A stretch of DNA of 64,000 bases, taken from assembly GCA_964016885.1 (NCBI GenBank), contig OZ024743.1, forward strand, positions 61,504,001 to 61,568,000, in the 5' to 3' direction. Made by a program: the position numbers and the translations under genes. This stretch comes from Eledone cirrhosa. Taxonomy: Eukaryota. Positions 1 to 64,000 of the stretch are shown piece after piece (positions within the stretch are counted from its first letter, which is position 1; the number at the start of each line of letters is the position of its first letter). The notes under the pieces were generated by a model. That model did no database searches, was not told the origin of the DNA, and saw nothing but the letters and a program-made list of their open reading frames with translations.

Positions 1-346
1 GATTTTTTCAGTAAAATCGGTTCTCTTAATAGAACATCAAAAATCTTAACAATAAAAGGTGTGAAATGATATTCACTATATATATATACACATACATATA
101 TTCACTACATATATATATATATATATACATATATACATACATATATATGCACATATATTTTTTTGTATTGCACCATAGAGCATGTGTGTTTACGTGTGTC
201 ATTGTGTTTATATGTGGGTAGAGATGTGTGCTGATGTAGGTATGTATGTTGACGTGTGTATGTTGTGGGTTCGTCTTAGGGAGAAGTGTTTAGAAGGGGT
301 CCGTATTGGTTAATGAAGTAAGATTCCTTGCTGATGCGCTGGGTGT
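1..346 (-). repeat. Inverted copy of the 3' end (pseudo-LTR) of the adjacent PLE
   Basis: 1-346 is the near-identical reverse complement of about 1767-2127. Confidence 0.92.
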
Positions 347-403
347 ACCCTTCTCAAACCCTTCCCCAAGCACATCAAAAGCTATATAAGGGACGACCTA
401 GAT

Positions 404-1753
404 ATGCTCAATCACCTCCCTAATATGCCACTTTCTGAACAAACCCTACTAGTGACGTTCGATGTAGTCATCCTATACTCCAACATCCCCCACAACCTAG
501 GAATAGAAGCTATCCAATTCTGGCTGGATAATTTCCACAATGAACTCCCACAACGCATCAAAAAAGAATTCGTGATAGAGGGACTCAAATTTATCTTGGA
601 GAACAATTACTTCGTTTTCAATAACAAACCCTACAGGCAGAAATCTGGGACCGCTATGGGAACGAAAACAGCCCCTACTTATGCCAACCTAGTCATGGGA
701 TACCTGGAAATCACCCTCTACACTAAAGTCCTAAACAAATTTGGAAACACCCTCCACTTACACATTGAAAGGAACTGGAAGCGATATCTAGATGACTGCT
801 TCATCCTTTGGCACGAAAACATCGAAAAACTTAAAGAATTTCACACCCTTATAAATGGGCTCAACACAAATATTAAATTCACGATGGAATACAGCCATCA
901 ACAACTCCCCTTCCTCGACATCCTCATTAAGATCCATAAGAAAAAAATAGAAACAGACATATACTACAAGCCCACAGACTCCAAGCAATGTCTCCCCTTC
1001 AACTCTTGCCACCCTAGACACGTTAAAATTAATATTCCCTACAACTTAGCCAAGAGAATCTGTACTATAGTCTCCAATAAAAACATCTGCTACTTACGGC
1101 TACAAGAACTAAAGGACACACTCATAGGCAGAGACTACCCTGCATCACTAATTGACAATGGAATCCAACGTGCCCTAAAACTCAGTACCCAGGACCTTAG
1201 ACACCCTAAAGTAAATCAACCAAAACTAAAAGCTCTTCCATACATCTCCACACACAACCCCCTCAACAATGAGGCCTTTGACACCATCCTCCAGAACATC
1301 CCTGTATTGAAAAAGGACCATAGAATGAACCAAATTCTACGAACACACGATATCATAAAGAGCAAAAGACAATCCAAGTCAATGAAAAACATCTTAACAC
1401 ATGCCAAAGTACTGCCAACCACAACAACGAAACCCACAGTAAAAAAATGCGATAGACCCAACTGTGGCATTTGCATCAACCTAATAGAGGGTTCGGAATT
1501 CTATTTCAAAGATGGACAACGTTTTATAGTAAAACACAATTTCACATGTGCAACGGAAAATCTAATATATGTATTAACTTGTTCAGGTTGTCGAGAACAA
1601 TACATAGGCCAGACCAAAAACAGCCTCCGCCAACACATGACTGTTCATAGATCCCAAATTAAAATACGGGAATACAGGAAAATACCACTGAGTGAACACA
1701 TGTGCCGCCCAAAATCATCCCAACTTCAGAATCTTTCCCCTCTACAAATTTAA
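404..1753 (+). mobile_element. Penelope-like retroelement ORF (RT + GIY-YIG), 5'-truncated, frameshifted near the C-terminus
   Basis: Motifs TFDVVILYSNI, GTAMGTKTAPTYANL, RYLDD, LPFLDI, YYKPT, CxxxxCxxC and LIYVLTC..CREQYIGQT. The C-terminus continues in another frame to about 1825. Confidence 0.93.
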
Positions 1754-1980
1754 AGATAATGCCACCCACACCCAGGGCATCAGCAAGGAATCTTACTTCA
1801 TTAACAAATACGGACCCCGTCTAAACACTTCTCCCTAAGACGAACCCACAACATACACACGTCAACATACATACCTACATCAGCACACATCTCTACCCAC
1901 ATATAAACACAATGACACACGTAAACACACATGCTCTATGGTGCAATACAAAAAAATATATGTGCATATATATGTATGTA

Positions 1981-2022
<42 letters not shown>

Positions 2023-2372
2023 GTGAATATATGTATGTGTATATATATATAGTGAATATCATTTCACACCTTTTATTGTTAAGATTTTTAATGTTCTATT
2101 AAGAGAACCGATTTTACTGAAAAAATCGAATAATGTACACCATTTTACCAGGGGGAAAAAAATACTGGTCCACCCACACACACACACACACACATATATA
2201 TATACACAAACACATACACACGCGTACATCAACATACAAAGAGACTTATACACACACACACACACACACGCACTTCTCCGTATAAGACAAAAGCTGAAAA
2301 ATATCTTTTGACATGCTAAAATACCCCCCATTGCTTTCAGACACATTCTTACTGACCATCGAATTACTATGC

Positions 2373-2503
<131 letters not shown>

Positions 2504-2595
2504 ACACACACACACACACACTTATCTTAATAGCCATTTGACACACATCGCTGCTGGCCATTGTCGCAGCATCGAACACCTTACTACTACTACTA

Positions 2596-2633
<38 letters not shown>

Positions 2634-2658
2634 TTGTTGTGAAAGAGTCATTTCTCAA

Positions 2659-2886
2659 TCTTGGCGCAAAACCAATTTTTTATCCACATGACCTCTACCG
2701 ACCAATCAAAATTGTTTTGACCAAGAATTTTTGCTGGAGCCACTTCTTTAACATAAAAACAGTCTTGGCGCAAAATCAACTTTTTACATTCACATGACCT
2801 CTACCGACCAATCAAAATTGTTTTGACCACAAGCATTTTTGCAACACAAAAATAACGCTGGAGCCACTTTTTTAACATAAAAACAG
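2659..2886. repeat. ~105-120 bp direct tandem duplication
   Basis: cttggcgcaaaa...catgacctctaccgaccaatcaaaattgttttgacca...gctggagccactt...aacataaaaacag occurs twice. Confidence 0.85.
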
Positions 2887-3236
2887 GTAGAATTCCCAAA
2901 ACTAATCAGATCAGAGCAAACAGCACGGACACTCTATCTCAAAATTATTTTTGAAAAGCATTTAGAAATGCGCAACCGGTAAAAACTTAAAAACTTAAAA
3001 CCACAACTGAATACTAACCCATACAATCACTAATACTCTTTTATTCCTAATTAAACCATTTTTCAACTGTGAACAATTTGTCAGCATTTTCTATTCCGTT
3101 TACCAATATATAATAACTTGTGTGTTACACCTCTATTCTTTTAACTATATATATATATATATATATATAAACGGAAAAAATGAAACGAAAATTCATTTCT
3201 CACTCTTAGTACGGGTGTTACTTAAATATATACATA

Positions 3237-3349
<113 letters not shown>

Positions 3350-3459
3350 CACAACGGCAAAATATACGAAATGCTGATCAAGCACATCGTTCTACTAACC
3401 AAACACGAACACAAGCCGTACGAAATAGAAACTGGCTGATGGGTGCTTTTCCTTATGAC

Positions 3460-6300
3460 TCCCAAAAGGACCACAGCAACAATCCACAAATCAACATGAG
3501 CAGCATTATGGTGCCAAGAAGTGGTGAGCCAAACCACCAGAGCTATGCTACTCAAAATGCAAAGACAACCTTCAAACAATGTAAGAGCTTCCTGAATTTC
3601 TGAAGAATCTGCTCCTCCGCGATATATTTCAGGCACCGCACTTCAACAAATATGCCTTTCAAACGACATCTGTTGGAGTTGACAGGAATATTACAGACTT
3701 TCGATTTTGTACAACTTATATAATTCAGGAATAGTGCTACTACTAAACGGGTGGCCTTCTGCTTCTTCCACGGGAGCTTCACAAATTTGTGCCGGTTTAC
3801 TTCATGGGTGGAAATGAAACAAAGGCACAACAAAGATGTACCAACGTCCATGATGAATTGCAATTCTACATAGTCATGAAGTTAAAAGAAACACTTCACC
3901 AACATCACATGTACGTCAATATATTTAAATATGCACTGGAGCACATTAACAACATCAGGGATCGTAAAATCTTCATCAGAGTAGACAAACGCCAGCTTTA
4001 GAACATGAACGCATGTTCAATGCACCTGTCACTGATGAAGTTGCAATATAATTTTTTCTACTTTTGGCACAAAGCCAACAATTATTCCAGTGCATTACTG
4101 GTGTTTTATTTTATCGACCCCGTGAGAATGAAAGGCAAAGTTAACCTCGGCGGGATTTCAACTCAGTGCGTAAAGACCGTAACTCTATGCTGCATGAAGT
4201 TGTAATCATAATGGCTGATGAACAGCACCAAAGACGTGTTTTTGTTCTGCAAAATGGAAGTGGATATTTGCAGTGAATATGTGTATCCCATAGGGCCTAA
4301 GATTCCCTCCAATATCCGCTCATCTTCTGGAATGGTCAAGATGGATATCATTTTCAGCTACCTCAGATCAACCCAAGAACAAGTCAAGAATCAATCAGCT
4401 GCAAATAAATGTGTGCCTAATATTTCATAGTACGTGATCACTTCAAACAAGTTCTGCGATTCAAAGAAGTAACCAGTTAAGTCATGGTGGACATGTATGC
4501 CAACATTGAAACAGAAAAATTGGCTTTCCTGCGAAGGAATCAACATAAGTTGAGGGTAGAAAACTACACCCACCCTAGAGATGCCATCAATTCTAATGGT
4601 GACCCAAGAAATATTGACCAGCCAGTCATAGTGACATCATATTTCATGGGAGAACCACGCCATGTGCATGAACGTACTGGAGTCAAAATATTTGGTCGGG
4701 CGGATCTCTTCATTACAAATATATGCAACTCGAACTGGGCAGAGATATCCAATGAATTATTTCCAAATCAGAAACCGAAGGATCGACTCGACCTCATTGC
4801 TCGGTGTTCTATGAAAAGCAAAACAAAATTCCTCTGGCTCCTAAAAAAAGAAGGAATATTTGGTAGCTTAGTCTCTGAATGACCACTATTTAATAGCAGA
4901 AGAGAAGACTTCTTCACTCTCATACACAAATCTGATGCAAGAAGAAGATAAGACCAGATGATGTCGATAAGATCATTTCAGCGTGGTTGTCCGATAAAGA
5001 TGATGATCTACAGCTCTTTGAAACCATCAAGACCAAACTCATCCTTGGTCAATGTAGATTCATCAATCCAGCATCACCCTGCATGAAATATCAAAAATGC
5101 AGCAACAAATATCCTAGAGCTTTTATTAGGAAACTCTGACTGACAATGTTGGATATCCCCTTTAACATAGGCGTAGACCAGATCATGGAGGCAATACTGC
5201 AAACTTAACAGTTTAAAGAGAGGAGCTGACCATAGACAATCGATGGGTAGTCCCACATAAAAAATTGTTGTACAAACTCCTAAATGTTCATGCCAAAGTT
5301 ATGCTATACATCACAAAATACATCGACAAGGGAAGTGACATGGCTACCTTTGTTACTGACTAGGAACTCAATGATGGTCGGCTGGACGAGGTCAAACGGG
5401 ATCAGACAGGTCAATACATATCCAGCAGTGAAGCTATCTGGCAGATCTTTGGATTTGATATCCACCAACGCCACCCAACAGTGGTCAACCTAACAATCCA
5501 CTTGGAGAATGGATAGATAGTGTGCTTCACAGAGACCACTTCACATTGGCTAGCACAAGCACTCCCAACACTACTTAAGCCACATTTTTTAAATTCTGCT
5601 AGAATGAGGGATTTGATAGATCTGTCCTGTATGCTAAAATTCCGACATACTATACCTGGACGAATTGCAAGACCTGGAATCAAAAGAAGCAGGGTCATTT
5701 AGTGAAAGGTTATGAAGTGATGATATTACGCGTGTTTACAATGTCCACCCCAACATCAGAGACTGTTTTATCCTCGGCTACTTCTGCAAAGTGTTCGAGG
5801 TCCAGCGTCATTTGAGGAATCTCAGGTGCTTCGGAAGAAGGGTGTCCGCAACATACCAAGAATCATATAAAAAACAATGACTCCTGCGTGACAATGAACA
5901 TTGGAAGAAGAACCTAGAAGAAGCAGCAGTCACTCGTGTAGTCAATCAAATAAGAAAGCTGTTTGCTATTACGTTCAAAGCATATGGGATTGAAGAAGTT
6001 CATCTGCTCTGGCAGGAGTACAAAACCTATATGTCGGATGATTATCTACACTTAGCTAGCCCGAATACATCATGACAATATCTAAATAGAATATACCCCC
6101 AGAATTTTCAATCAAGCTCTCTGCGACTTGTCCCATCAAGTTCAAACAATGAATAGCACATTAGCTAACTGTGGAATGCCAGATTTGTATGAATAAATGG
6201 ATGCAACACAAGATATTTCCCAGGAAAGAAAAAACTATATTTAAGCCTTGCATAAGTTTGTTGCACTCTAATGTAGCCAGGCCAAGCAGATGCTACCTTC
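3460..6300 (+). mobile_element. Degenerate Helitron Rep region (pseudogene)
   Basis: Fragments VDMYANIETEKLAFLRRNQHKLR, G.PRHVHERT, ADLFIT.CN.NW.EI and QRHPTVVNLTIHLENG, collinear with the Helitron at 56.8-61.5 kb. Many stops and frameshifts. Confidence 0.85.
4055..4180 (-). mobile_element. SINE family A copy inserted in the Helitron
   Basis: actggt..ttttatcgaccccg...atgaaaggcaaagttaacctcggcgggattt, shared with six other copies in the window. Confidence 0.8.
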
Positions 6301-6653
6301 CAAATTTATTGATGTAGTTGATCATAAACTCCAAGAGAGAAACTATTTACCCCTTGGTTTGAGGTGTTTCACTGATTTCAGCTAGAATAATTTTTTCGCA
6401 GCGACTGCCTAGGACGGTGGTCCGCTCTGTTGTGCAAGAATATTGCTTCATCTATATAAATCTACGTTCATTTTGATTGCTGTTTCCACATCTGATCCTG
6501 ATTATCATGACGATTTCAAGCACTATCACACAGTCATCTGCTACCTTCTTGAATTAAGCTCCTTCTGCCATGTCCTTTTCTCTGTTTGTTAACCCCTCGT
6601 ATTTTAGTGGATTTATTATCTTGCTTTGGATAGGAAAAATATACACACTTCCT

Positions 6654-6753
<100 letters not shown>

Positions 6754-6806
6754 ATATATATATATTGAATTCACAAGAATCAAAACTATGTTCAAAACAT
6801 TTATTC

Positions 6807-6851
6807 GCTGACAATTGTTTCTTCCAAACCTAGGCTTGGAGTCTTCGGAGC
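6807..6851 (-). ncRNA. Type I hammerhead ribozyme, CCGAAGA core variant
   Basis: Minus strand: gct-CCGAAGA-ctccaagcctaggtttggaa-GAAA-caattg-TC^-agc. Confidence 0.75.
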
Positions 6852-7194
6852 ATTTTTAATGTTTGCACATATAATTGTCCTCCTACTCAACGTAAGAGAC
6901 ATACAGATACATATATATGTATTGATGTACAGTGATTCAAATTAAGATTAAAATCAAAATTTAAAAACAAGATTAAAAGCATAGGTTGGAATACATGCGA
7001 CAGATAATACAGATAATACAAGAGAATAGTCTAATAATCAAATTAAATAGATAGTATATGCGTTAGTCATATATAGAGGAATGGAACAAGCAAATGTATC
7101 ATGTATATATATGAGTACTGTATGGCAAGGAATTACATGAAATACAAGCACTTTAAGTGGGTATGTAAGTGTTATATACCAATATATGTATTCA

Positions 7195-7300
7195 AATAAA
7201 ATTAATTTAATAAAATTCTAATTAAATTTAAATAAAATTAATTTAATAAAATTCTAATCAAATTCAAATAAAATAATTTAATGAAATTCTAATCAGATTC
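7195..7300. repeat. ~28-bp AT-rich minisatellite, 3-4 copies
   Basis: Unit aataaaattaatttaataaaattctaat repeated. Confidence 0.75.
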
Positions 7301-7804
7301 AAGAACTTAATTTGCCGTAGATACAAATGCCATCTAAACTATAATAAAGTAAGGAGCGCAGGACTGCGTACGGTTTATAATTTGTTATCCCATTAGTAAA
7401 ATAAGTTGGATTACTTTGATTAAATAATCAATGAATATTACAAAATTTATCTAATAAATTTCGTGGCTGTTGATTAAATATATTTTTTTTATTTAAAGAT
7501 TCACTTCTTTAAAATTTCTTAAATGTCAACACTTCCGGTTGGCCATCGCTTAAATAAACATAGTAATTTCTTGTCACTAATTTTCTCCTAATGCAGTTTA
7601 TATATAATGTCGTCTTTTTAATGTATCATGGATTACGGTACTGATTACATAAGACAGTGTAACGCAGTCTCGATTCACAACTACGTGGTTTGGGGTTCAT
7701 TCCCATTGCACGATATGTTTGGCAAGTATCTATAGCCTCATGTTGAGTAATGCATTATAAATACTTCGTAGACAGAAACTATATATGTATATATCTGTCT
7801 CAAG

Positions 7805-8058
7805 CAAGAAGGCTCGTTGGGCCGGCGTTTATCCCGGTTTATTGGCGTGAAGTGACTGAGAGTACAGTACTCCCACCTGGATAGGACACCAGTCCATCGC
7901 AGGGTTAAACCACCAGCTGTTGATGGTACTCATTTCCAGCTGAGTATATGGAGCAACGTGAAATGAAAGGGTTTGTTCAAGAATACAACTTGTAACACAG
8001 GAATTGAACCCACGACATTATGATCGTAAGTCCAACATACTAACCACACAGCCACGCA
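7805..8058 (-). mobile_element. tRNA-derived SINE (family B)
   Basis: Minus strand gcgtggctgtgtggttag (box A-like) ... gggttcaattcc (box B-like) ... ttcacgttgctcca..ctcagctg. Related copies at about 15700-15850, 32583-32690 and 34230-34330. Confidence 0.7.
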
Positions 8059-8059
8059 T

Positions 8060-8174
<115 letters not shown>

Positions 8175-8211
8175 TTATGTTTCTATGCATGTAAGTATGT
8201 ATCTATGCAGG

Positions 8212-8278
<67 letters not shown>

Positions 8279-8429
8279 GTGCACGTGTGTATGTGCACGT
8301 GTGTATGTGCGTGTGTTTATGTTCCAGAATTTCACGGTTTGAAAAAAGTGTGATTAAATATATTCCAGACTTGAAATAAACAGATAATGGACTGACAGTC
8401 GACTTGAGGACGGTGTTCCAGCATTGAGT

Positions 8430-8552
8430 TACGGTCTGAATTCAAATCCTGTCGAGCTTAACTTTCTCTTTTATCCTTACGGGGTTGATAAAACAAAGCA
8501 CTTGTAATGCATTGGTATAATTGCTGGCCTTGTGCCAAAAGCAGAAACAATT
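8430..8552 (+). mobile_element. SINE family A copy
   Basis: ctgaattcaaatcctgtcgagcttaacttt...atccttacggggttgataaaa. Confidence 0.65.
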
Positions 8553-9417
8553 ATTCCATCATAATTTTATGTAACAAACTGAATACTTATTCAAAATAAT
8601 TTGGAAATCATAGGCAATGTATTCTATTAACAATACTAGCAGAAAAACCACCCTTCGGGTGGTTTTCTGCTAGCATGTGTTGTGTGCATATTGATATTAT
8701 ACGCAAGTATATATACATGTAGATATGATACATCAAATGAAATTGACAATATACATAGAAACTGAACGAAGACTGCGTTACACTGTCTTATGTAATCAGT
8801 AACGTAATCCATGATACATTAAAAAGACGAAATTATATATAAACTGCATTAGGAGAAAATTAGTGACAAGAAATTACTATGTTTATTTAAGCGATGGCCA
8901 ACCGGAAGTGTTGACATTTAAGACATTTTAAAGAAGTGAATCTTTAAATAAACAAAATATATTTAATCAACAGCCACGAAATTTAGTAGATAAATTATGT
9001 AATATTCATTCATTATTTAATCAAAGTAATCCAACATATTTTACTAATGGGATAAAAAAATTATAAACCGTACGCGGTCCCGCGCTCCTTACTTTATTAT
9101 AGTTTAAATGGCAATGAAATGGTAATACAATATGCGTTTATAAAGAAGTTGTATTTCCATATTCTCTTATTCTGGCCGTCGATCTTCTTTCAGTCCCAGA
9201 ACGCATTGCTTGCTCGCTCTATAACCATTCCGTATTTAGCGTTACAAATGTTGTTTCATGTCTGGATGGCTATTAGTTTAGGCAGTCCTCAGAATGATAA
9301 CTGGTCGAGATAAAGTGAAGATTAGAGAGAGGTGGGCAGTGCGAGGGAGTGAGGGCGAGAGGGGAGTTGAAGGAGCGATTGTTATATATATATAAATGCA
9401 TATATATATATATATAT

Positions 9418-9507
<90 letters not shown>

Positions 9508-10319
9508 TAGGTGAAATTGGAAATAACACGGAAAATATATTTAAGGGTCTGTTTTTTCTTCTTTTTCCTTTCTTTGATTCGTCAAAGTGACATTATCGAA
9601 AAGATGACATTATTGAAAGAATGAGAGGGTCAATTCTTTTAAAAAAGAGTTTTATAATGTATATAAAGTATATACAGTATTACCGGTTTCGATGTATTAG
9701 TAAAATTCATCTTATCAAATGTTGAGTGTTACAATTAAAAAGAATGAATAAGAATTAAAAACTAAAAATTAAAGATTCCAAATTAGCTGTTGAGGCAAGT
9801 TTTTTCATCTTCCATGTTGAGAAGAAGACTGGAAAAAAGAAATCCTATATATATAGAGAGAGGGGTAGTCATGGTAGTAGCAGCAGCAGTGGTGGTAAGT
9901 CTATTTTTCACCTAGAACAAAATTGCTTTTAGGGAGGAGATATTCTGTAAATAGGTGTGTGTATCTCAGTTGTGTTAATGGACTGGTCAAGAGTTCAGAT
10001 GGGAGTGGCGAAGTGGGGAATTGTAAGCTAGAGACAAATTCTATAGGATTGGCAACAGTAGGGTTGTGAAAGAAATTCTATTTTTGGAATATGGTTTTAG
10101 AGAGTGTGAGTGTGTACGTGTGAGAGTGTATATATAAAAAAGACACACATGTGTGTGTGTGCGCGTGGAGAAGGTGTGTGTGTGTCTGCTTCAGCCTGTC
10201 TGTCACCGGTCCCTTTGTGGTGGGAAATTAAAAAAATATAGAGCAAAGCATCAGTGGTGGCTTTTAATCAGGAATGTTTTGAAAATATGCGTATGTGTTC
10301 CTTATTTCGTGGTGTATGT

Positions 10320-10365
<46 letters not shown>

Positions 10366-10423
10366 AGGGACGGAGAGAGAGAGAAAAATCTAATGGGGGT
10401 GATTACATATTTAATTTTGGTTT

Positions 10424-10600
10424 TAATTTGTTAATAAATATTTTTTATTTATTTATTCTTTGTTGTTGAGTGAAAGAATCGGGGCACTTGTAAAGAGGCA
10501 AGATTTTAAAGTTGGGTAGGGTCATTCCTGCACAATCTGCAATATGGCTACTTAAGGGGATTCTTCTTGTGTTTACGTCTCGGATTTGTTGGCGATAGGT
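10424..10600 (-). pseudogene. PLE GIY-YIG C-terminal fragment
   Basis: Hand translation RQQIRDVNTRRIPLSSHIADC..PNFKILPLYKC...FINKLKPKLN, similar to the tail of the 404-1825 element. Confidence 0.7.
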
Positions 10601-11511
10601 GGGCTAAGATTCTCTTTGATTTTAATTCCTCTCTGGTTGTATCGATCTTCCATAGGTCAAAGACTTTTTCACATACATTGCCGCTGCTTCTTTTGTTTAT
10701 TTCTTCTCGAATGGTGGCCCTCTTGCACCTCTCCTCCTAAACCAATATCAACAACATACATTTCTATCAACAAATATTCCAAAACTAACCTTATTTTTCT
10801 CTTTGCAGTCATCTCCTTTTTATCAAAAGTATCTTATACCTCATTACGTTCGGACCATCCTTGTGGTTGTGTTCATTAAGCAGCTAATCTTCCTTTACAT
10901 ATTGGCTATCATATTACCCTACCTTAATTAAATACCCCCACCCCTACCCCCACCCCCACACACACTCACACACCCAAACCACATAACACATAATCTAACT
11001 GATAGTGCTAACAGTTAGAGCCTTCCAGATAAGAATTTGAAAAGCATTGGCCATTATATTTAATTCACGAAAGGTCGTCTATTGAAATGGAAGCAGCAGG
11101 AGGGCACTTTCACAAGACCTTAAACACACCAGCACCTCCCAACTCCACTCTCAATCAATTATTTTGCTTTCACCATTCACTATTTTCTTGCACCTCTTGT
11201 GTGTATACATATATGCTTTAATTCCTTTAAATCTTCATCAACACTCTTTCACTCCCACACTCATTAACCCCTCACCCAGACCTAAATCTCTTGTATTAGA
11301 GTCACACATCAGTTTAACAATCGCCAAAATTTGAGATCAGTTTGACAATCGCGAATGCGAGAAAGTTCTCCAAGAAAGTTAACCAGAAATCTTTAAAAAC
11401 TCTCCTCGCCGAAGTTAACAGAGAACTTACTAGATCTACAAAACCAAATTGTAAAAAGTACGAACAAAGGTTTATTAGTTTCACGCTCTTGAGAGTGGGG
11501 TGGTGGTGGGG

Positions 11512-11546
11512 AACGACGTTTCGGGCATAAGCCCTTCTTCAGGTGA
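11512..11546 (-). ncRNA. Minimal HHR-like motif in a PLE 3' UTR
   Basis: Minus strand: cac-CTGAAGA-a-gggc-ttat-gccc-GAAA-cgtcg-TT. The stem I partner is not evident. Confidence 0.55.
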
Positions 11547-12189
11547 AAAGTGTGTGGGAAGAGAGTTCCAAGGGTGTGTAGGGAGTGGTGGAGAGACATA
11601 TAGAAAAAAGAGGGTGAGAGGAAAGGGTACAAATGAAATTAAATATAAAAGCATGATAAAAATAAAAATAAAAATACGCATGAAGTAAAACAGGTGGTGG
11701 AAGGGTGTGGGGCGTGTAGGGGTGGTGGCGGGTGGAGTGAGGAGAGGGAAACGGGGTGTCCGAGCGGGGAGGGCTGAAGGCGGTGTGTCTGTGTAGGTGT
11801 TCAGGAAGAGGTGTGTGTGGGGTGGGGTGTAGGTCGGAGTGTGTGTGCGAGTGTGGATAAAGCGGAGGATGGTGCGGTGGAGGGGTATGGTGGAGGGGTG
11901 GTAGGTGATGGGGAAGGGGAGACGGTGGGTGGGTGTGCGGTGGCGTGGGGTGAGGGTGGTGGAGCGGTGGACAGCACGGGCGCGGGTGAGAGCGGTGTGG
12001 ACGAGAGAGGGGGGTAACCTCTGCGGATGAAATGGCTGACTAGGGAAAAAAGAAAAGTATTACATCTACCTATATATGCTGGGGTTTCCCTATCTTTTTC
12101 GGCAAGCGGGGAAAAGAAAGATGATACAGCCATTGTCTACCCACCCGGATCGTGAGGGGGTTTGAAGGCGAGGTAAGTCCTATGCAATC

Positions 12190-12830
12190 GGTGTTTACAT
12201 GCGGTTACAAGTTGTTTTTTTTGTTTAGGATATGGTCCTTCGTAAACAGTATGTGTATCGTTTCCTCCGAGCATAAGTTACACGGACAGCGTCCTCCCGT
12301 GTAGGAGTTAGCCCTGGAAAGTTAGCTCCAACTTAGATGGTGTGTGGAGGTCCCAGATGTGGTCCAAAAGTGTAGTGGCATCTCGCCGGGCCGGGTTTCT
12401 GAATGTATGTCGGTGTTGGTAGAGCCGGGTCTTAAAATCACAGGCGGTTAATCCTATATAGGCTTTGTTGGAGTTTTCCCGTCCTCACGTTGCATTAGTA
12501 GATCACGTTACGTCTCGGCATCTGTTATTAAGCGGCACGTTGATCTATCAGGGCAGTTACACCTCCTGGTCGGCTCTCCACTAATGTCTAGTTGTTTCTT
12601 CCGTTAGAGCTGAGTTTCTTGTTGTTTGAGGAGGCGATGTTTTGTGCGAAGTTGGGAGTGGTGCTGTAGGAGAGTTTGATAATGTTTTTGTTGATTATGT
12701 TGTGGTAGCGGTGTTGTGGTGGGAAGTGTTTTTCGAAGAGTCTAAAGAAGATTTTTCCGATTGGTGTTGTAACCTCGGCATTGTGGGGAGGCTTGAACCA
12801 CGTTACGTTCGGCGTCAGTATGGGCGCTAT
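12190..12830 (-). mobile_element. PLE fragment (linker + GIY-YIG), degenerate
   Basis: Hand translation VTWFKPPH..PIGKIFF..HFPPQHRYHNIINKNIIKLSYSTTPN, then NVIY*C...YIGLTACDFKTRLYQH. Confidence 0.8.
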
Positions 12831-13059
12831 GCTTTTTAGCTAGCCTACTTTATCTACACTCTTTAGAAATAGCTGTACAGAATTCACTCTTATCGCTTGA
12901 CCGGCTTCACCCATTCCCTCTTTGTTCTACAGGCACGTTCAGCCACCCTCCCCTCCCCCATGAAAGATTTAACTGTGTTCAAAAAGAACTTTGACCACTC
13001 CTTTTGATAACTACAACCTTCAGATATGCCTCACTATCGCATGCCCATATATGGAATTA

Positions 13060-13152
13060 CCCCTTGAAGAGATCGGCTATATCCACACCACGCTCAAAAT
13101 TTAATTTAGTCCGGAAATAGCTGTCGAAACGGCTTGAGCTCTGCCGTCGGGT
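13060..13152 (+). ncRNA. Type I hammerhead, TTGAAGA (C3U) core
   Basis: ccc-TTGAAGA-gatcggctat...atagctgtc-GAAA-cggc...gccg-TC^-ggg. Confidence 0.65.
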
Positions 13153-13167
13153 TTCTGACTCTTTTCC

Positions 13168-13210
<43 letters not shown>

Positions 13211-13288
13211 GCGCACACGCACACACATACACACACGCGCGCAAACGTACACATACACACGCACACACGCGCGCAAACGTACACATAC

Positions 13289-13387
<99 letters not shown>

Positions 13388-13746
13388 AAGCATAAAGCTT
13401 GTATTATGTATATTACAAATATATATAATACAAGCTGGAAAAATGGAGCGTATTATTTATACAAATGTCTCGTGAATGGTATGCTTACGCTCAATTGACT
13501 GCCATCTGTCTTGAAAACCATTCTTTTGCCCAAATATGCAAAAATATTACGGAAAAAAAGAATAAATTAGAGTAGCTTCTATTTTCATACTGTTGGACAT
13601 AATTTCTGGATCTTTCGCTATTCGATCCCATATGCCAATGAGAAAATTAATTATACATTAATCAACTAGGTTTGAATTTCTTACATATGTAAATATGTAC
13701 AAGACGTGAACAATGTTTTCAGATATTACATCCCCTCACCAAACAC

Positions 13747-13749
<3 letters not shown>

Positions 13750-13777
<28 letters not shown>

Positions 13778-14540
13778 TGTATGTATGTATGTATGTATGT
13801 ATGTATGTATGTATGTATGTATGTATGTTCTTCTGGTTTCATAATTTCACAAATGTTTTTCCAATAGAGAGAGAGTCGGTTGCTAACATGGACACAAGAC
13901 TCTCTCATTGGAATTTACACAGCATCAACTAGGTAGATATGTATCCATGTCTGCATGCATGCATGCATGTGTAGGTATGGATGTTATTGTATGTGTTGAT
14001 GTGTATGTTTTGAGTTGAATGTGTGCATGTGTAAACGCTTTGTATCTGTACATGTGTATATGAAGTTATTAGGTGCAAAATATTTGGTATGTTTTACATA
14101 TTTCTACTGTTCGATTAATGGATTGAACTTGTAATTTCCTAACTAGTTGTGTTCTTTCTGTTCCCGTGAAGCCTAGCTTCTCAAGATTTGTATTGAGGCA
14201 GTTACTAACATACCCCAGTGCCCCAATAATCACAGGCATAAATCTGAAGGTATAATCAGGGTGGAGTATCTGCAGATTTCTCATTAGTTCTGCATAAATA
14301 TTCTCCTTTTCGCTAATCTTTGATATTATATTGACATCTGCTGGGAAGCTAACTTCCACTACTGTGCATACCTTTTTTTCCCATATCATTATATCTGGTC
14401 TGTTATTCCTGCATTTTATTGGGGTTTTTACTGGAACATTCCACCAATGCTCTTTCATATTATGTATATGTATGTCTTCCACATTGCTGTAGCTTTTAAT
14501 GTGTTTATTATCGGGGCTATCTTTTCTACGGATTGCATCC
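13750..14540 (-). mobile_element. R4/Dong-type non-LTR retrotransposon 3' fragment (restriction-like endonuclease) ending in (CATA)n
   Basis: ORF 14069-14482: NNRPDIMIW..VVEVSFP..KENIYAEL..PVIIGALG (PD-(D/E)xK RLE domain). The 3' UTR is followed by (CATA)n on the minus strand. Confidence 0.8.
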
Positions 14541-14818
14541 AGGTATGCCTGGGCGACTACTTGTATTTCACAAACAACTTGCCTAAGTCTGTGCTTCTAA
14601 AGCGAACTCTTTAGGTGAAAAATCCATGGTCATTCGTGACCGATGGGGTTCTTTACCCTTATCCTAGACACGCCGTTTGACGGTGCCTCATCAATTCCAC
14701 AAGGAGTTATGGGATCTTTATTCTTACCCATATGTATATTACTTATTCTTATCCATATGTATATTACTTTATAACGTGTTGCAACCGACAGGCTGAGGCC
14801 AATGGGGCAGCGCTATTT

Positions 14819-14922
<104 letters not shown>

Positions 14923-15023
14923 CACACACACACATACACACACTTCTATCCTAACTATTATGTTTTTGTCGGTGCTTTTGCATTTCACTAGGTGTGTGAG
15001 AGAGAATAAGTGGCGGTGTAAGC

Positions 15024-15061
<38 letters not shown>

Positions 15062-15903
15062 GGGTACGTGGAGAAGAACGTAAAATAAACAAATACTGGG
15101 TTTTTTGTCTGGTCGCTTCCTCTTTACACCAGTCGCCGTCGAGACCTCAGGCGTACTTGGACCCCGTACATCCGAGCTCCCCCGCAAGATCGGAACGTCG
15201 GCGGCCCGTCTGAGGAACAAGACCCGCGAGGTTGGGTAGCTGTTGCAATGGGTGTCACTGACCATTGTCCGCAGGAATACTTTTACGGTCTCATCCGTGG
15301 GGCGCAGCCCTTCTGCCCCCATGCCCTAGGCCTAAAGCCCAATCACCATCCCCTCTCTTCAGCTATACTAGAGTTCTTGCCATGTCTGAAACCTGGTCTG
15401 AATGCTTGCAACAGAATGAATGCTGCTAAAGCTGCCTAATTTTCAACATTAATTTCCGGGAAACTTCAAACATGTACATAAATCAATCAGTCCCATAACA
15501 GAATAGTAGATACATTTTCATTCATTGGACAGCTTCGAATAATATATATCCAAATCGTTGACCCATGGTAATTTGCGCTCCTACACTTCTCTAACCCCAT
15601 CTCTGGTTTGACCTGCAATGTTTACATGCATATAAACATGAAATGAAGTTTTTACAACTCATATCTATGCAGGCTTAGCTGGCTTCCTACGGGGTTGCAT
15701 ATTACAGGAGGTTCCACCGGGTTTTTTAATGCTCGAAAAGCAACGTGAAATGAAGCGTCGTATCCAAGAACGCAACGCGTCACTCAGTCTAGGAACCGAA
15801 CCTATGAACCTAAGTTCCTGAGTCAGGCTATTTGAACACTAGGCCAAGCATCTTCATATATAAACAAAATGCCCTGTTTACCTTTTACATATATATATAT
15901 ATG

Positions 15904-16688
15904 TGTCGAAAATTTCTTCACAAGAGCCTTTATTCTTATAGCTTGGTCTAATTGATTTTTTATATGGTTAGTTATGCTAATTGGGAGAAGAAATGGTATA
16001 TATTTTATCTAGTGATTCTAAGGACATGATTTATGATATATTGCTCTGATTATTTAATTTATTAATTCTTCATTGAGCCACAACGTGACCGGTTGCAAAA
16101 CATATATATCTATGACTTTATGTATATGTAAACCTTTATATTTAATAATCTCCCGTTAGGTTGAGATACAATTAGGCGATATTGGGCTGCGCTTTCTAGC
16201 AACAAGCCTACCCGCCGTAAGCAACTAATCACATTCTTTCTAACTTGACCACTGCCACGTCACAATTCTTAGCCATTTTTGACGCGATCACTTTGGAAAA
16301 TTAAATGTCTAATTTAGAGTTCGCTCCTGATGAGTCCGAAATTCTAGACATGTCCTGTTATTGGATGTCTAAAAATACGGACGAAACCATGGTAGAGATA
16401 TAATTACGGTATGTACACATTTCTTCTAATTTTGAATTTACACCTAATTGTGTATGGTTGATGGTATATTTAGTCAGTTTCCACATGCTGTTGAAATGTT
16501 GGATAAATATTCTATCGGGGCCACCGTGAAGAGGCCGCTTTCAGTTATTTGTCGAAAATTTCTTCATAGGAGCCTTTATTCTTATAGCTTGGTCTAATTG
16601 ATTTTTTATATGGTTAGTTATGCTAATTGGGAGAAGAAATGGTATATATTTTATCTAGTGATTCTAAGGACATGATTTATGATATATA
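15904..16688 (+). mobile_element. ORF-less element with ~137-bp terminal direct repeats and an internal hammerhead
   Basis: 15904-16040 is nearly identical to 16550-16688 (period about 646). HHR at 16324-16397. TA-rich flanks. Confidence 0.8.
16324..16397 (+). ncRNA. Canonical type I hammerhead ribozyme
   Basis: ctc-CTGATGA-gtccg...cggac-GAAA-ccatgg-TA^-gag, with a palindromic stem III. Confidence 0.85.
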
Positions 16689-17509
16689 TATATACACACA
16701 CATACACACACATATATATGGAACTGTAAGAAAACTCATTTTTCTAGTGAGATATGGACAAGGTATTTACTTACTTTAAAATATGTAATTGGTGACAAGA
16801 GTTATGGCAAATTATAAGTAATGACAAATGCACTGCATTAACCCAGAATACCTACCCCACTCTCAAAGAAAAATAAGTAATTGAAAATAAAACAATGTAA
16901 ATGTCCGCGGACGTAAATATCTTTAAATACTATGACCCCCAACGGAACAATCCTGTTTAACAGTTTTCCTCTAACCTTTAAGAGAGGGGTCAATATATAT
17001 GTTTATACATTTTTCCCCCGCGTAAGCAGGTCATACATTATAGACAAACAACTGTTAAGTCTACATATATTTCAGTATAGATATTATCGATATATTAATT
17101 ACAATGTAGACGGCGAATTCACCTCACTGTACTCCTCACTGTTTCACCCCACTGTACTCTGATTCAAATCACGCTTACGTCAACTTTCTGTTCATTCTTT
17201 AGAGGTCCATAAAATAGTACCAGTCTAGTACTGTGGTTGGTTCTTCCATTATATCCCTTCCTAAATTCTTATATTTCACTATGTTGTTTGTGTACAGATT
17301 TGGAGCGAGAAGAATCCCGCCAGGTTTAAATGACCGTATGTTATGACAGTGCTCCTACGATTCCATCATGTGTTTCATGCCCATGCATGCAAGCAATATT
17401 AAATGTAATTGTTACTTTTGTTGTCTATACAAATAATTTTGGAATAAATCAAGCATTTGATGGGATTTAGTAATATAACTAACTTTCTCATTATTAATTT
17501 TGTGTTTCG

Positions 17510-17740
17510 ATGGCGGTGGATTGGCAGAATTGTTAGTGCATCGACTGAAATACATTACAGTATTTCGTTACGGCTCTCTATACTCTGGTTTCAAATAGTA
17601 CCGAGGTCAACATTGCTTTTATTCTCCAGGGGGGGGGGGTCGATAGAATAAAGTACCAGTAAAGTACTGTGGTCGATATATTCGACTTTCTCCACCATTC
17701 CACAATTGTGGGATGTGTGTCTAAATTTGAAACCACTATT
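17510..17740 (+). mobile_element. SINE family A copy (a further copy at about 17150-17240)
   Basis: ggcggtggattggcagaattgttag...ccgaggtcaac...ggggtcgatagaataaagtaccagt. Confidence 0.7.
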
Positions 17741-18425
17741 AAGTTGGTATTTGAAACATAACTTATGAGAGGTTAGGTTTAGGGTTAGATAAAATTACAA
17801 TGAAAAGTTTTCGGATAAATATAAGTATAAATAGTTTAAAATAAATTGTTTCTATTATGGAACCAGGGTCGATTTCAGGCAGTCTTGCATCAAAATGGAT
17901 AAAGCCCAGTCTTCTGCTGCTGCAGACATACAGTTTCATTTATATAAACTCATTTCCAAAACAGCCAGAATATTTAAGGCACCTAAAATGTGAAATAACC
18001 TTATTATAACTGTCAAAATCATTAGTCTCCACCCCATGCCATCTAGCTTGAAGCGACCACATTTCTGGTGTCAAGTTAAAGAAAGGACGGCTTATATAAA
18101 TTTTCGCGGGAATATTTCTCACGTTAGACATGTTGGTGGTGGCGATAGCGCAAGTGGTGGTGGTAGAAGTTGGTGGGAAATGTTTTTTTTTCCCTGCGGC
18201 ATTAATTTACCTCTCTCTATCGCACCCCACAAGTTTATTTTATTTTCTATTCCCTCTTCACTCTCTCTCTCTCTTTCTCTCATATGCCTCTACCTTTCCT
18301 TCCTCGCTCTTTTTCTCATCCCCATATCATTACACTACATGAGCCAAACCTACAGATAGGTTTCTCTTTAACTACCACTCACTTCAGCCTTTCATTTCTT
18401 TATCAGATAACTTTACATCTTTCTT

Positions 18426-18502
<77 letters not shown>

Positions 18503-18588
18503 CATGATTTACTCTATAGTATACATATATGTATATATATATATATATGTATGTATATATATAAGTATATATATATGTATTTATATAC

Positions 18589-18652
<64 letters not shown>

Positions 18653-18681
18653 ATATATATATATGTATATACATATGTATG

Positions 18682-18742
<61 letters not shown>

Positions 18743-18750
<8 letters not shown>

Positions 18751-19193
18751 AACATGGGGAGAAGAATACTGCATGGTTGCACATGGGTTACATATTATGA
18801 AATTAGTCCCTCATCAGTGATTTGCCAACCATCATTGGTATTTCATCGCTTTAAAAATCAGATACCTCAGGTTGGTGCGAGCAATAACTAAAATAAGCTA
18901 TTGGGACAAGTGAAACGCGTAGAGCGAGTGAGACAAGTAAACAACAGAAGGAAAAGCAAACCGAAGGTTGGGAAAACAGCAAGCAATCATGATAGTTATC
19001 CGATCAGCATAAACTGGGTGAATTTCATGAGCGGTCAGAGAAGCAGACCGCACGCCGTGAATGCGGTGTGAGAAAGAAGAAACCCCACTACTAGCGAACG
19101 GGAGGAAGTGAGAAGGGGAGAAACAGAGAGTGAGTGAGTGGAAGTGCGAAGAAGAGGTCAGTCGAGAGAAAGTGTTAACTGACAGAGGGGATG

Positions 19194-19277
<84 letters not shown>

Positions 19278-19396
19278 ACAAGGGGAGAAGGATACTGCAT
19301 GGTTGCACATGGATTACATATTATAAAATTAGTCCCTCATCAGTGATTTGCCAACCATCATTGGTATTTCATCGCATTAACAATCAGATACCTCAG

Positions 19397-19398
<2 letters not shown>
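18743..19398. repeat. ~127-bp direct repeat (18743-18873 / 19272-19398), each copy preceded by (TA)n
   Basis: ggggagaag.atactgcatggttgcac...cagatacctcaggt occurs twice. Homologous to the arms of the 36978-37345 palindrome. Confidence 0.85.
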
Positions 19399-19427
<29 letters not shown>

Positions 19428-19628
19428 CATGTATATATATATACATATATATATACATATATACATACATATATATATATATATATAGTAATAATAATAA
19501 TAAAATTGAAGACTAAAATCCAGAGAGGGCTCGATAAGGAAAATATATATCAAATATATAAGAACCGAAGAGCAAATATTTATTAAAATAACAGATTAAT
19601 CTGTTATTTTAATTAATCTGTTATTTTA

Positions 19629-19702
<74 letters not shown>

Positions 19703-19766
19703 GTATATACATACATATGTATATACATACATATATATATACTTATATATATACATACATGTATAT

Positions 19767-19852
<86 letters not shown>

Positions 19853-19890
19853 AGGAGGTTATAGTTCACTTGAAGCATTGTGTAATGAGG

Positions 19891-20271
19891 TATAAACGTT
19901 AGAATATGTGTAATAAGGCCAAGACAATGCAGGTATGGACATAGAAAAAAGAATGCAATAGTGAAAGATATTGATGTGAATTCGTCTTTCACCTTGAATT
20001 TATTTAAATGTCCTTAATTTTCGAGATAATATCTCTTCTTCGGAGCGAAGTAAAGGTCTCAAACCAGCGTCTTTAAATCTCTAATTAGAGATTTAAAGAC
20101 GCTGGTTTGAGACCTTTACTTCCCTCCGAAGAAGAGATATTATCTCGAAAATTAAGGACATTTAAATAAATTCAAGGTGAAAGACGAATTCACATCAATA
20201 TCTTTCACTATTGCATTCTTTTTTCTATGTCCATACCTGCATTGTCTTGGCCTTATTACACATATTCTAAC

Positions 20272-20278
<7 letters not shown>
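19891..20278. repeat. 388-bp loopless palindrome with a minimal HHR-like motif in each arm
   Basis: Centre 20084/20085. Plus strand 20123-20157: cct-CCGAAGA-a-gagata-t-tatctc-GAAA-at-TA-agg. Confidence 0.9.
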
Positions 20279-20312
<34 letters not shown>

Positions 20313-20525
20313 TATATATATACTATAGAGTAAATCATGTCCAGAGAATTATTTGATAATATATATACATCATCTCTACTCCCAATCAGCATAATTAACC
20401 ACACAAAAAATCATTTACACCAGGCTATAAGAATAAAAGGCATCTATGAAGAAACAGTAAATAAATACGCCTCAGCGGCGTCTTCGCGTCCAACCGCTAT
20501 ATAATATTTACCCAACAATAAAAAA

Positions 20526-20815
20526 TAACCTATATTGGGCAATCGTCTGTTAACAACTAGACAGTTTTGGAAACTGTTCCGCAACATCTTATTAAGTCAA
20601 GTCCACACTTTTCCCTGCTGCTCAGTAGTTGTTGAGAAATTAGTGATCCTTCCACTTCTAAAAAACATTAGAAGACTGAATTGTGTGCGATAAGAAATAT
20701 CGCACGTGTCTTCGGAACCCAGCTTGTCACGAAATTCCATGTCGCTAAAAATATTATGTTGTGAAGCAGTTTCCAAAACTGTCTAGTTGTTACCAGGCGA
20801 TTACTCAATATAGGT
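20526..20815. repeat. ~60-bp inverted repeat carrying a decayed HHR 3' half
   Basis: Arms 20526-20587 / 20756-20815. Downstream 20820-20965 is homologous to the 34820/35341 direct repeats. Confidence 0.7.
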
Positions 20816-20969
20816 CTGTTATTTTTCTTAATTTAATACTTAAAATTAAGTCTGACAAACCATATTGCTGTAGTTAGTATTTTTTCACACTAGCAAACTT
20901 GGTCCTTACGATTCGAACACATGTATGTTTATATTAGTGTTCATCTCTCTTGTTTATTCAATTATATAT

Positions 20970-21013
<44 letters not shown>

Positions 21014-21018
<5 letters not shown>

Positions 21019-21130
21019 AAAAAGTATGACCCCGACGGCAGAGCTCAAACCGTTTCGACGGCTATTTCTAGTCCAGAAATAGCCGTCGAAACGGCTTGAG
21101 CTCTGCCGTCGGGGTCATACTTTTTCCTAT
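21014..21130. repeat. Fold-back palindrome of the 13060-family 3' end
   Basis: 56-bp arms with a 5-nt loop. Contains atagccgtc-GAAA-cggc..gccg-TC-gggg. Confidence 0.9.
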
Positions 21131-21192
21131 TTCCCACTCTACTACCCTCTGGTGCGTTTTGGTCCATCTGGTTCCTTACCACAATTCCTTTG

Positions 21193-21250
<58 letters not shown>

Positions 21251-21256
<6 letters not shown>

Positions 21257-21797
21257 ATGCTTTGGGAGGGTCATGTTGCCAATAAGAAACACACGCACCA
21301 GTTGCTTTCACTCCAATTTATTATAAATTAAATTTATAAATTTAAGAATTTCTAAATTTCCGGTTGGTTGGTTCCACAACCGGACGGTTGTTCATATATT
21401 GTCAAAGATCTTTCGTCACACATTCTGTGACCTCTTCAGTGACTGGGATTCTTTTCTTTGTTTTTGTGCCTCTCCTTTGTTCTGTCCTACGCCATATTGT
21501 TTGTGTGTGTGTGTTGTGTGCTTAGTTTGCGCATGTGTTACATCCGGGTGTCTGTGTCTGTTTATATTTGTTTATTTATTTGTTTATTTACATGTTACTG
21601 GTTGGTTATTTGTTCTATGTGTGTGTGTGTTTTCATTTTGTCCTTAATTGTAAGTTGTGATGTTGCTATTCCATTCATGTTTTCTATTTAATTTTGGTTT
21701 TAGTTGGAGTTCATTTATGTTTATTGCCTCTGTGATTTGTCTAAACATTGCGTCTTTTCTGTGTGTAGATTCTATTTTTATTTCTATGTTTTCTAAT
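21251..21797 (-). mobile_element. PLE 3' end (same family as 53351-54995) with HHR at 21401-21443
   Basis: Highly similar to 53351-53895. Minus strand: gtca-CTGAAGA-g-gtcaca-gaatg-tgtgac-GAAA-gatc-TT^-tgac. Confidence 0.85.
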
Positions 21798-22434
21798 ATA
21801 CGATTAACAATTAGAAACGTTAAATTTATGTTTAGAGTTAAATGATACCATTTAAGATGAAATTAGAAAAGTGAGATTTAGGTTTAAAGTTGGGAGAATT
21901 TACAGAAGGAGGCGTTTATGAAAAAGTTTGAGTGTATTATAGATAGTCACGATAAAGTTTCAGGGTAGAATATAGAGTAAAGATTAAGCCCATGCTTAGC
22001 GGTCATTAACCAGCGACGTTGCGGACCCCGGCCAGCCCGAGACCCAACGGCGTGTCAACCGTTCCAAGTATTATCGTGTAGCGAAAGAAAGGAAAATTTA
22101 TTTTTCCGAGCACTCCACGAATGTTAACTGTATCAAACATAAATTTAACGTTTTTAATTGTTAATTGTAATTTCTGACCCTACAATATACTGTGCAGAAG
22201 CCCACTATATATAGCTTTGTTAAAGATATATGTATTTTGAAAAAAAATTTTCGCGGCACTTTCTAGCACTTCCTACCAGCTTCAATAGGACATAGGAAGG
22301 CTTATAAATTATCACTTGAGGGCGGCTGATCGGGCTAGAAACTGCTAAATGTTCGGCTGCCCTCATGTCTCTGATTTTCAGCCCCATGGGTGTTGTCTAT
22401 GATATTTGTATATGACATCCAGATCTTGATGTAT

Positions 22435-22466
<32 letters not shown>

Positions 22467-22476
22467 ACACACACAC

Positions 22477-22546
<70 letters not shown>

Positions 22547-23793
22547 ATGCCTCCATAAATCTGGAAAAACCTTTCAAGCATCATACAAAGTTAGGAAAAA
22601 ACACTGAGTGAGAAAAAATATCGACTTTTATTAATAATTCTTGAAATGCTACTGTTATTATTATTATTATTATTATTATGTATAATGTTTTACCTTACCT
22701 TATAACATTGCATATCGGTTCTTTTATATAGTAAGTTAATCTGATGATTGACTAAATACCTTTAGTTTGGTTTGAGAAACCTCTTTTTTATGACTTGAAT
22801 TTTCTAAATTTGAGATCTGAAATACCTTCAGGCTTTCAAAGCATTTGGGTAAAATATAAACGTCCAGAAATGCTGTACGGAGCTCCTTTGTTTACATTCA
22901 TCGTCTATAAATTTTCGTTTTATCCAAATGGATTAATAATGTGTATTTAACATGATCTATAGTGCTGCATACAATAAGATTTGGTTGAATCGAAATAATA
23001 ATACTTTCAAGAGTGAATATAACTAATAATAAATCCTATATGTAATAGACAACTATTGATTTAAACTGTTTGTAATGTTTATAATGTTTATAATTCTAAA
23101 CATTATATAAAATGCATATACAGGTGCTGATATACGATTAAGTTATGATAAATACTCTTATACATATTTACTATATCTGTAAACATCATTGGTAGTTGAT
23201 AATGTTTCTGATTTTAAATTTTGTAACTAAATATTGAATATATTTATTAATTTAACTATGCTCCTGATTATCATTGAAAATATTTTATATTGTTTAATTT
23301 TGATATAATATAATAGTATAATTTGCTCAAATATAACCAAATACAATAGATAAAAAATTTAATCGTATTTAATTGGTCGCTTCTACCTGATTTAATATTT
23401 GAAAAAAAAACTGTCACGCATCATGTCCCTTTCTTCTTTCTTTCTTTTTTATTTCTTTTCCTTTTGCAGTTATGTATTCCATCCCCTCTTATATCTCCCT
23501 CCTTCTTTTTATCTTCATCTTTTTTCCCCTCCTCTCTTCTATTTAACACTCTCTCTCTCTTCTGTTTTTTCTCTAACACGGATATTTACGGGTTATTTAT
23601 TTCTTCTATACTTTCTCATACTCACCCCCTCCTAATACTTATATCTCGCTACATATCCTTCTCTCCATCATATTTAGTTTGTCATGTTATTACTTGTGGT
23701 ATATAAATATTGAGTTTTGTTATAATAAATCATTGCCAAGACTGGAATTGAACCATCAACACAGTTGAGGTATGTCACACATCAATTCATATA

Positions 23794-23856
23794 TTTTATC
23801 TGATGAGGACGTACTGAAAAAAACTGCACAGTACCTCCGAAATATATGTAATAAAA
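23794..23856 (+). ncRNA. Canonical type I hammerhead ribozyme
   Basis: ttttat-CTGATGA-ggacgtactg...cagtacctcc-GAAA-tatatg-TA^-ataaaa. Confidence 0.8.
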
Positions 23857-24042
23857 CATATATTTTGATTATGTGAATGTCTCCATTTATTAATATTTTG
23901 AATATTAATAACTCCAGAAAACTTCATAGTTGAGTGCTTTTAATCTATTGTAAAACTATATTCATTGAGTAATCAATGAACCCTATTAACATTTGGTTAT
24001 ATATATATATATAGTATAAGTATACATACATACATACATACA

Positions 24043-24078
<36 letters not shown>

Positions 24079-24086
24079 TATACATA

Positions 24087-24131
<45 letters not shown>

Positions 24132-24436
24132 ATATATATATATTTTTTTCTCTTGGTTGTAAGAGGCTTAACTCTGTTTCTTGACCGCTGTATCACGTGA
24201 TAAGCTCCCCATCCGCCTTCCCGGGATTCTCTCTCAGGTATACGGACGTGTTTTGAAACTTTAAATGAGGTATTCTCTTGATAAGCTGGCAAACCTCACA
24301 AACATACTGCATCTCTATGATGTAATGTTCTTGCAAAGTATCCACGAAACTGTACAGTCGAGAATGTAGAGAAATATTGGGTATTAATATATATACTTTT
24401 TTATTTATGTCTAATGTTTCTTCTTTCTTTATAATG

Positions 24437-24494
<58 letters not shown>

Positions 24495-24641
24495 GATATA
24501 TATATATATATGTATGTAGGAGGTGAGTTTTATTGTAGTACAATAAAGCAATGCAGATATCGGATAAGAAGCACTCTACAGTTTGTGGGACTGGAGTATG
24601 CATAATATAATATCAAAAGATGGTTAAAGGAGTTCCATATA

Positions 24642-24708
24642 TTTTATTATGCGCATTTCAAAAACAAACATCATCAAACAATAATATTTGTGTTTTCATC
24701 AGATAAAA
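24642..24708 (-). ncRNA. Type I hammerhead downstream of a GIY-YIG fragment
   Basis: Minus strand: ttttat-CTGATGA-aaacacaaata...tgtttgttttt-GAAA-tgcgca-TA^-ataaaa. Confidence 0.75.
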
Positions 24709-24805
24709 CAGGAGAACATGATATGAAGGCTAAAAAACACTTGTTGATAGTGCAGTTTTAAATCAACATATGAAAAGTGGTTTTAGATTGATGTGTGATA
24801 TTGGG

Positions 24806-25220
24806 AAAAATATTTTATTTAGAGAGGGGGGGGGGGGGGAGAAAAGGATGAAAAGGGAAGGAGATGAGAGGGAGAGATGGGTGATAGAGAGAAAGAGATA
24901 GTTTTTATAACTGAGAGGAGATATATTTTATATAGAGGGGTTGAAAACCGTTGGAAGATACTGTATAAATTAAAAATTTTGAAAATTAACGAAGGGAGGA
25001 TATGTGCGAGGAAAAAATATTTTATTTAGGGAGGGGGGGTGGAAAGGATGAAAAAAAGGGGAGGAGATGAGAGTGAAGGTGGAAAGGGAGAGATGGGTGA
25101 TAGAGAGAAAGAGATAGTTTTTATAACTGAGAAAAAGATATAATGTTTTAATATAGAGAGGTTGGGAACCGTTGGAAGATAATGTATAAATTAAAGGAAT
25201 TTGAAAATTAACGAAGGGAA
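24806..25220. repeat. ~205-bp imperfect tandem duplication in a PLE 3' UTR
   Basis: aaaaatattttatttag..gagatgggtgatagagaga..ccgttggaagata..gaaaattaacgaaggga occurs twice. Confidence 0.75.
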
Positions 25221-25695
25221 ATTATGTATGAAGATAGAGAGAAAAAAATAATAATTGTGGGTGAATATTCTAACGTCAAAAGAAGAAATGTATGTATTGT
25301 GGGAATTTCAAAATTAGCAAACAGAAAAATGTTAAGGTTTATGTGTAGAAGGATTTGAGAAAAATAATGTGAAGTTAAAGTTTGTATATTGAATTCATAT
25401 GTATTAATAATGAGTTCGTTGATGGGGAGAAAAAAATAATAATAATAAATTAAGGATGAAATTGAGATTAAAAAGATTTATGATAGAGAGAAAAAATAAT
25501 AATGATTGCGGATGAATACTCAAAATGTCAAAAACAAATGTTATTGTTTTACGAGAAGATAGAATGAGGGTAATGAGTAAACGAGTATTATAGAGTGTAT
25601 AATGCCCTTTAAAGTAAGGTAGATGGGTATATTTTAAAGAGGTGTATGTATATGTGCCTTTGAGAAAAGATTCTAAATTGATAAAGAATTGAATA

Positions 25696-26350
25696 TTAAC
25701 TGTATACTTTGTGAAAAGTTCTATGGAATTTATGCAGGCAGATAGAAAACAAATCTGAGCGTCTATTTATTATGGATTCTCGGTTAGAGATAATGGTAAA
25801 TTTTTCATTTAGGCAGAGATTACAGATTTTAGATAGAGAGCTGTTCAAGTATGAGGATGCAGAAGAAATCTTTTTCCAAAAGATGTTATATTTAATGTTT
25901 TTGTCTTTCAAGGACCATATGAGTTCTGAGAGAGCAGTGTTAGTTCTTTTAAGTTTGTATTTGAAAGATGAATGATGATTATAGAGACGAGCTTTAAAAG
26001 AGGTGGAAGTGGAGCCAAAATAGGTGAAGGAATTGGTGCTAGTTATAATTTTACATTCATAAATTAAGTTTTTATCGAGGCAATGGTTGTTGAGAGGACA
26101 TTTATTTTTAATGCGGCAGTTGCAATTAGAGAGATTATTAATGAGTGATCTAGTGTTATCTATAGAAGGAATTGGATTGGAGAAGTTGTTTGCGATAGGA
26201 ATAATAGGAATAATAGTTTCTTGATTTAGAGTTGGATTATGAACATTTAGCGAAGTTGTGTTTGACGTTGCATTTGGGTTTACAGAAGTTAGCCTAGGGT
26301 TTACAATGACGTCAGGAGTACTATTACTGTTATTATGAAATTCAATATTG
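25696..26350 (-). mobile_element. PLE C-terminal GIY-YIG endonuclease fragment
   Basis: CNCRIKNKCPLNNHC..NLIYECKI...TYFGST..FKARLYNH..TALSELIW..CNLCLNEK. Confidence 0.85.
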
Positions 26351-26490
26351 GAAGGAAAATACGTGGATATTTTACGTCTTGATGTGGGAGCTAACGAACG
26401 TTTCCACGAACCAAAGTATCGTCTTCCGTCTTCCTCCGGTTGCAACGTTTTTTGAAATATCCACTTCTGCGTTTACAGATTGACTTTGTT

Positions 26491-26541
26491 AGTTTCAGAA
26501 GATCCCGTTAAGGGTGAAAGCAGCGATTCTTTGCTTAAACT
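26491..26541 (+). ncRNA. HHR-like fold with CAGAAGA core (copies at 45246-45295 minus, 55471-55521 plus)
   Basis: agttt-CAGAAGA-tccc-gtta-agggt-GAAA-gca...tgc-TT^-aaact. Confidence 0.45.
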
Positions 26542-26557
26542 TTAATCTGTTATTTTA

Positions 26558-26630
<73 letters not shown>

Positions 26631-26733
26631 TACATATATATATATATATACATATATATACACATATATACATATATATATACATATATACATATATATA
26701 TATCTACATATATATATATATATACATATATAC

Positions 26734-26766
<33 letters not shown>

Positions 26767-26789
26767 CATAATTACATATATATATATAC

Positions 26790-26856
<67 letters not shown>

Positions 26857-26859
<3 letters not shown>

Positions 26860-29800
26860 GTCACAAACCAAGCAAAAAGATTGCAGAGACCCCGAAGAAC
26901 CATGGGTTTCTGAGGACCCTGTCGCAGATAGAGAGAAAAAGAAAAGAAATTGATAAGTCCTATGTTCTCATAGCGCCACATATGGCGATGCTAAGCCGTA
27001 TCCTCAAGGAGGAGAAAAACAAAGAGAAAGGAGGAGAAAAAGAAAAGGAAGAAAGCACAAGCACGGACCTGAAAGAAAATGAGATACCCGCCGCCACAGT
27101 CAAGAAGTGAAGGCCGGGCAACCAACAAGCAAACGGTAAAGGTGAGAAGCGAAATCGCCTTCCGAAAGAAAACCAAGCGCAGAGGGACCAGTGGACAACT
27201 GTCCAAAGGAAGAACAGAAAGCACCGAGACACTGGGTGCAAGAAAACCCAAGTAATGTGCAAGTTCTTCAGGAACGGGACCTGTTGGCATGGAGAGACAG
27301 GGATGGGTTGCAGATTCGTCCACCCCAGGTCCCAAACGAACTATGCCCATCCTATTCGCGCAACATGCCTCAGCCAAAGTCAGAACAAGCCGCTCCAGAA
27401 GTATGCTGATGTCGCGTGTGCCCCGCCAACAAGGAGAAGGCACGCACATGCCGACGAGATACAGATGGCAGCAGCAGAGCAGAAAACCTTTTTAGTGATG
27501 GCAGAGAAGATTGTGGGAGAGCTGACCTCGCTGCATCGTTTCCAGAGCCAGGGTCACCCACATCAGCACTCGAGACCACCACACTTAAGGGACCCAGAGT
27601 GGCCACCGCTGACACCAGACAGCCATTACTGGCACCACAAAAGTCACACCAGTACTACTGCTGAATGTCAGAGGCCTGGTGAAACTTAGTAAAATGAGTA
27701 AAATTTCCTACCTGGGAGACTTAGCCATAAGCAATCAAGCATTATGCATGGCACTAACCGAGCAGTATAGCAGATGCAGAAATACATATACCGAAATATA
27801 TTGTATTTCGTTCGGAGAGGAAAGGGAGAACTCATGGTGGGGTTGCTCTGTATATCCGTGAAGATGTCACACCAATTGTACTGTTGACACATTCAAACTC
27901 AGTCTGTGACACACTGATAGTACATATGAAGCAATTACTGACAGTAATATGTGTCACATATCGGCCGCCCTATGCCCCCAGTCATGAGGGTAAATTTGAG
28001 GATAGCCTGAGTAGGATAGAAGAGGTCCTTGACAAACTGGTCCAGGGTCTCAACATTCTACTTCTGGGAGACTTAAACCTGCCAAAAGTAAAATGGCCTG
28101 TGGGCCACCTCCTCCCTGGAATGACGTCAATAGAACAGAGACAGAAGGAATCCCTGCTGGCCCTCACGCACAGGCTGTTTATGGAACAAGCAGTACTCCT
28201 CCCAATAAGAGGCGAAAATGTCCTGGAACTCTGTTTTACAAACAACGAAGTGCTTATCCACAATGTAAAGGTGACACCAACAATTTCTCGGATCATAACT
28301 TAGTAAAACTAATGATATGTGGTCCGAGAGAACCAACAGAGACACAACCACCAAGAAGCATCGGGACGTTATCCAGCCTTAACTTCTACAAGGTTAACTG
28401 GAAAAAGATCAAGAGAGAAATCCGGAAGCAAATATGGAGCGAAAACACCGCCACACAAGACACCAACAAACAATTTCAACACTTTATGACAACGATACAC
28501 ACGATATTCAAAAGGTTTGTCCCAGAGAAAAAAGCAAACAGACACAAAAATCTTATTCCCAGAGATAGGAAAATCCTTATGAGACGTAGAACCAAGCTCT
28601 CAAACCAGCTGAATGCACAAGAAAACAAAAATAAGAATGAATCCTATTTGTAACGTGCGCTACTTGACACTGAGATTGCACTCAAACTTCCCCATGAAAA
28701 TGAGAGGGCAAAGAAAGAAAGCAGGGCCATAGAAAATGTTAAAACAAACTCTAAAGCCCTCTTTAAATTTGCAAAAGAAACTGCCTCGGTACACTGCAAG
28801 ATTGGGCCACTCTTCCATACAGACGGTTCATTAACCGAGAATCCCCAAGAGATATGCGAAATACTGAACGAACACTACAAAAGTGCGTTCACATGTCTAC
28901 TGAGGCACATGCAAATAACAAAGCCAGAGGAGTTCTTCGATGCCACAACACTACATGAAGAAATAGCGACCATCAACCACATAGACATAACGGAAGAGGA
29001 TGTGGTTTACGCCATAGATAAAATTAGAACAGACTCAGCTGCTGGACCTGATGGATTCCCAGCAGTCCTCTTAAAAACATGTAAGCGGGTCTTAGCAACT
29101 CCACTGAAGATGCTCTTCAGAAGCTCCTTGGCTAGCGGTATACTACCCAGGGAGCTGAAAGAAGGCACAATATTCCCTATCCATAAAGGAGGTAGCAGAG
29201 CGGAGGCCAGTCTCCCTGACGTCGCATATCAGTAAGGTCATGGAGCGAGTCGTCAGAAAGAAATAGATCACTTTCCTCGAGACTAGCACGCAGCATGGCT
29301 TCCGCTCAGGAAGAAGCTGCCTTACACAGCTGCTACATCACTACGACTGGGTACTGAAACAACTGTTAGACAGCTCACATGTAGACGTGATATATCTTGA
29401 CTTTACGAAGGCCTTTGACAGGCTCGACCACGGAATGATATGTCACAAACTACACGGACTCGGCATAAGTGGTAAAGTAGGTGAGTGGCTGCATGACTTC
29501 TTAAAGGAGAGAAGCCAGACAGTCGCAGTAAACGGGGCCCTCACAAAGGAAACATCAATAACAAGTGGGGTGCCCCAGGAGACAGTCCTGGGACCACTAC
29601 TGTTTTTGGCGGCTCTCTCAGACATGCCCTCTGTAGTACATACAACAACATCCCTCACTAGCTATGCTGATGACACTAAGGTAGCACAGGCAATAAAAAA
29701 ACCGGCTGACGCTGCCCTTTTACAACAAGATCTGGATGCCATATACAAATGGGCGGAAGAAAACAACATGCAGTTTAATGCTGGCAAATTCCAAGTCCTA

Positions 29801-30620
29801 CAATGTAAACCTGCAAACACAAATACAGTACAACACAGTTACGCAGGACCAGGAAGGACCGATATCCCTGTGTCAAAATCGATACGAGACCTGGTTATAG
29901 ACATGTGCGATGATGCATCTTTTTCCTCACACATTATGAAAGTGGCGCCGTGCAGACGACTCGCTGGCTGAATCTTGAGGACTTTCCGGACAAGAGACCG
30001 AGACACCATGTTGACACTCTGGAGGACATTTGTCCTAAGCCGCCTGGACTATTGCTCCCAGTTGTGGTCACCCCATAGTGTCAAACTAACCACGGAGCTT
30101 GAGGCAATCCAGCGAAGCTACACCAACAGGATTGCCACGATGAAGGAGATAAGCTACTGGGAGAGGCTAAAAGAACTGAACCTCTACTCCTTGGAACGAA
30201 GACGGAGAGATACGTAGTGATCTACATGTGGAAAATCCTGGAGGGACTAGCACCAAACTTTGGTATTGGGAGCTGGACCAACCGTCGAACAGGACGTTAC
30301 TGTGTGGTGCCAAAGGTGCCATCTTCCACATCTAGAATAAGGAGCAGATATTGCAATAGTCAGGGATTCAAGGGCACTTAACTCTTCAACAAGCTGCTGA
30401 GGGATCTGAGAGATCTGCATAGTGTGAAGGTGGATGTCTTCAAGAAACACTCGAAACCTTGCTATCCAGGATCCCGGATGAGACCACAGCAAGGCACGAG
30501 GGAAACCTAAGGGCAGCAGCAACAAACTCCCTCTTACACCAGTGGCCAACCAACACAGGCTGGAGATAAAATATGTAGCAACAAGGGCGGTGCCCCAGCA
30601 TGGTTGGAACAGGTAAAAGA
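26857..30620 (+). mobile_element. CR1/L2-group LINE: ORF1 remnant with CCCH finger plus APE-RT ORF2, frameshifted
   Basis: CKFFRNGTCWHG..CRFVHP; YRPP, LLGDLN, SDHNL; AAGPDG, QHGFR, IYLDFTKAFD, GVPQ.TVLGPLLF, YADD, LDYCSQLWSP, LYSLERRR. Flanked by (TA)n. Confidence 0.9.
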
Positions 30621-30876
30621 GTAAAAGATATATATATATAAATTAGAATTGATGCTCTGAAATATCGATATATATATGAATGTATATATAGTGTATTTTG
30701 CAATACACTGTATGCTTAATTAAATATATATATATGTATATATACTTATATATACACATATATATATACATATATATATATATATGTATACAGTCTTCAA
30801 ATTTATTATTATTACTATATATATATACTAATAATAATATAGTAATAATAATAACAATATCAGCCTCCCCAAGTAT

Positions 30877-30922
30877 AACAATATTTGTTTCGACACAGGA
30901 TTTCATATAAAAAACCTTGCAA

Positions 30923-30978
<56 letters not shown>

Positions 30979-31043
30979 GACGGCGATGAATTTGTTTTGC
31001 AAGGTTTTTTTATATGAAATCCTGTGTCGAAACAAATATTGTT
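30877..31043. repeat. ~51-bp inverted repeat around a (TA)n spacer, carrying an HHR 3' half
   Basis: Arms aacaatatttgtttcgacac...gcaaaacaa and its reverse complement; gtc-GAAA-caa-ata-ttg-TT. Confidence 0.75.
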
Positions 31044-31361
31044 GATATTGTTGTAATAATATTGCCAGAAATAATAACATAACACACTCACTATTTGGTT
31101 GGTTTTCGCGTCTGCATCTTTTATATCTCCACAGTTAATTTATTTGGCAATCAATGTTTAACATTGACTGACCATCGGTTAAAAAATACAGATATAAATA
31201 TATATATATAGTCTAACAAAGTTCTTTCGTTGCACATCTTCTGCAACATCATCAGTGGTACTATTATCATGTTCCCTCCTATTGTATTGTATTGTAATGT
31301 TCACGCCATTTTTATTTTATTTTATAGCTAGTGACACACTGTCGTATATATATATATATAT

Positions 31362-31760
31362 AAAGAACTAAGTGACATAGTCACTACTTTAAAATGATAG
31401 CGCAAGGTCTTAAAAATGTTTTTAATTAAACATACGGTATATTACCAAATATACTATACATCGCTACTTCAGAGCACCAATCCTAATTTTTTATTTTTGC
31501 TGGACCGATAATCGCTCTGTTTAATCAGTTCCTGATTATTACTGGAATTCTATAAGAATCCATCATCTATAATTTTCGGCAGAGGTCGGGTGTACGTTGC
31601 TCTGAGGAACACCAACAGTGTGAAACAGAATCCGTCAGCTTCTCTCCCTTCCTTTGTCAAAAAAGAAGTAAGTGACATAGTCAATACTTTAAAATGATTG
31701 CGCAAGCTTTTCAAAATTGTTTTAATTAAACATACGTTATATTACAAAATATACTATACA
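31362..31760 (+). mobile_element. ORF-less 300-nt monomer plus 98-bp terminal direct repeat, with a hammerhead, embedded in (TA)n
   Basis: 31362-31460 is similar to 31662-31760. HHR at 31599-31639. Confidence 0.85.
31599..31639 (+). ncRNA. Minimal type I hammerhead ribozyme
   Basis: gct-CTGAGGA-acac-caaca-gtgt-GAAA-c-agaatcc-g-TC^-agc. Confidence 0.8.
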
Positions 31761-31764
31761 TACA

Positions 31765-31819
<55 letters not shown>

Positions 31820-33429
31820 TAAAAAAACGAAAAATCAGTGATGCATCTGGACTCAGTTTATTGCGTGTTACAATTGTTTCGCCGGCAGGTAGCTCGAGAC
31901 ATGATCACTGTATGGATCTGGCTTATTCTACGGCTGTTGTTTTTCTACGTCAATTGTGTAGTTGTTCTCCTCTCTGCCACTCTCTATCACTCACAGGTTT
32001 GTGTGTGCTGGACCGCCATCGGTTCCGACCATGAGTGTTCCCATTGTTTGATCAATGTAACAGCCTACACGTGAAATTAAGGTGCATGTGGCTGAGTATT
32101 AACATAGTACTCAGGGAGCTGCATCTTGACATACTGTGTCACAATTTTCGGCCTTTTAATCAGATGTTGGTTTATAGTGCAAGTAGTTGAGAGTTCCACA
32201 AACTCGATTCAATGTAATACAACGTGTGACAAAATTGGCCGGCCCTCCGAATTCTAACAATAATTAAAGTAGCAGCATTCCTGCGACAATTAATCAGTAT
32301 ACATTAAAAAAACATTATACATGACAAAAAGTACATTACTAGAAATCTCATATGTTATAAAATAAATAGGATGGGTTGGGGTCTCAATATGTAAATTAAA
32401 CGACTAATTCTGTTGTTTTTTAATCAATGGAAACAATCGACAAAAATTACTGCTTATTCCCTCTCCTGCCCGCTTATTCCAAACCTCCCCACCTATTACT
32501 TGGGACCAGGGAATAAGTTAATAACGAACAAAGCTGGTTTCATGAAAATATTTTCATCTGCAAATTTGTAATGAAGTAACAGCCATGTGGTTAGGATTTT
32601 GAACGCACAATCATAAGGTCATGGATTCGATTTCTCGACAAGTGGCACGTTATGTTCTTCAGCAAAATACTTTATTTCACGTCTCTTCTGTTTGCTAAGA
32701 GTTGCGACGCATAGATAATACCAGCAATAAAAAAAACAAGGGAAACACTGCTTCCTAGGTATGATCTGATAATTGGAACTTTTCATTTTATGGTGCCCTA
32801 CCCTCATACATTAGTCAGGGAAATTCCTAGAAAACGTCATGGTTATTATGTTGTACATTCTTTGTTCTTGCTAGAATCTATAGAGCGTCCCTCATATAAT
32901 TTGGGTTTACATTGATGTATGTTTTGATTTTAAACAATTCCAAGGTAAGTTTTTTTTTATTTTTATCATTCGGAAGGAGCTCCTTAGGGGTGGAATGGAA
33001 GTTTCAGAAGGTATCGCTGCCTGTTCTCTACAGCAATGCTTTCGTTATCTTATCCGGGGGTGCAACTGAGATGTAGAGTTTACTTCCTTCCCACACCATT
33101 TTTTTCTTTCTTTTTGTGTTCTTAAAACACAAATCATAAATTAAGAACCAGCCAAGAACTAAAAGTTAATATAATCGCCCAGACGACTTTAAGTTGATAC
33201 TAGAAATCCTTTTACAGATTTGCTTTTTTGAATCTTCATCCTTTAATAAATACTACACTTCGTCGACATTCTGATAAGTTGTTACCTATAAGTTCTACTT
33301 GGACTTCTGTAGTCTAGTGTGGAATATGTAACTTACAAAATTAGGCTGGGTTGTGTGATGCCACATTAAAAGTATCTCCACAGTATATGGCAACTGTACG
33401 CAGTGAAAAGCCACAGCCTCCTTTGAAGA

Positions 33430-33600
33430 ACCTACCTGTAAAACAAAACACAGTGCATCTAGGGATGTAGCCCACGATATAAAATACAACGTCTTCATTG
33501 CTTGGTCGTGGTAAAGGATAATGCAGACATGAAAGATTGTTGTGCTGGATTATCATTGGAACTGATAATGAAAGAAAGTACGCATTCAGCTGATTACTGC
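33430..33600 (-). pseudogene. Possible P-element/THAP9-like transposase C-terminal relic
   Basis: Hand translation ECVLSFIISSNDNPAQQSFMSAL and VFYIVGYI resemble the NDNP..F..A and YIAGY motifs. Short and decayed. Confidence 0.3.
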
Positions 33601-34083
33601 ACTCACAATAAAAGTGGCAAGTCATTGTAGTCAAACAGCCACTAAGAAACATTATGATGAAGTCCAATAACGGTTTTTAATTTATTCACAAATTAGCAGG
33701 AAGAGAACGTCGTTTATACGTTGAAGATTTCCAATCAAAGAACTACAGAATGTAATGAGTGACAGTCGAGAACTAACTTCATCAACGCTTCAATAAATAC
33801 CACTGACGTCACAATGTCAAATTGAAAGACCTTCAGATAGTTAATTACGTCACTTCACATCAAATTGAAAGGGACCTTGTAATAACTAATTGTGTCACAT
33901 AACTGAACAATGATTAACAGCTTTAAGTCGTAGTCATCTATGTTTTCGATTTTTTTTGTCAGGCATTCTATAACAAGGACTAGATTAAATAATGTGTACA
34001 ACGCCCTTTCAGGCCATAAAAAAGGGTCGAAGTTTGGTTGCTCTACCTTAGCAGGATTGGTCAACCAGAAGCTATAATAACGA

Positions 34084-34225
34084 TTTCTACTATAGGCACA
34101 AGGCCAGCAATTTTGGGGGAGGGGAAAATCGATGAAAATGACTCCAGTGCATTACTGGTGTTATATTTTATCGACTCTGTAGGGGTGAAAGGCAAAGCTA
34201 ACCTCGACGGGATTTGAACTCAAAC
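34084..34225 (-). mobile_element. SINE family A copy
   Basis: tttctactataggcacaaggcc...actggtg..ttttatcgac..gaaaggcaaagctaacctcgacgggatttgaactca. Confidence 0.75.
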
Positions 34226-34692
34226 AGAGGCTAAAAGAATAAAAACACATACCCAAGGTGCCGCACATTGGGAATGAACACGGAACTACGTGCTTGCGAA
34301 GTGAATTTCTTAACCATTCAGCCTTACCTGCACCTATTCATAATATTAGCTGTCCATAATAATAATATCGTAGTATTATTCACAGAAGAAACATAATACG
34401 TTCATATTGTAGAACCTAAGCTGTTAGTTGTTTTAAATAATTATTGTGTTGTGTTGGATGTTATTTGATCTTCGCGTTCTATATAACCACTAAAAGTTTC
34501 CGTTTCGAAACCTGATCTACTGTGCTTCCGTTCAGATATCGTGACAATAATGCAAAAAAAACGAAAAACAGGAACGTTGTGCAATGAGTTAAACTGCAAG
34601 CGAATAATTCTTTTGTGTAGACCCTCATTTCCGGTAGGGTTCAAAAACACGGGAATGAAAGCTGTATCTAGAAATATGTATGTGTGTGTGTG

Positions 34693-34736
<44 letters not shown>

Positions 34737-35550
34737 CATAATATAACTGAATATAAAAGAGAGATAAACACAGATATATACATATATGAGTTTAAATCGT
34801 AAGGGACCAGATTCGCTTTTTTTTCTTAATTCATTCTTTTAAATTGAGTCTGACAAACCCTATTGTTCAAAGTTAGTATTTTTTCATCCTGGTGAATGTG
34901 GTGCCTTATGATTTGAACACATATATGTATATATCTGTGTTTATCTCTCTTTTATATTCAGTTATATTATACAGCCCGGAAAAATTTCTTTCCTTGAGCT
35001 ATTTAATTGTAAGAGACTATTTTGAGTTTCTAACTCAATATATACTTTTGATATATTGGGCTCCTTGAATCTGTAGAGATAATTTAAATGTCGAGTAAAC
35101 TTGGCTACTTATTTAGTAGCATACGTTTTGCGAGACACGCTGGGCACTGGATGCAATGTGCGTTATTTTATATACACACACCATTCAGTCTTCTGAGATA
35201 CTTAGAAGTGAAGGGTTTGCTAATTTCCACACCCACTGAAGAGAAATGGAAATGGTAATTCCCTGTCACTAAATTGCGAAACAGCATTACCGAAAGCTGT
35301 CTGGGTGTCTGATAGTTATCGCAATTTCGGTATGTATATTTTTTTCTTAATTTATTCTTTTAAATTGAGTCTGACAAACCCTATTGTTCATAGTTAGTAT
35401 TTTTTCCACCCTAGCGAATCTGGTCCCTTACGATTTGAACACATATATGTATATATCTGTGTTTATCTCTCTTTTATATTTAATTATATTATACGACCCG
35501 GAAAAATTTCTTTCCTTGAGCTATTTGATTGTAAGAGACTATTTTGAGTT
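34737..35550 (+). mobile_element. ORF-less PLE-type element: 5' inverted segment, ~210-bp direct repeats (period about 520) and a hammerhead
   Basis: 34820-35028 is similar to 35341-35550. 34737-34815 is the reverse complement of about 35414-35492. (TA)n on both sides. Confidence 0.85.
35229..35308 (+). ncRNA. Canonical type I hammerhead ribozyme
   Basis: acaccca-CTGAAGA-gaaat...attgc-GAAA-cagc...gctg-TC^-tgggtgt (7-bp stem I). Confidence 0.85.
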
Positions 35551-35674
35551 ATATATATATATGATAGAGATGCCATAACTCTTTGTGGAGTCGTAGAGGC
35601 ACCGTCACATGGTGTATCTAGAGCACTTTTAAACCTAGCGGAGCCCAACCCTTTCCAGGCCTTTACACAGCCCA

Positions 35675-35850
35675 TTTTTTCTATAGAGGAGGAATCGACC
35701 CCAGTATTGTACTGGTACTTTTTTTATCGACCACTAAAGGATGAAAGGCAAAGTTAACCACGGAGGGATTTGAACTCAGAGCGCGCAATGAGGTAGGACG
35801 AATAGCGTAAAGCATTCTATCCGACATCCTAACGAATCTGCCTATTCGCC
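35675..35850 (-). mobile_element. SINE family A copy
   Basis: actggtactttttttatcgacc..aggatgaaaggcaaagttaacc.cgg.gggatttgaactcag. Confidence 0.75.
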
Positions 35851-35976
35851 GAGAGAGAAACAGGACTGTCGATTACACCACTTTGTGTTTTCCGAGAATA
35901 AGTGAGATAGTCAATATTTTAAAATTCATCGCGAATGGTCTTCGAAATGTTTTTGATTAAGCATACAGTATATTAT

Positions 35977-36100
<124 letters not shown>

Positions 36101-36292
36101 GTATAGGATTATCCAAGATGTAGTAATGGTTAATTACTACACTGGATATGGTTGACGTACGGTAAGAGGTTACTCTACGAGTTATGGAAGAATTGTTGAA
36201 GAAACTTAGTTCCTGATCCTTCCATATTCCGGAGTGTATATAAAGAATGAATAATAACAGGTAGACATTATAAAAAGGTAATTTATTCCGTG

Positions 36293-36404
36293 TGCTTACA
36301 AGTGTTTCCACGGTGGTACTGCAGCCTAGTTATGCTATGTGCAAATTCACAAGTACTTGCAGAACTCAAATGTCCAATGCTGTGACCATTGTTTCCTCAG
36401 AGCA
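36293..36404 (-). ncRNA. Type I hammerhead with a long stem II insertion
   Basis: Minus strand: tgct-CTGAGGA-aacaatggt...accaccgtg-GAAA-cacttg-TA^-agca. Element 36098-36410 is homologous to 63411-63876. Confidence 0.65.
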
Positions 36405-36977
36405 GAATGGTAAAATGTACAATGTAAATACCCTTAAGTGGGGTTGTTGGGGAAGATAGAGTAGAAAAGGAAGAGAGAAAAGTAGGGAAGAGGGAGAGAG
36501 AAAGAAAGATATGCAGGGGTTGGAGAAGTAGGAGAGAGTGGCTTGTAGATATCTTAATCAAAATGTTATGGTAGGTTACTTTTATACTGGTTACTTTTGG
36601 AGAGATGCGTTGATAGTTAAGGTCGGAATTATTTATTACCCCAGAGGGCAGGTTCATAGATGTTGAGAGGGAGGTAGGCCAAAGGCGAGAGAGAGAGAGT
36701 GTAATGGATGTAGAGAGAGAGAGGTAGAGAGGGGACAGACGAAGTTTGTGTGGTGAGTGAGCTTTGGGTTTGTAGTAGTAATCTAGGAATTGCACTGAGT
36801 TACCATGTATAGTGATAAGCAGTGTATTGTCTTGTAGTGTGGGGGGAAGAGAAGGTTGTTAGCTAGAAAGCGGTGTTATAGTTACGGGTTCGAATGTTAA
36901 GTTATTTTATAGTGAGAGAATTTAGCTTTTAGTTTGTGGTTGCAGTATAATGATCGTTCAATCAATATATATATATA

Positions 36978-37342
36978 TAAATGAAGGAATGAAAAATGGC
37001 GTGCTACGTTGTTGCGAATATGATACATATGAATTTAAAAATAGAGCAAGAAACCAGGACTATCCGTCATCAGTGATCTTCTGGCTATCATCGGTATTTC
37101 TTCGCATTAAAGACCAGACACCCCAAGCCATAAGTTTGTAAAATATGTATATATATATATATATGTATATGTATATACATATTTTACAAACTTATGGCTT
37201 GGGGTGTCTGGTCTTTAATGCGAAGAAATACCGATGATAGCCAGAAGATCACTGATGACGGATAGTCCTGGTTTCTTGCTCTATTTTTAAATTCATGTGT
37301 ATCACATTCGCAACAACGCAGCACGCCATTTTTCATTCCTTC

Positions 37343-37345
<3 letters not shown>
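36978..37345. repeat. ~170-bp-arm fold-back palindrome with a TA-rich centre
   Basis: Arms about 36978-37150 / 37175-37345. Confidence 0.9.
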
Positions 37346-37378
<33 letters not shown>

Positions 37379-37384
37379 TATTTG

Positions 37385-37475
<91 letters not shown>

Positions 37476-37492
37476 TATATATAGTATATTTG

Positions 37493-37569
<77 letters not shown>

Positions 37570-37688
37570 TATATATAGTATATTTGATAATATATATATG
37601 TATATATATATATAGTATATATATAGTATATTTGATAATATATATATATATGTATATATATATTTTGTTCTGTTCAAACCATTTATTA

Positions 37689-37733
37689 GCTTACAATTGT
37701 TTCTTCCAAACCGAGGTTTGGGATCTTCGGAGC
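37689..37733 (-). ncRNA. Type I hammerhead, CCGAAGA core
   Basis: Minus strand: gct-CCGAAGA-tcccaaacc-tc-ggtttggaa-GAAA-caattg-TA^-agc. 37660-38060 is homologous to 6780-7180. Confidence 0.75.
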
Positions 37734-38258
37734 AATTTTTCAATGATTGTTTACATACATGACCTCCTTTCCAACACAAGAGACATAGAGAAACATATGT
37801 ATATATCGATGTACAGTGGGTTGACCATTATAATATTTTAGCATGGCAATTTACATTCAATGATTAAAGTCATATTAAAAGAAAATTAAAACAAGATTAA
37901 AGTTAAAATACAACATTGGCAGTTTACGAAGACAATGCAAGAGGATAGTTTGAAGTAGTTAATGTATGCAATAGTTACACGCGGGGCATGCACGTGTGTC
38001 TTATTTATATAAGATTATAGTGCGGCAAGGTGTTATATGGAATGCAAGCACTTTAAGCGGGCAATCAAAGTATTATGGGTGTTGTATTGGTAAAGTATTT
38101 TTTATGTATGATATAGAAGCTTGTGTGCAGAGAAATATTAAAAATGAGAAGCAAAATAATGTTATGGTTTTCGTATACACCACCATTTTCACAATCCTGG
38201 AAACGTAATATATAGATTATATGTCCTTCACATAATTAACGATGATTCAAAATTGGAT

Positions 38259-38337
38259 GCTTGATGAATTAGGTTAGATTATTACAGCTTGTTGTTCTTT
38301 AATCCAAGCTGTAATAATCTAACCTAATTCATCAAGC
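38259..38337. repeat. 33-bp-arm hairpin
   Basis: gcttgatgaattaggttagattattacagcttg ... caagctgtaataatctaacctaattcatcaagc. Confidence 0.85.
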
Positions 38338-38560
38338 TGCATTAGGCAGTACCTTCCTCGTATCGATTTTTGACACGGGAATTTCGGTCCCTCCTGGTCC
38401 AGTGTAACTGTGTTGTACTGTATTTGTGTTTGCATGTTTGTATTTTACGGCTTGAAATGTGCCAGCATTAAACTGCATTTTATTGTCTTCCGCCCATTTA
38501 TATATATATACATATATATATATAAATATATATATTCATATATATATATATATATATATA

Positions 38561-38922
38561 TACGATATTAATAAATGGAAACTATATTTATAAAACCATA
38601 TTTATTTCATTATACATATTTCAGGGATACCAAATTAAATTATGGTATGCCTTCATCAGACAAAATACAATATATAACAGTTTTACAAATAAGCTTTGAC
38701 GTACCCTATTAAAATGCAACCATTATTTTTGGAAGCCATCCGGATGGCTTCCAAAATTAATGGTTGCATTTTAATAGGGTACGTCAAAGCTTATTTGTAA
38801 AACTGTTATATATTGTATTTTGTCTGATGAAGGCATACCATAATTTAATTTGGTATCCCTGAAATATGTATAATGAAATAAATATGGTTTTATAAATATA
38901 GTTTCCATTTATTAATATCGTA
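38561..38922. repeat. 362-bp loopless palindrome with a canonical HHR on each strand
   Basis: Centre 38741/38742. Plus strand 38816-38880: tattttgt-CTGATGA-aggcatacca..tggtatccct-GAAA-tatgta-TA^-atgaaata. Mirror copy at 38603-38667. Confidence 0.92.
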
Positions 38923-39008
38923 TATCTACTCCAAATACGTGTCGAGTGCTTTATATCAGTTATAAAAACATTTACTTGTTGTATCCCAACAATTTTAAAT
39001 AGAACTTT

Positions 39009-39095
<87 letters not shown>

Positions 39096-39140
39096 ATATA
39101 AACATATATATACATATACATTTATACATATATATATAAA

Positions 39141-39202
<62 letters not shown>

Positions 39203-39299
39203 TATATAAGCATATATATACATATATATACATATATATATATATGTACATATATATATAAACATATATATACATACATATAAACATATATATATATAC

Positions 39300-39332
<33 letters not shown>

Positions 39333-39477
39333 AACATATATATATACAAAATATTTACATATATATATATATACATATACATAAACATATATATACATAT
39401 ATATATAAACATATATATATATAAATATATATATATAAATATATATATATACATATATATACATACATATATATATG

Positions 39478-42660
<3,183 letters not shown>

Positions 42661-42688
42661 TGTTAACACAACAGTTAGTTCACCATAT

Positions 42689-42730
42689 CGAGTTTTAACA
42701 ATTGTTTCACCTTAGCGGATCCTCAGCTCG
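42689..42730 (-). ncRNA. HHR-like motif (degenerate)
   Basis: Minus strand: cgag-CTGAGGA-tccgctaaggt-GAAA-caattg-TT-aaaa-ctcg. Lies downstream of a PLE fragment. Confidence 0.5.
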
Positions 42731-42949
42731 TAATAGTAATGGTTATCCGGAATAGGAAGGACAACCGTATGAATGCGCATGCGCAGAAACGGTCACTTCA
42801 CCCAAGTAATACAAAACCACGGGCGAGAGGTGTAAGGGAGATAAACGCGAAAGTCCGAAAGGTAGTTCTAGTGGATAAGAAAATTTGGATGCTGTTGTTA
42901 TTCAATCCGGAGCTTTGTAGTTATGTAAGAGGTGTTTCCAGACGTGTGG

Positions 42950-43430
42950 GCAACGTGTGAAAATGTCATTACTTGAGTTTAGGCAATCGCTATTGCGTAA
43001 TCTCCTTAGGATATATATCCGTTCATCAAACGATAGTCCACAAGACGGATTGTCCCTTGCGTATGGCTTGGACTTAGTGATGGCTTTCCATTGAATGGAG
43101 TAGTCTATACTTGAGTCCTTTAGGGACCACAGGTGGCTCGCGAGCTTCGTGGATTGTCGTTTATCCGGTTACCTAAAGGTCGACTGATGGTTCAGGAAGC
43201 GTTCCTTAAATCGGCCCTCCGCCATACCCACTTAGGATTTGACCTCCTGCTGTGGTTGATTATTTGGTCGTTTGGAAGTGACGACAGCTTCATAAACTAC
43301 AGCGGGTGTGTTGCATTGTTGTTAAAGGGGACAGGCTTCAGGATTTCGGCAAGAGTACTCTGTGTTAACACTTCTACCTAACTCGTCCCATGGACTGAGT
43401 GCTCTAACACTACGGATATTACCTTCCAGT
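42950..43430 (-). pseudogene. PLE C-terminal fragment
   Basis: Hand translation LWSLKDSSIDYSIQWKAITKSKPY....CGL..DERIYIL, similar to the 25696 ORF tail. Confidence 0.7.
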
Positions 43431-43531
<101 letters not shown>

Positions 43532-43548
43532 ACGTATATATATATGTA

Positions 43549-43643
<95 letters not shown>

Positions 43644-43787
43644 GTATATATATATGTATATATGTATATATATATATATGTATATATACATATATATGTA
43701 TATATATATACATATATATATATATGTATACATATATATACATATATATATACATACATGTATATATATGTATACATATATATATAC

Positions 43788-43820
<33 letters not shown>

Positions 43821-43877
43821 CACATATATATATATACACATATATATATATATATACACATATATATATACATATAT

Positions 43878-44152
43878 GTCAGGTCATCAGTTGGTGCTAC
43901 TGGTAACATGTATCCCAGTACAACCTGTCTCATGGTCGGGTCGTTGGCGACTAAACTGGCAACCCCACCAAGGTTTCTTGGTGAGGAGGGTGACTTTGGA
44001 CATCCTGCAGGACTAAAAACAAAACCTGTCAAAGGGCAAAGGAACTCTTAAGAGTCAATGGCCATCCAAAATCACCGGGAGAGATGACCCCTTAGCCTTT
44101 GTCAAGGCAGAATTCTAGGAGAAGCAAAACTCTGATATAACACCCGCAACCG
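43878..44152 (+). mobile_element. Probable RTE-type 5' UTR fragment starting with an HDV-like fold
   Basis: Resembles RTE 5' UTRs (gaggagggt..aaacctgtcaaagggc..ctaggagaag.aaaactctgatata). Nested pseudoknot pairing at 43882-43959. Confidence 0.5.
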
Positions 44153-44532
44153 AGATGGTATCCAATGATGTTTTCTTGTTCTTCTGTTTGGTAAATATCA
44201 TCTTGGTTTAGAGAGTGGGACTGGCTTTGTTCAGTGCCTTTGCTCACTATACAAGCTTCACGGCACAGGCATTGCTTTATATCTAGAGATCTCTCTGCAC
44301 TTGTCGTCACATGGTACCATGGGCCCAGCACTATGTGTCAAAAATTGTCACAAGTGTAGTGTTTGTACCAGAGTTTTCAAGTCGCTGGCTGGACTAAAAA
44401 GTCACACTCGTTCAGTGCATCAGTAGGGGTTCTCCTACATGGAAATAAAGTAGTGGCCGTACTCGAAAACGAGTTGGCAGCCACCTTATATACATATATA
44501 TATATACATATATATACACATATATATATACT

Positions 44533-44667
<135 letters not shown>

Positions 44668-45046
44668 GCATATACATATATATATAGATAAATAAATACA
44701 TTATCGGAAAAAGCTTTTAGCGATACTCCGGCAAAATTCCAACTCACTCAACAAACATTAGGAAATAAGTGAGTATATTCCTAATTAAACGTTCGGGGTG
44801 CTAACTAAATGTATTGTGCGGAAAATTGGCTGTATTATTTCATATGAGGCATATCGAATATATCTCTTCCCAGACGGGCGTCTCGTTTCATTATAAGATT
44901 CCTACAATTATATCTATATATATACATATATACATATATATATATACATATACATATATATATGCATATAAATGTATATACATATATATATATAACATAC
45001 ATATATACATATATATATATCCAAATATATATATATACATATATAC

Positions 45047-45233
<187 letters not shown>

Positions 45234-45767
45234 TAACAGGTTAAAATTTAAGCAAAGAATCGCTGCTTTCACCCTTACCGGGATCTTCTGAAACTAAAAA
45301 AGTCAATCTGTGAACGCAGAAGTGAATATTTATTTCAAAAAACGTTGCAACCGAAGGAGGACAGGAAGACGATACTTTGGTTCGTGGAAGGTTCCCTTCA
45401 CAAAACATACAGGTAATATATACTTACCTATACAGATAAGTAATGGTATAAACATAACATCTACTTAGCTACCACATTAAGACGTAAAATATCCGCGTAT
45501 AGTTCGTACTATCCGTTAGGGTATAATGTGGGGCTGTAATACAGGAAAGTTTTGTGCAATTTATGTTTACAAGCCGAAATTGCCTCAAATGTTTTGTTTA
45601 AGATGTCGTCTATGGCGTAGAGTATTTCCAGTGCCTCAGCGGCGCAGAGGTCTCATGGTCTTTTATTTCCGTTCTACTATCTAGCCTTTGCTATACGGTT
45701 CTTATATATTTGATATATATTTATCTTTATCGAGCCCTCTTTGGATTTTAGTCTTCAAATTTATTAT

Positions 45768-45912
<145 letters not shown>

Positions 45913-45985
45913 CATATGTATATATGTATATATATGTATATGTATATATATGTATATGTATATGTATGTATATGTATATGTGTAT

Positions 45986-46738
45986 ATCACCTCTGATGCC
46001 ACTCCATCCTCTCCATGAGCCTTGCCCTCCTTGATCTTCTTCTTGGCTCTCTGAAGCTCCTCTCTAGAGGTGTGATTTTGATGATATCATCCTGGGGTTC
46101 TGGTAGAGAATGTTGAGAAGCCAGAGGGGATCATTAATGTAGGCGGGAAGCCGCTGGAATTGGTTGAGGACTTCCTGTATTTGGGAGCAAAGATTGGGAA
46201 TACGGAAGATGATGTGGTTGGGAGGAAGAGCAAGGCCTGGGCGGCATGTCACAGCTTGAGATCGGTGTGGAAGTCGGACCTTCGTAGAGACCTGAAAATC
46301 CGCCTATTCATTGCTGTAGTGGAGTCTGTGCTGCTGTATGGGTCTGAGACTTGGACACTGACCAAGAGACTCACTCAGATGGTGGATGGGTGCTACACGA
46401 GAATGCTGAGGATGGCTCTGAACATTAATCAGTAAACACTGAGGGTGAAAAACTCAGAGCTGTATGGGAGCATCCCAAAAGTCAGCTCAAAAGTGACACA
46501 GAGGAGACTGAGGTTGGCTGGACATGCTCACCGACATCCAGAGTTGACATTGCACTCAGTGCTCCTTTGGGAGCCCCTACATGGACACACTAGAAGAGGA
46601 AGACCAAGGTTAACATATATTGATGCCCTAAGGACAGACACTGGTCTGTTGGAGATGCAGGATATGGCAGCGATAATGGGGGACAGAGACCGCTGGAGAG
46701 AACTCGTCCATGGATCTCGGGAATTTTACCCGCCTTAG
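45986..46738 (+). mobile_element. RTE-like LINE 3' fragment with an inverted 5' piece
   Basis: FLYLG, VLLYGSETWTL, LRLAGH..RH, RRGRP. 45986-46063 on the minus strand encodes [20 protein letters not shown]. Confidence 0.85.
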
Positions 46739-46899
46739 ATGTGTATATGTATATGTATATATATGTATATGTCTATATATATGTGTATATATATGTATAT
46801 ATATATATATATGTATATATATATGTATATATATGTATATATATATATGTATATATATGTATATATATATATATATGTATATATATATGTATATATATG

Positions 46900-46934
<35 letters not shown>

Positions 46935-46968
46935 GTATATGTATATATATATGTATACATATACATAT

Positions 46969-47217
46969 AGGGACACCCACCAAGGCAATAACCGCCGTAG
47001 TAACCCCAGAACTACACGTAATCGCCACCGTAATGTCCTGTGGTTCCATCCCCCCTACTCTCGGAGTGTGGCCTCCAATTTACCCAGCGTCTTTTTCGAC
47101 GCCTTAGAGAGGAACTTTCTACCTGAGCACAGATACAGAAAAATCCTCAATAAGAATAACGTAAAAATCTCCTATTCCACTGCGCCTAATCTAGCCAACC
47201 TCATAGATTTTATTTGA
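46969..47217 (+). pseudogene. PLE RT-thumb/linker fragment
   Basis: [38 protein letters not shown]. Confidence 0.75.
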
Positions 47218-47512
47218 ATAATAAACATAAAATATGTGAATTTGATTAAAAAACTAGTGGTGATTTTGGCCTGGTTAGTATCAAACGTTTTAAATAATTT
47301 CTAATAATCGGGTTGGTTGAAATATTTTATTTATTCGCGTTAAAATGCCTGGCTACTTTTGGTGAAGTAGATTTTGATTAGAAGTAAGTGAACGGCATTG
47401 TGGAGATAGTGAGTGCAAATAACTTTCACACAAATTGCAATTTCGAAAAATTGGAACGTCTTTTATCTTATCAAACGAACAGTTTGGTAACGAGTGCCTT
47501 ACATAAATATAT

Positions 47513-47547
<35 letters not shown>

Positions 47548-47628
47548 ACGAAGGAAATGTGGTAAGGAACCAGGTGGACCATAACGCACCAAAGTACTCA
47601 ATACTTGAGGTAGTAGAGTGGGTAATAG

Positions 47629-48037
47629 GAACCAGTAAGACCCCGACAGCTGAGCTCAAGCCGTTTCGACGGCTAATTCTGGACTAAATGAAAATTTATC
47701 CTGGTATTTAAATAGCCGATCTTCTCAAGGGGTAATTCCATATATGGTAAAGTTTTTTCGGTGGGATTGGGATGTTCTTGGTAGAGAAGTCAATGTTGTG
47801 TTTTCGCATGGTGCGGGTGAAATGAATTGAGCTTAGCGGAAAAGTCTGGATGCGGCGTGCGAAAACACAACATTGACTTCTCTACCAAGAACATCCCAAT
47901 CCCACCGAAAAAACTTTACCATATATGGAATTACCCCTTGAGAAGATCGGCTATTTAAATACCAGGATAAATTTTCATTTAGTCCAGAATTAGCCGTCGA
48001 AACGGCTTGAGCTCAGCTGTCGGGGTCTTACTGGTTC
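47629..48037. repeat. 180-bp-arm fold-back with HHR-like motifs (13060 family)
   Basis: Arms 47629-47808 / 47858-48037. 47933-48026: acccc-TTGAGAA-gatcggcta..tagccgtc-GAAA-cggc..gctg-TC-ggggt. Confidence 0.9.
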
Positions 48038-48603
48038 ATATATATATATATATATATATATATAAACGTTTGCGTGTGCGTTTGTAATATACTAACACTG
48101 TAATTTTGTTCGTGTATCTTTGTATAGTGACTGCATTTATAAATAGCAGAGTGCAATGATGAAGTACTCTGGCAGGGGAACATAGGATTTATATGCCGTT
48201 GATCAACCTTTGCCAAAGATAAGACCGACAAATATATCCCATGCTTCTTCATCTGCTTCATGTATACTTATTCATCTGCACACATCTGTGTGTATCTACA
48301 CATGTGTATACGTGTGTAAATTTAACTGTGAACCATTTATCTTCAGTCAGATTTGGATGGCTTCGGCCAAGAGAGGTCCGTCGCTTTCATACTAGTAATA
48401 GTATAAGTTCGGTTATTATGCATGGGGATGTGTTATTCTGTATAGTTCTGAGGACTATACGGATACATTACACACACAAACACATACACACACACATATT
48501 TAAATATGTATATATATATATATATATATCTTTCGACTCTCTCCTTCTCTCTCTTCCATTTTCTCACTCACTCTCTCTTTCTCTCACTCATTCACTCTCT
48601 CTC

Positions 48604-48645
<42 letters not shown>

Positions 48646-51600
48646 AAACATTGTGTACAACAACAATCTAATAAAAACACAAGGGCCTAACTTCACCCAG
48701 GCAGGGGATTTCCCCCACCTCAAAATGATTAAGGCCCCACAGGACACCTATAAAACTTTAAAAAACAATTTTAAAGAGGACGTGGGTCCCCCCTGCGTCG
48801 GGCCCATTAACCGCGTCCTCCTGAAAAAAACTATCCCACCCCTTCCCCAAACACCCACACAACTCCAAGCTCCCCAACCACACAACACACTGATGCCCCT
48901 ACACTTCCACAAACCACCACCCCACCCAACAACCCATCCCCCACCCTAATGGAAATTGTGCAGCCCGATACCCGGGACGCAGAGAGGTAAGTGCCTTTTC
49001 TCTTCACCACCAACATGGCTATGCTAAGAGTAGGCTGTTTAAATGCGCGTGGCCTGGGCTCAACTTGGAAGCAAGCAATGCTTCTAAATGACCTCAGGTC
49101 ACAACGTATAGATGTGATGGTTATTTGCGAGGCCCGGATCAGCAACGTGCGACAACTGGCCCCCACCTTTGATGACTTTGAGATGCACGCATCTCTCTGT
49201 CAGCCCGGAGGTGGGGGTGGAGTTGTCATTCTGCTGCAAAAACATCTGGGTCTCGCAACACAGATGGTACATTTGGACCCGGAGGGTCGACTAGTGGTTC
49301 TGGACCTTGTGTGGTAAAGGCGGAGCGTTTAGGTTGGTAGCCGCCTACGGCCCTTTCGGGTCAATGCGGCCGGACTTCTTCCATCGTCTGGAGATTTTTC
49401 TAGGGACGTTCCGCTCCTTGCTATTAGTGGAGGACTGGAATGGTATCCTAGATGCACGCTGGGACTACGTAGGGGCCTGTCCCGATAGAGAGGGGTGTAA
49501 TAGCCTCAAAGGGTTAATCGGTCGATTTAACCTGGCCGATAGATATCGACTAGATTTTCCGACTGCGCCAACCTGGACTTGGGCAAATCGTAGCGGAACA
49601 TCTAGGTCGTACCTAGATAGGTTCTTAGTTAGAATTAAGGATAAGGACTTTTTAAGTTGTCCAAAAATGCGCATGGTTGGCTATTCAGACCACAAATTAG
49701 TGACCTGCATGGTCAACCTTGACAGAACTCATAGACAGGGACCCGGTTACTGGAAGCTCAACTTGTCCTTACCGGCAAGTAAGGCTTACAGGAACCGGAT
49801 TAGCACTTTAGTTAAGGAGCGGTTGACGGGCGCCATCGTCAACAGCAGGTGGTGGGGATCTCTCAAAAGAGAGATTAGAGTAGTCTCTATAGAATTTAGT
49901 AAGGAGTTAGCCTCCAATAGAAATAGGAAGGAAAGGGAGTTGGTAGATAGTGTAGAAGAGGCAATTAGAAGCGGCGACGTGGCCAGAGTGCTAGCGCCGA
50001 GAACGGCCCTGGGCCAGTTCTTCGACGCGAAACACGAAGGCTGCATCGTCCGAAGCAAAATACGTGCTCTGGGAAACGCGGGGACCAAAGCTGTTAGCTG
50101 GGCCCGCGTGACAGAAGCCAAAAGAGGGAGCAGATCCACTATCCGGTCTTTGCGAGACCAGGATGGACGTGTAATCCTTGAACCTAAGCAGATGTGCGAG
50201 GCTTTTCAAAAGCACTTTGCCGAATTGTTCGGAAGGGGCGGGGGGCGGTTGGGGACGTGGACTTCGGTCCATACCTCGACGGCCTGCCGCGTCTCTCGGA
50301 CAGGGAGGCGAAGTCCTGCGAGGAGCCGATTTCAGCCGCTGAGATAGAGGACGTGCTGAGCCAATGCGGCAAACGCAAATCCCCGGGTCTCGATGGTCTT
50401 CCATACGAACTATATCTAGCTATGCCGGACTTGTTCCCCGAACTCCTCGGGGCGGTCTACTGCAACTGGCGACAGAACGGGAGAATTCCCTGTGCTGTGA
50501 CCAAGGGCGTAGTCACGCTAGTGAGGAAGGACGAGAACAAAGGGGACGATATAAATAATTTCAGGCCCATAACTCTGCTAAATACAGAGTTACAGATTTT
50601 GGCCAAGGTGCTAGCAAAGAGGTTGGCGCTTGTCGTGGGCAACCTGGTGGGAGATGCGCAGACATGTGCTATCCCGTCCAGGTCCATCCACGATAACCTC
50701 CACCTCATGCGATACATCATAGAGAGGGTTGGGAACGAACCCGGCTTTGGTGGGGCCCTGATCAACTTGGATCAATCTAAGGCATTCGATAGGGTCGACC
50801 ATGGTTACCTGGATGCGGTGCTAGCGGCGGCAGGCTTCGGACCCGTTTTCAAGGGCTGGATCAATGCCATGCAGAGCAGCCGCATCTGCTCTAGGGTCAA
50901 GGTGAACGGCTACCTCTCGGAGCCGTTCGAAATCGCGTGGTCCATCCGACAGGGGTGCCCTCTCTCCTCCCTTCTGTATGTAGTGACTCTAGAGCCACTG
51001 CTGCGGAAGTTGGAGTTGTTGCAGGGCATCCCGTTGGAACCGGGATTGCGGAAAGCGGTGTCAGCCTACGCCGATGACGTAACAGTAATGGTGTCGACGG
51101 CCTCGGAAATCGGGGCGATCGGCACCTTACTGGAGGAGTACGAAAGGTTTACAGGGGCTAAGCTGAACCGGGACAAGTCGATCGGTCTGCAACTCGGCAC
51201 GTGGAGGGGCAGATCGATGCCCTCCGATGGCGTCGTCGGGCGGTGGACGGAGGGCCCGGTGAAATTGCTCGGGGTCTGGTTCGGACCAGACCTCCAGGTG
51301 GAGAAGAACTGGGGTGAGGTGACGAGCAGGGTGTTTGCACTGACCCAGAAGTGGGCCGAGTGCAAACTGTCCCTGAAAGGTCGGGCGGAGGTGGCGAACA
51401 CTTATATAGCGTCTGTCATCTACTACCGCCTGACCGTGGTGCCTTGCCCAAGGGAAACGCTCGCCAAAATGGAGCGCGCACTCTTCCAATTCCTTTGGAA
51501 GAAGCGGGCTCCTATGGTGAGGAGATCCATCTGCTGTCAACACCCTTCGAAAGGAGGGCTGGGGATGCCGTGGCTGATGATACGTAAACACGCATTAAGG

Positions 51601-52711
51601 CTACGGCACCTTCAGGTATTCCTCTCCGGTCAACCGGTGTGAGCCCCGTTTGTGAGGCGAGCCTTTCCCAGACTCGTCTCACTCACCGAGCTGCAATCCT
51701 GGGTCAAGCAAAGACCGAGAAAACTGGGCGCCTGGCACACCGAGTGTGCCCAGGCGCTCACGGCTCTCTGGCAGGCGGACCCGGCTGTCAGTGGAGAATC
51801 CACCTCGTCATTCTATAGAGGGCTGGCGGTTAGCAGGTGCGACGACGCCCTCGGAGAAGCCCTAGGCATGGAGGAAGACGAACTGGCCAACCTGTTCGGT
51901 AGGACATTCAGCCCGGGACCCATGGATAACTTCCAGAAGTCCCTGGCCTGGCAATGCTACAGAAGGGCTCTGCCCGTTCGAGAAAGGCTCTACAGACACG
52001 GGCGCCCGGGTAGGGACCCATCGAAAAAGGTCTGTCCCAGATGCGTGTGCGACGAGGAAACCGTTGCACACGCATTGGTACACTGCTCGGGCATTGCCGA
52101 TCTGTGGGGCTATGCCAAACAACTGCTGTCAAGGGTGGGACCGATCCGGTTGACCACCGAGCCTATTGTAACGATCAAGCCGCCTCCCCTCTTCAAAAAC
52201 GAAGGAGAGGCGGTGTTTCTGTGCGTAATAGCCATGGCGAAAGAGGTTGTATGGTGGACGCGTCTGAAAGGACTGAGGTCAGACACCTTTCTCTCTGGCC
52301 AACAACTGGTCCGTTTCTTCCGATATCATTTCGGAAGAAGGATCAGGATGGAGAGAGAGGTGCTGCACCCCAGCCGTTTCTATGAAAGATGGGTGAAAGT
52401 GGCGAGAATGGCCCGTGTGAATGGGCCTTCACTCTACATCAGACTATAGGTGAGGAAGATGAAAGACCAAGGGAGCACCCCTTCTCTGTGCTCCTGAGGA
52501 GAAGGGTTGCACACTTTTTTCGGGGGTGTGTGCGACCCCCCAAGGCGCCTTCTCTCTATTGAGGACTTTGTTATAAATTTTATTTTTTGTTATATTTTAT
52601 TTTATTTTTATATATTGTTATTGCCTCCTCCTTATTGAGGACGCCTTGTTTTGTAAACTCCCCCCATTGTACTTGTCCCACTTTTGATGCCCTGGTGGCA
52701 AATAAAAGAAA
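48646..52711 (+). mobile_element. Tx1/L1-clade LINE ORF2 (APE-RT-zinc knuckle), 5'-truncated, few disablements
   Basis: CLNARGL, SYLDRF, SDHK, GPGYWKLN, KSPGLDG, FRPITLLN, LDQSKAFDRV, IRQGCPLS, AYADD, CPRC..ETVAHALVHC. AATAAA at 52701. (TCTA)n on both sides. Confidence 0.93.
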
Positions 52712-52833
52712 CATATCTATCTATCTATCTATCTATATATCTCCACCCCTCTCTCTCTCTATCTATCAGCTCATTTTCGATTGCTTACAACATGTTTCAC
52801 ACATGTCGTAAAACTCCCTCTCACTTCCAGTTG

Positions 52834-52875
<42 letters not shown>

Positions 52876-53350
52876 CCTCACTTTGTTGAGATCGGACGCA
52901 ACTACCTCGCTCCAAGCTATTGCACCACTAGAATTAAGTCTAATCGGTTTGGTGTAACTTATTCTATTTTTTTCTCGGTTACTCACTTTAATGTTCCATT
53001 GGTCTATGTCCCTCCTTCATTCGCTCTGTTTACTACGATTTTTTCTCTTTCTTCCTCTCTCCTCACTAATTTTCCTTTTTTTTTCTTTTCTTTCCCTCAT
53101 GGATTTTGATCGATAAAAGGCATGGGGCGCGCTGCAGACCGCTTTTCATGTCCTGGTTTAAGCGCCGAAACATATATGATCTGCTGTTAACAGCTGACGA
53201 AGGGGCCCTTCTCTTGTTTCGTCCATGTTTACAGAACCTACACAGCACGCTTCGTTTGTTCTAATTATATAAATATATATATATATATATATATTTCGTT
53301 TCTGTATTTGTGTAGCAAGATTCTTTATCTGAAAACGTGTGTTGAAACCG

Positions 53351-54987
53351 ATATTGTTATACTTTGGGTGGGTCATGTTGCCAATAAGAAACATACGCAC
53401 CAGTTGCTTTCACTTCAATTTATTATAATACATTTATAAATTTAGGAATTTATAAATTTCTGGTTGGTTGGTTGGTTCCACAACCAGATGATTGTTTATA
53501 TATTGTCAAAGTCCTTTCGTCACACATTCTGTGACCTCTTCAGTGACTGGGGATTCTTTTCTTTGTTTTTGTGCCTCTCCTTTGTTCTGTCCTACGCCAT
53601 CTTGTTTTTGTGTGTTGTGTGCTTAGTTTGCGCATGTGTTACATCCGGGTGTCTGTGTGTGTTTATATTCGTTTATTTATTTGTTTATTTACATGTTACT
53701 CGTTGGTTGTTTGTTCTATGGGCGTGTGTGTTTTCATTTTGTCCTTAATTGTAAGTTGTGATGTTGCTGTTCCATTCATGTTTTCTATTTAATTTTGTTT
53801 GGAGTTCATTTATGTTTATTGCCTCTCTGATTTGTCTAAACAGTTCGTCTTTTCTGCGTGTAGATTCTATTTTTATTTCTATGCTCTCTAACTTACCCTT
53901 ATGTTCTATTTCGGCATGTTGGAAGAGTACAGATGATTCTTTACTATCTTGACGGTCTCGCGAGTGTTCATTTATCCGTTCCCCTATACTACGAGCTGTC
54001 GCACCTATGTACACTATATTTTTATCTCTACATTGTCCTTCAGTGCATCTTATGCTATATACTACATTTCTAGTTTTACAGTTAATATGGGGGCTTAATT
54101 TACAGATTATACATTTCTTATCTATAGAGGGAGGTTTTTGAAAAGGGTATGTATTGCTAATAAGTGTTTTTATGGAGGTATCTGGTCTTTCTACTATCTT
54201 AATATTGAGTTTATGTTTATCTCGGGCCCTTCTAAATTAACTGTATATTAACTGTATATTAACTGTAAAACTAGAAATGTAGTATATAGCATAAGATGTA
54301 CTGAAGGACAATGCAGAGATAAAAATATAGTGTACATAGGTGCGACAGCTCGTAGTATAGGGGAACGGATAAATGAACACTGGCGAGACCTTCAAGATAG
54401 TAAAGGATCATCTGTACTCTACCAACATGCCAAAATAGAACATAAGGGTAAATTAGAGAACATAGAAATAAAAATAGTCTACACACAGAAAAGACGCAAT
54501 GTTTAGACAAATCACAGAGGCAGTAAGCATAAAAGAATTAAAACCAAAATTAAATAGAAAACATGAATGGAACAGCAACATCACAACTTACAATTAAGGA
54601 CAAAATGAAAACACACACGCACATAGAACAAATAACCAACCAGTAACATGTAAATAAACAAATAAATAAACGAATATAAACACACACAGAGACCCGGATG
54701 TAACACATGCGCAAACTAAGCACACAACACACACAAAAAAAACAAGATGGCGTAGGACAGAACAAAGGAGAGGCACAAAAACAAAGAAAAGAATCCCCAG
54801 TCACTGAAGAGGTCACAGAATGTGTGACGAAAGAACTTTGACAATATATAAACAATCATCTGGTTGTGGAACCAACCAACCAACCGGAAATTTATAAATT
54901 CTTAAATTTATAAATTTACTATGATAAATTGAAGTGAAAGCAACTGGTGCGTGTGTTTCTTATTGGCAACATGACCCTCCCAAATAT

Positions 54988-54995
<8 letters not shown>
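53351..54995. mobile_element. Inverted duplication of a PLE 3' end (GIY-YIG + 3' UTR + HHR in each arm)
   Basis: Arms about 53351-54087 / 54257-54995. VVYSIRC...YIGATARSIGERINEH. HHRs at 53505-53547 (-) and 54800-54842 (+). Confidence 0.92.
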
Positions 54996-55009
<14 letters not shown>

Positions 55010-55023
<14 letters not shown>

Positions 55024-55260
55024 GAGAATGTCTCTGTCTGTCTGTATGACTCCTTAAAACTCGAGAACCACCCAACCGATTGTTTTCAAACTTTACACAT
55101 GTATTACTTATGGTCGTGTGAGTGTTTTGAGCAAAGATATTTCAAATATTCAATGCCATAGGGACCGCATTAGGCGATTTAGCGATCGTTCTCTATAATT
55201 CTTAGTCTTTCTTTTTAGATAGATACATAGATATAACTTTGCGCCCTTATAATATCTGTC
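55010..55260 (+). mobile_element. Possible non-autonomous Helitron-like 5' end
   Basis: tatataaaacagagaatgtctctgtctgtctgt..aaaactcgagaaccacccaaccgatt..aaactttacac resembles non-autonomous Helitron starts. Confidence 0.4.
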
Positions 55261-55280
55261 TGCATTACGACATTATGACG

Positions 55281-55318
<38 letters not shown>

Positions 55319-55320
55319 CT

Positions 55321-55382
<62 letters not shown>

Positions 55383-55532
55383 ATATGTATATATAGTGTG
55401 TGTATATATATATATAGTGTGTAATGTTTTTCGAAATATTTACTTTTGCGTTCACAGATTGATTTTTTTTAGTTTCAGAAGATCCCGTTAAGTGTGAAAG
55501 CAGCGATTCTTTGATTAAACTTTAATCTGTTA

Positions 55533-55600
<68 letters not shown>

Positions 55601-55605
<5 letters not shown>

Positions 55606-55862
55606 AAAAGATAACAAGAACGATTGGTTACTCCTTCATTACATTTATTGTAAGGTGACGCGCGTTTCGCCACTGATCAGCTCAATGTTCGATCTGTATC
55701 GATCTTACCCAACTCTATTTAAAGGGTCCATCGAGCTGCGAATTATAGAGTCGGGTAAGATCGATACAGACCGAACCTTGAGCTGATCGGTACCGAAACG
55801 CGCGTTACCTACCAATAAATGTAATGAAGGAGTAACCAATCGTCCTTGTTATCTTTTCAATA
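55601..55862. repeat. 118-bp-arm fold-back with a degenerate HHR-like motif
   Basis: Arms 55601-55718 / 55745-55862. ggt-aagatcga...GAAA-cgcgcg-TT-acc. Confidence 0.85.
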
Positions 55863-56684
55863 TAATACACTCTGTATAGCTCTACACCTCGACACAGAAG
55901 TGAACCTAAACATCGAGTGCTCACCCGGGTGAACCTACTATAACTTTAAGTTACACTCCCTAGATATAGATATGTATATTAATCTGAGGATGTGTATGTT
56001 AAGGTTTGTAACGGATTCACGTCCACAATTTCCAACGGATTCTATTCGAAGTCGGGACAATTATTCCTTTTGGTCAGGAAAAGGTCATGAAGTAAACAAA
56101 TTTTACATCAACAATACATCAACAATAAGGGCAAAAATCGATCATGATCATTCCCTCTCTCTATAATTTAACTGCTTTACTCTCTCAGTAGCTCTTCTCT
56201 CCCTATATGACAACACTGCAGTGGAGGGTTCCGTATTGAGCGTTCCGTATTGACATGCGGCTTATCTGGGGCATTTTCAATCGGCTTATTGCAAATAACA
56301 ACCCGCAAAATAACACTTCATATAACAGATTGATGCTATAGACATATGAATCGGAATGTTTAAATTATTTATTTTTTAAGACTTTAATTGGTTAAATATT
56401 AATATGACAACACCTATAGTGTTGTACTTCTGGCAATTCTGCCGAATACACTGATTAGGTGAGTGTGAGGTTAATGTTTTTTTTCTTTTCATATAAAGTC
56501 AAATATTTCTATCCAAATACTACCAGTTGGTAGATAATTAGTCATACCTACCCCCAATTTTGTTTGAATATTGCATCTTCATTTACTTTTTTTCGTTGCC
56601 ATTTAATCTTCCATTCAATTGTGTTCACCATTTAGTTTCGAATTTCATAAGGTTTTTGTTTAACATTCTCAGTTATAATTGTTT

Positions 56685-56850
56685 CTATTTTAGGCACAAG
56701 ACCAGCAATTACCCAGTACATTACTGGTACTTTGTTTTATCGACCCCGTAAGGATGAAAGGCAAAGTTAACCTCGGCAGGATTTGAACTCAGATCGTAAA
56801 GGGACGTAACTGTGCTGGAAAGCATGTCCGACCCTCTACCGATACTGCCA
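56685..56850 (-). mobile_element. SINE family A copy just upstream of the Helitron ORF
   Basis: aggcacaag..actggtactttgttttatcgaccccgtaaggatgaaaggcaaagttaacctcggcaggatttgaactcag. Confidence 0.8.
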
Positions 56851-56866
56851 ATTCACTTCAGTTATA

Positions 56867-59800
56867 ATGCCCCCCCAAAAAAGAGATGCTCACTTGGTCG
56901 TAAAACGGTGTCTGCAGCTAAAAAGAAAAGAAGACGGTTGAATGAGTCGCAGGAGGAAACTGAATTGCAATTGTCACAAAGTGCTTTACGTTCAGCAAAT
57001 AGAAGAGCTGCTGAAACCGACGACCAGCGTAGTGAGCGTCTAGCCAGCAATACATCTTACTATACTTCGTCGCGTGCTAAGCTTAGGGATTTAGACCGTT
57101 CTATACGTAATTCCCGGAATGCTCTGGCTTCTGCCGCTGCTAGGGCTACCGAAAATGAACAGCAAAAATCAATTCGTAATTCCAGTAATGCTGTGGCTAC
57201 TGTCGCTGCTAGAGCCGAAGAATCACAAAACAATCGTAGTATTAGACTAGAAAAGAACAATCGGCGCAAAGAAACTGCCCGGGGCATAAAAAGTCCAAAC
57301 AATTCATATTGGCTTTTAAAAGCTTTTAATTATGATCCAACACTTAACCTCTCAATGCGGTCTGACATCCAGACTGGGAATATGAGTTTAACTTGCAAGT
57401 TCTGTAGTTCAAATAAGTGGGCTGGAGAATCACCTGGAATGTGCTGCTCCAATGGCAAGGTTAATTTACTCCCCCTAGAGGACGCACCGCAGCCTTTGAA
57501 AGAACTTCTTACTGGCACAACTCCTAGGTCAAAAGATTTTCTTGAACTCATCAAAAAGTACAATTGTGCCATTCAGATGATCTCTTTCGGGGCACGCGTT
57601 GTCAAAGAAGAAGGGTGGATGCCCACATTTAAAATTCAGGGACAGATATAACATCTAATTGGATCACTCGAGCCTCAAGAAACGGAAAAGTCCGCGTTTC
57701 TCCAAATCTACTTTATAACTGACTAAATTAGACAGGCTGACATGCGTATTTCTATTATTCCTAAGTCGAACGGCGAGAAAAGTAAATCTGTTGACTAAGA
57801 CATACTTCTCGGTCTTCAACGCATGCTTCATGAAAACAACAGCTACGCCCAGAGCTTCAAATATGCCTTGGAATCAACACCTGTACCCAACTTCAACATC
57901 GTTATTGATGCATACTCACCGATATAACGCCCCCGCATGCAATGAAGTAGCCGTTGTTCTCCATGGAGATCAGCATAAAAAAGGGACATTGTCATTAAAA
58001 GTCGGGACGATACGCTGCAGAGGATTTGTGAAACGCATCGGTCATACGACAGCCTACCATATCCACTGCCTTTTGTTTATGGGGAAGACGGATAACATTT
58101 CGGTATTCCTCAAAGCAAGTCAAACAATTCTGACGGGACGTCAAACAATCCTGACGAGACGTTAAACAATCCTGACGAGACGTCAAACAATCCTGACGAG
58201 ACGTCAAATAAAATCGTATCCTGTATGGATTTTTATTCCTACCGCTTCATGATCAGACAGAATAGTTTTAATCATATTCATTGATCATGAGATCTTTTCC
58301 ATCAGTTTGCAGTTGATATGGCTGCAAAAATGGAGTCTAAAAGGTTATGCTTCATTCAGACGCATCAGAAACAGTTGCATTCTGAATTTTACATTCACCT
58401 CCGTGATGGCATAAGGAATGATGCACATCTGCGGAACCTTGGAAAGGTTTGTATCCTTCCCTCTAACTACGTTGGGGGGCCCCGATACGTGCACGAAAGA
58501 ACCCAGGATGCCATGACGTTTGTGCGCCATTATGGTCACCCAGATCTGTTCATTACATTCACGTGTAATCCGAAATCGGTTGAGATAACCCGTGAATTTT
58601 TTCCTGGGCAAAATTATTCGAACAGACATGACCTCATTGCCAGAGTGTTCAGACTGAAACTGACTAAACTCATGGCTTTAATCAAAAAGGGTCAGGTATT
58701 TGGGGCTGTAAAATGTGACATGTTCACCGTCGAATGGCAAAAACGAGGGCTGCTCACATTTTGATTTGGTTAGCTGATAAAATCAATTCAAATCCCATAG
58801 ACAGTTTCATTTCAGCTGAAATCCCTAACCCAGCAACTGACCAGGAATTACATGACATCGTCAAAGCTAACATATTCATGGTCCGTGTGTGTCGGGTCCT
58901 ACTGAGCATCACACGTGTCTGAAAGGGGGGGGGGGGGTCGTGCAGAAAGGGATACCCAAAAAAATTTGTTGACCAGACTCAGACTGGTGGCGATGGGTAC
59001 TCCCTGTACAGGCGGAGACGGCCCTAGAACGGTGGCTTCACCACAACAGAAAAGGGAGGTCATGTCGACAATAGATGGGAAGTCCCTTACTGCCCGCTTC
59101 TCTTGAAGATGTTCAACGCCCACATCAACGTTGAGTTTTGCAACTCCGTCAAGTCTATAAAATACATATGCAAATATGTAAATAAGGGCTCTGATGCCGC
59201 AATGTTTGCATTTCAAGCTGAAAATAGCAGGGACGAGATCACAGAATACCTGGCGGGGCGGTACATCAGTAGCAATGAAACTTTTTGGCGCTTATTTGGT
59301 TTCCCCCCTACACCAACGGCACCCCGCCATCGTACAGCTTGCGGTACATTTGGAAAATGGGCAAAGGGTTTACTTTACGGACCAAACCGCCGCCAAGCTG
59401 GTTGCCGATCCGAAAGAGACCACTCTGACAGGTTTCTTCAAACTTTGCCAGTTCGATACATTTGCGCAAACAATTGTGCACCCCCAGGTTCCATCCGACT
59501 TTATATGGTCGAAAAACACTTGGGTGCGAAGAAAGTCAGGTCAGGCTGTTGAAAGACATCCTGGTGTAAAATTTGACAGCTGTCTTGGAAGGGTTTACAC
59601 TGTGCCCCCAAGTCAGCATGAGTGCTTTCATCTCCGCCTTCTTCTGCATGAAGTTGTAGGCCCACAAAGTTTTCAGGACCTCAAAACTGTTGATGTAGAA
59701 ATATCTGATACGTACCGGGAAGCCTGCTTTAAACGTGGTCTTTTGGAAGATGATTCGCAATGGGATTCCACTTTAGCAGAGGGTGCTTTGATGAAATCAC

Positions 59801-61512
59801 CTAAAGGTCTACGGGAACTCTTTGTCATTTTGCTTCAAAAGTGTGAATTGGATGATCCCAAATCTTTATGAGTCAAGTACAGAGACTTCATGTCTGAGGA
59901 TTCCTGCACCTGGCTCACCTGCAGTATCCTTCAGTGGAAGTTGCTTACAGCGACATTATCTACAACAGGGCACTCATTGATATCGAGGACGCCCTCCTTG
60001 ACATGGGTGGGAGTGAGTTGGCGACGTATGGCTTGCCGTCAACCGTCAGAGATGAAGCTAACACGTTGGCTCCGGATTTGTTGCGGGAAACAGCATATGA
60101 CATCGAATCTATTTCCCAATACTTAGAGGAAAAGGAGCCCAAACTTCTGTCGGACCAAAGGTTGGCCTATTTAACTATCATTGACGCGCTTCAAAATCAG
60201 ACTGGGGGTATTTACTTTCTCGATGCTCCTGGAGGTACCAGAAAAACTTTTGTAACAAAATTTATTCTCGCTAAGATTCGTCAGGAGAAAAAATTGTGTT
60301 GGCCGTTGCATCGTCCGGGATCGCTGCTACTTTGCTGCCGGGAGGCAGGACAGCACATTCAACCTTTAAACTCCCCTTGGATTTAGTAAAAACTGAGACA
60401 CCAACATACAATATCAGCAAGAGTTCACACGAAACTCTCGTTCTCAAAATATGTTGCCTCATTGTTTAGGATTAGTGCGCAATGGCACACAAGGGTGCTC
60501 TTGAGGCATTGGACAGGACCCTGAAAGACATTAGGGATTATACGACTCCTATGGGTGGCGTAACCCTTCTGCTATCAGGGGATTTCCGGCAAACGCTGCC
60601 TGTCATCTCCAAATGGACGACAAAAGCTGATGAAGTAGTGCGTGCCTGCCTTAATTCGTCCATGTTGTGGCCCCAGGTGAAGACTTTGTACATGAGCACA
60701 AATATGCGTGCTCATTTGCATGGTGACAACATGTCTGCAGCATTTGCTCAGAACATTTTAGCACTTGGTGAGACCAAGGTCCCTGTGGATGACAAGGGCG
60801 GCATAGCAATCGACTCTCTGTGCAACATTGTGAGCAGCCCCTCTGACCTTTGGGAAGCAGTTTTTCCTAATGTCTCATGTAATTTAAAACCTTCGATTGG
60901 CTCAGCGAAAGAGCCATCCTTGCTCCAAAAAATGCCATGGTTAATTTTATTAACGAGCAGCTGATTAAGAAGATTCCCGGTAAAGAGCACATCTTCAAAT
61001 CTATCGACCGGACGTCAGATCCCGACGATGTTGTTAATTATGCGGTTGAGTTATTAAATTCCCTTGAGCCCCCAGGGTTCCCTCCTCACATTCTTAAGCT
61101 TGGGGTGGGCTGTCTCATTATGCTAATAAGGAACTTGCGTCCACCAAAGCACTGCAATGGTACTCGCATGGTCGTCAAGTCACTGACGCCCCACTTGATT
61201 GAGTCCACTATTGTAACGGGGTGCGGGAGAGGGGAGAATGTTTTCATTCCAAGGACGAAGCGTTTGCCCTTGGCGTCAGATATCCCGTTCGATTTCCAGT
61301 GATCCCAATTCCCGATGAGACCATGTTTTGCTATGTCCATTAACAAGTCACAAGGGCAAACATTGTCGCTGGCGGGCATCCATTTGGGGGAGCCATGCTT
61401 CCCCCATGGCCAACTTTATGTTGCCTGTTCCCGCGTAGGGAGCAGGAATGCACTTTTTGCCTACACTACTCAAGGGATTACACGCAATATCGTCTACAAA
61501 GAGGTGCTATAG
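56867..61512 (+). mobile_element. Helitron Rep-Pif1 helicase (RepHel), frameshifted pseudogene
   Basis: Zn finger CKFC..MCCSNGKV; PDLFITFTCNP; HUH EWQKRGL/AHILIW; KYICKYVNKG; DAPGGTRKT; GDFRQTLPV; CNGTR; AMSINKSQGQT; HGQLYVACSRV. Confidence 0.95.
58119..58208. repeat. 21-bp tandem repeat x4 inside the Helitron ORF
   Basis: Units gtcaaacaatcctgacgagac with no spacers. Confidence 0.85.
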
Positions 61513-63217
61513 ATGTTGGTGCAGGTGTTGGAGGTGTTGGAGCTATGACATCTGGAAAACTATTTCCTGGTAGGGTAACCCATGGCGGACAGATATGACA
61601 CCCAGCGGCATCAGGGCCACCCTCTTGCAACTTTGGACTGCTAAAATCCAAGAAGTGTCTGAACCGGTAACCAGCGGCTTCTGGTCATCTTAGCCTCTGC
61701 GTCTGTGGACAATCTGCGGCAAGCTAGTATGGATAAACTCAACCAGCGTCTAGACCCTGGAGAAAGAGAATAACAACGTTGTCTAGCGCATGTGCCATCA
61801 CAAATCTTTTTTCCTGTTTCAAGATTGCTTATCCAAGTAGGGCGCCCTTCATTGGACGCTATCTGCCCTCGGCTATCTGGAGGCCACTATCTCTTCTTTG
61901 TTATTGCTTAACATTAATTCCCAGCTAACTAAGCATTGTGGCCGGCATTGCTCGGGGCTCGATTTAATTTATTGATTCAATAGAGAACTATGTACATTGC
62001 ACACATTACGACTATATCAGATTTTTATGAAATTTGTTATCACCACGATAACCAACAAGGTTTATTCTAAATCATAACACTATATTGTAAAGCTCAAAAT
62101 GTGGACGCTTTTGTCCTTCGACTTTGTTTCAACAGCTGGGGCCCTATTGGGCATGATTTTGAATAAGGTGATTTCTCTAATATATGCGCAAGATCCTTTA
62201 CCATTATGGATAGGTTTGAGTTTGCATTAGGCTTCTTAGTGTTCATTGTTGCAGACTACGATAAGAGGTTCCGAGATTTTGGTGTGAGATTATCCAGCTT
62301 AAATGAATGGAGAATCGATAAATGTAAATATAATATGAGTGAGTCAAATGAAACCAGACATAATTAAAAGTCCTCCTCCCATGACTGTGAGAAAGATTCG
62401 TTTATGTGTCAGAGAAATCGAGCGCATCCACGCAACTCTGACCTCTAGGTGGTTTCGTAAGAACTTTAGTGTTGTGTGGGACAGAACAGTGGTCAGTAGA
62501 TAAGAACATCTCTATACAACGCATCTTCATCACAGTTGAGGGGATCTTCCGTACTGTAACCCAGTTCGGCAGAGCTGTTAACACAGATGAGGGCCGTAAA
62601 TAAGTTCTTTGAGTATTCACTTGAGTGTGGTGTGGGACAGAACAGCGTCTCCTCTAACTTTTCTGGAAACAGTTGGCTTTTAATCAAATCTGTTTCATTT
62701 GAGTCATTCTGTGAATAACGCAGTTTATTTAGTTGGATATCTGACTTAAATACTCGGAACCTCCATCTCTCAAACAAGAGAATTTTTGTGTTTGTGTTTG
62801 TTAGCACGTAAAGAATACATCTGAAGAATTCAATTCGAGCAACGGACAAATGTCAGAATATCTAAAACTGAATAGGCACAAGTTACTTGAGTTGACTCAC
62901 GAAAACTCGAGCAATTCCGGGACTAACTATGCGCTTCAACAGTTTCCACTAATGGAGTTGCTGACCTGATTTTTGTATGAGCCTATAACCGCAAAAGAGG
63001 AACAAACGACTTACACTGAAGATCCTAGATGCGCAACAATATTTATTTATTGAAACGATCGTCCTCGAAGTCCAAAGCATAAATAGTACGGCATAGTTAC
63101 CAAGCCAAAAAGTATGTTACAGTTGAAACTTTACATAGCTACTGAACAAACCCGAGCACCGCTTGCTAAAATTTCCATAAAGATATATTAAAGTACTTCA
63201 AAATTCATTGGGCCTTA

Positions 63218-63264
63218 TGCTCCGATGATTCCAGATTTCCATCTGGAAGAAACAATTGTCAGCA
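63218..63264 (+). ncRNA. Type I hammerhead, CCGATGA core
   Basis: tgct-CCGATGA-ttccagat-ttcc-atctggaa-GAAA-caattg-TC^-agca. Confidence 0.8.
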
Positions 63265-63300
63265 AATAAATGTTCTAAACTAAAATGTTATCGTTTTAAC

Positions 63301-63392
<92 letters not shown>

Positions 63393-63410
63393 ATACAAAG
63401 TGTTAAAACA

Positions 63411-63735
63411 GGTAGATGAATAATAACAGGTAGACATCATAAAAAGGTAATATATTCCGAGTGCTTACAAGTGTTTCAACAGTAGTTATACAACCTAGTC
63501 ATGCAATGTACAAATTGGTAATTATTTGCAGAAACTCAATTTTCAAATGGTGCTTCTACCGTTTCTTCAGAGCAGAATGAAGAAACGGTAGAAGCACCAT
63601 TTGAAAATTGAGTTTCTGCAAATAATTACTAATTTGTACATAGCATGAATAGACTGTATAACTACTGTTGAAACGCTTGTATATACTCGGAATAAATTAC
63701 CTTTTTATGATGTCTACCTGTTATTATTCATTCTT
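63411..63735. repeat. ~160-bp-arm fold-back with an HHR at 63462-63574 on the minus strand
   Basis: Minus strand: tgct-CTGAAGA-aacggtag...ctactgtt-GAAA-cacttg-TA^-agca. Confidence 0.88.
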
Positions 63736-63881
63736 TATCTACACTCCGGAATACAGAAGCATCAGAAACTGAGTTTCTTCAACTATTCTTCCATATCTCG
63801 TTGAGTAACCCCTCACCGTACGTCAACTCTATCTAGTGTAGTAATTAACCATTACTGCATTCAGGATAATCCTAAGCATTT

Positions 63882-63929
<48 letters not shown>

Positions 63930-63935
63930 ATGTAT

Positions 63936-63997
<62 letters not shown>

Positions 63998-64000
63998 ATG

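Follow-up and report, generated by a model that had tools for sequence, protein, structure and literature searches.

An ORF-less hammerhead repeat of about 316 nt in Eledone cirrhosa, probably copied in trans into (TA)n by a PLE protein

A decayed hammerhead insertion between (TA)n tracts

The window considered here, a stretch of 64,000 nucleotides from Eledone cirrhosa (contig OZ024743.1, positions 61,504,001 to 61,568,000), contains a short insertion lodged between two (TA)n tracts (Table 1). Direct repeats of 100 nt (31362-31461 and 31662-31761; 90% identity, spacing 300) surround a hammerhead built from the motifs CUGAGGA, ACAC/GUGU in stem II, GAAA and GUC. The repeats, the (TA)n on both sides, the 41-nt ribozyme and its predicted cut were all found where the original prediction had placed them. 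The claim that the element lacks a coding region also held, as no ORF of 120 aa or more overlaps it and, in three natural copies of the family with several units, ATG ORFs reach at most 28-45 aa. Judged on sequence, the element is a member of a family of the metazoan non-LTR retrozyme type, with cleavage and a circular RNA as predicted properties.

Table 1. Positions within the window of the insertion, its parts and two related fragments.
Feature	Position	Strand	Remarks
Whole insertion	31362..31769	+	single arm, subfamily 1, about 1.3 monomers, 5′-truncated, short 3′ site (A) end
First unit, 300 nt	31362..31661	+	family monomer of about 316 nt less 16 nt near 31460
Second, partial unit	31662..31769	+	hairpin run up to site A; putative RT entry region
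(TA)n target, left	31345..31361	.	sequence
(TA)n target, right	31770..31816	.	sequence
Type I hammerhead core, 41 nt	31599..31639	+	sequence; predicted cut 31636/31637; T>C at 31633
Extended stem I (13+5+3 bp)	31573..31663	+	compensatory changes between subfamilies
Short separate insertion, subfamily-3-like	30637..30724	-	ends at long 3′ site (B) in (TA)n
Short diverged separate insertion, same lineage	35851..35980	+	runs into (TA)59

Several details of the insertion had to be redrawn. Its start had been predicted correctly, while its end lies at 31769, the family's short 3′ end, and not at 31760. The monomer had been taken as 300 nt long; the family unit measures about 316 nt (roughly 311-321), and the shorter period of the window copy results from a 16-nt deletion in the first unit, with loss of the site-A hairpin. 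Terminal redundancy had likewise been read as a feature of the element. The copy has no fixed redundancy, since 5′ ends in the family are scattered and 3′ ends fall at two internal sites, and the 100 nt or so seen twice here reflect a truncation point at which the cDNA stopped.

Apart from its deletion, the first unit differs from the per-column majority of subfamily 1 by 14 substitutions, and the second by 10 differences over 109 sites. Contigs from three further sets, of unspecified kind and from a single sample, confirmed both the 316-nt family and the private changes of the window copy. One of the changes, the T>C transition, breaks a pair in stem III, and an Rfam search with the window hammerhead gave no match at the gathering score or at E<=10. 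Metazoan non-LTR retrozymes are called active when they carry two ribozymes; the window copy has one, with a mismatched stem III. Because this single hammerhead is damaged, no monomer would be released from the copy by double cleavage, and the locus is an ordinary decayed member, likely a dead-end offspring, of the 316-nt family.

The two related fragments that had been noted in the window are present with different extents, the first beginning at 30637 rather than 30686 and the second matching from about 35851 rather than 35899. By sequence, both look nearer to another subfamily than to that of the main insertion. Other repeats are plentiful in the surroundings. A further family on the minus strand (31817-32270) ends at the same (TA)n, also flanks loci L006 and L078, and is joined head-to-head to a subfamily-3 arm in L257. 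Two perfect 38-nt inverted arms enclose (TA)n at 30877-31043, and the end of this structure is met again next to (TA)n in 28 of the loci retrieved, as well as at the 5′ junction of L380. A Helitron remnant with Helitron_like_N and PIF1 domains in broken frames occupies 56800-60964. Reverse transcriptase fragments lie at 335-1753 (a weak match), 27758-29971 (LINE-type, with an APE endonuclease), 39965-41404 and 50188-52449 (LINE-type, with zf-RVT). The window also holds a duplication with a 521-522-nt period and 92-97% identity (34818-35550) and a 198-bp palindrome of 97% identity (36965-37360).

The 316-nt family and its predicted RNA

The 3.0-Gb, (TA)n-rich genome holds thousands of ORF-less units of this kind, in three close subfamilies and a distant fourth. 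A search with a 400-nt query returned 3076 first-look candidates, and three exact 28-31-mers gave 293, 1676 and 1918 matches, which count units rather than insertions and are lower bounds; reversed controls gave 0. The family is therefore not a product of chance. Subfamily 1, that of the window, has the core CUGAGGA and lies about 5% from its column majority; subfamily 2 has CUGAUGA and lies about 4% away; and subfamily 3 has UUGAUAA, a length of 320 nt and best matches that are 96-97% alike. Monomers range from 311 to 321 nt with a GC content of 0.32-0.38. The fourth family, at about 50% identity, keeps a period of some 320 nt, the hammerhead, the same run of hairpins and similar ends.

The largest tandem arrays comprise 14 units on C1 and about 41 on C2. 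The longer one (G000:C2:208895066-208908284; L246, L222 and L247) is homogenised, belongs to subfamily 3 and has nine diagnostic changes common to its units, several of which lie in the ribozyme; it is a candidate source locus or satellite. Tandem duplication after insertion, or higher-order repeats, can be seen at L177, L194, L224 and L225; L225, together with L250 and L251 (C1:268.92-268.93 Mb), forms a higher-order repeat of subfamily-3 units of about 1.16 kb. At L389 (1483-2110), four units with a period of about 164 nt constitute a deletion derivative that lacks the ribozyme, keeps a correct site B end and is fused to PLE family H. Across its genome copies the family is thus ORF-less, periodic at about 316 nt, equipped with a type I hammerhead and found in tandem arrays, in line with the call of a retrozyme-like element. 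The copies are not simply the 3′ ends of long PLEs devoid of periodicity, the outcome that the original prediction had named as fatal to itself.

The core and stems of the ribozyme are supported by covariation between copies. Over 54 ribozyme regions, 94% of cells pair under the named structure, as against 48-59% when it is slid along the alignment, and double-sided changes occur in 10 of 30 pairs. Between subfamilies, changes compensate each other in the extended stem I and in four hairpins upstream. Among 28 terminal regions, three hairpins precede site A, with one subfamily-level compensated pair in each, and site A itself sits at the loop of an AC-rich hairpin. Such covariation represents a few subfamily-level events rather than many independent ones, and kinship inflates the shuffle test, so it was the pattern that was weighed and not the scores. 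At position 3-8 the same 54 rows have C-G in 47 cases, U-A in 4 and U-G in 3; a C3-G8 pair has been documented through a rescue mutant, according to the accessible text of PMC11167929.

When folded as circles, five natural cut-to-cut monomers gave predicted z values of -4.3 to -6.7 (60 shuffles each), and the window unit only -1.8 (60 shuffles). The extended stem I would clamp a cleaved monomer at both ends. The sequence of stem III is nearly palindromic, with a 1-nt loop in subfamily 2, in keeping with the activity as dimers that the available portion of PMC4209133 describes for hammerheads of metazoans. Several contigs skip 80-94 nt within 31571-31669, amounting to the whole extended stem I hairpin, and the site-A hairpin (12-16 nt) is deleted in several copies. 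Both kinds of loss suggest that reverse transcriptase skipped over folded template.

Insertion anatomy, template and PLE partners

Insertions of the family end at one of two sites, either site A (CATTCAT, then TA) or site B (CTAAT, then TA), which are 34-39 nt apart and lie about 134 and 168 nt past the ribozyme cut. The 3′ junctions are usually within (TA)n. Among 155 insertions, the first pattern matches in order of position along C1 and C2 and thus a sample biased to well-preserved copies, 92 are head-to-head, 62 are single and 1 is of another form. The arms of the head-to-head copies are unequal in length, and their ends pair as follows: 60 combine A with B, 2 have A+A, 2 have B+B and 28 include a non-canonical end, which makes A+B the rule in 60 of 64 clean pairs. 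A hand-scored set gave A+B in 37/44 (p=2e-6 against independent ends). Of 268 insertions, 4 have candidate target site duplications of 9-14 bp, and two of these are clear. In the others, among them the window copy, any duplication is hidden in (TA)n.

The 5′ ends, by comparison, are scattered. Nine lie within 5 nt of the ribozyme cut where 10.2 are expected, and without an excess there, insertions that begin at the cut could be ruled out. Single arms have their 5′ ends in TA in 28/62 cases, against a background of 11% in the window. These insertions carry the PLE signature of partial tandems, an inverted arm and a one-sided tail of 30-40 nt, and so the element does not stand apart from PLEs as had been supposed. 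In the portions available of PMC8557442 and PMC3846280, the PLE pattern is described as a 30-40-nt tail on one arm together with inverted 5′-truncated copies. The accessible text of PMC11167929 adds that a PLE in vitro nicks both strands and starts reverse transcription at two internal points in an AC-rich stem-loop.

Considering these features together, we regard the window element as a decayed insertion of an ORF-less hammerhead family of about 316 nt, likely copied in trans into (TA)n by a PLE protein that primes at two internal sites of the RNA (probability about 0.82). Loci of two or more units would be transcribed, and the GIY-YIG nuclease of a PLE would nick both strands of AT-rich DNA. 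Each nick would then prime cDNA within the RNA, with site A used by one nick and site B by the other. The reverse transcriptase would pass the ribozyme junction and stop at random, leaving 0.2 to several units per arm, after which the two cDNA ends could join head-to-head or, as presumably in the window, one arm could be resolved alone. Some arrays may enlarge later by unequal exchange. The likeliest helpers would be Neptune/Nematis-type families, N2 foremost, with the shape of the RNA recognised more than its sequence. The family thereby yields predictions at the level of nucleotides (two priming sites, a hairpin run and N2 as candidate helper) that are suited to the existing in vitro PLE assay.

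That reverse transcription passed the ribozyme junction, as had been proposed from the window copy, is supported: 182 of 281 arm alignments extend across the cut, and 5′ ends do not accumulate there (some arms were counted in two registers, and the 3′-end histogram of this set was not used). The ends of the insertions are set by the two internal sites and not by the ribozyme. Given these crossings, a cleaved but unligated monomer was not the main template, and the template must have been continuous across the cut site. Units also resemble their neighbours. Derived alleles are shared two to three times as often within a locus (0.17-0.29) as between loci (0.07-0.10), and a three-site haplotype present at 45% frequency is concordant, both arms included, in 55 of 57 multi-unit insertions, a count in which a few overlapping loci may figure twice. 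It follows that each insertion usually came from one source type. The concordance fits a circle as well as an uncut transcript made from a homogenised array.

For a self-cleaved, re-ligated monomer circle as template we would accept an even wager, and an uncut multimer transcript falls only somewhat short of that. The circle is favoured by the extended stem I, which would hold the cleaved ends, and by the young insertions L153 and L175, in which private variants are common to all units and both arms. Two insertions with mixed haplotypes (arms L146 and L166) tell against a single circle, since one circle cannot yield two haplotypes, and the ribozyme-less array at L389 points the same way.

These observations bear on the strongest competing account, in which a PLE mobilises the family with no circle at all, the template being an uncut read-through multimer and the hammerhead a protein-binding or regulatory fold, or one that rarely cleaves. 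Its chances are appreciable, if a little below half. The homogenised arrays on C1 and C2 would be at hand as linear templates; hammerhead mutants left PLE insertion in vitro unimpaired, as the available part of PMC11167929 reports; and 8/9 predicted Xenopus retrozyme dimers did not cleave, as stated in the accessible text of a preprint (10.64898/2026.07.22.740005). The account is harder to reconcile with the private variants of L153 and L175, and with a catalytic core and a 21-bp stem I that are kept with compensation across three subfamilies while nothing is encoded. Moreover, two ribozymes within one arm occur in just 15 of 155 insertions, so that few loci would have had to supply the linear templates.

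Physical links between the repeat and PLEs were also found. The genome has 10596 GIY-YIG candidates, of which 150 were scored, and among the families recognised (N2, E, F, G, A and H, all working labels) N2 retains intact frames with RT plus GIY-YIG of 844 and 938 codons. The CX4CxxC linker of Neptune/Nematis is present in N2, E, F, G and A, and H has none over the stretch tested. In 314 insertions with 117 open junctions, 8 junctions had a PLE match and 5 of these are head-to-head fusions to ORF-bearing PLE arms, with N2 as the partner in L146, L190 and L221, E in L314 and H in L389. All five involve subfamily 3, and four of the partners have the Neptune/Nematis-type linker; for subfamily 1, 0 of 29 open junctions matched any of six PLE reference families. 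A short inverted segment lies at the junction of each fusion. The two arms are not separated by (TA)n, and the one from the PLE extends to that element's own 3′ end; in none of the five was the rest of the same PLE copy found beyond that end.

The autonomous N2 shows the same pairing of short and long ends in this genome, and in the three N2 fusions the A end of the repeat always accompanies the long end of N2. The partner in L146 comprises 1.8 kb of N2 ORF sequence and a further arm in inverted orientation. An earlier idea that N2 shares the site-A motif proved wrong, as only the long ends look alike. As the fusion partners span three families, one of which (H) is without the Neptune linker, no single helper is pinned down. 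The fusions were counted with no formal null, and some might possibly represent a later PLE insertion with deletion, L314 above all, where the PLE arm matches its reference at 99% and the repeat arm matches its own at 95-96%. Insertions made from two families bear on the inverted structures of PLEs in general, as their arms can derive from different RNAs.

Several other junctions were set aside. L168 is nested in H, L400 adjoins the 3′ end of E itself and L301 has a TA-rich match; L291, at 74% to family F and with a non-canonical end of its own, was not counted; and L032, at first taken as a GIY-YIG ORF with a monomer, is a nested insertion in (TA)n at the end of another PLE. A search aimed at extra N2 fusions returned mostly ordinary subfamily-3 loci. 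Fusions of another sort occur at L426 and L427, where a second hammerhead repeat of about 500 nt is joined head-to-head to subfamily 1 (one case) and to subfamily 3. This second family, likely a further retrozyme, stands in tandem at L072 (8300-9900) with a period of about 490-510 nt. Near PLE ORFs in L061-L080 there are at least eight distinct hammerhead-like motifs, several with U3-A8 cores.

It is conceivable, though doubtful, that the family represents an ancient, viroid-like lineage of RNA circles of about 320 nt, parasitic on several PLE families that would recognise its structure with no kinship of sequence, and that one PLE complex could carry two RNAs. If so, the mixed insertions would reflect priming of one RNA at the short site and of the other at the long site, so that a retrozyme circle could enter one strand of a target and a PLE mRNA the other.

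The remaining alternatives are much less probable. The monomer might be the pseudo-LTR of an autonomous PLE, and its copies 5′-truncated PLE ends or internal-deletion derivatives. Precedent exists in Xenopus, where 24/57 retrozyme families are homologous to known elements, nearly all of them PLE termini, according to the accessible text of the preprint by Li et al. Here, 50 PLE loci, a small sample of the 10596 candidates, were searched by BLAST and two nhmmer profiles, and none has a terminal repeat similar to the monomer, the only matches being nested copies of the 316-nt family and its distant fourth family. Furthermore, copies continue upstream of their 3′ end into another monomer and not into an ORF, and the period of about 320 nt persists in the fourth family despite its divergence. 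We consider this origin improbable for the copies as they stand; a remote PLE ancestry of the monomer is possible and agrees with trans-mobilisation by a PLE protein.

A satellite or MITE-like DNA repeat, spread at the DNA level with the ribozyme as a passenger, is very improbable: head-to-head copies do resemble inverted-repeat elements and post-insertion duplication is real, but fixed 3′ and random 5′ ends, unequal arms, A/B pairing and covariation tolerant of G-U pairs point to an RNA intermediate, so that this mode is largely refuted for dispersal and holds only for array growth. Equally remote is SINE-like mobilisation by a LINE (RTE, L1/Tx1 or CR1), since despite the common LINE RT fragments of the window and the apparent LINE RT sequence adjoining the 5′ junctions of L008 and L206, the family has neither poly(A) nor a LINE-derived tail, its identified fusions involve PLEs and other hammerhead repeats, and its two internal 3′ ends, with each arm's own 3′ end in the target, are unlike LINE twin priming.

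Comparison with known systems

Literature listings outside subscription journals, Repbase and Dfam gave no description of the 316-nt family or of its fusions; similar elements or the family itself may appear in the supplements of PMC7229834 and PMC13282606. The closest relatives in kind are the metazoan non-LTR retrozymes (Cervera and de la Pena 2020, PMC7229834), including the 350-390-bp repeats of Mytilus. As far as that paper's accessible text goes, they share with the present family a short monomer of low GC (32-38%), a type I hammerhead, the lack of ORF and LTR, a range from dimers to long arrays, a self-paired predicted circle, target site duplications of more than 4 bp where visible, and PLEs in the same genome. 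The 316-nt family thus combines the traits by which retrozymes are recognised, namely a type I hammerhead in a unit of 150-450 bp, tandem copies, no ORF, GC below 50% and a duplication above 4 bp. It differs from the retrozymes so described in that most of its copies are partial or head-to-head insertions dispersed in (TA)n, with 3′ ends fixed at two sites. The vertebrate retrozymes of Li, Clavereau and Pollet (2026, 10.64898/2026.07.22.740005) have in common the proposed class of helper, the occurrence as monomers, dimers and multimers, and a similar length; in the available text, the case for the helper is made from co-occurrence and pLTR similarity, and here it is made from insertion anatomy and fusions to PLE arms.

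With EN+ PLEs (Neptune/Nematis, with a CX2-5CxxC linker and a (TA)n bias, and Penelope/Poseidon; PMC8557442, PMC3846280 and PMC11167929, as accessible), the family shares partial tandems, an inverted 5′-truncated arm, a 30-40-nt tail on one arm, a hammerhead upstream of the 3′ end, AT-rich targets and internal priming. Unlike them, it has no RT or EN ORF and the entire element is about 316 nt long; it lacks the combined RT and GIY-YIG ORF of an autonomous member, and its partial tandems, inverted arm, one-sided tail and AT-rich target are those of a non-autonomous one. Chlamys elements such as MRC1 are likewise ORF-less passengers of PLEs with multicopy head-to-tail insertions, but in the portion of PMC8557442 at hand they generally match the 3′ end of an autonomous partner and most are without a hammerhead, whereas the present family has a hammerhead and no visible similarity to a partner. 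Plant LTR retrozymes, with a type III hammerhead, fixed LTRs and a 4-bp duplication, are different again from a family with a type I hammerhead, variable redundancy and a longer duplication.

A link between retrozymes and PLEs has already been proposed. PMC7229834, in its accessible text, calls PLEs a strong candidate for retrozyme mobilisation, and the preprint 10.64898/2026.07.22.740005, in the part available, describes the mechanism as still to be elucidated. To that proposal, the present family adds a rule for the tails of its paired arms and physical fusions with PLEs.

Follow-up and report, generated by a model that had tools for sequence, protein, structure and literature searches.

Background

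Non-LTR retrozymes of animals, including those of a mussel, have been described by Cervera and de la Pena (2020, PMC7229834), and PLEs are named as their likely mobilisers in the accessible text of that paper. The mobilisation of retrozymes by PLEs has further been argued from co-occurrence and from a Xenopus phylogeny in a preprint (Li, Clavereau and Pollet 2026, bioRxiv 10.64898/2026.07.22.740005), the accessible portion of which covers no mollusc or cephalopod and mentions neither inversions nor tails. The enzymes that mobilise animal retrozymes have so far been argued from co-occurrence and sequence kinship, and the scars left by insertion are a more direct form of evidence.

PLE sequences are mobilised in trans, according to the available parts of PMC3846280 and PMC8557442. 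Purified PAc, as reported in the sections at hand of PMC11167929, cleaves both strands of AT-rich DNA and initiates reverse transcription from two internal RNA sites, the spacing of which equals the tail; cleavage by the hammerhead ribozyme (HHR) is not needed for PAc in vitro. Self-priming on an antisense template is given as another route to head-to-head arms in the available part of PMC3846280. Related literature includes PMC7761336 and PMC8969392, both available in part. A literature search, confined mostly to papers free of subscription, turned up no published cephalopod retrozyme, no retrozyme described with the insertion scars of PLEs and no hammerhead in which loop II pairs with loop III.

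The locus described here lies in a window (the whole stretch of DNA analysed, 64,000 nucleotides) of AT-rich eukaryotic DNA with abundant microsatellites and transposon remnants.

Results and discussion

Structure of the insertion

The insertion at 34738-35550 lies within an AT microsatellite and consists of head-to-head arms with direct repeats and one complete 522-nt unit. The features of the locus are the following.

34693-34737, no strand: (CT)n(AT)n microsatellite, left flank and likely target site, a target-site duplication being indistinguishable within the repeat
34738-34817, minus strand: inverted 5'-truncated arm, copy of 35413-35492 (76/80), head-to-head with the main arm, with the short 3' end
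34818-35028, plus strand: R1, 5'-truncated upstream partial unit (pseudo-LTR equivalent), identical to R2 at 198/212 columns
35029-35550, plus strand: single complete 522-nt non-coding unit, 34% GC; the joint of 35550 to 35029 recurs in other copies
35219-35316, plus strand: type I hammerhead with extended stem I, predicted cut after 35301
35223-35253, plus strand: predicted base-pairing of loop I (35223-28) with loop II (35248-53), six Watson-Crick pairs, attained in 142 of 20000 shuffles
35339-35550, plus strand: R2, 3' terminal repeat, from the repeat comparison
35493-35550, plus strand: 58-nt tail on the direct arm, with no counterpart on the inverted arm or in the relative at 20 kb
35551-35562, no strand: (AT)6, right flank

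A preliminary description of this stretch had reported a period of about 520 nt, direct repeats of 210 bp and an upstream inverted copy of 79 bp, all of which are borne out by measurement: the period is 521-522 nt, the repeats (212 columns) are 93% identical and thus differ by 6.6%, and the inverted arm, the reverse complement of 35413-35492, is 80 nt long. It had also found the inverted copy more similar to the downstream repeat than to the upstream one. The counts agree (76/80 with R2 and 73/80 with 34891-34970 in R1) but are uninformative, since over the 80 shared nucleotides R1 carries five private changes, R2 two and the inverted arm two (binomial test of R1 against R2, p 0.45), and this bias was dropped as a sign of template order. 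The three arms would fit a single template followed by separate decay.

Both outer ends of the insertion are 3' ends of the unit and both adjoin (AT)n. The direct arm reaches 35550, whereas the inverted arm breaks off at the position corresponding to 35492, leaving the 58-nt tail on one side; the direct arm holds 1.4 units (733 nt) with one HHR in the whole insertion. All four marks of a PLE-type insertion, namely a partial tandem, an inverted 5'-truncated arm, a one-sided tail and an (AT)n target, are present. The PLE insertion signature proposed earlier is thus upheld by the tail and the target, and also by a coding PLE of the same layout in the window and by similar joints in other copies.

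Copies of the family in public reads

The unit (35029-35550) was compared at 80% likeness with four of eight public runs (X1, X4, X5 and X6), which gave matches in 2704 contigs of X1, 44 of X4 and 13 of X5 and in 2395 reads of X6. The contigs of X4 are not read as RNA, and the 13 matches of X5 (organism B), short pieces mostly under 90% likeness, were left out of the evidence. The exact 35-kb insertion was unconfirmed in the public runs (best word share 0.34); among the matches in these four runs no single record spans the whole 522-nt unit or shows a full dimer carrying two HHRs.

The joint of 35550 to 35029/30 was found in eight contigs of X1, one of X4 and 473 reads of X6 (about 20 and 12 starts), and by itself it shows only that sequence continues beyond the tail. 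An ORF-less closure at 522 nt follows because overlapping diverged records together span the unit (35031-35224, 35112-35380, 35271-35430 and 35377-35550), one X4 contig connects 35550 to 35049-35226, and one X1 contig bridges 35106 to 35179 through 39 other letters with no ORF between. This closure is seen in several copies that are 10-17% diverged from the 35-kb copy, in two samples. Strand-switch joints account for 5 of the 15 joints displayed (13 further joints and 332 loose ends were undisplayed); four of the five are single X1 contigs and the fifth is an X6 joint with one start, and false joints are possible at 80% likeness. The unit is left at 35055-56 by 371 X6 reads that run into AT-rich sequence, which indicates a putative third 3' end.

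Depth along the unit is uneven. In X6 it is 24-50 at 35065-35154 against 93-115 at 35155-35226, tripling at 35155 going rightwards, and this step may reflect diverged subfamilies, patchy RAD coverage or copies that run on into a parent so far unseen. The low but present depth just past the tail, a quarter to half of that before the HHR, would be hard to reconcile with a multi-kb ORF between the two. In X1 the depth exceeds 18000 at 35353-35496, compared with 130-4900 inside the unit, and its peak at 35425-35478 probably owes part of its height to low-complexity matches. The ends of X6 RAD reads at 35225, 35363, 35482-5 and 35505 coincide with AATT sites and were discarded as library cuts.

The hammerhead ribozyme motif

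The HHR core region (35229-35308) comprises a 7-bp stem I (35229-35/35302-08), the boxes CUGAAGA (35236-42) and GAAA (35278-81), a stem II with one mismatch (35243-47/35273-77) closed by a loop II of 25 nt, a 4-bp stem III (35282-85/35296-99) and GUC. A strict HHR descriptor has one match in the 64-kb window and none in 150 simulated windows. The preliminary description had called this a strong HHR with a 7-bp stem I; stem I and the core are present, while the word strong overstates the case. The pair 35244-35276 in stem II is an A-G mismatch in the 35-kb copy, the HHR-competent fold (-11.5 kcal/mol) lies 11 kcal/mol above the minimum-energy fold (-22.4 kcal/mol) in a model that excludes pseudoknots, and the folding z of the region is -0.89. 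The best Rfam match, to the RAGATH-1 hammerhead, scores 18.2 bits (E 1.1) against a gathering score of 56.3, with none reaching it in the scan of the whole window. Judged by its core and stems, 35229-35308 is a predicted HHR motif rather than a member of an Rfam family.

The family preserves the motif better than the 35-kb copy does. Position 35244 is C in 14 X1 contigs (depth 115/115) and in 5/5 X6 reads, which leaves stem II paired, and 11 X1 contigs carry the canonical CUGAUGA core, compared with CUGAAGA in the 35-kb copy. With the family majority letters at seven sites, which need not share one molecule, the fold gap narrows to 4.3 kcal/mol. In a two-sequence comparison with the relative's inverted arm at 20 kb, four double changes keep Watson-Crick pairing (two in stem I, one each in stems II and III). 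These compensatory changes, along with the stem II restored at 35244, argue that the HHR of the family is under selection. The HHR of the 35-kb copy is worn, its ribozyme probably having been weakened after insertion.

The predicted pairing of loops I and II recurs in the 20-kb relative (six pairs counting G-U, four without) and, by eye, in one loose-end consensus of the family reads; the majority letters of X1 contigs at 35248 and 35252 would break two of its six pairs unless their partners change. Loop II is also complementary to loop III. This second pairing, spotted post hoc, has six pairs (533 of 20000 shuffles reach the same), gains one more from the A at 35292 (X1 depth 1524/1997, X6 98/112) and forms part of the minimum-energy fold, an alternative structure in which stem III is masked. 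It may represent an off state of the HHR, and is offered as a lead only.

The relative at 20 kb

A diverged relative had been noticed earlier at 20756-20965. It was recovered at 20806-20972, with 81.5% likeness to the 35-kb unit over 173 nt, together with a second, inverted arm. When the unit was compared with 19 other segments of the window two matched, and both are arms of this relative.

20331-20745 (start and end approximate), minus strand: inverted arm with the homologous HHR (core 20625, cut site 20560, core damaged), then the 3' region of family B
20750-20972, plus strand: direct arm with the 3' half of the HHR and the family-A 3' region, with the short 3' end in (AT)n

The two head-to-head arms carry one HHR subfamily (83% over 77 nt) and part some 25 nt beyond the cut site, where one continues into the 3' region of the 16-kb family and the other into that of the 35-kb family. 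Template switching or an exchange of modules between families is suggested by this, or else two insertions at one site.

The preliminary description had called for an alignment of family copies, and had named as adverse to its reading an absence of inversion or tandem structure from other copies, or stems that are not conserved. The comparison found neither: the tandem joint and candidate strand-switch joints occur elsewhere, and the HHR stems covary.

Coding capacity of the unit

The GC content of the unit is below 50%, and its longest ATG frame, of 47 codons from 34925, is matched or exceeded in 108 of 1000 shuffles and was dropped as an ORF. The longest stop-free stretch around the unit is 71 aa. 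A tblastn comparison with 120 PLE proteins of one clade found no PLE coding relic in the unit at E < 0.001 (best E 0.15), and controls in the same test matched 120 and 25 proteins. By the ORF and tblastn tests, the RT and GIY-YIG ORF of an autonomous PLE is absent from the 35-kb unit.

A GT...AG stretch near the HHR (35330-35414) is a candidate spliceosomal intron, but its conservation is unsupported: its donor and branch-like letters vary in the family, and none of the 15 read joints displayed is its splice joint. The circular fold of the unit has -123.5 kcal/mol with 58% of its nucleotides paired, values that are uncalibrated by shuffles as a measure of self-pairing.

Coding PLEs and similar elements in the window

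Three ORF remnants of the window have GIY-YIG matches, one of them also matching RT, and one alone passes the Pfam cut-off. For the RT-bearing remnant (335-1750) the highest-identity named homolog among the matches listed (at least 120) belongs to the octopod Argonauta hians (59% identity, 75% query coverage), and the other named homologs among them are from oysters and bivalve-symbiont assemblies (46-52%). These homologs point to a cephalopod as the likely host. The PLE remnant at 1-2175 has a 472-codon RT and GIY-YIG frame with a C-x4-C-x2-C linker and inverted 3' ends flanking it, and would be Neptune-like by the linker motif given in the available part of PMC8557442. Another PLE serves as an internal control.

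53296-54991, no strand: GIY-YIG-coding PLE remnant, separate from the 35-kb element; arms head-to-head, both ends in (AT)n, minimal HHR

One arm of this PLE has a 59-nt tail, compared with 58 nt in the 35-kb element, and a third copy of it, at 21253, terminates at the short end. The layout of the 35-kb element is the local PLE layout. A search for an autonomous PLE with the same 3' terminus, which the preliminary description had proposed, was without success in the window: none of the three PLE 3' regions there matches the unit. Pattern scans for relatives gave 0 and 0 matches in metagenomes and 4 and 0 in viral contigs; all four of the latter are without stems I and III and were dismissed as chance.

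Several other elements of the window are of related form. A second ORF-less partial tandem lies in (AT)n at 15904-16681 (period 646, 132-nt repeats at 98.5%), and its HHR (core 16327) is unlike that of the 35-kb unit, with a palindromic 2-bp stem III of the dimer type and a hairpin in a long loop II. A partial tandem of 300-nt period at 31363-31761, between (AT)n runs, has a decayed HHR-like motif with its core near 31602. Two adjacent truncated copies of another family at 18749-19397, each beginning at (AT)n, are related to a palindrome at 36980-37345 (78% over 63 nt) and have a CUGAUGA box with no complete HHR found. Near-perfect palindromes stand by (AT)n at 19895-20274, 21016-21128, 38562-38921, 47629-48037, 55604-55859 and 63416-63731, several with one-sided extensions and that at 38562-38921 with a small HHR motif on each arm; these are likely to be short PLE-type head-to-head insertions, to judge from their form. 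Small HHR motifs with a 2-bp stem III were also found at 23794-23856 (plus strand) and 24710-24640 (minus strand), the second downstream of the GIY-YIG remnant at 25696-26472.

A short interspersed repeat occurs on either side of the 35-kb element (34140-34222 and 35697-35783) and again at 4047-4192, 8419-8554 and 56674-56811; its family presumably resembles an octopus SINE. Broken frames seen by eye presumably belong to a Helitron-like element (56800-61300), an RTE-type LINE (40000-41800), an L1/Tx1-type LINE (49300-52450) and another LINE (27750-29970).

Origin of the unit and mechanism of insertion

The insertion at 34738-35550 was very probably made by PLE enzymes. The reading preferred here, with a probability of roughly 0.65, is that the 522-nt unit represents a self-propagating, non-autonomous HHR-bearing family that is copied in trans by PLE enzymes into AT microsatellites. 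Several results count against this reading: no autonomous partner was found in the window or by the pattern scans, the X6 depth has its step at 35155, the records laid out above include neither one that spans the unit nor a full dimer, the strand-switch joints are each thinly covered, and the 58-nt tail exceeds the 30-40 nt published for PLEs.

For such copying in trans the template would be an RNA of more than one unit, either transcribed through a tandem locus or cut by the HHR and ligated into a circle. The GIY-YIG nuclease of a PLE would nick both strands of (AT)n, and RT would begin within the RNA, at points some 190 and 250 nt 3' of the HHR cut site, one per strand, and the 3' ends would therefore lie 58 nt apart. 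One cDNA would extend over 1.4 units and the other over 80 nt, and their 5' ends would be joined head-to-head. The three arms would afterwards have drifted apart by a few percent, with the HHR of the 35-kb copy probably weakened in the process.

The strongest competitor, itself rather unlikely, keeps the same insertion mechanism and derives the unit from an abundant autonomous PLE by internal deletion, with most copies being truncated 3' ends of the parent and the 522-nt form a minor by-product rather than a ring that propagates itself. The concentration of X1 depth at the 3' end, the X6 step at 35155 and the ATG frame from 34925, where the ORF of a PLE would begin, speak for such a deleted copy. 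That frame is within chance, however, and no coding relic was detected against PLE proteins of one clade, where the controls matched; moreover, the closure recurs in several diverged copies from two samples, and the 4-bp stem III is unlike the minimal HHRs of the in-window PLE and of animal PLEs as given in the available part of PMC4209133.

Movement of the RNA by a LINE of the L1 or RTE type, with the inversion produced by twin priming, is improbable. L1 does generate 5' inversions, and LINE ORF remnants were seen by eye in the window. In L1 twin priming, however, the inverted piece is upstream sequence rather than a second 3' end, and here both arms have the same 3' end head-to-head, with a partial tandem and a tail and no poly(A), in a layout equal to that of the PLE at 53296-54991. 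The least probable account derives the structure from one old repeat fragment, duplicated and inverted locally as DNA at a microsatellite. The microsatellites at both ends and the divergence of R1 from R2 could be cited for it, but it is largely refuted by the same head-to-tail joint in many other copies and is opposed by the covarying HHR stems and by the 20-kb relative, which terminates at the same short 3' end.

The preferred reading of a family copied in trans admits a speculative and quite doubtful extension, in which parentless hammerhead RNA circles form a guild parasitising cephalopod PLE enzymes, equipped with their own monomer-competent ribozyme, a loop II switch and module swapping. 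As parts of that doubtful whole, the switch would be on when loop II pairs with loop I, and off in the circle when loop II pairs with loop III together with the core's 3' half, and module swapping would be template switching of the kind suggested by the 20-kb insertion.

Comparison with known systems

Like the animal non-LTR retrozymes of PMC7229834 and the 2026 preprint, in the parts of both that are available, the 35-kb element has a short non-coding unit of less than 50% GC, a type I HHR, head-to-tail joints and co-resident PLEs. Its unit of 522 nt is above the 150-450 nt given in the accessible text of PMC7229834 and within the 51-972 nt of the accessible portion of the preprint. By the rule stated there, a retrozyme counts as active when two units follow one another and both contain a complete HHR; the 35-kb copy has 1.4 units and one HHR. 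The 25-nt loop II is also unlike animal non-LTR retrozymes. Pseudoknot-stabilised hammerheads (Perreault 2011, PMC3088659) offer another comparison: the loop II of the 35-kb HHR is long and complements loop III, a pairing that is not described in the available part of that paper.

With endonuclease-bearing PLEs, as far as they are treated in the available parts of PMC3846280, PMC8557442 and PMC11167929, the element shares the partial tandem, the inverted 5'-truncated head-to-head copy, the one-sided tail, the (TA)n target and an HHR about 190-250 nt from the 3' end. It is unlike them in having a unit without an ORF, a tail of 58 nt as against 30-40 nt, and a real stem III in place of the minimal dimer-type HHR. 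Non-autonomous Chlamys PLEs such as MRC1 (Craig 2021, PMC8557442, section 10, available in part) are similarly ORF-less, with pLTRs and head-to-tail insertions. According to the same text, these are elements of green algae, from a clade generally without canonical HHRs, and their 3' ends are similar to those of autonomous families, whereas the present unit is without a matched partner in the window.

The 35-kb element thus appears to behave as a passenger of PLEs and is similar to a retrozyme monomer; with its one HHR, the status of an active retrozyme is not assigned to it. The preliminary description had held that this structure links HHR monomers to PLE machinery. The insertion signature fits that view; the link itself is already published, in PMC7229834 and the 2026 preprint as far as their accessible texts go, and what the locus adds is insertion-structure evidence in a likely cephalopod. 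An ORF-less HHR unit that bears the four PLE marks, in the neighbourhood of a coding PLE that bears them too, points to predicted RT start sites. The finding opens no new class; it supports an existing idea and would extend the class to a likely cephalopod.
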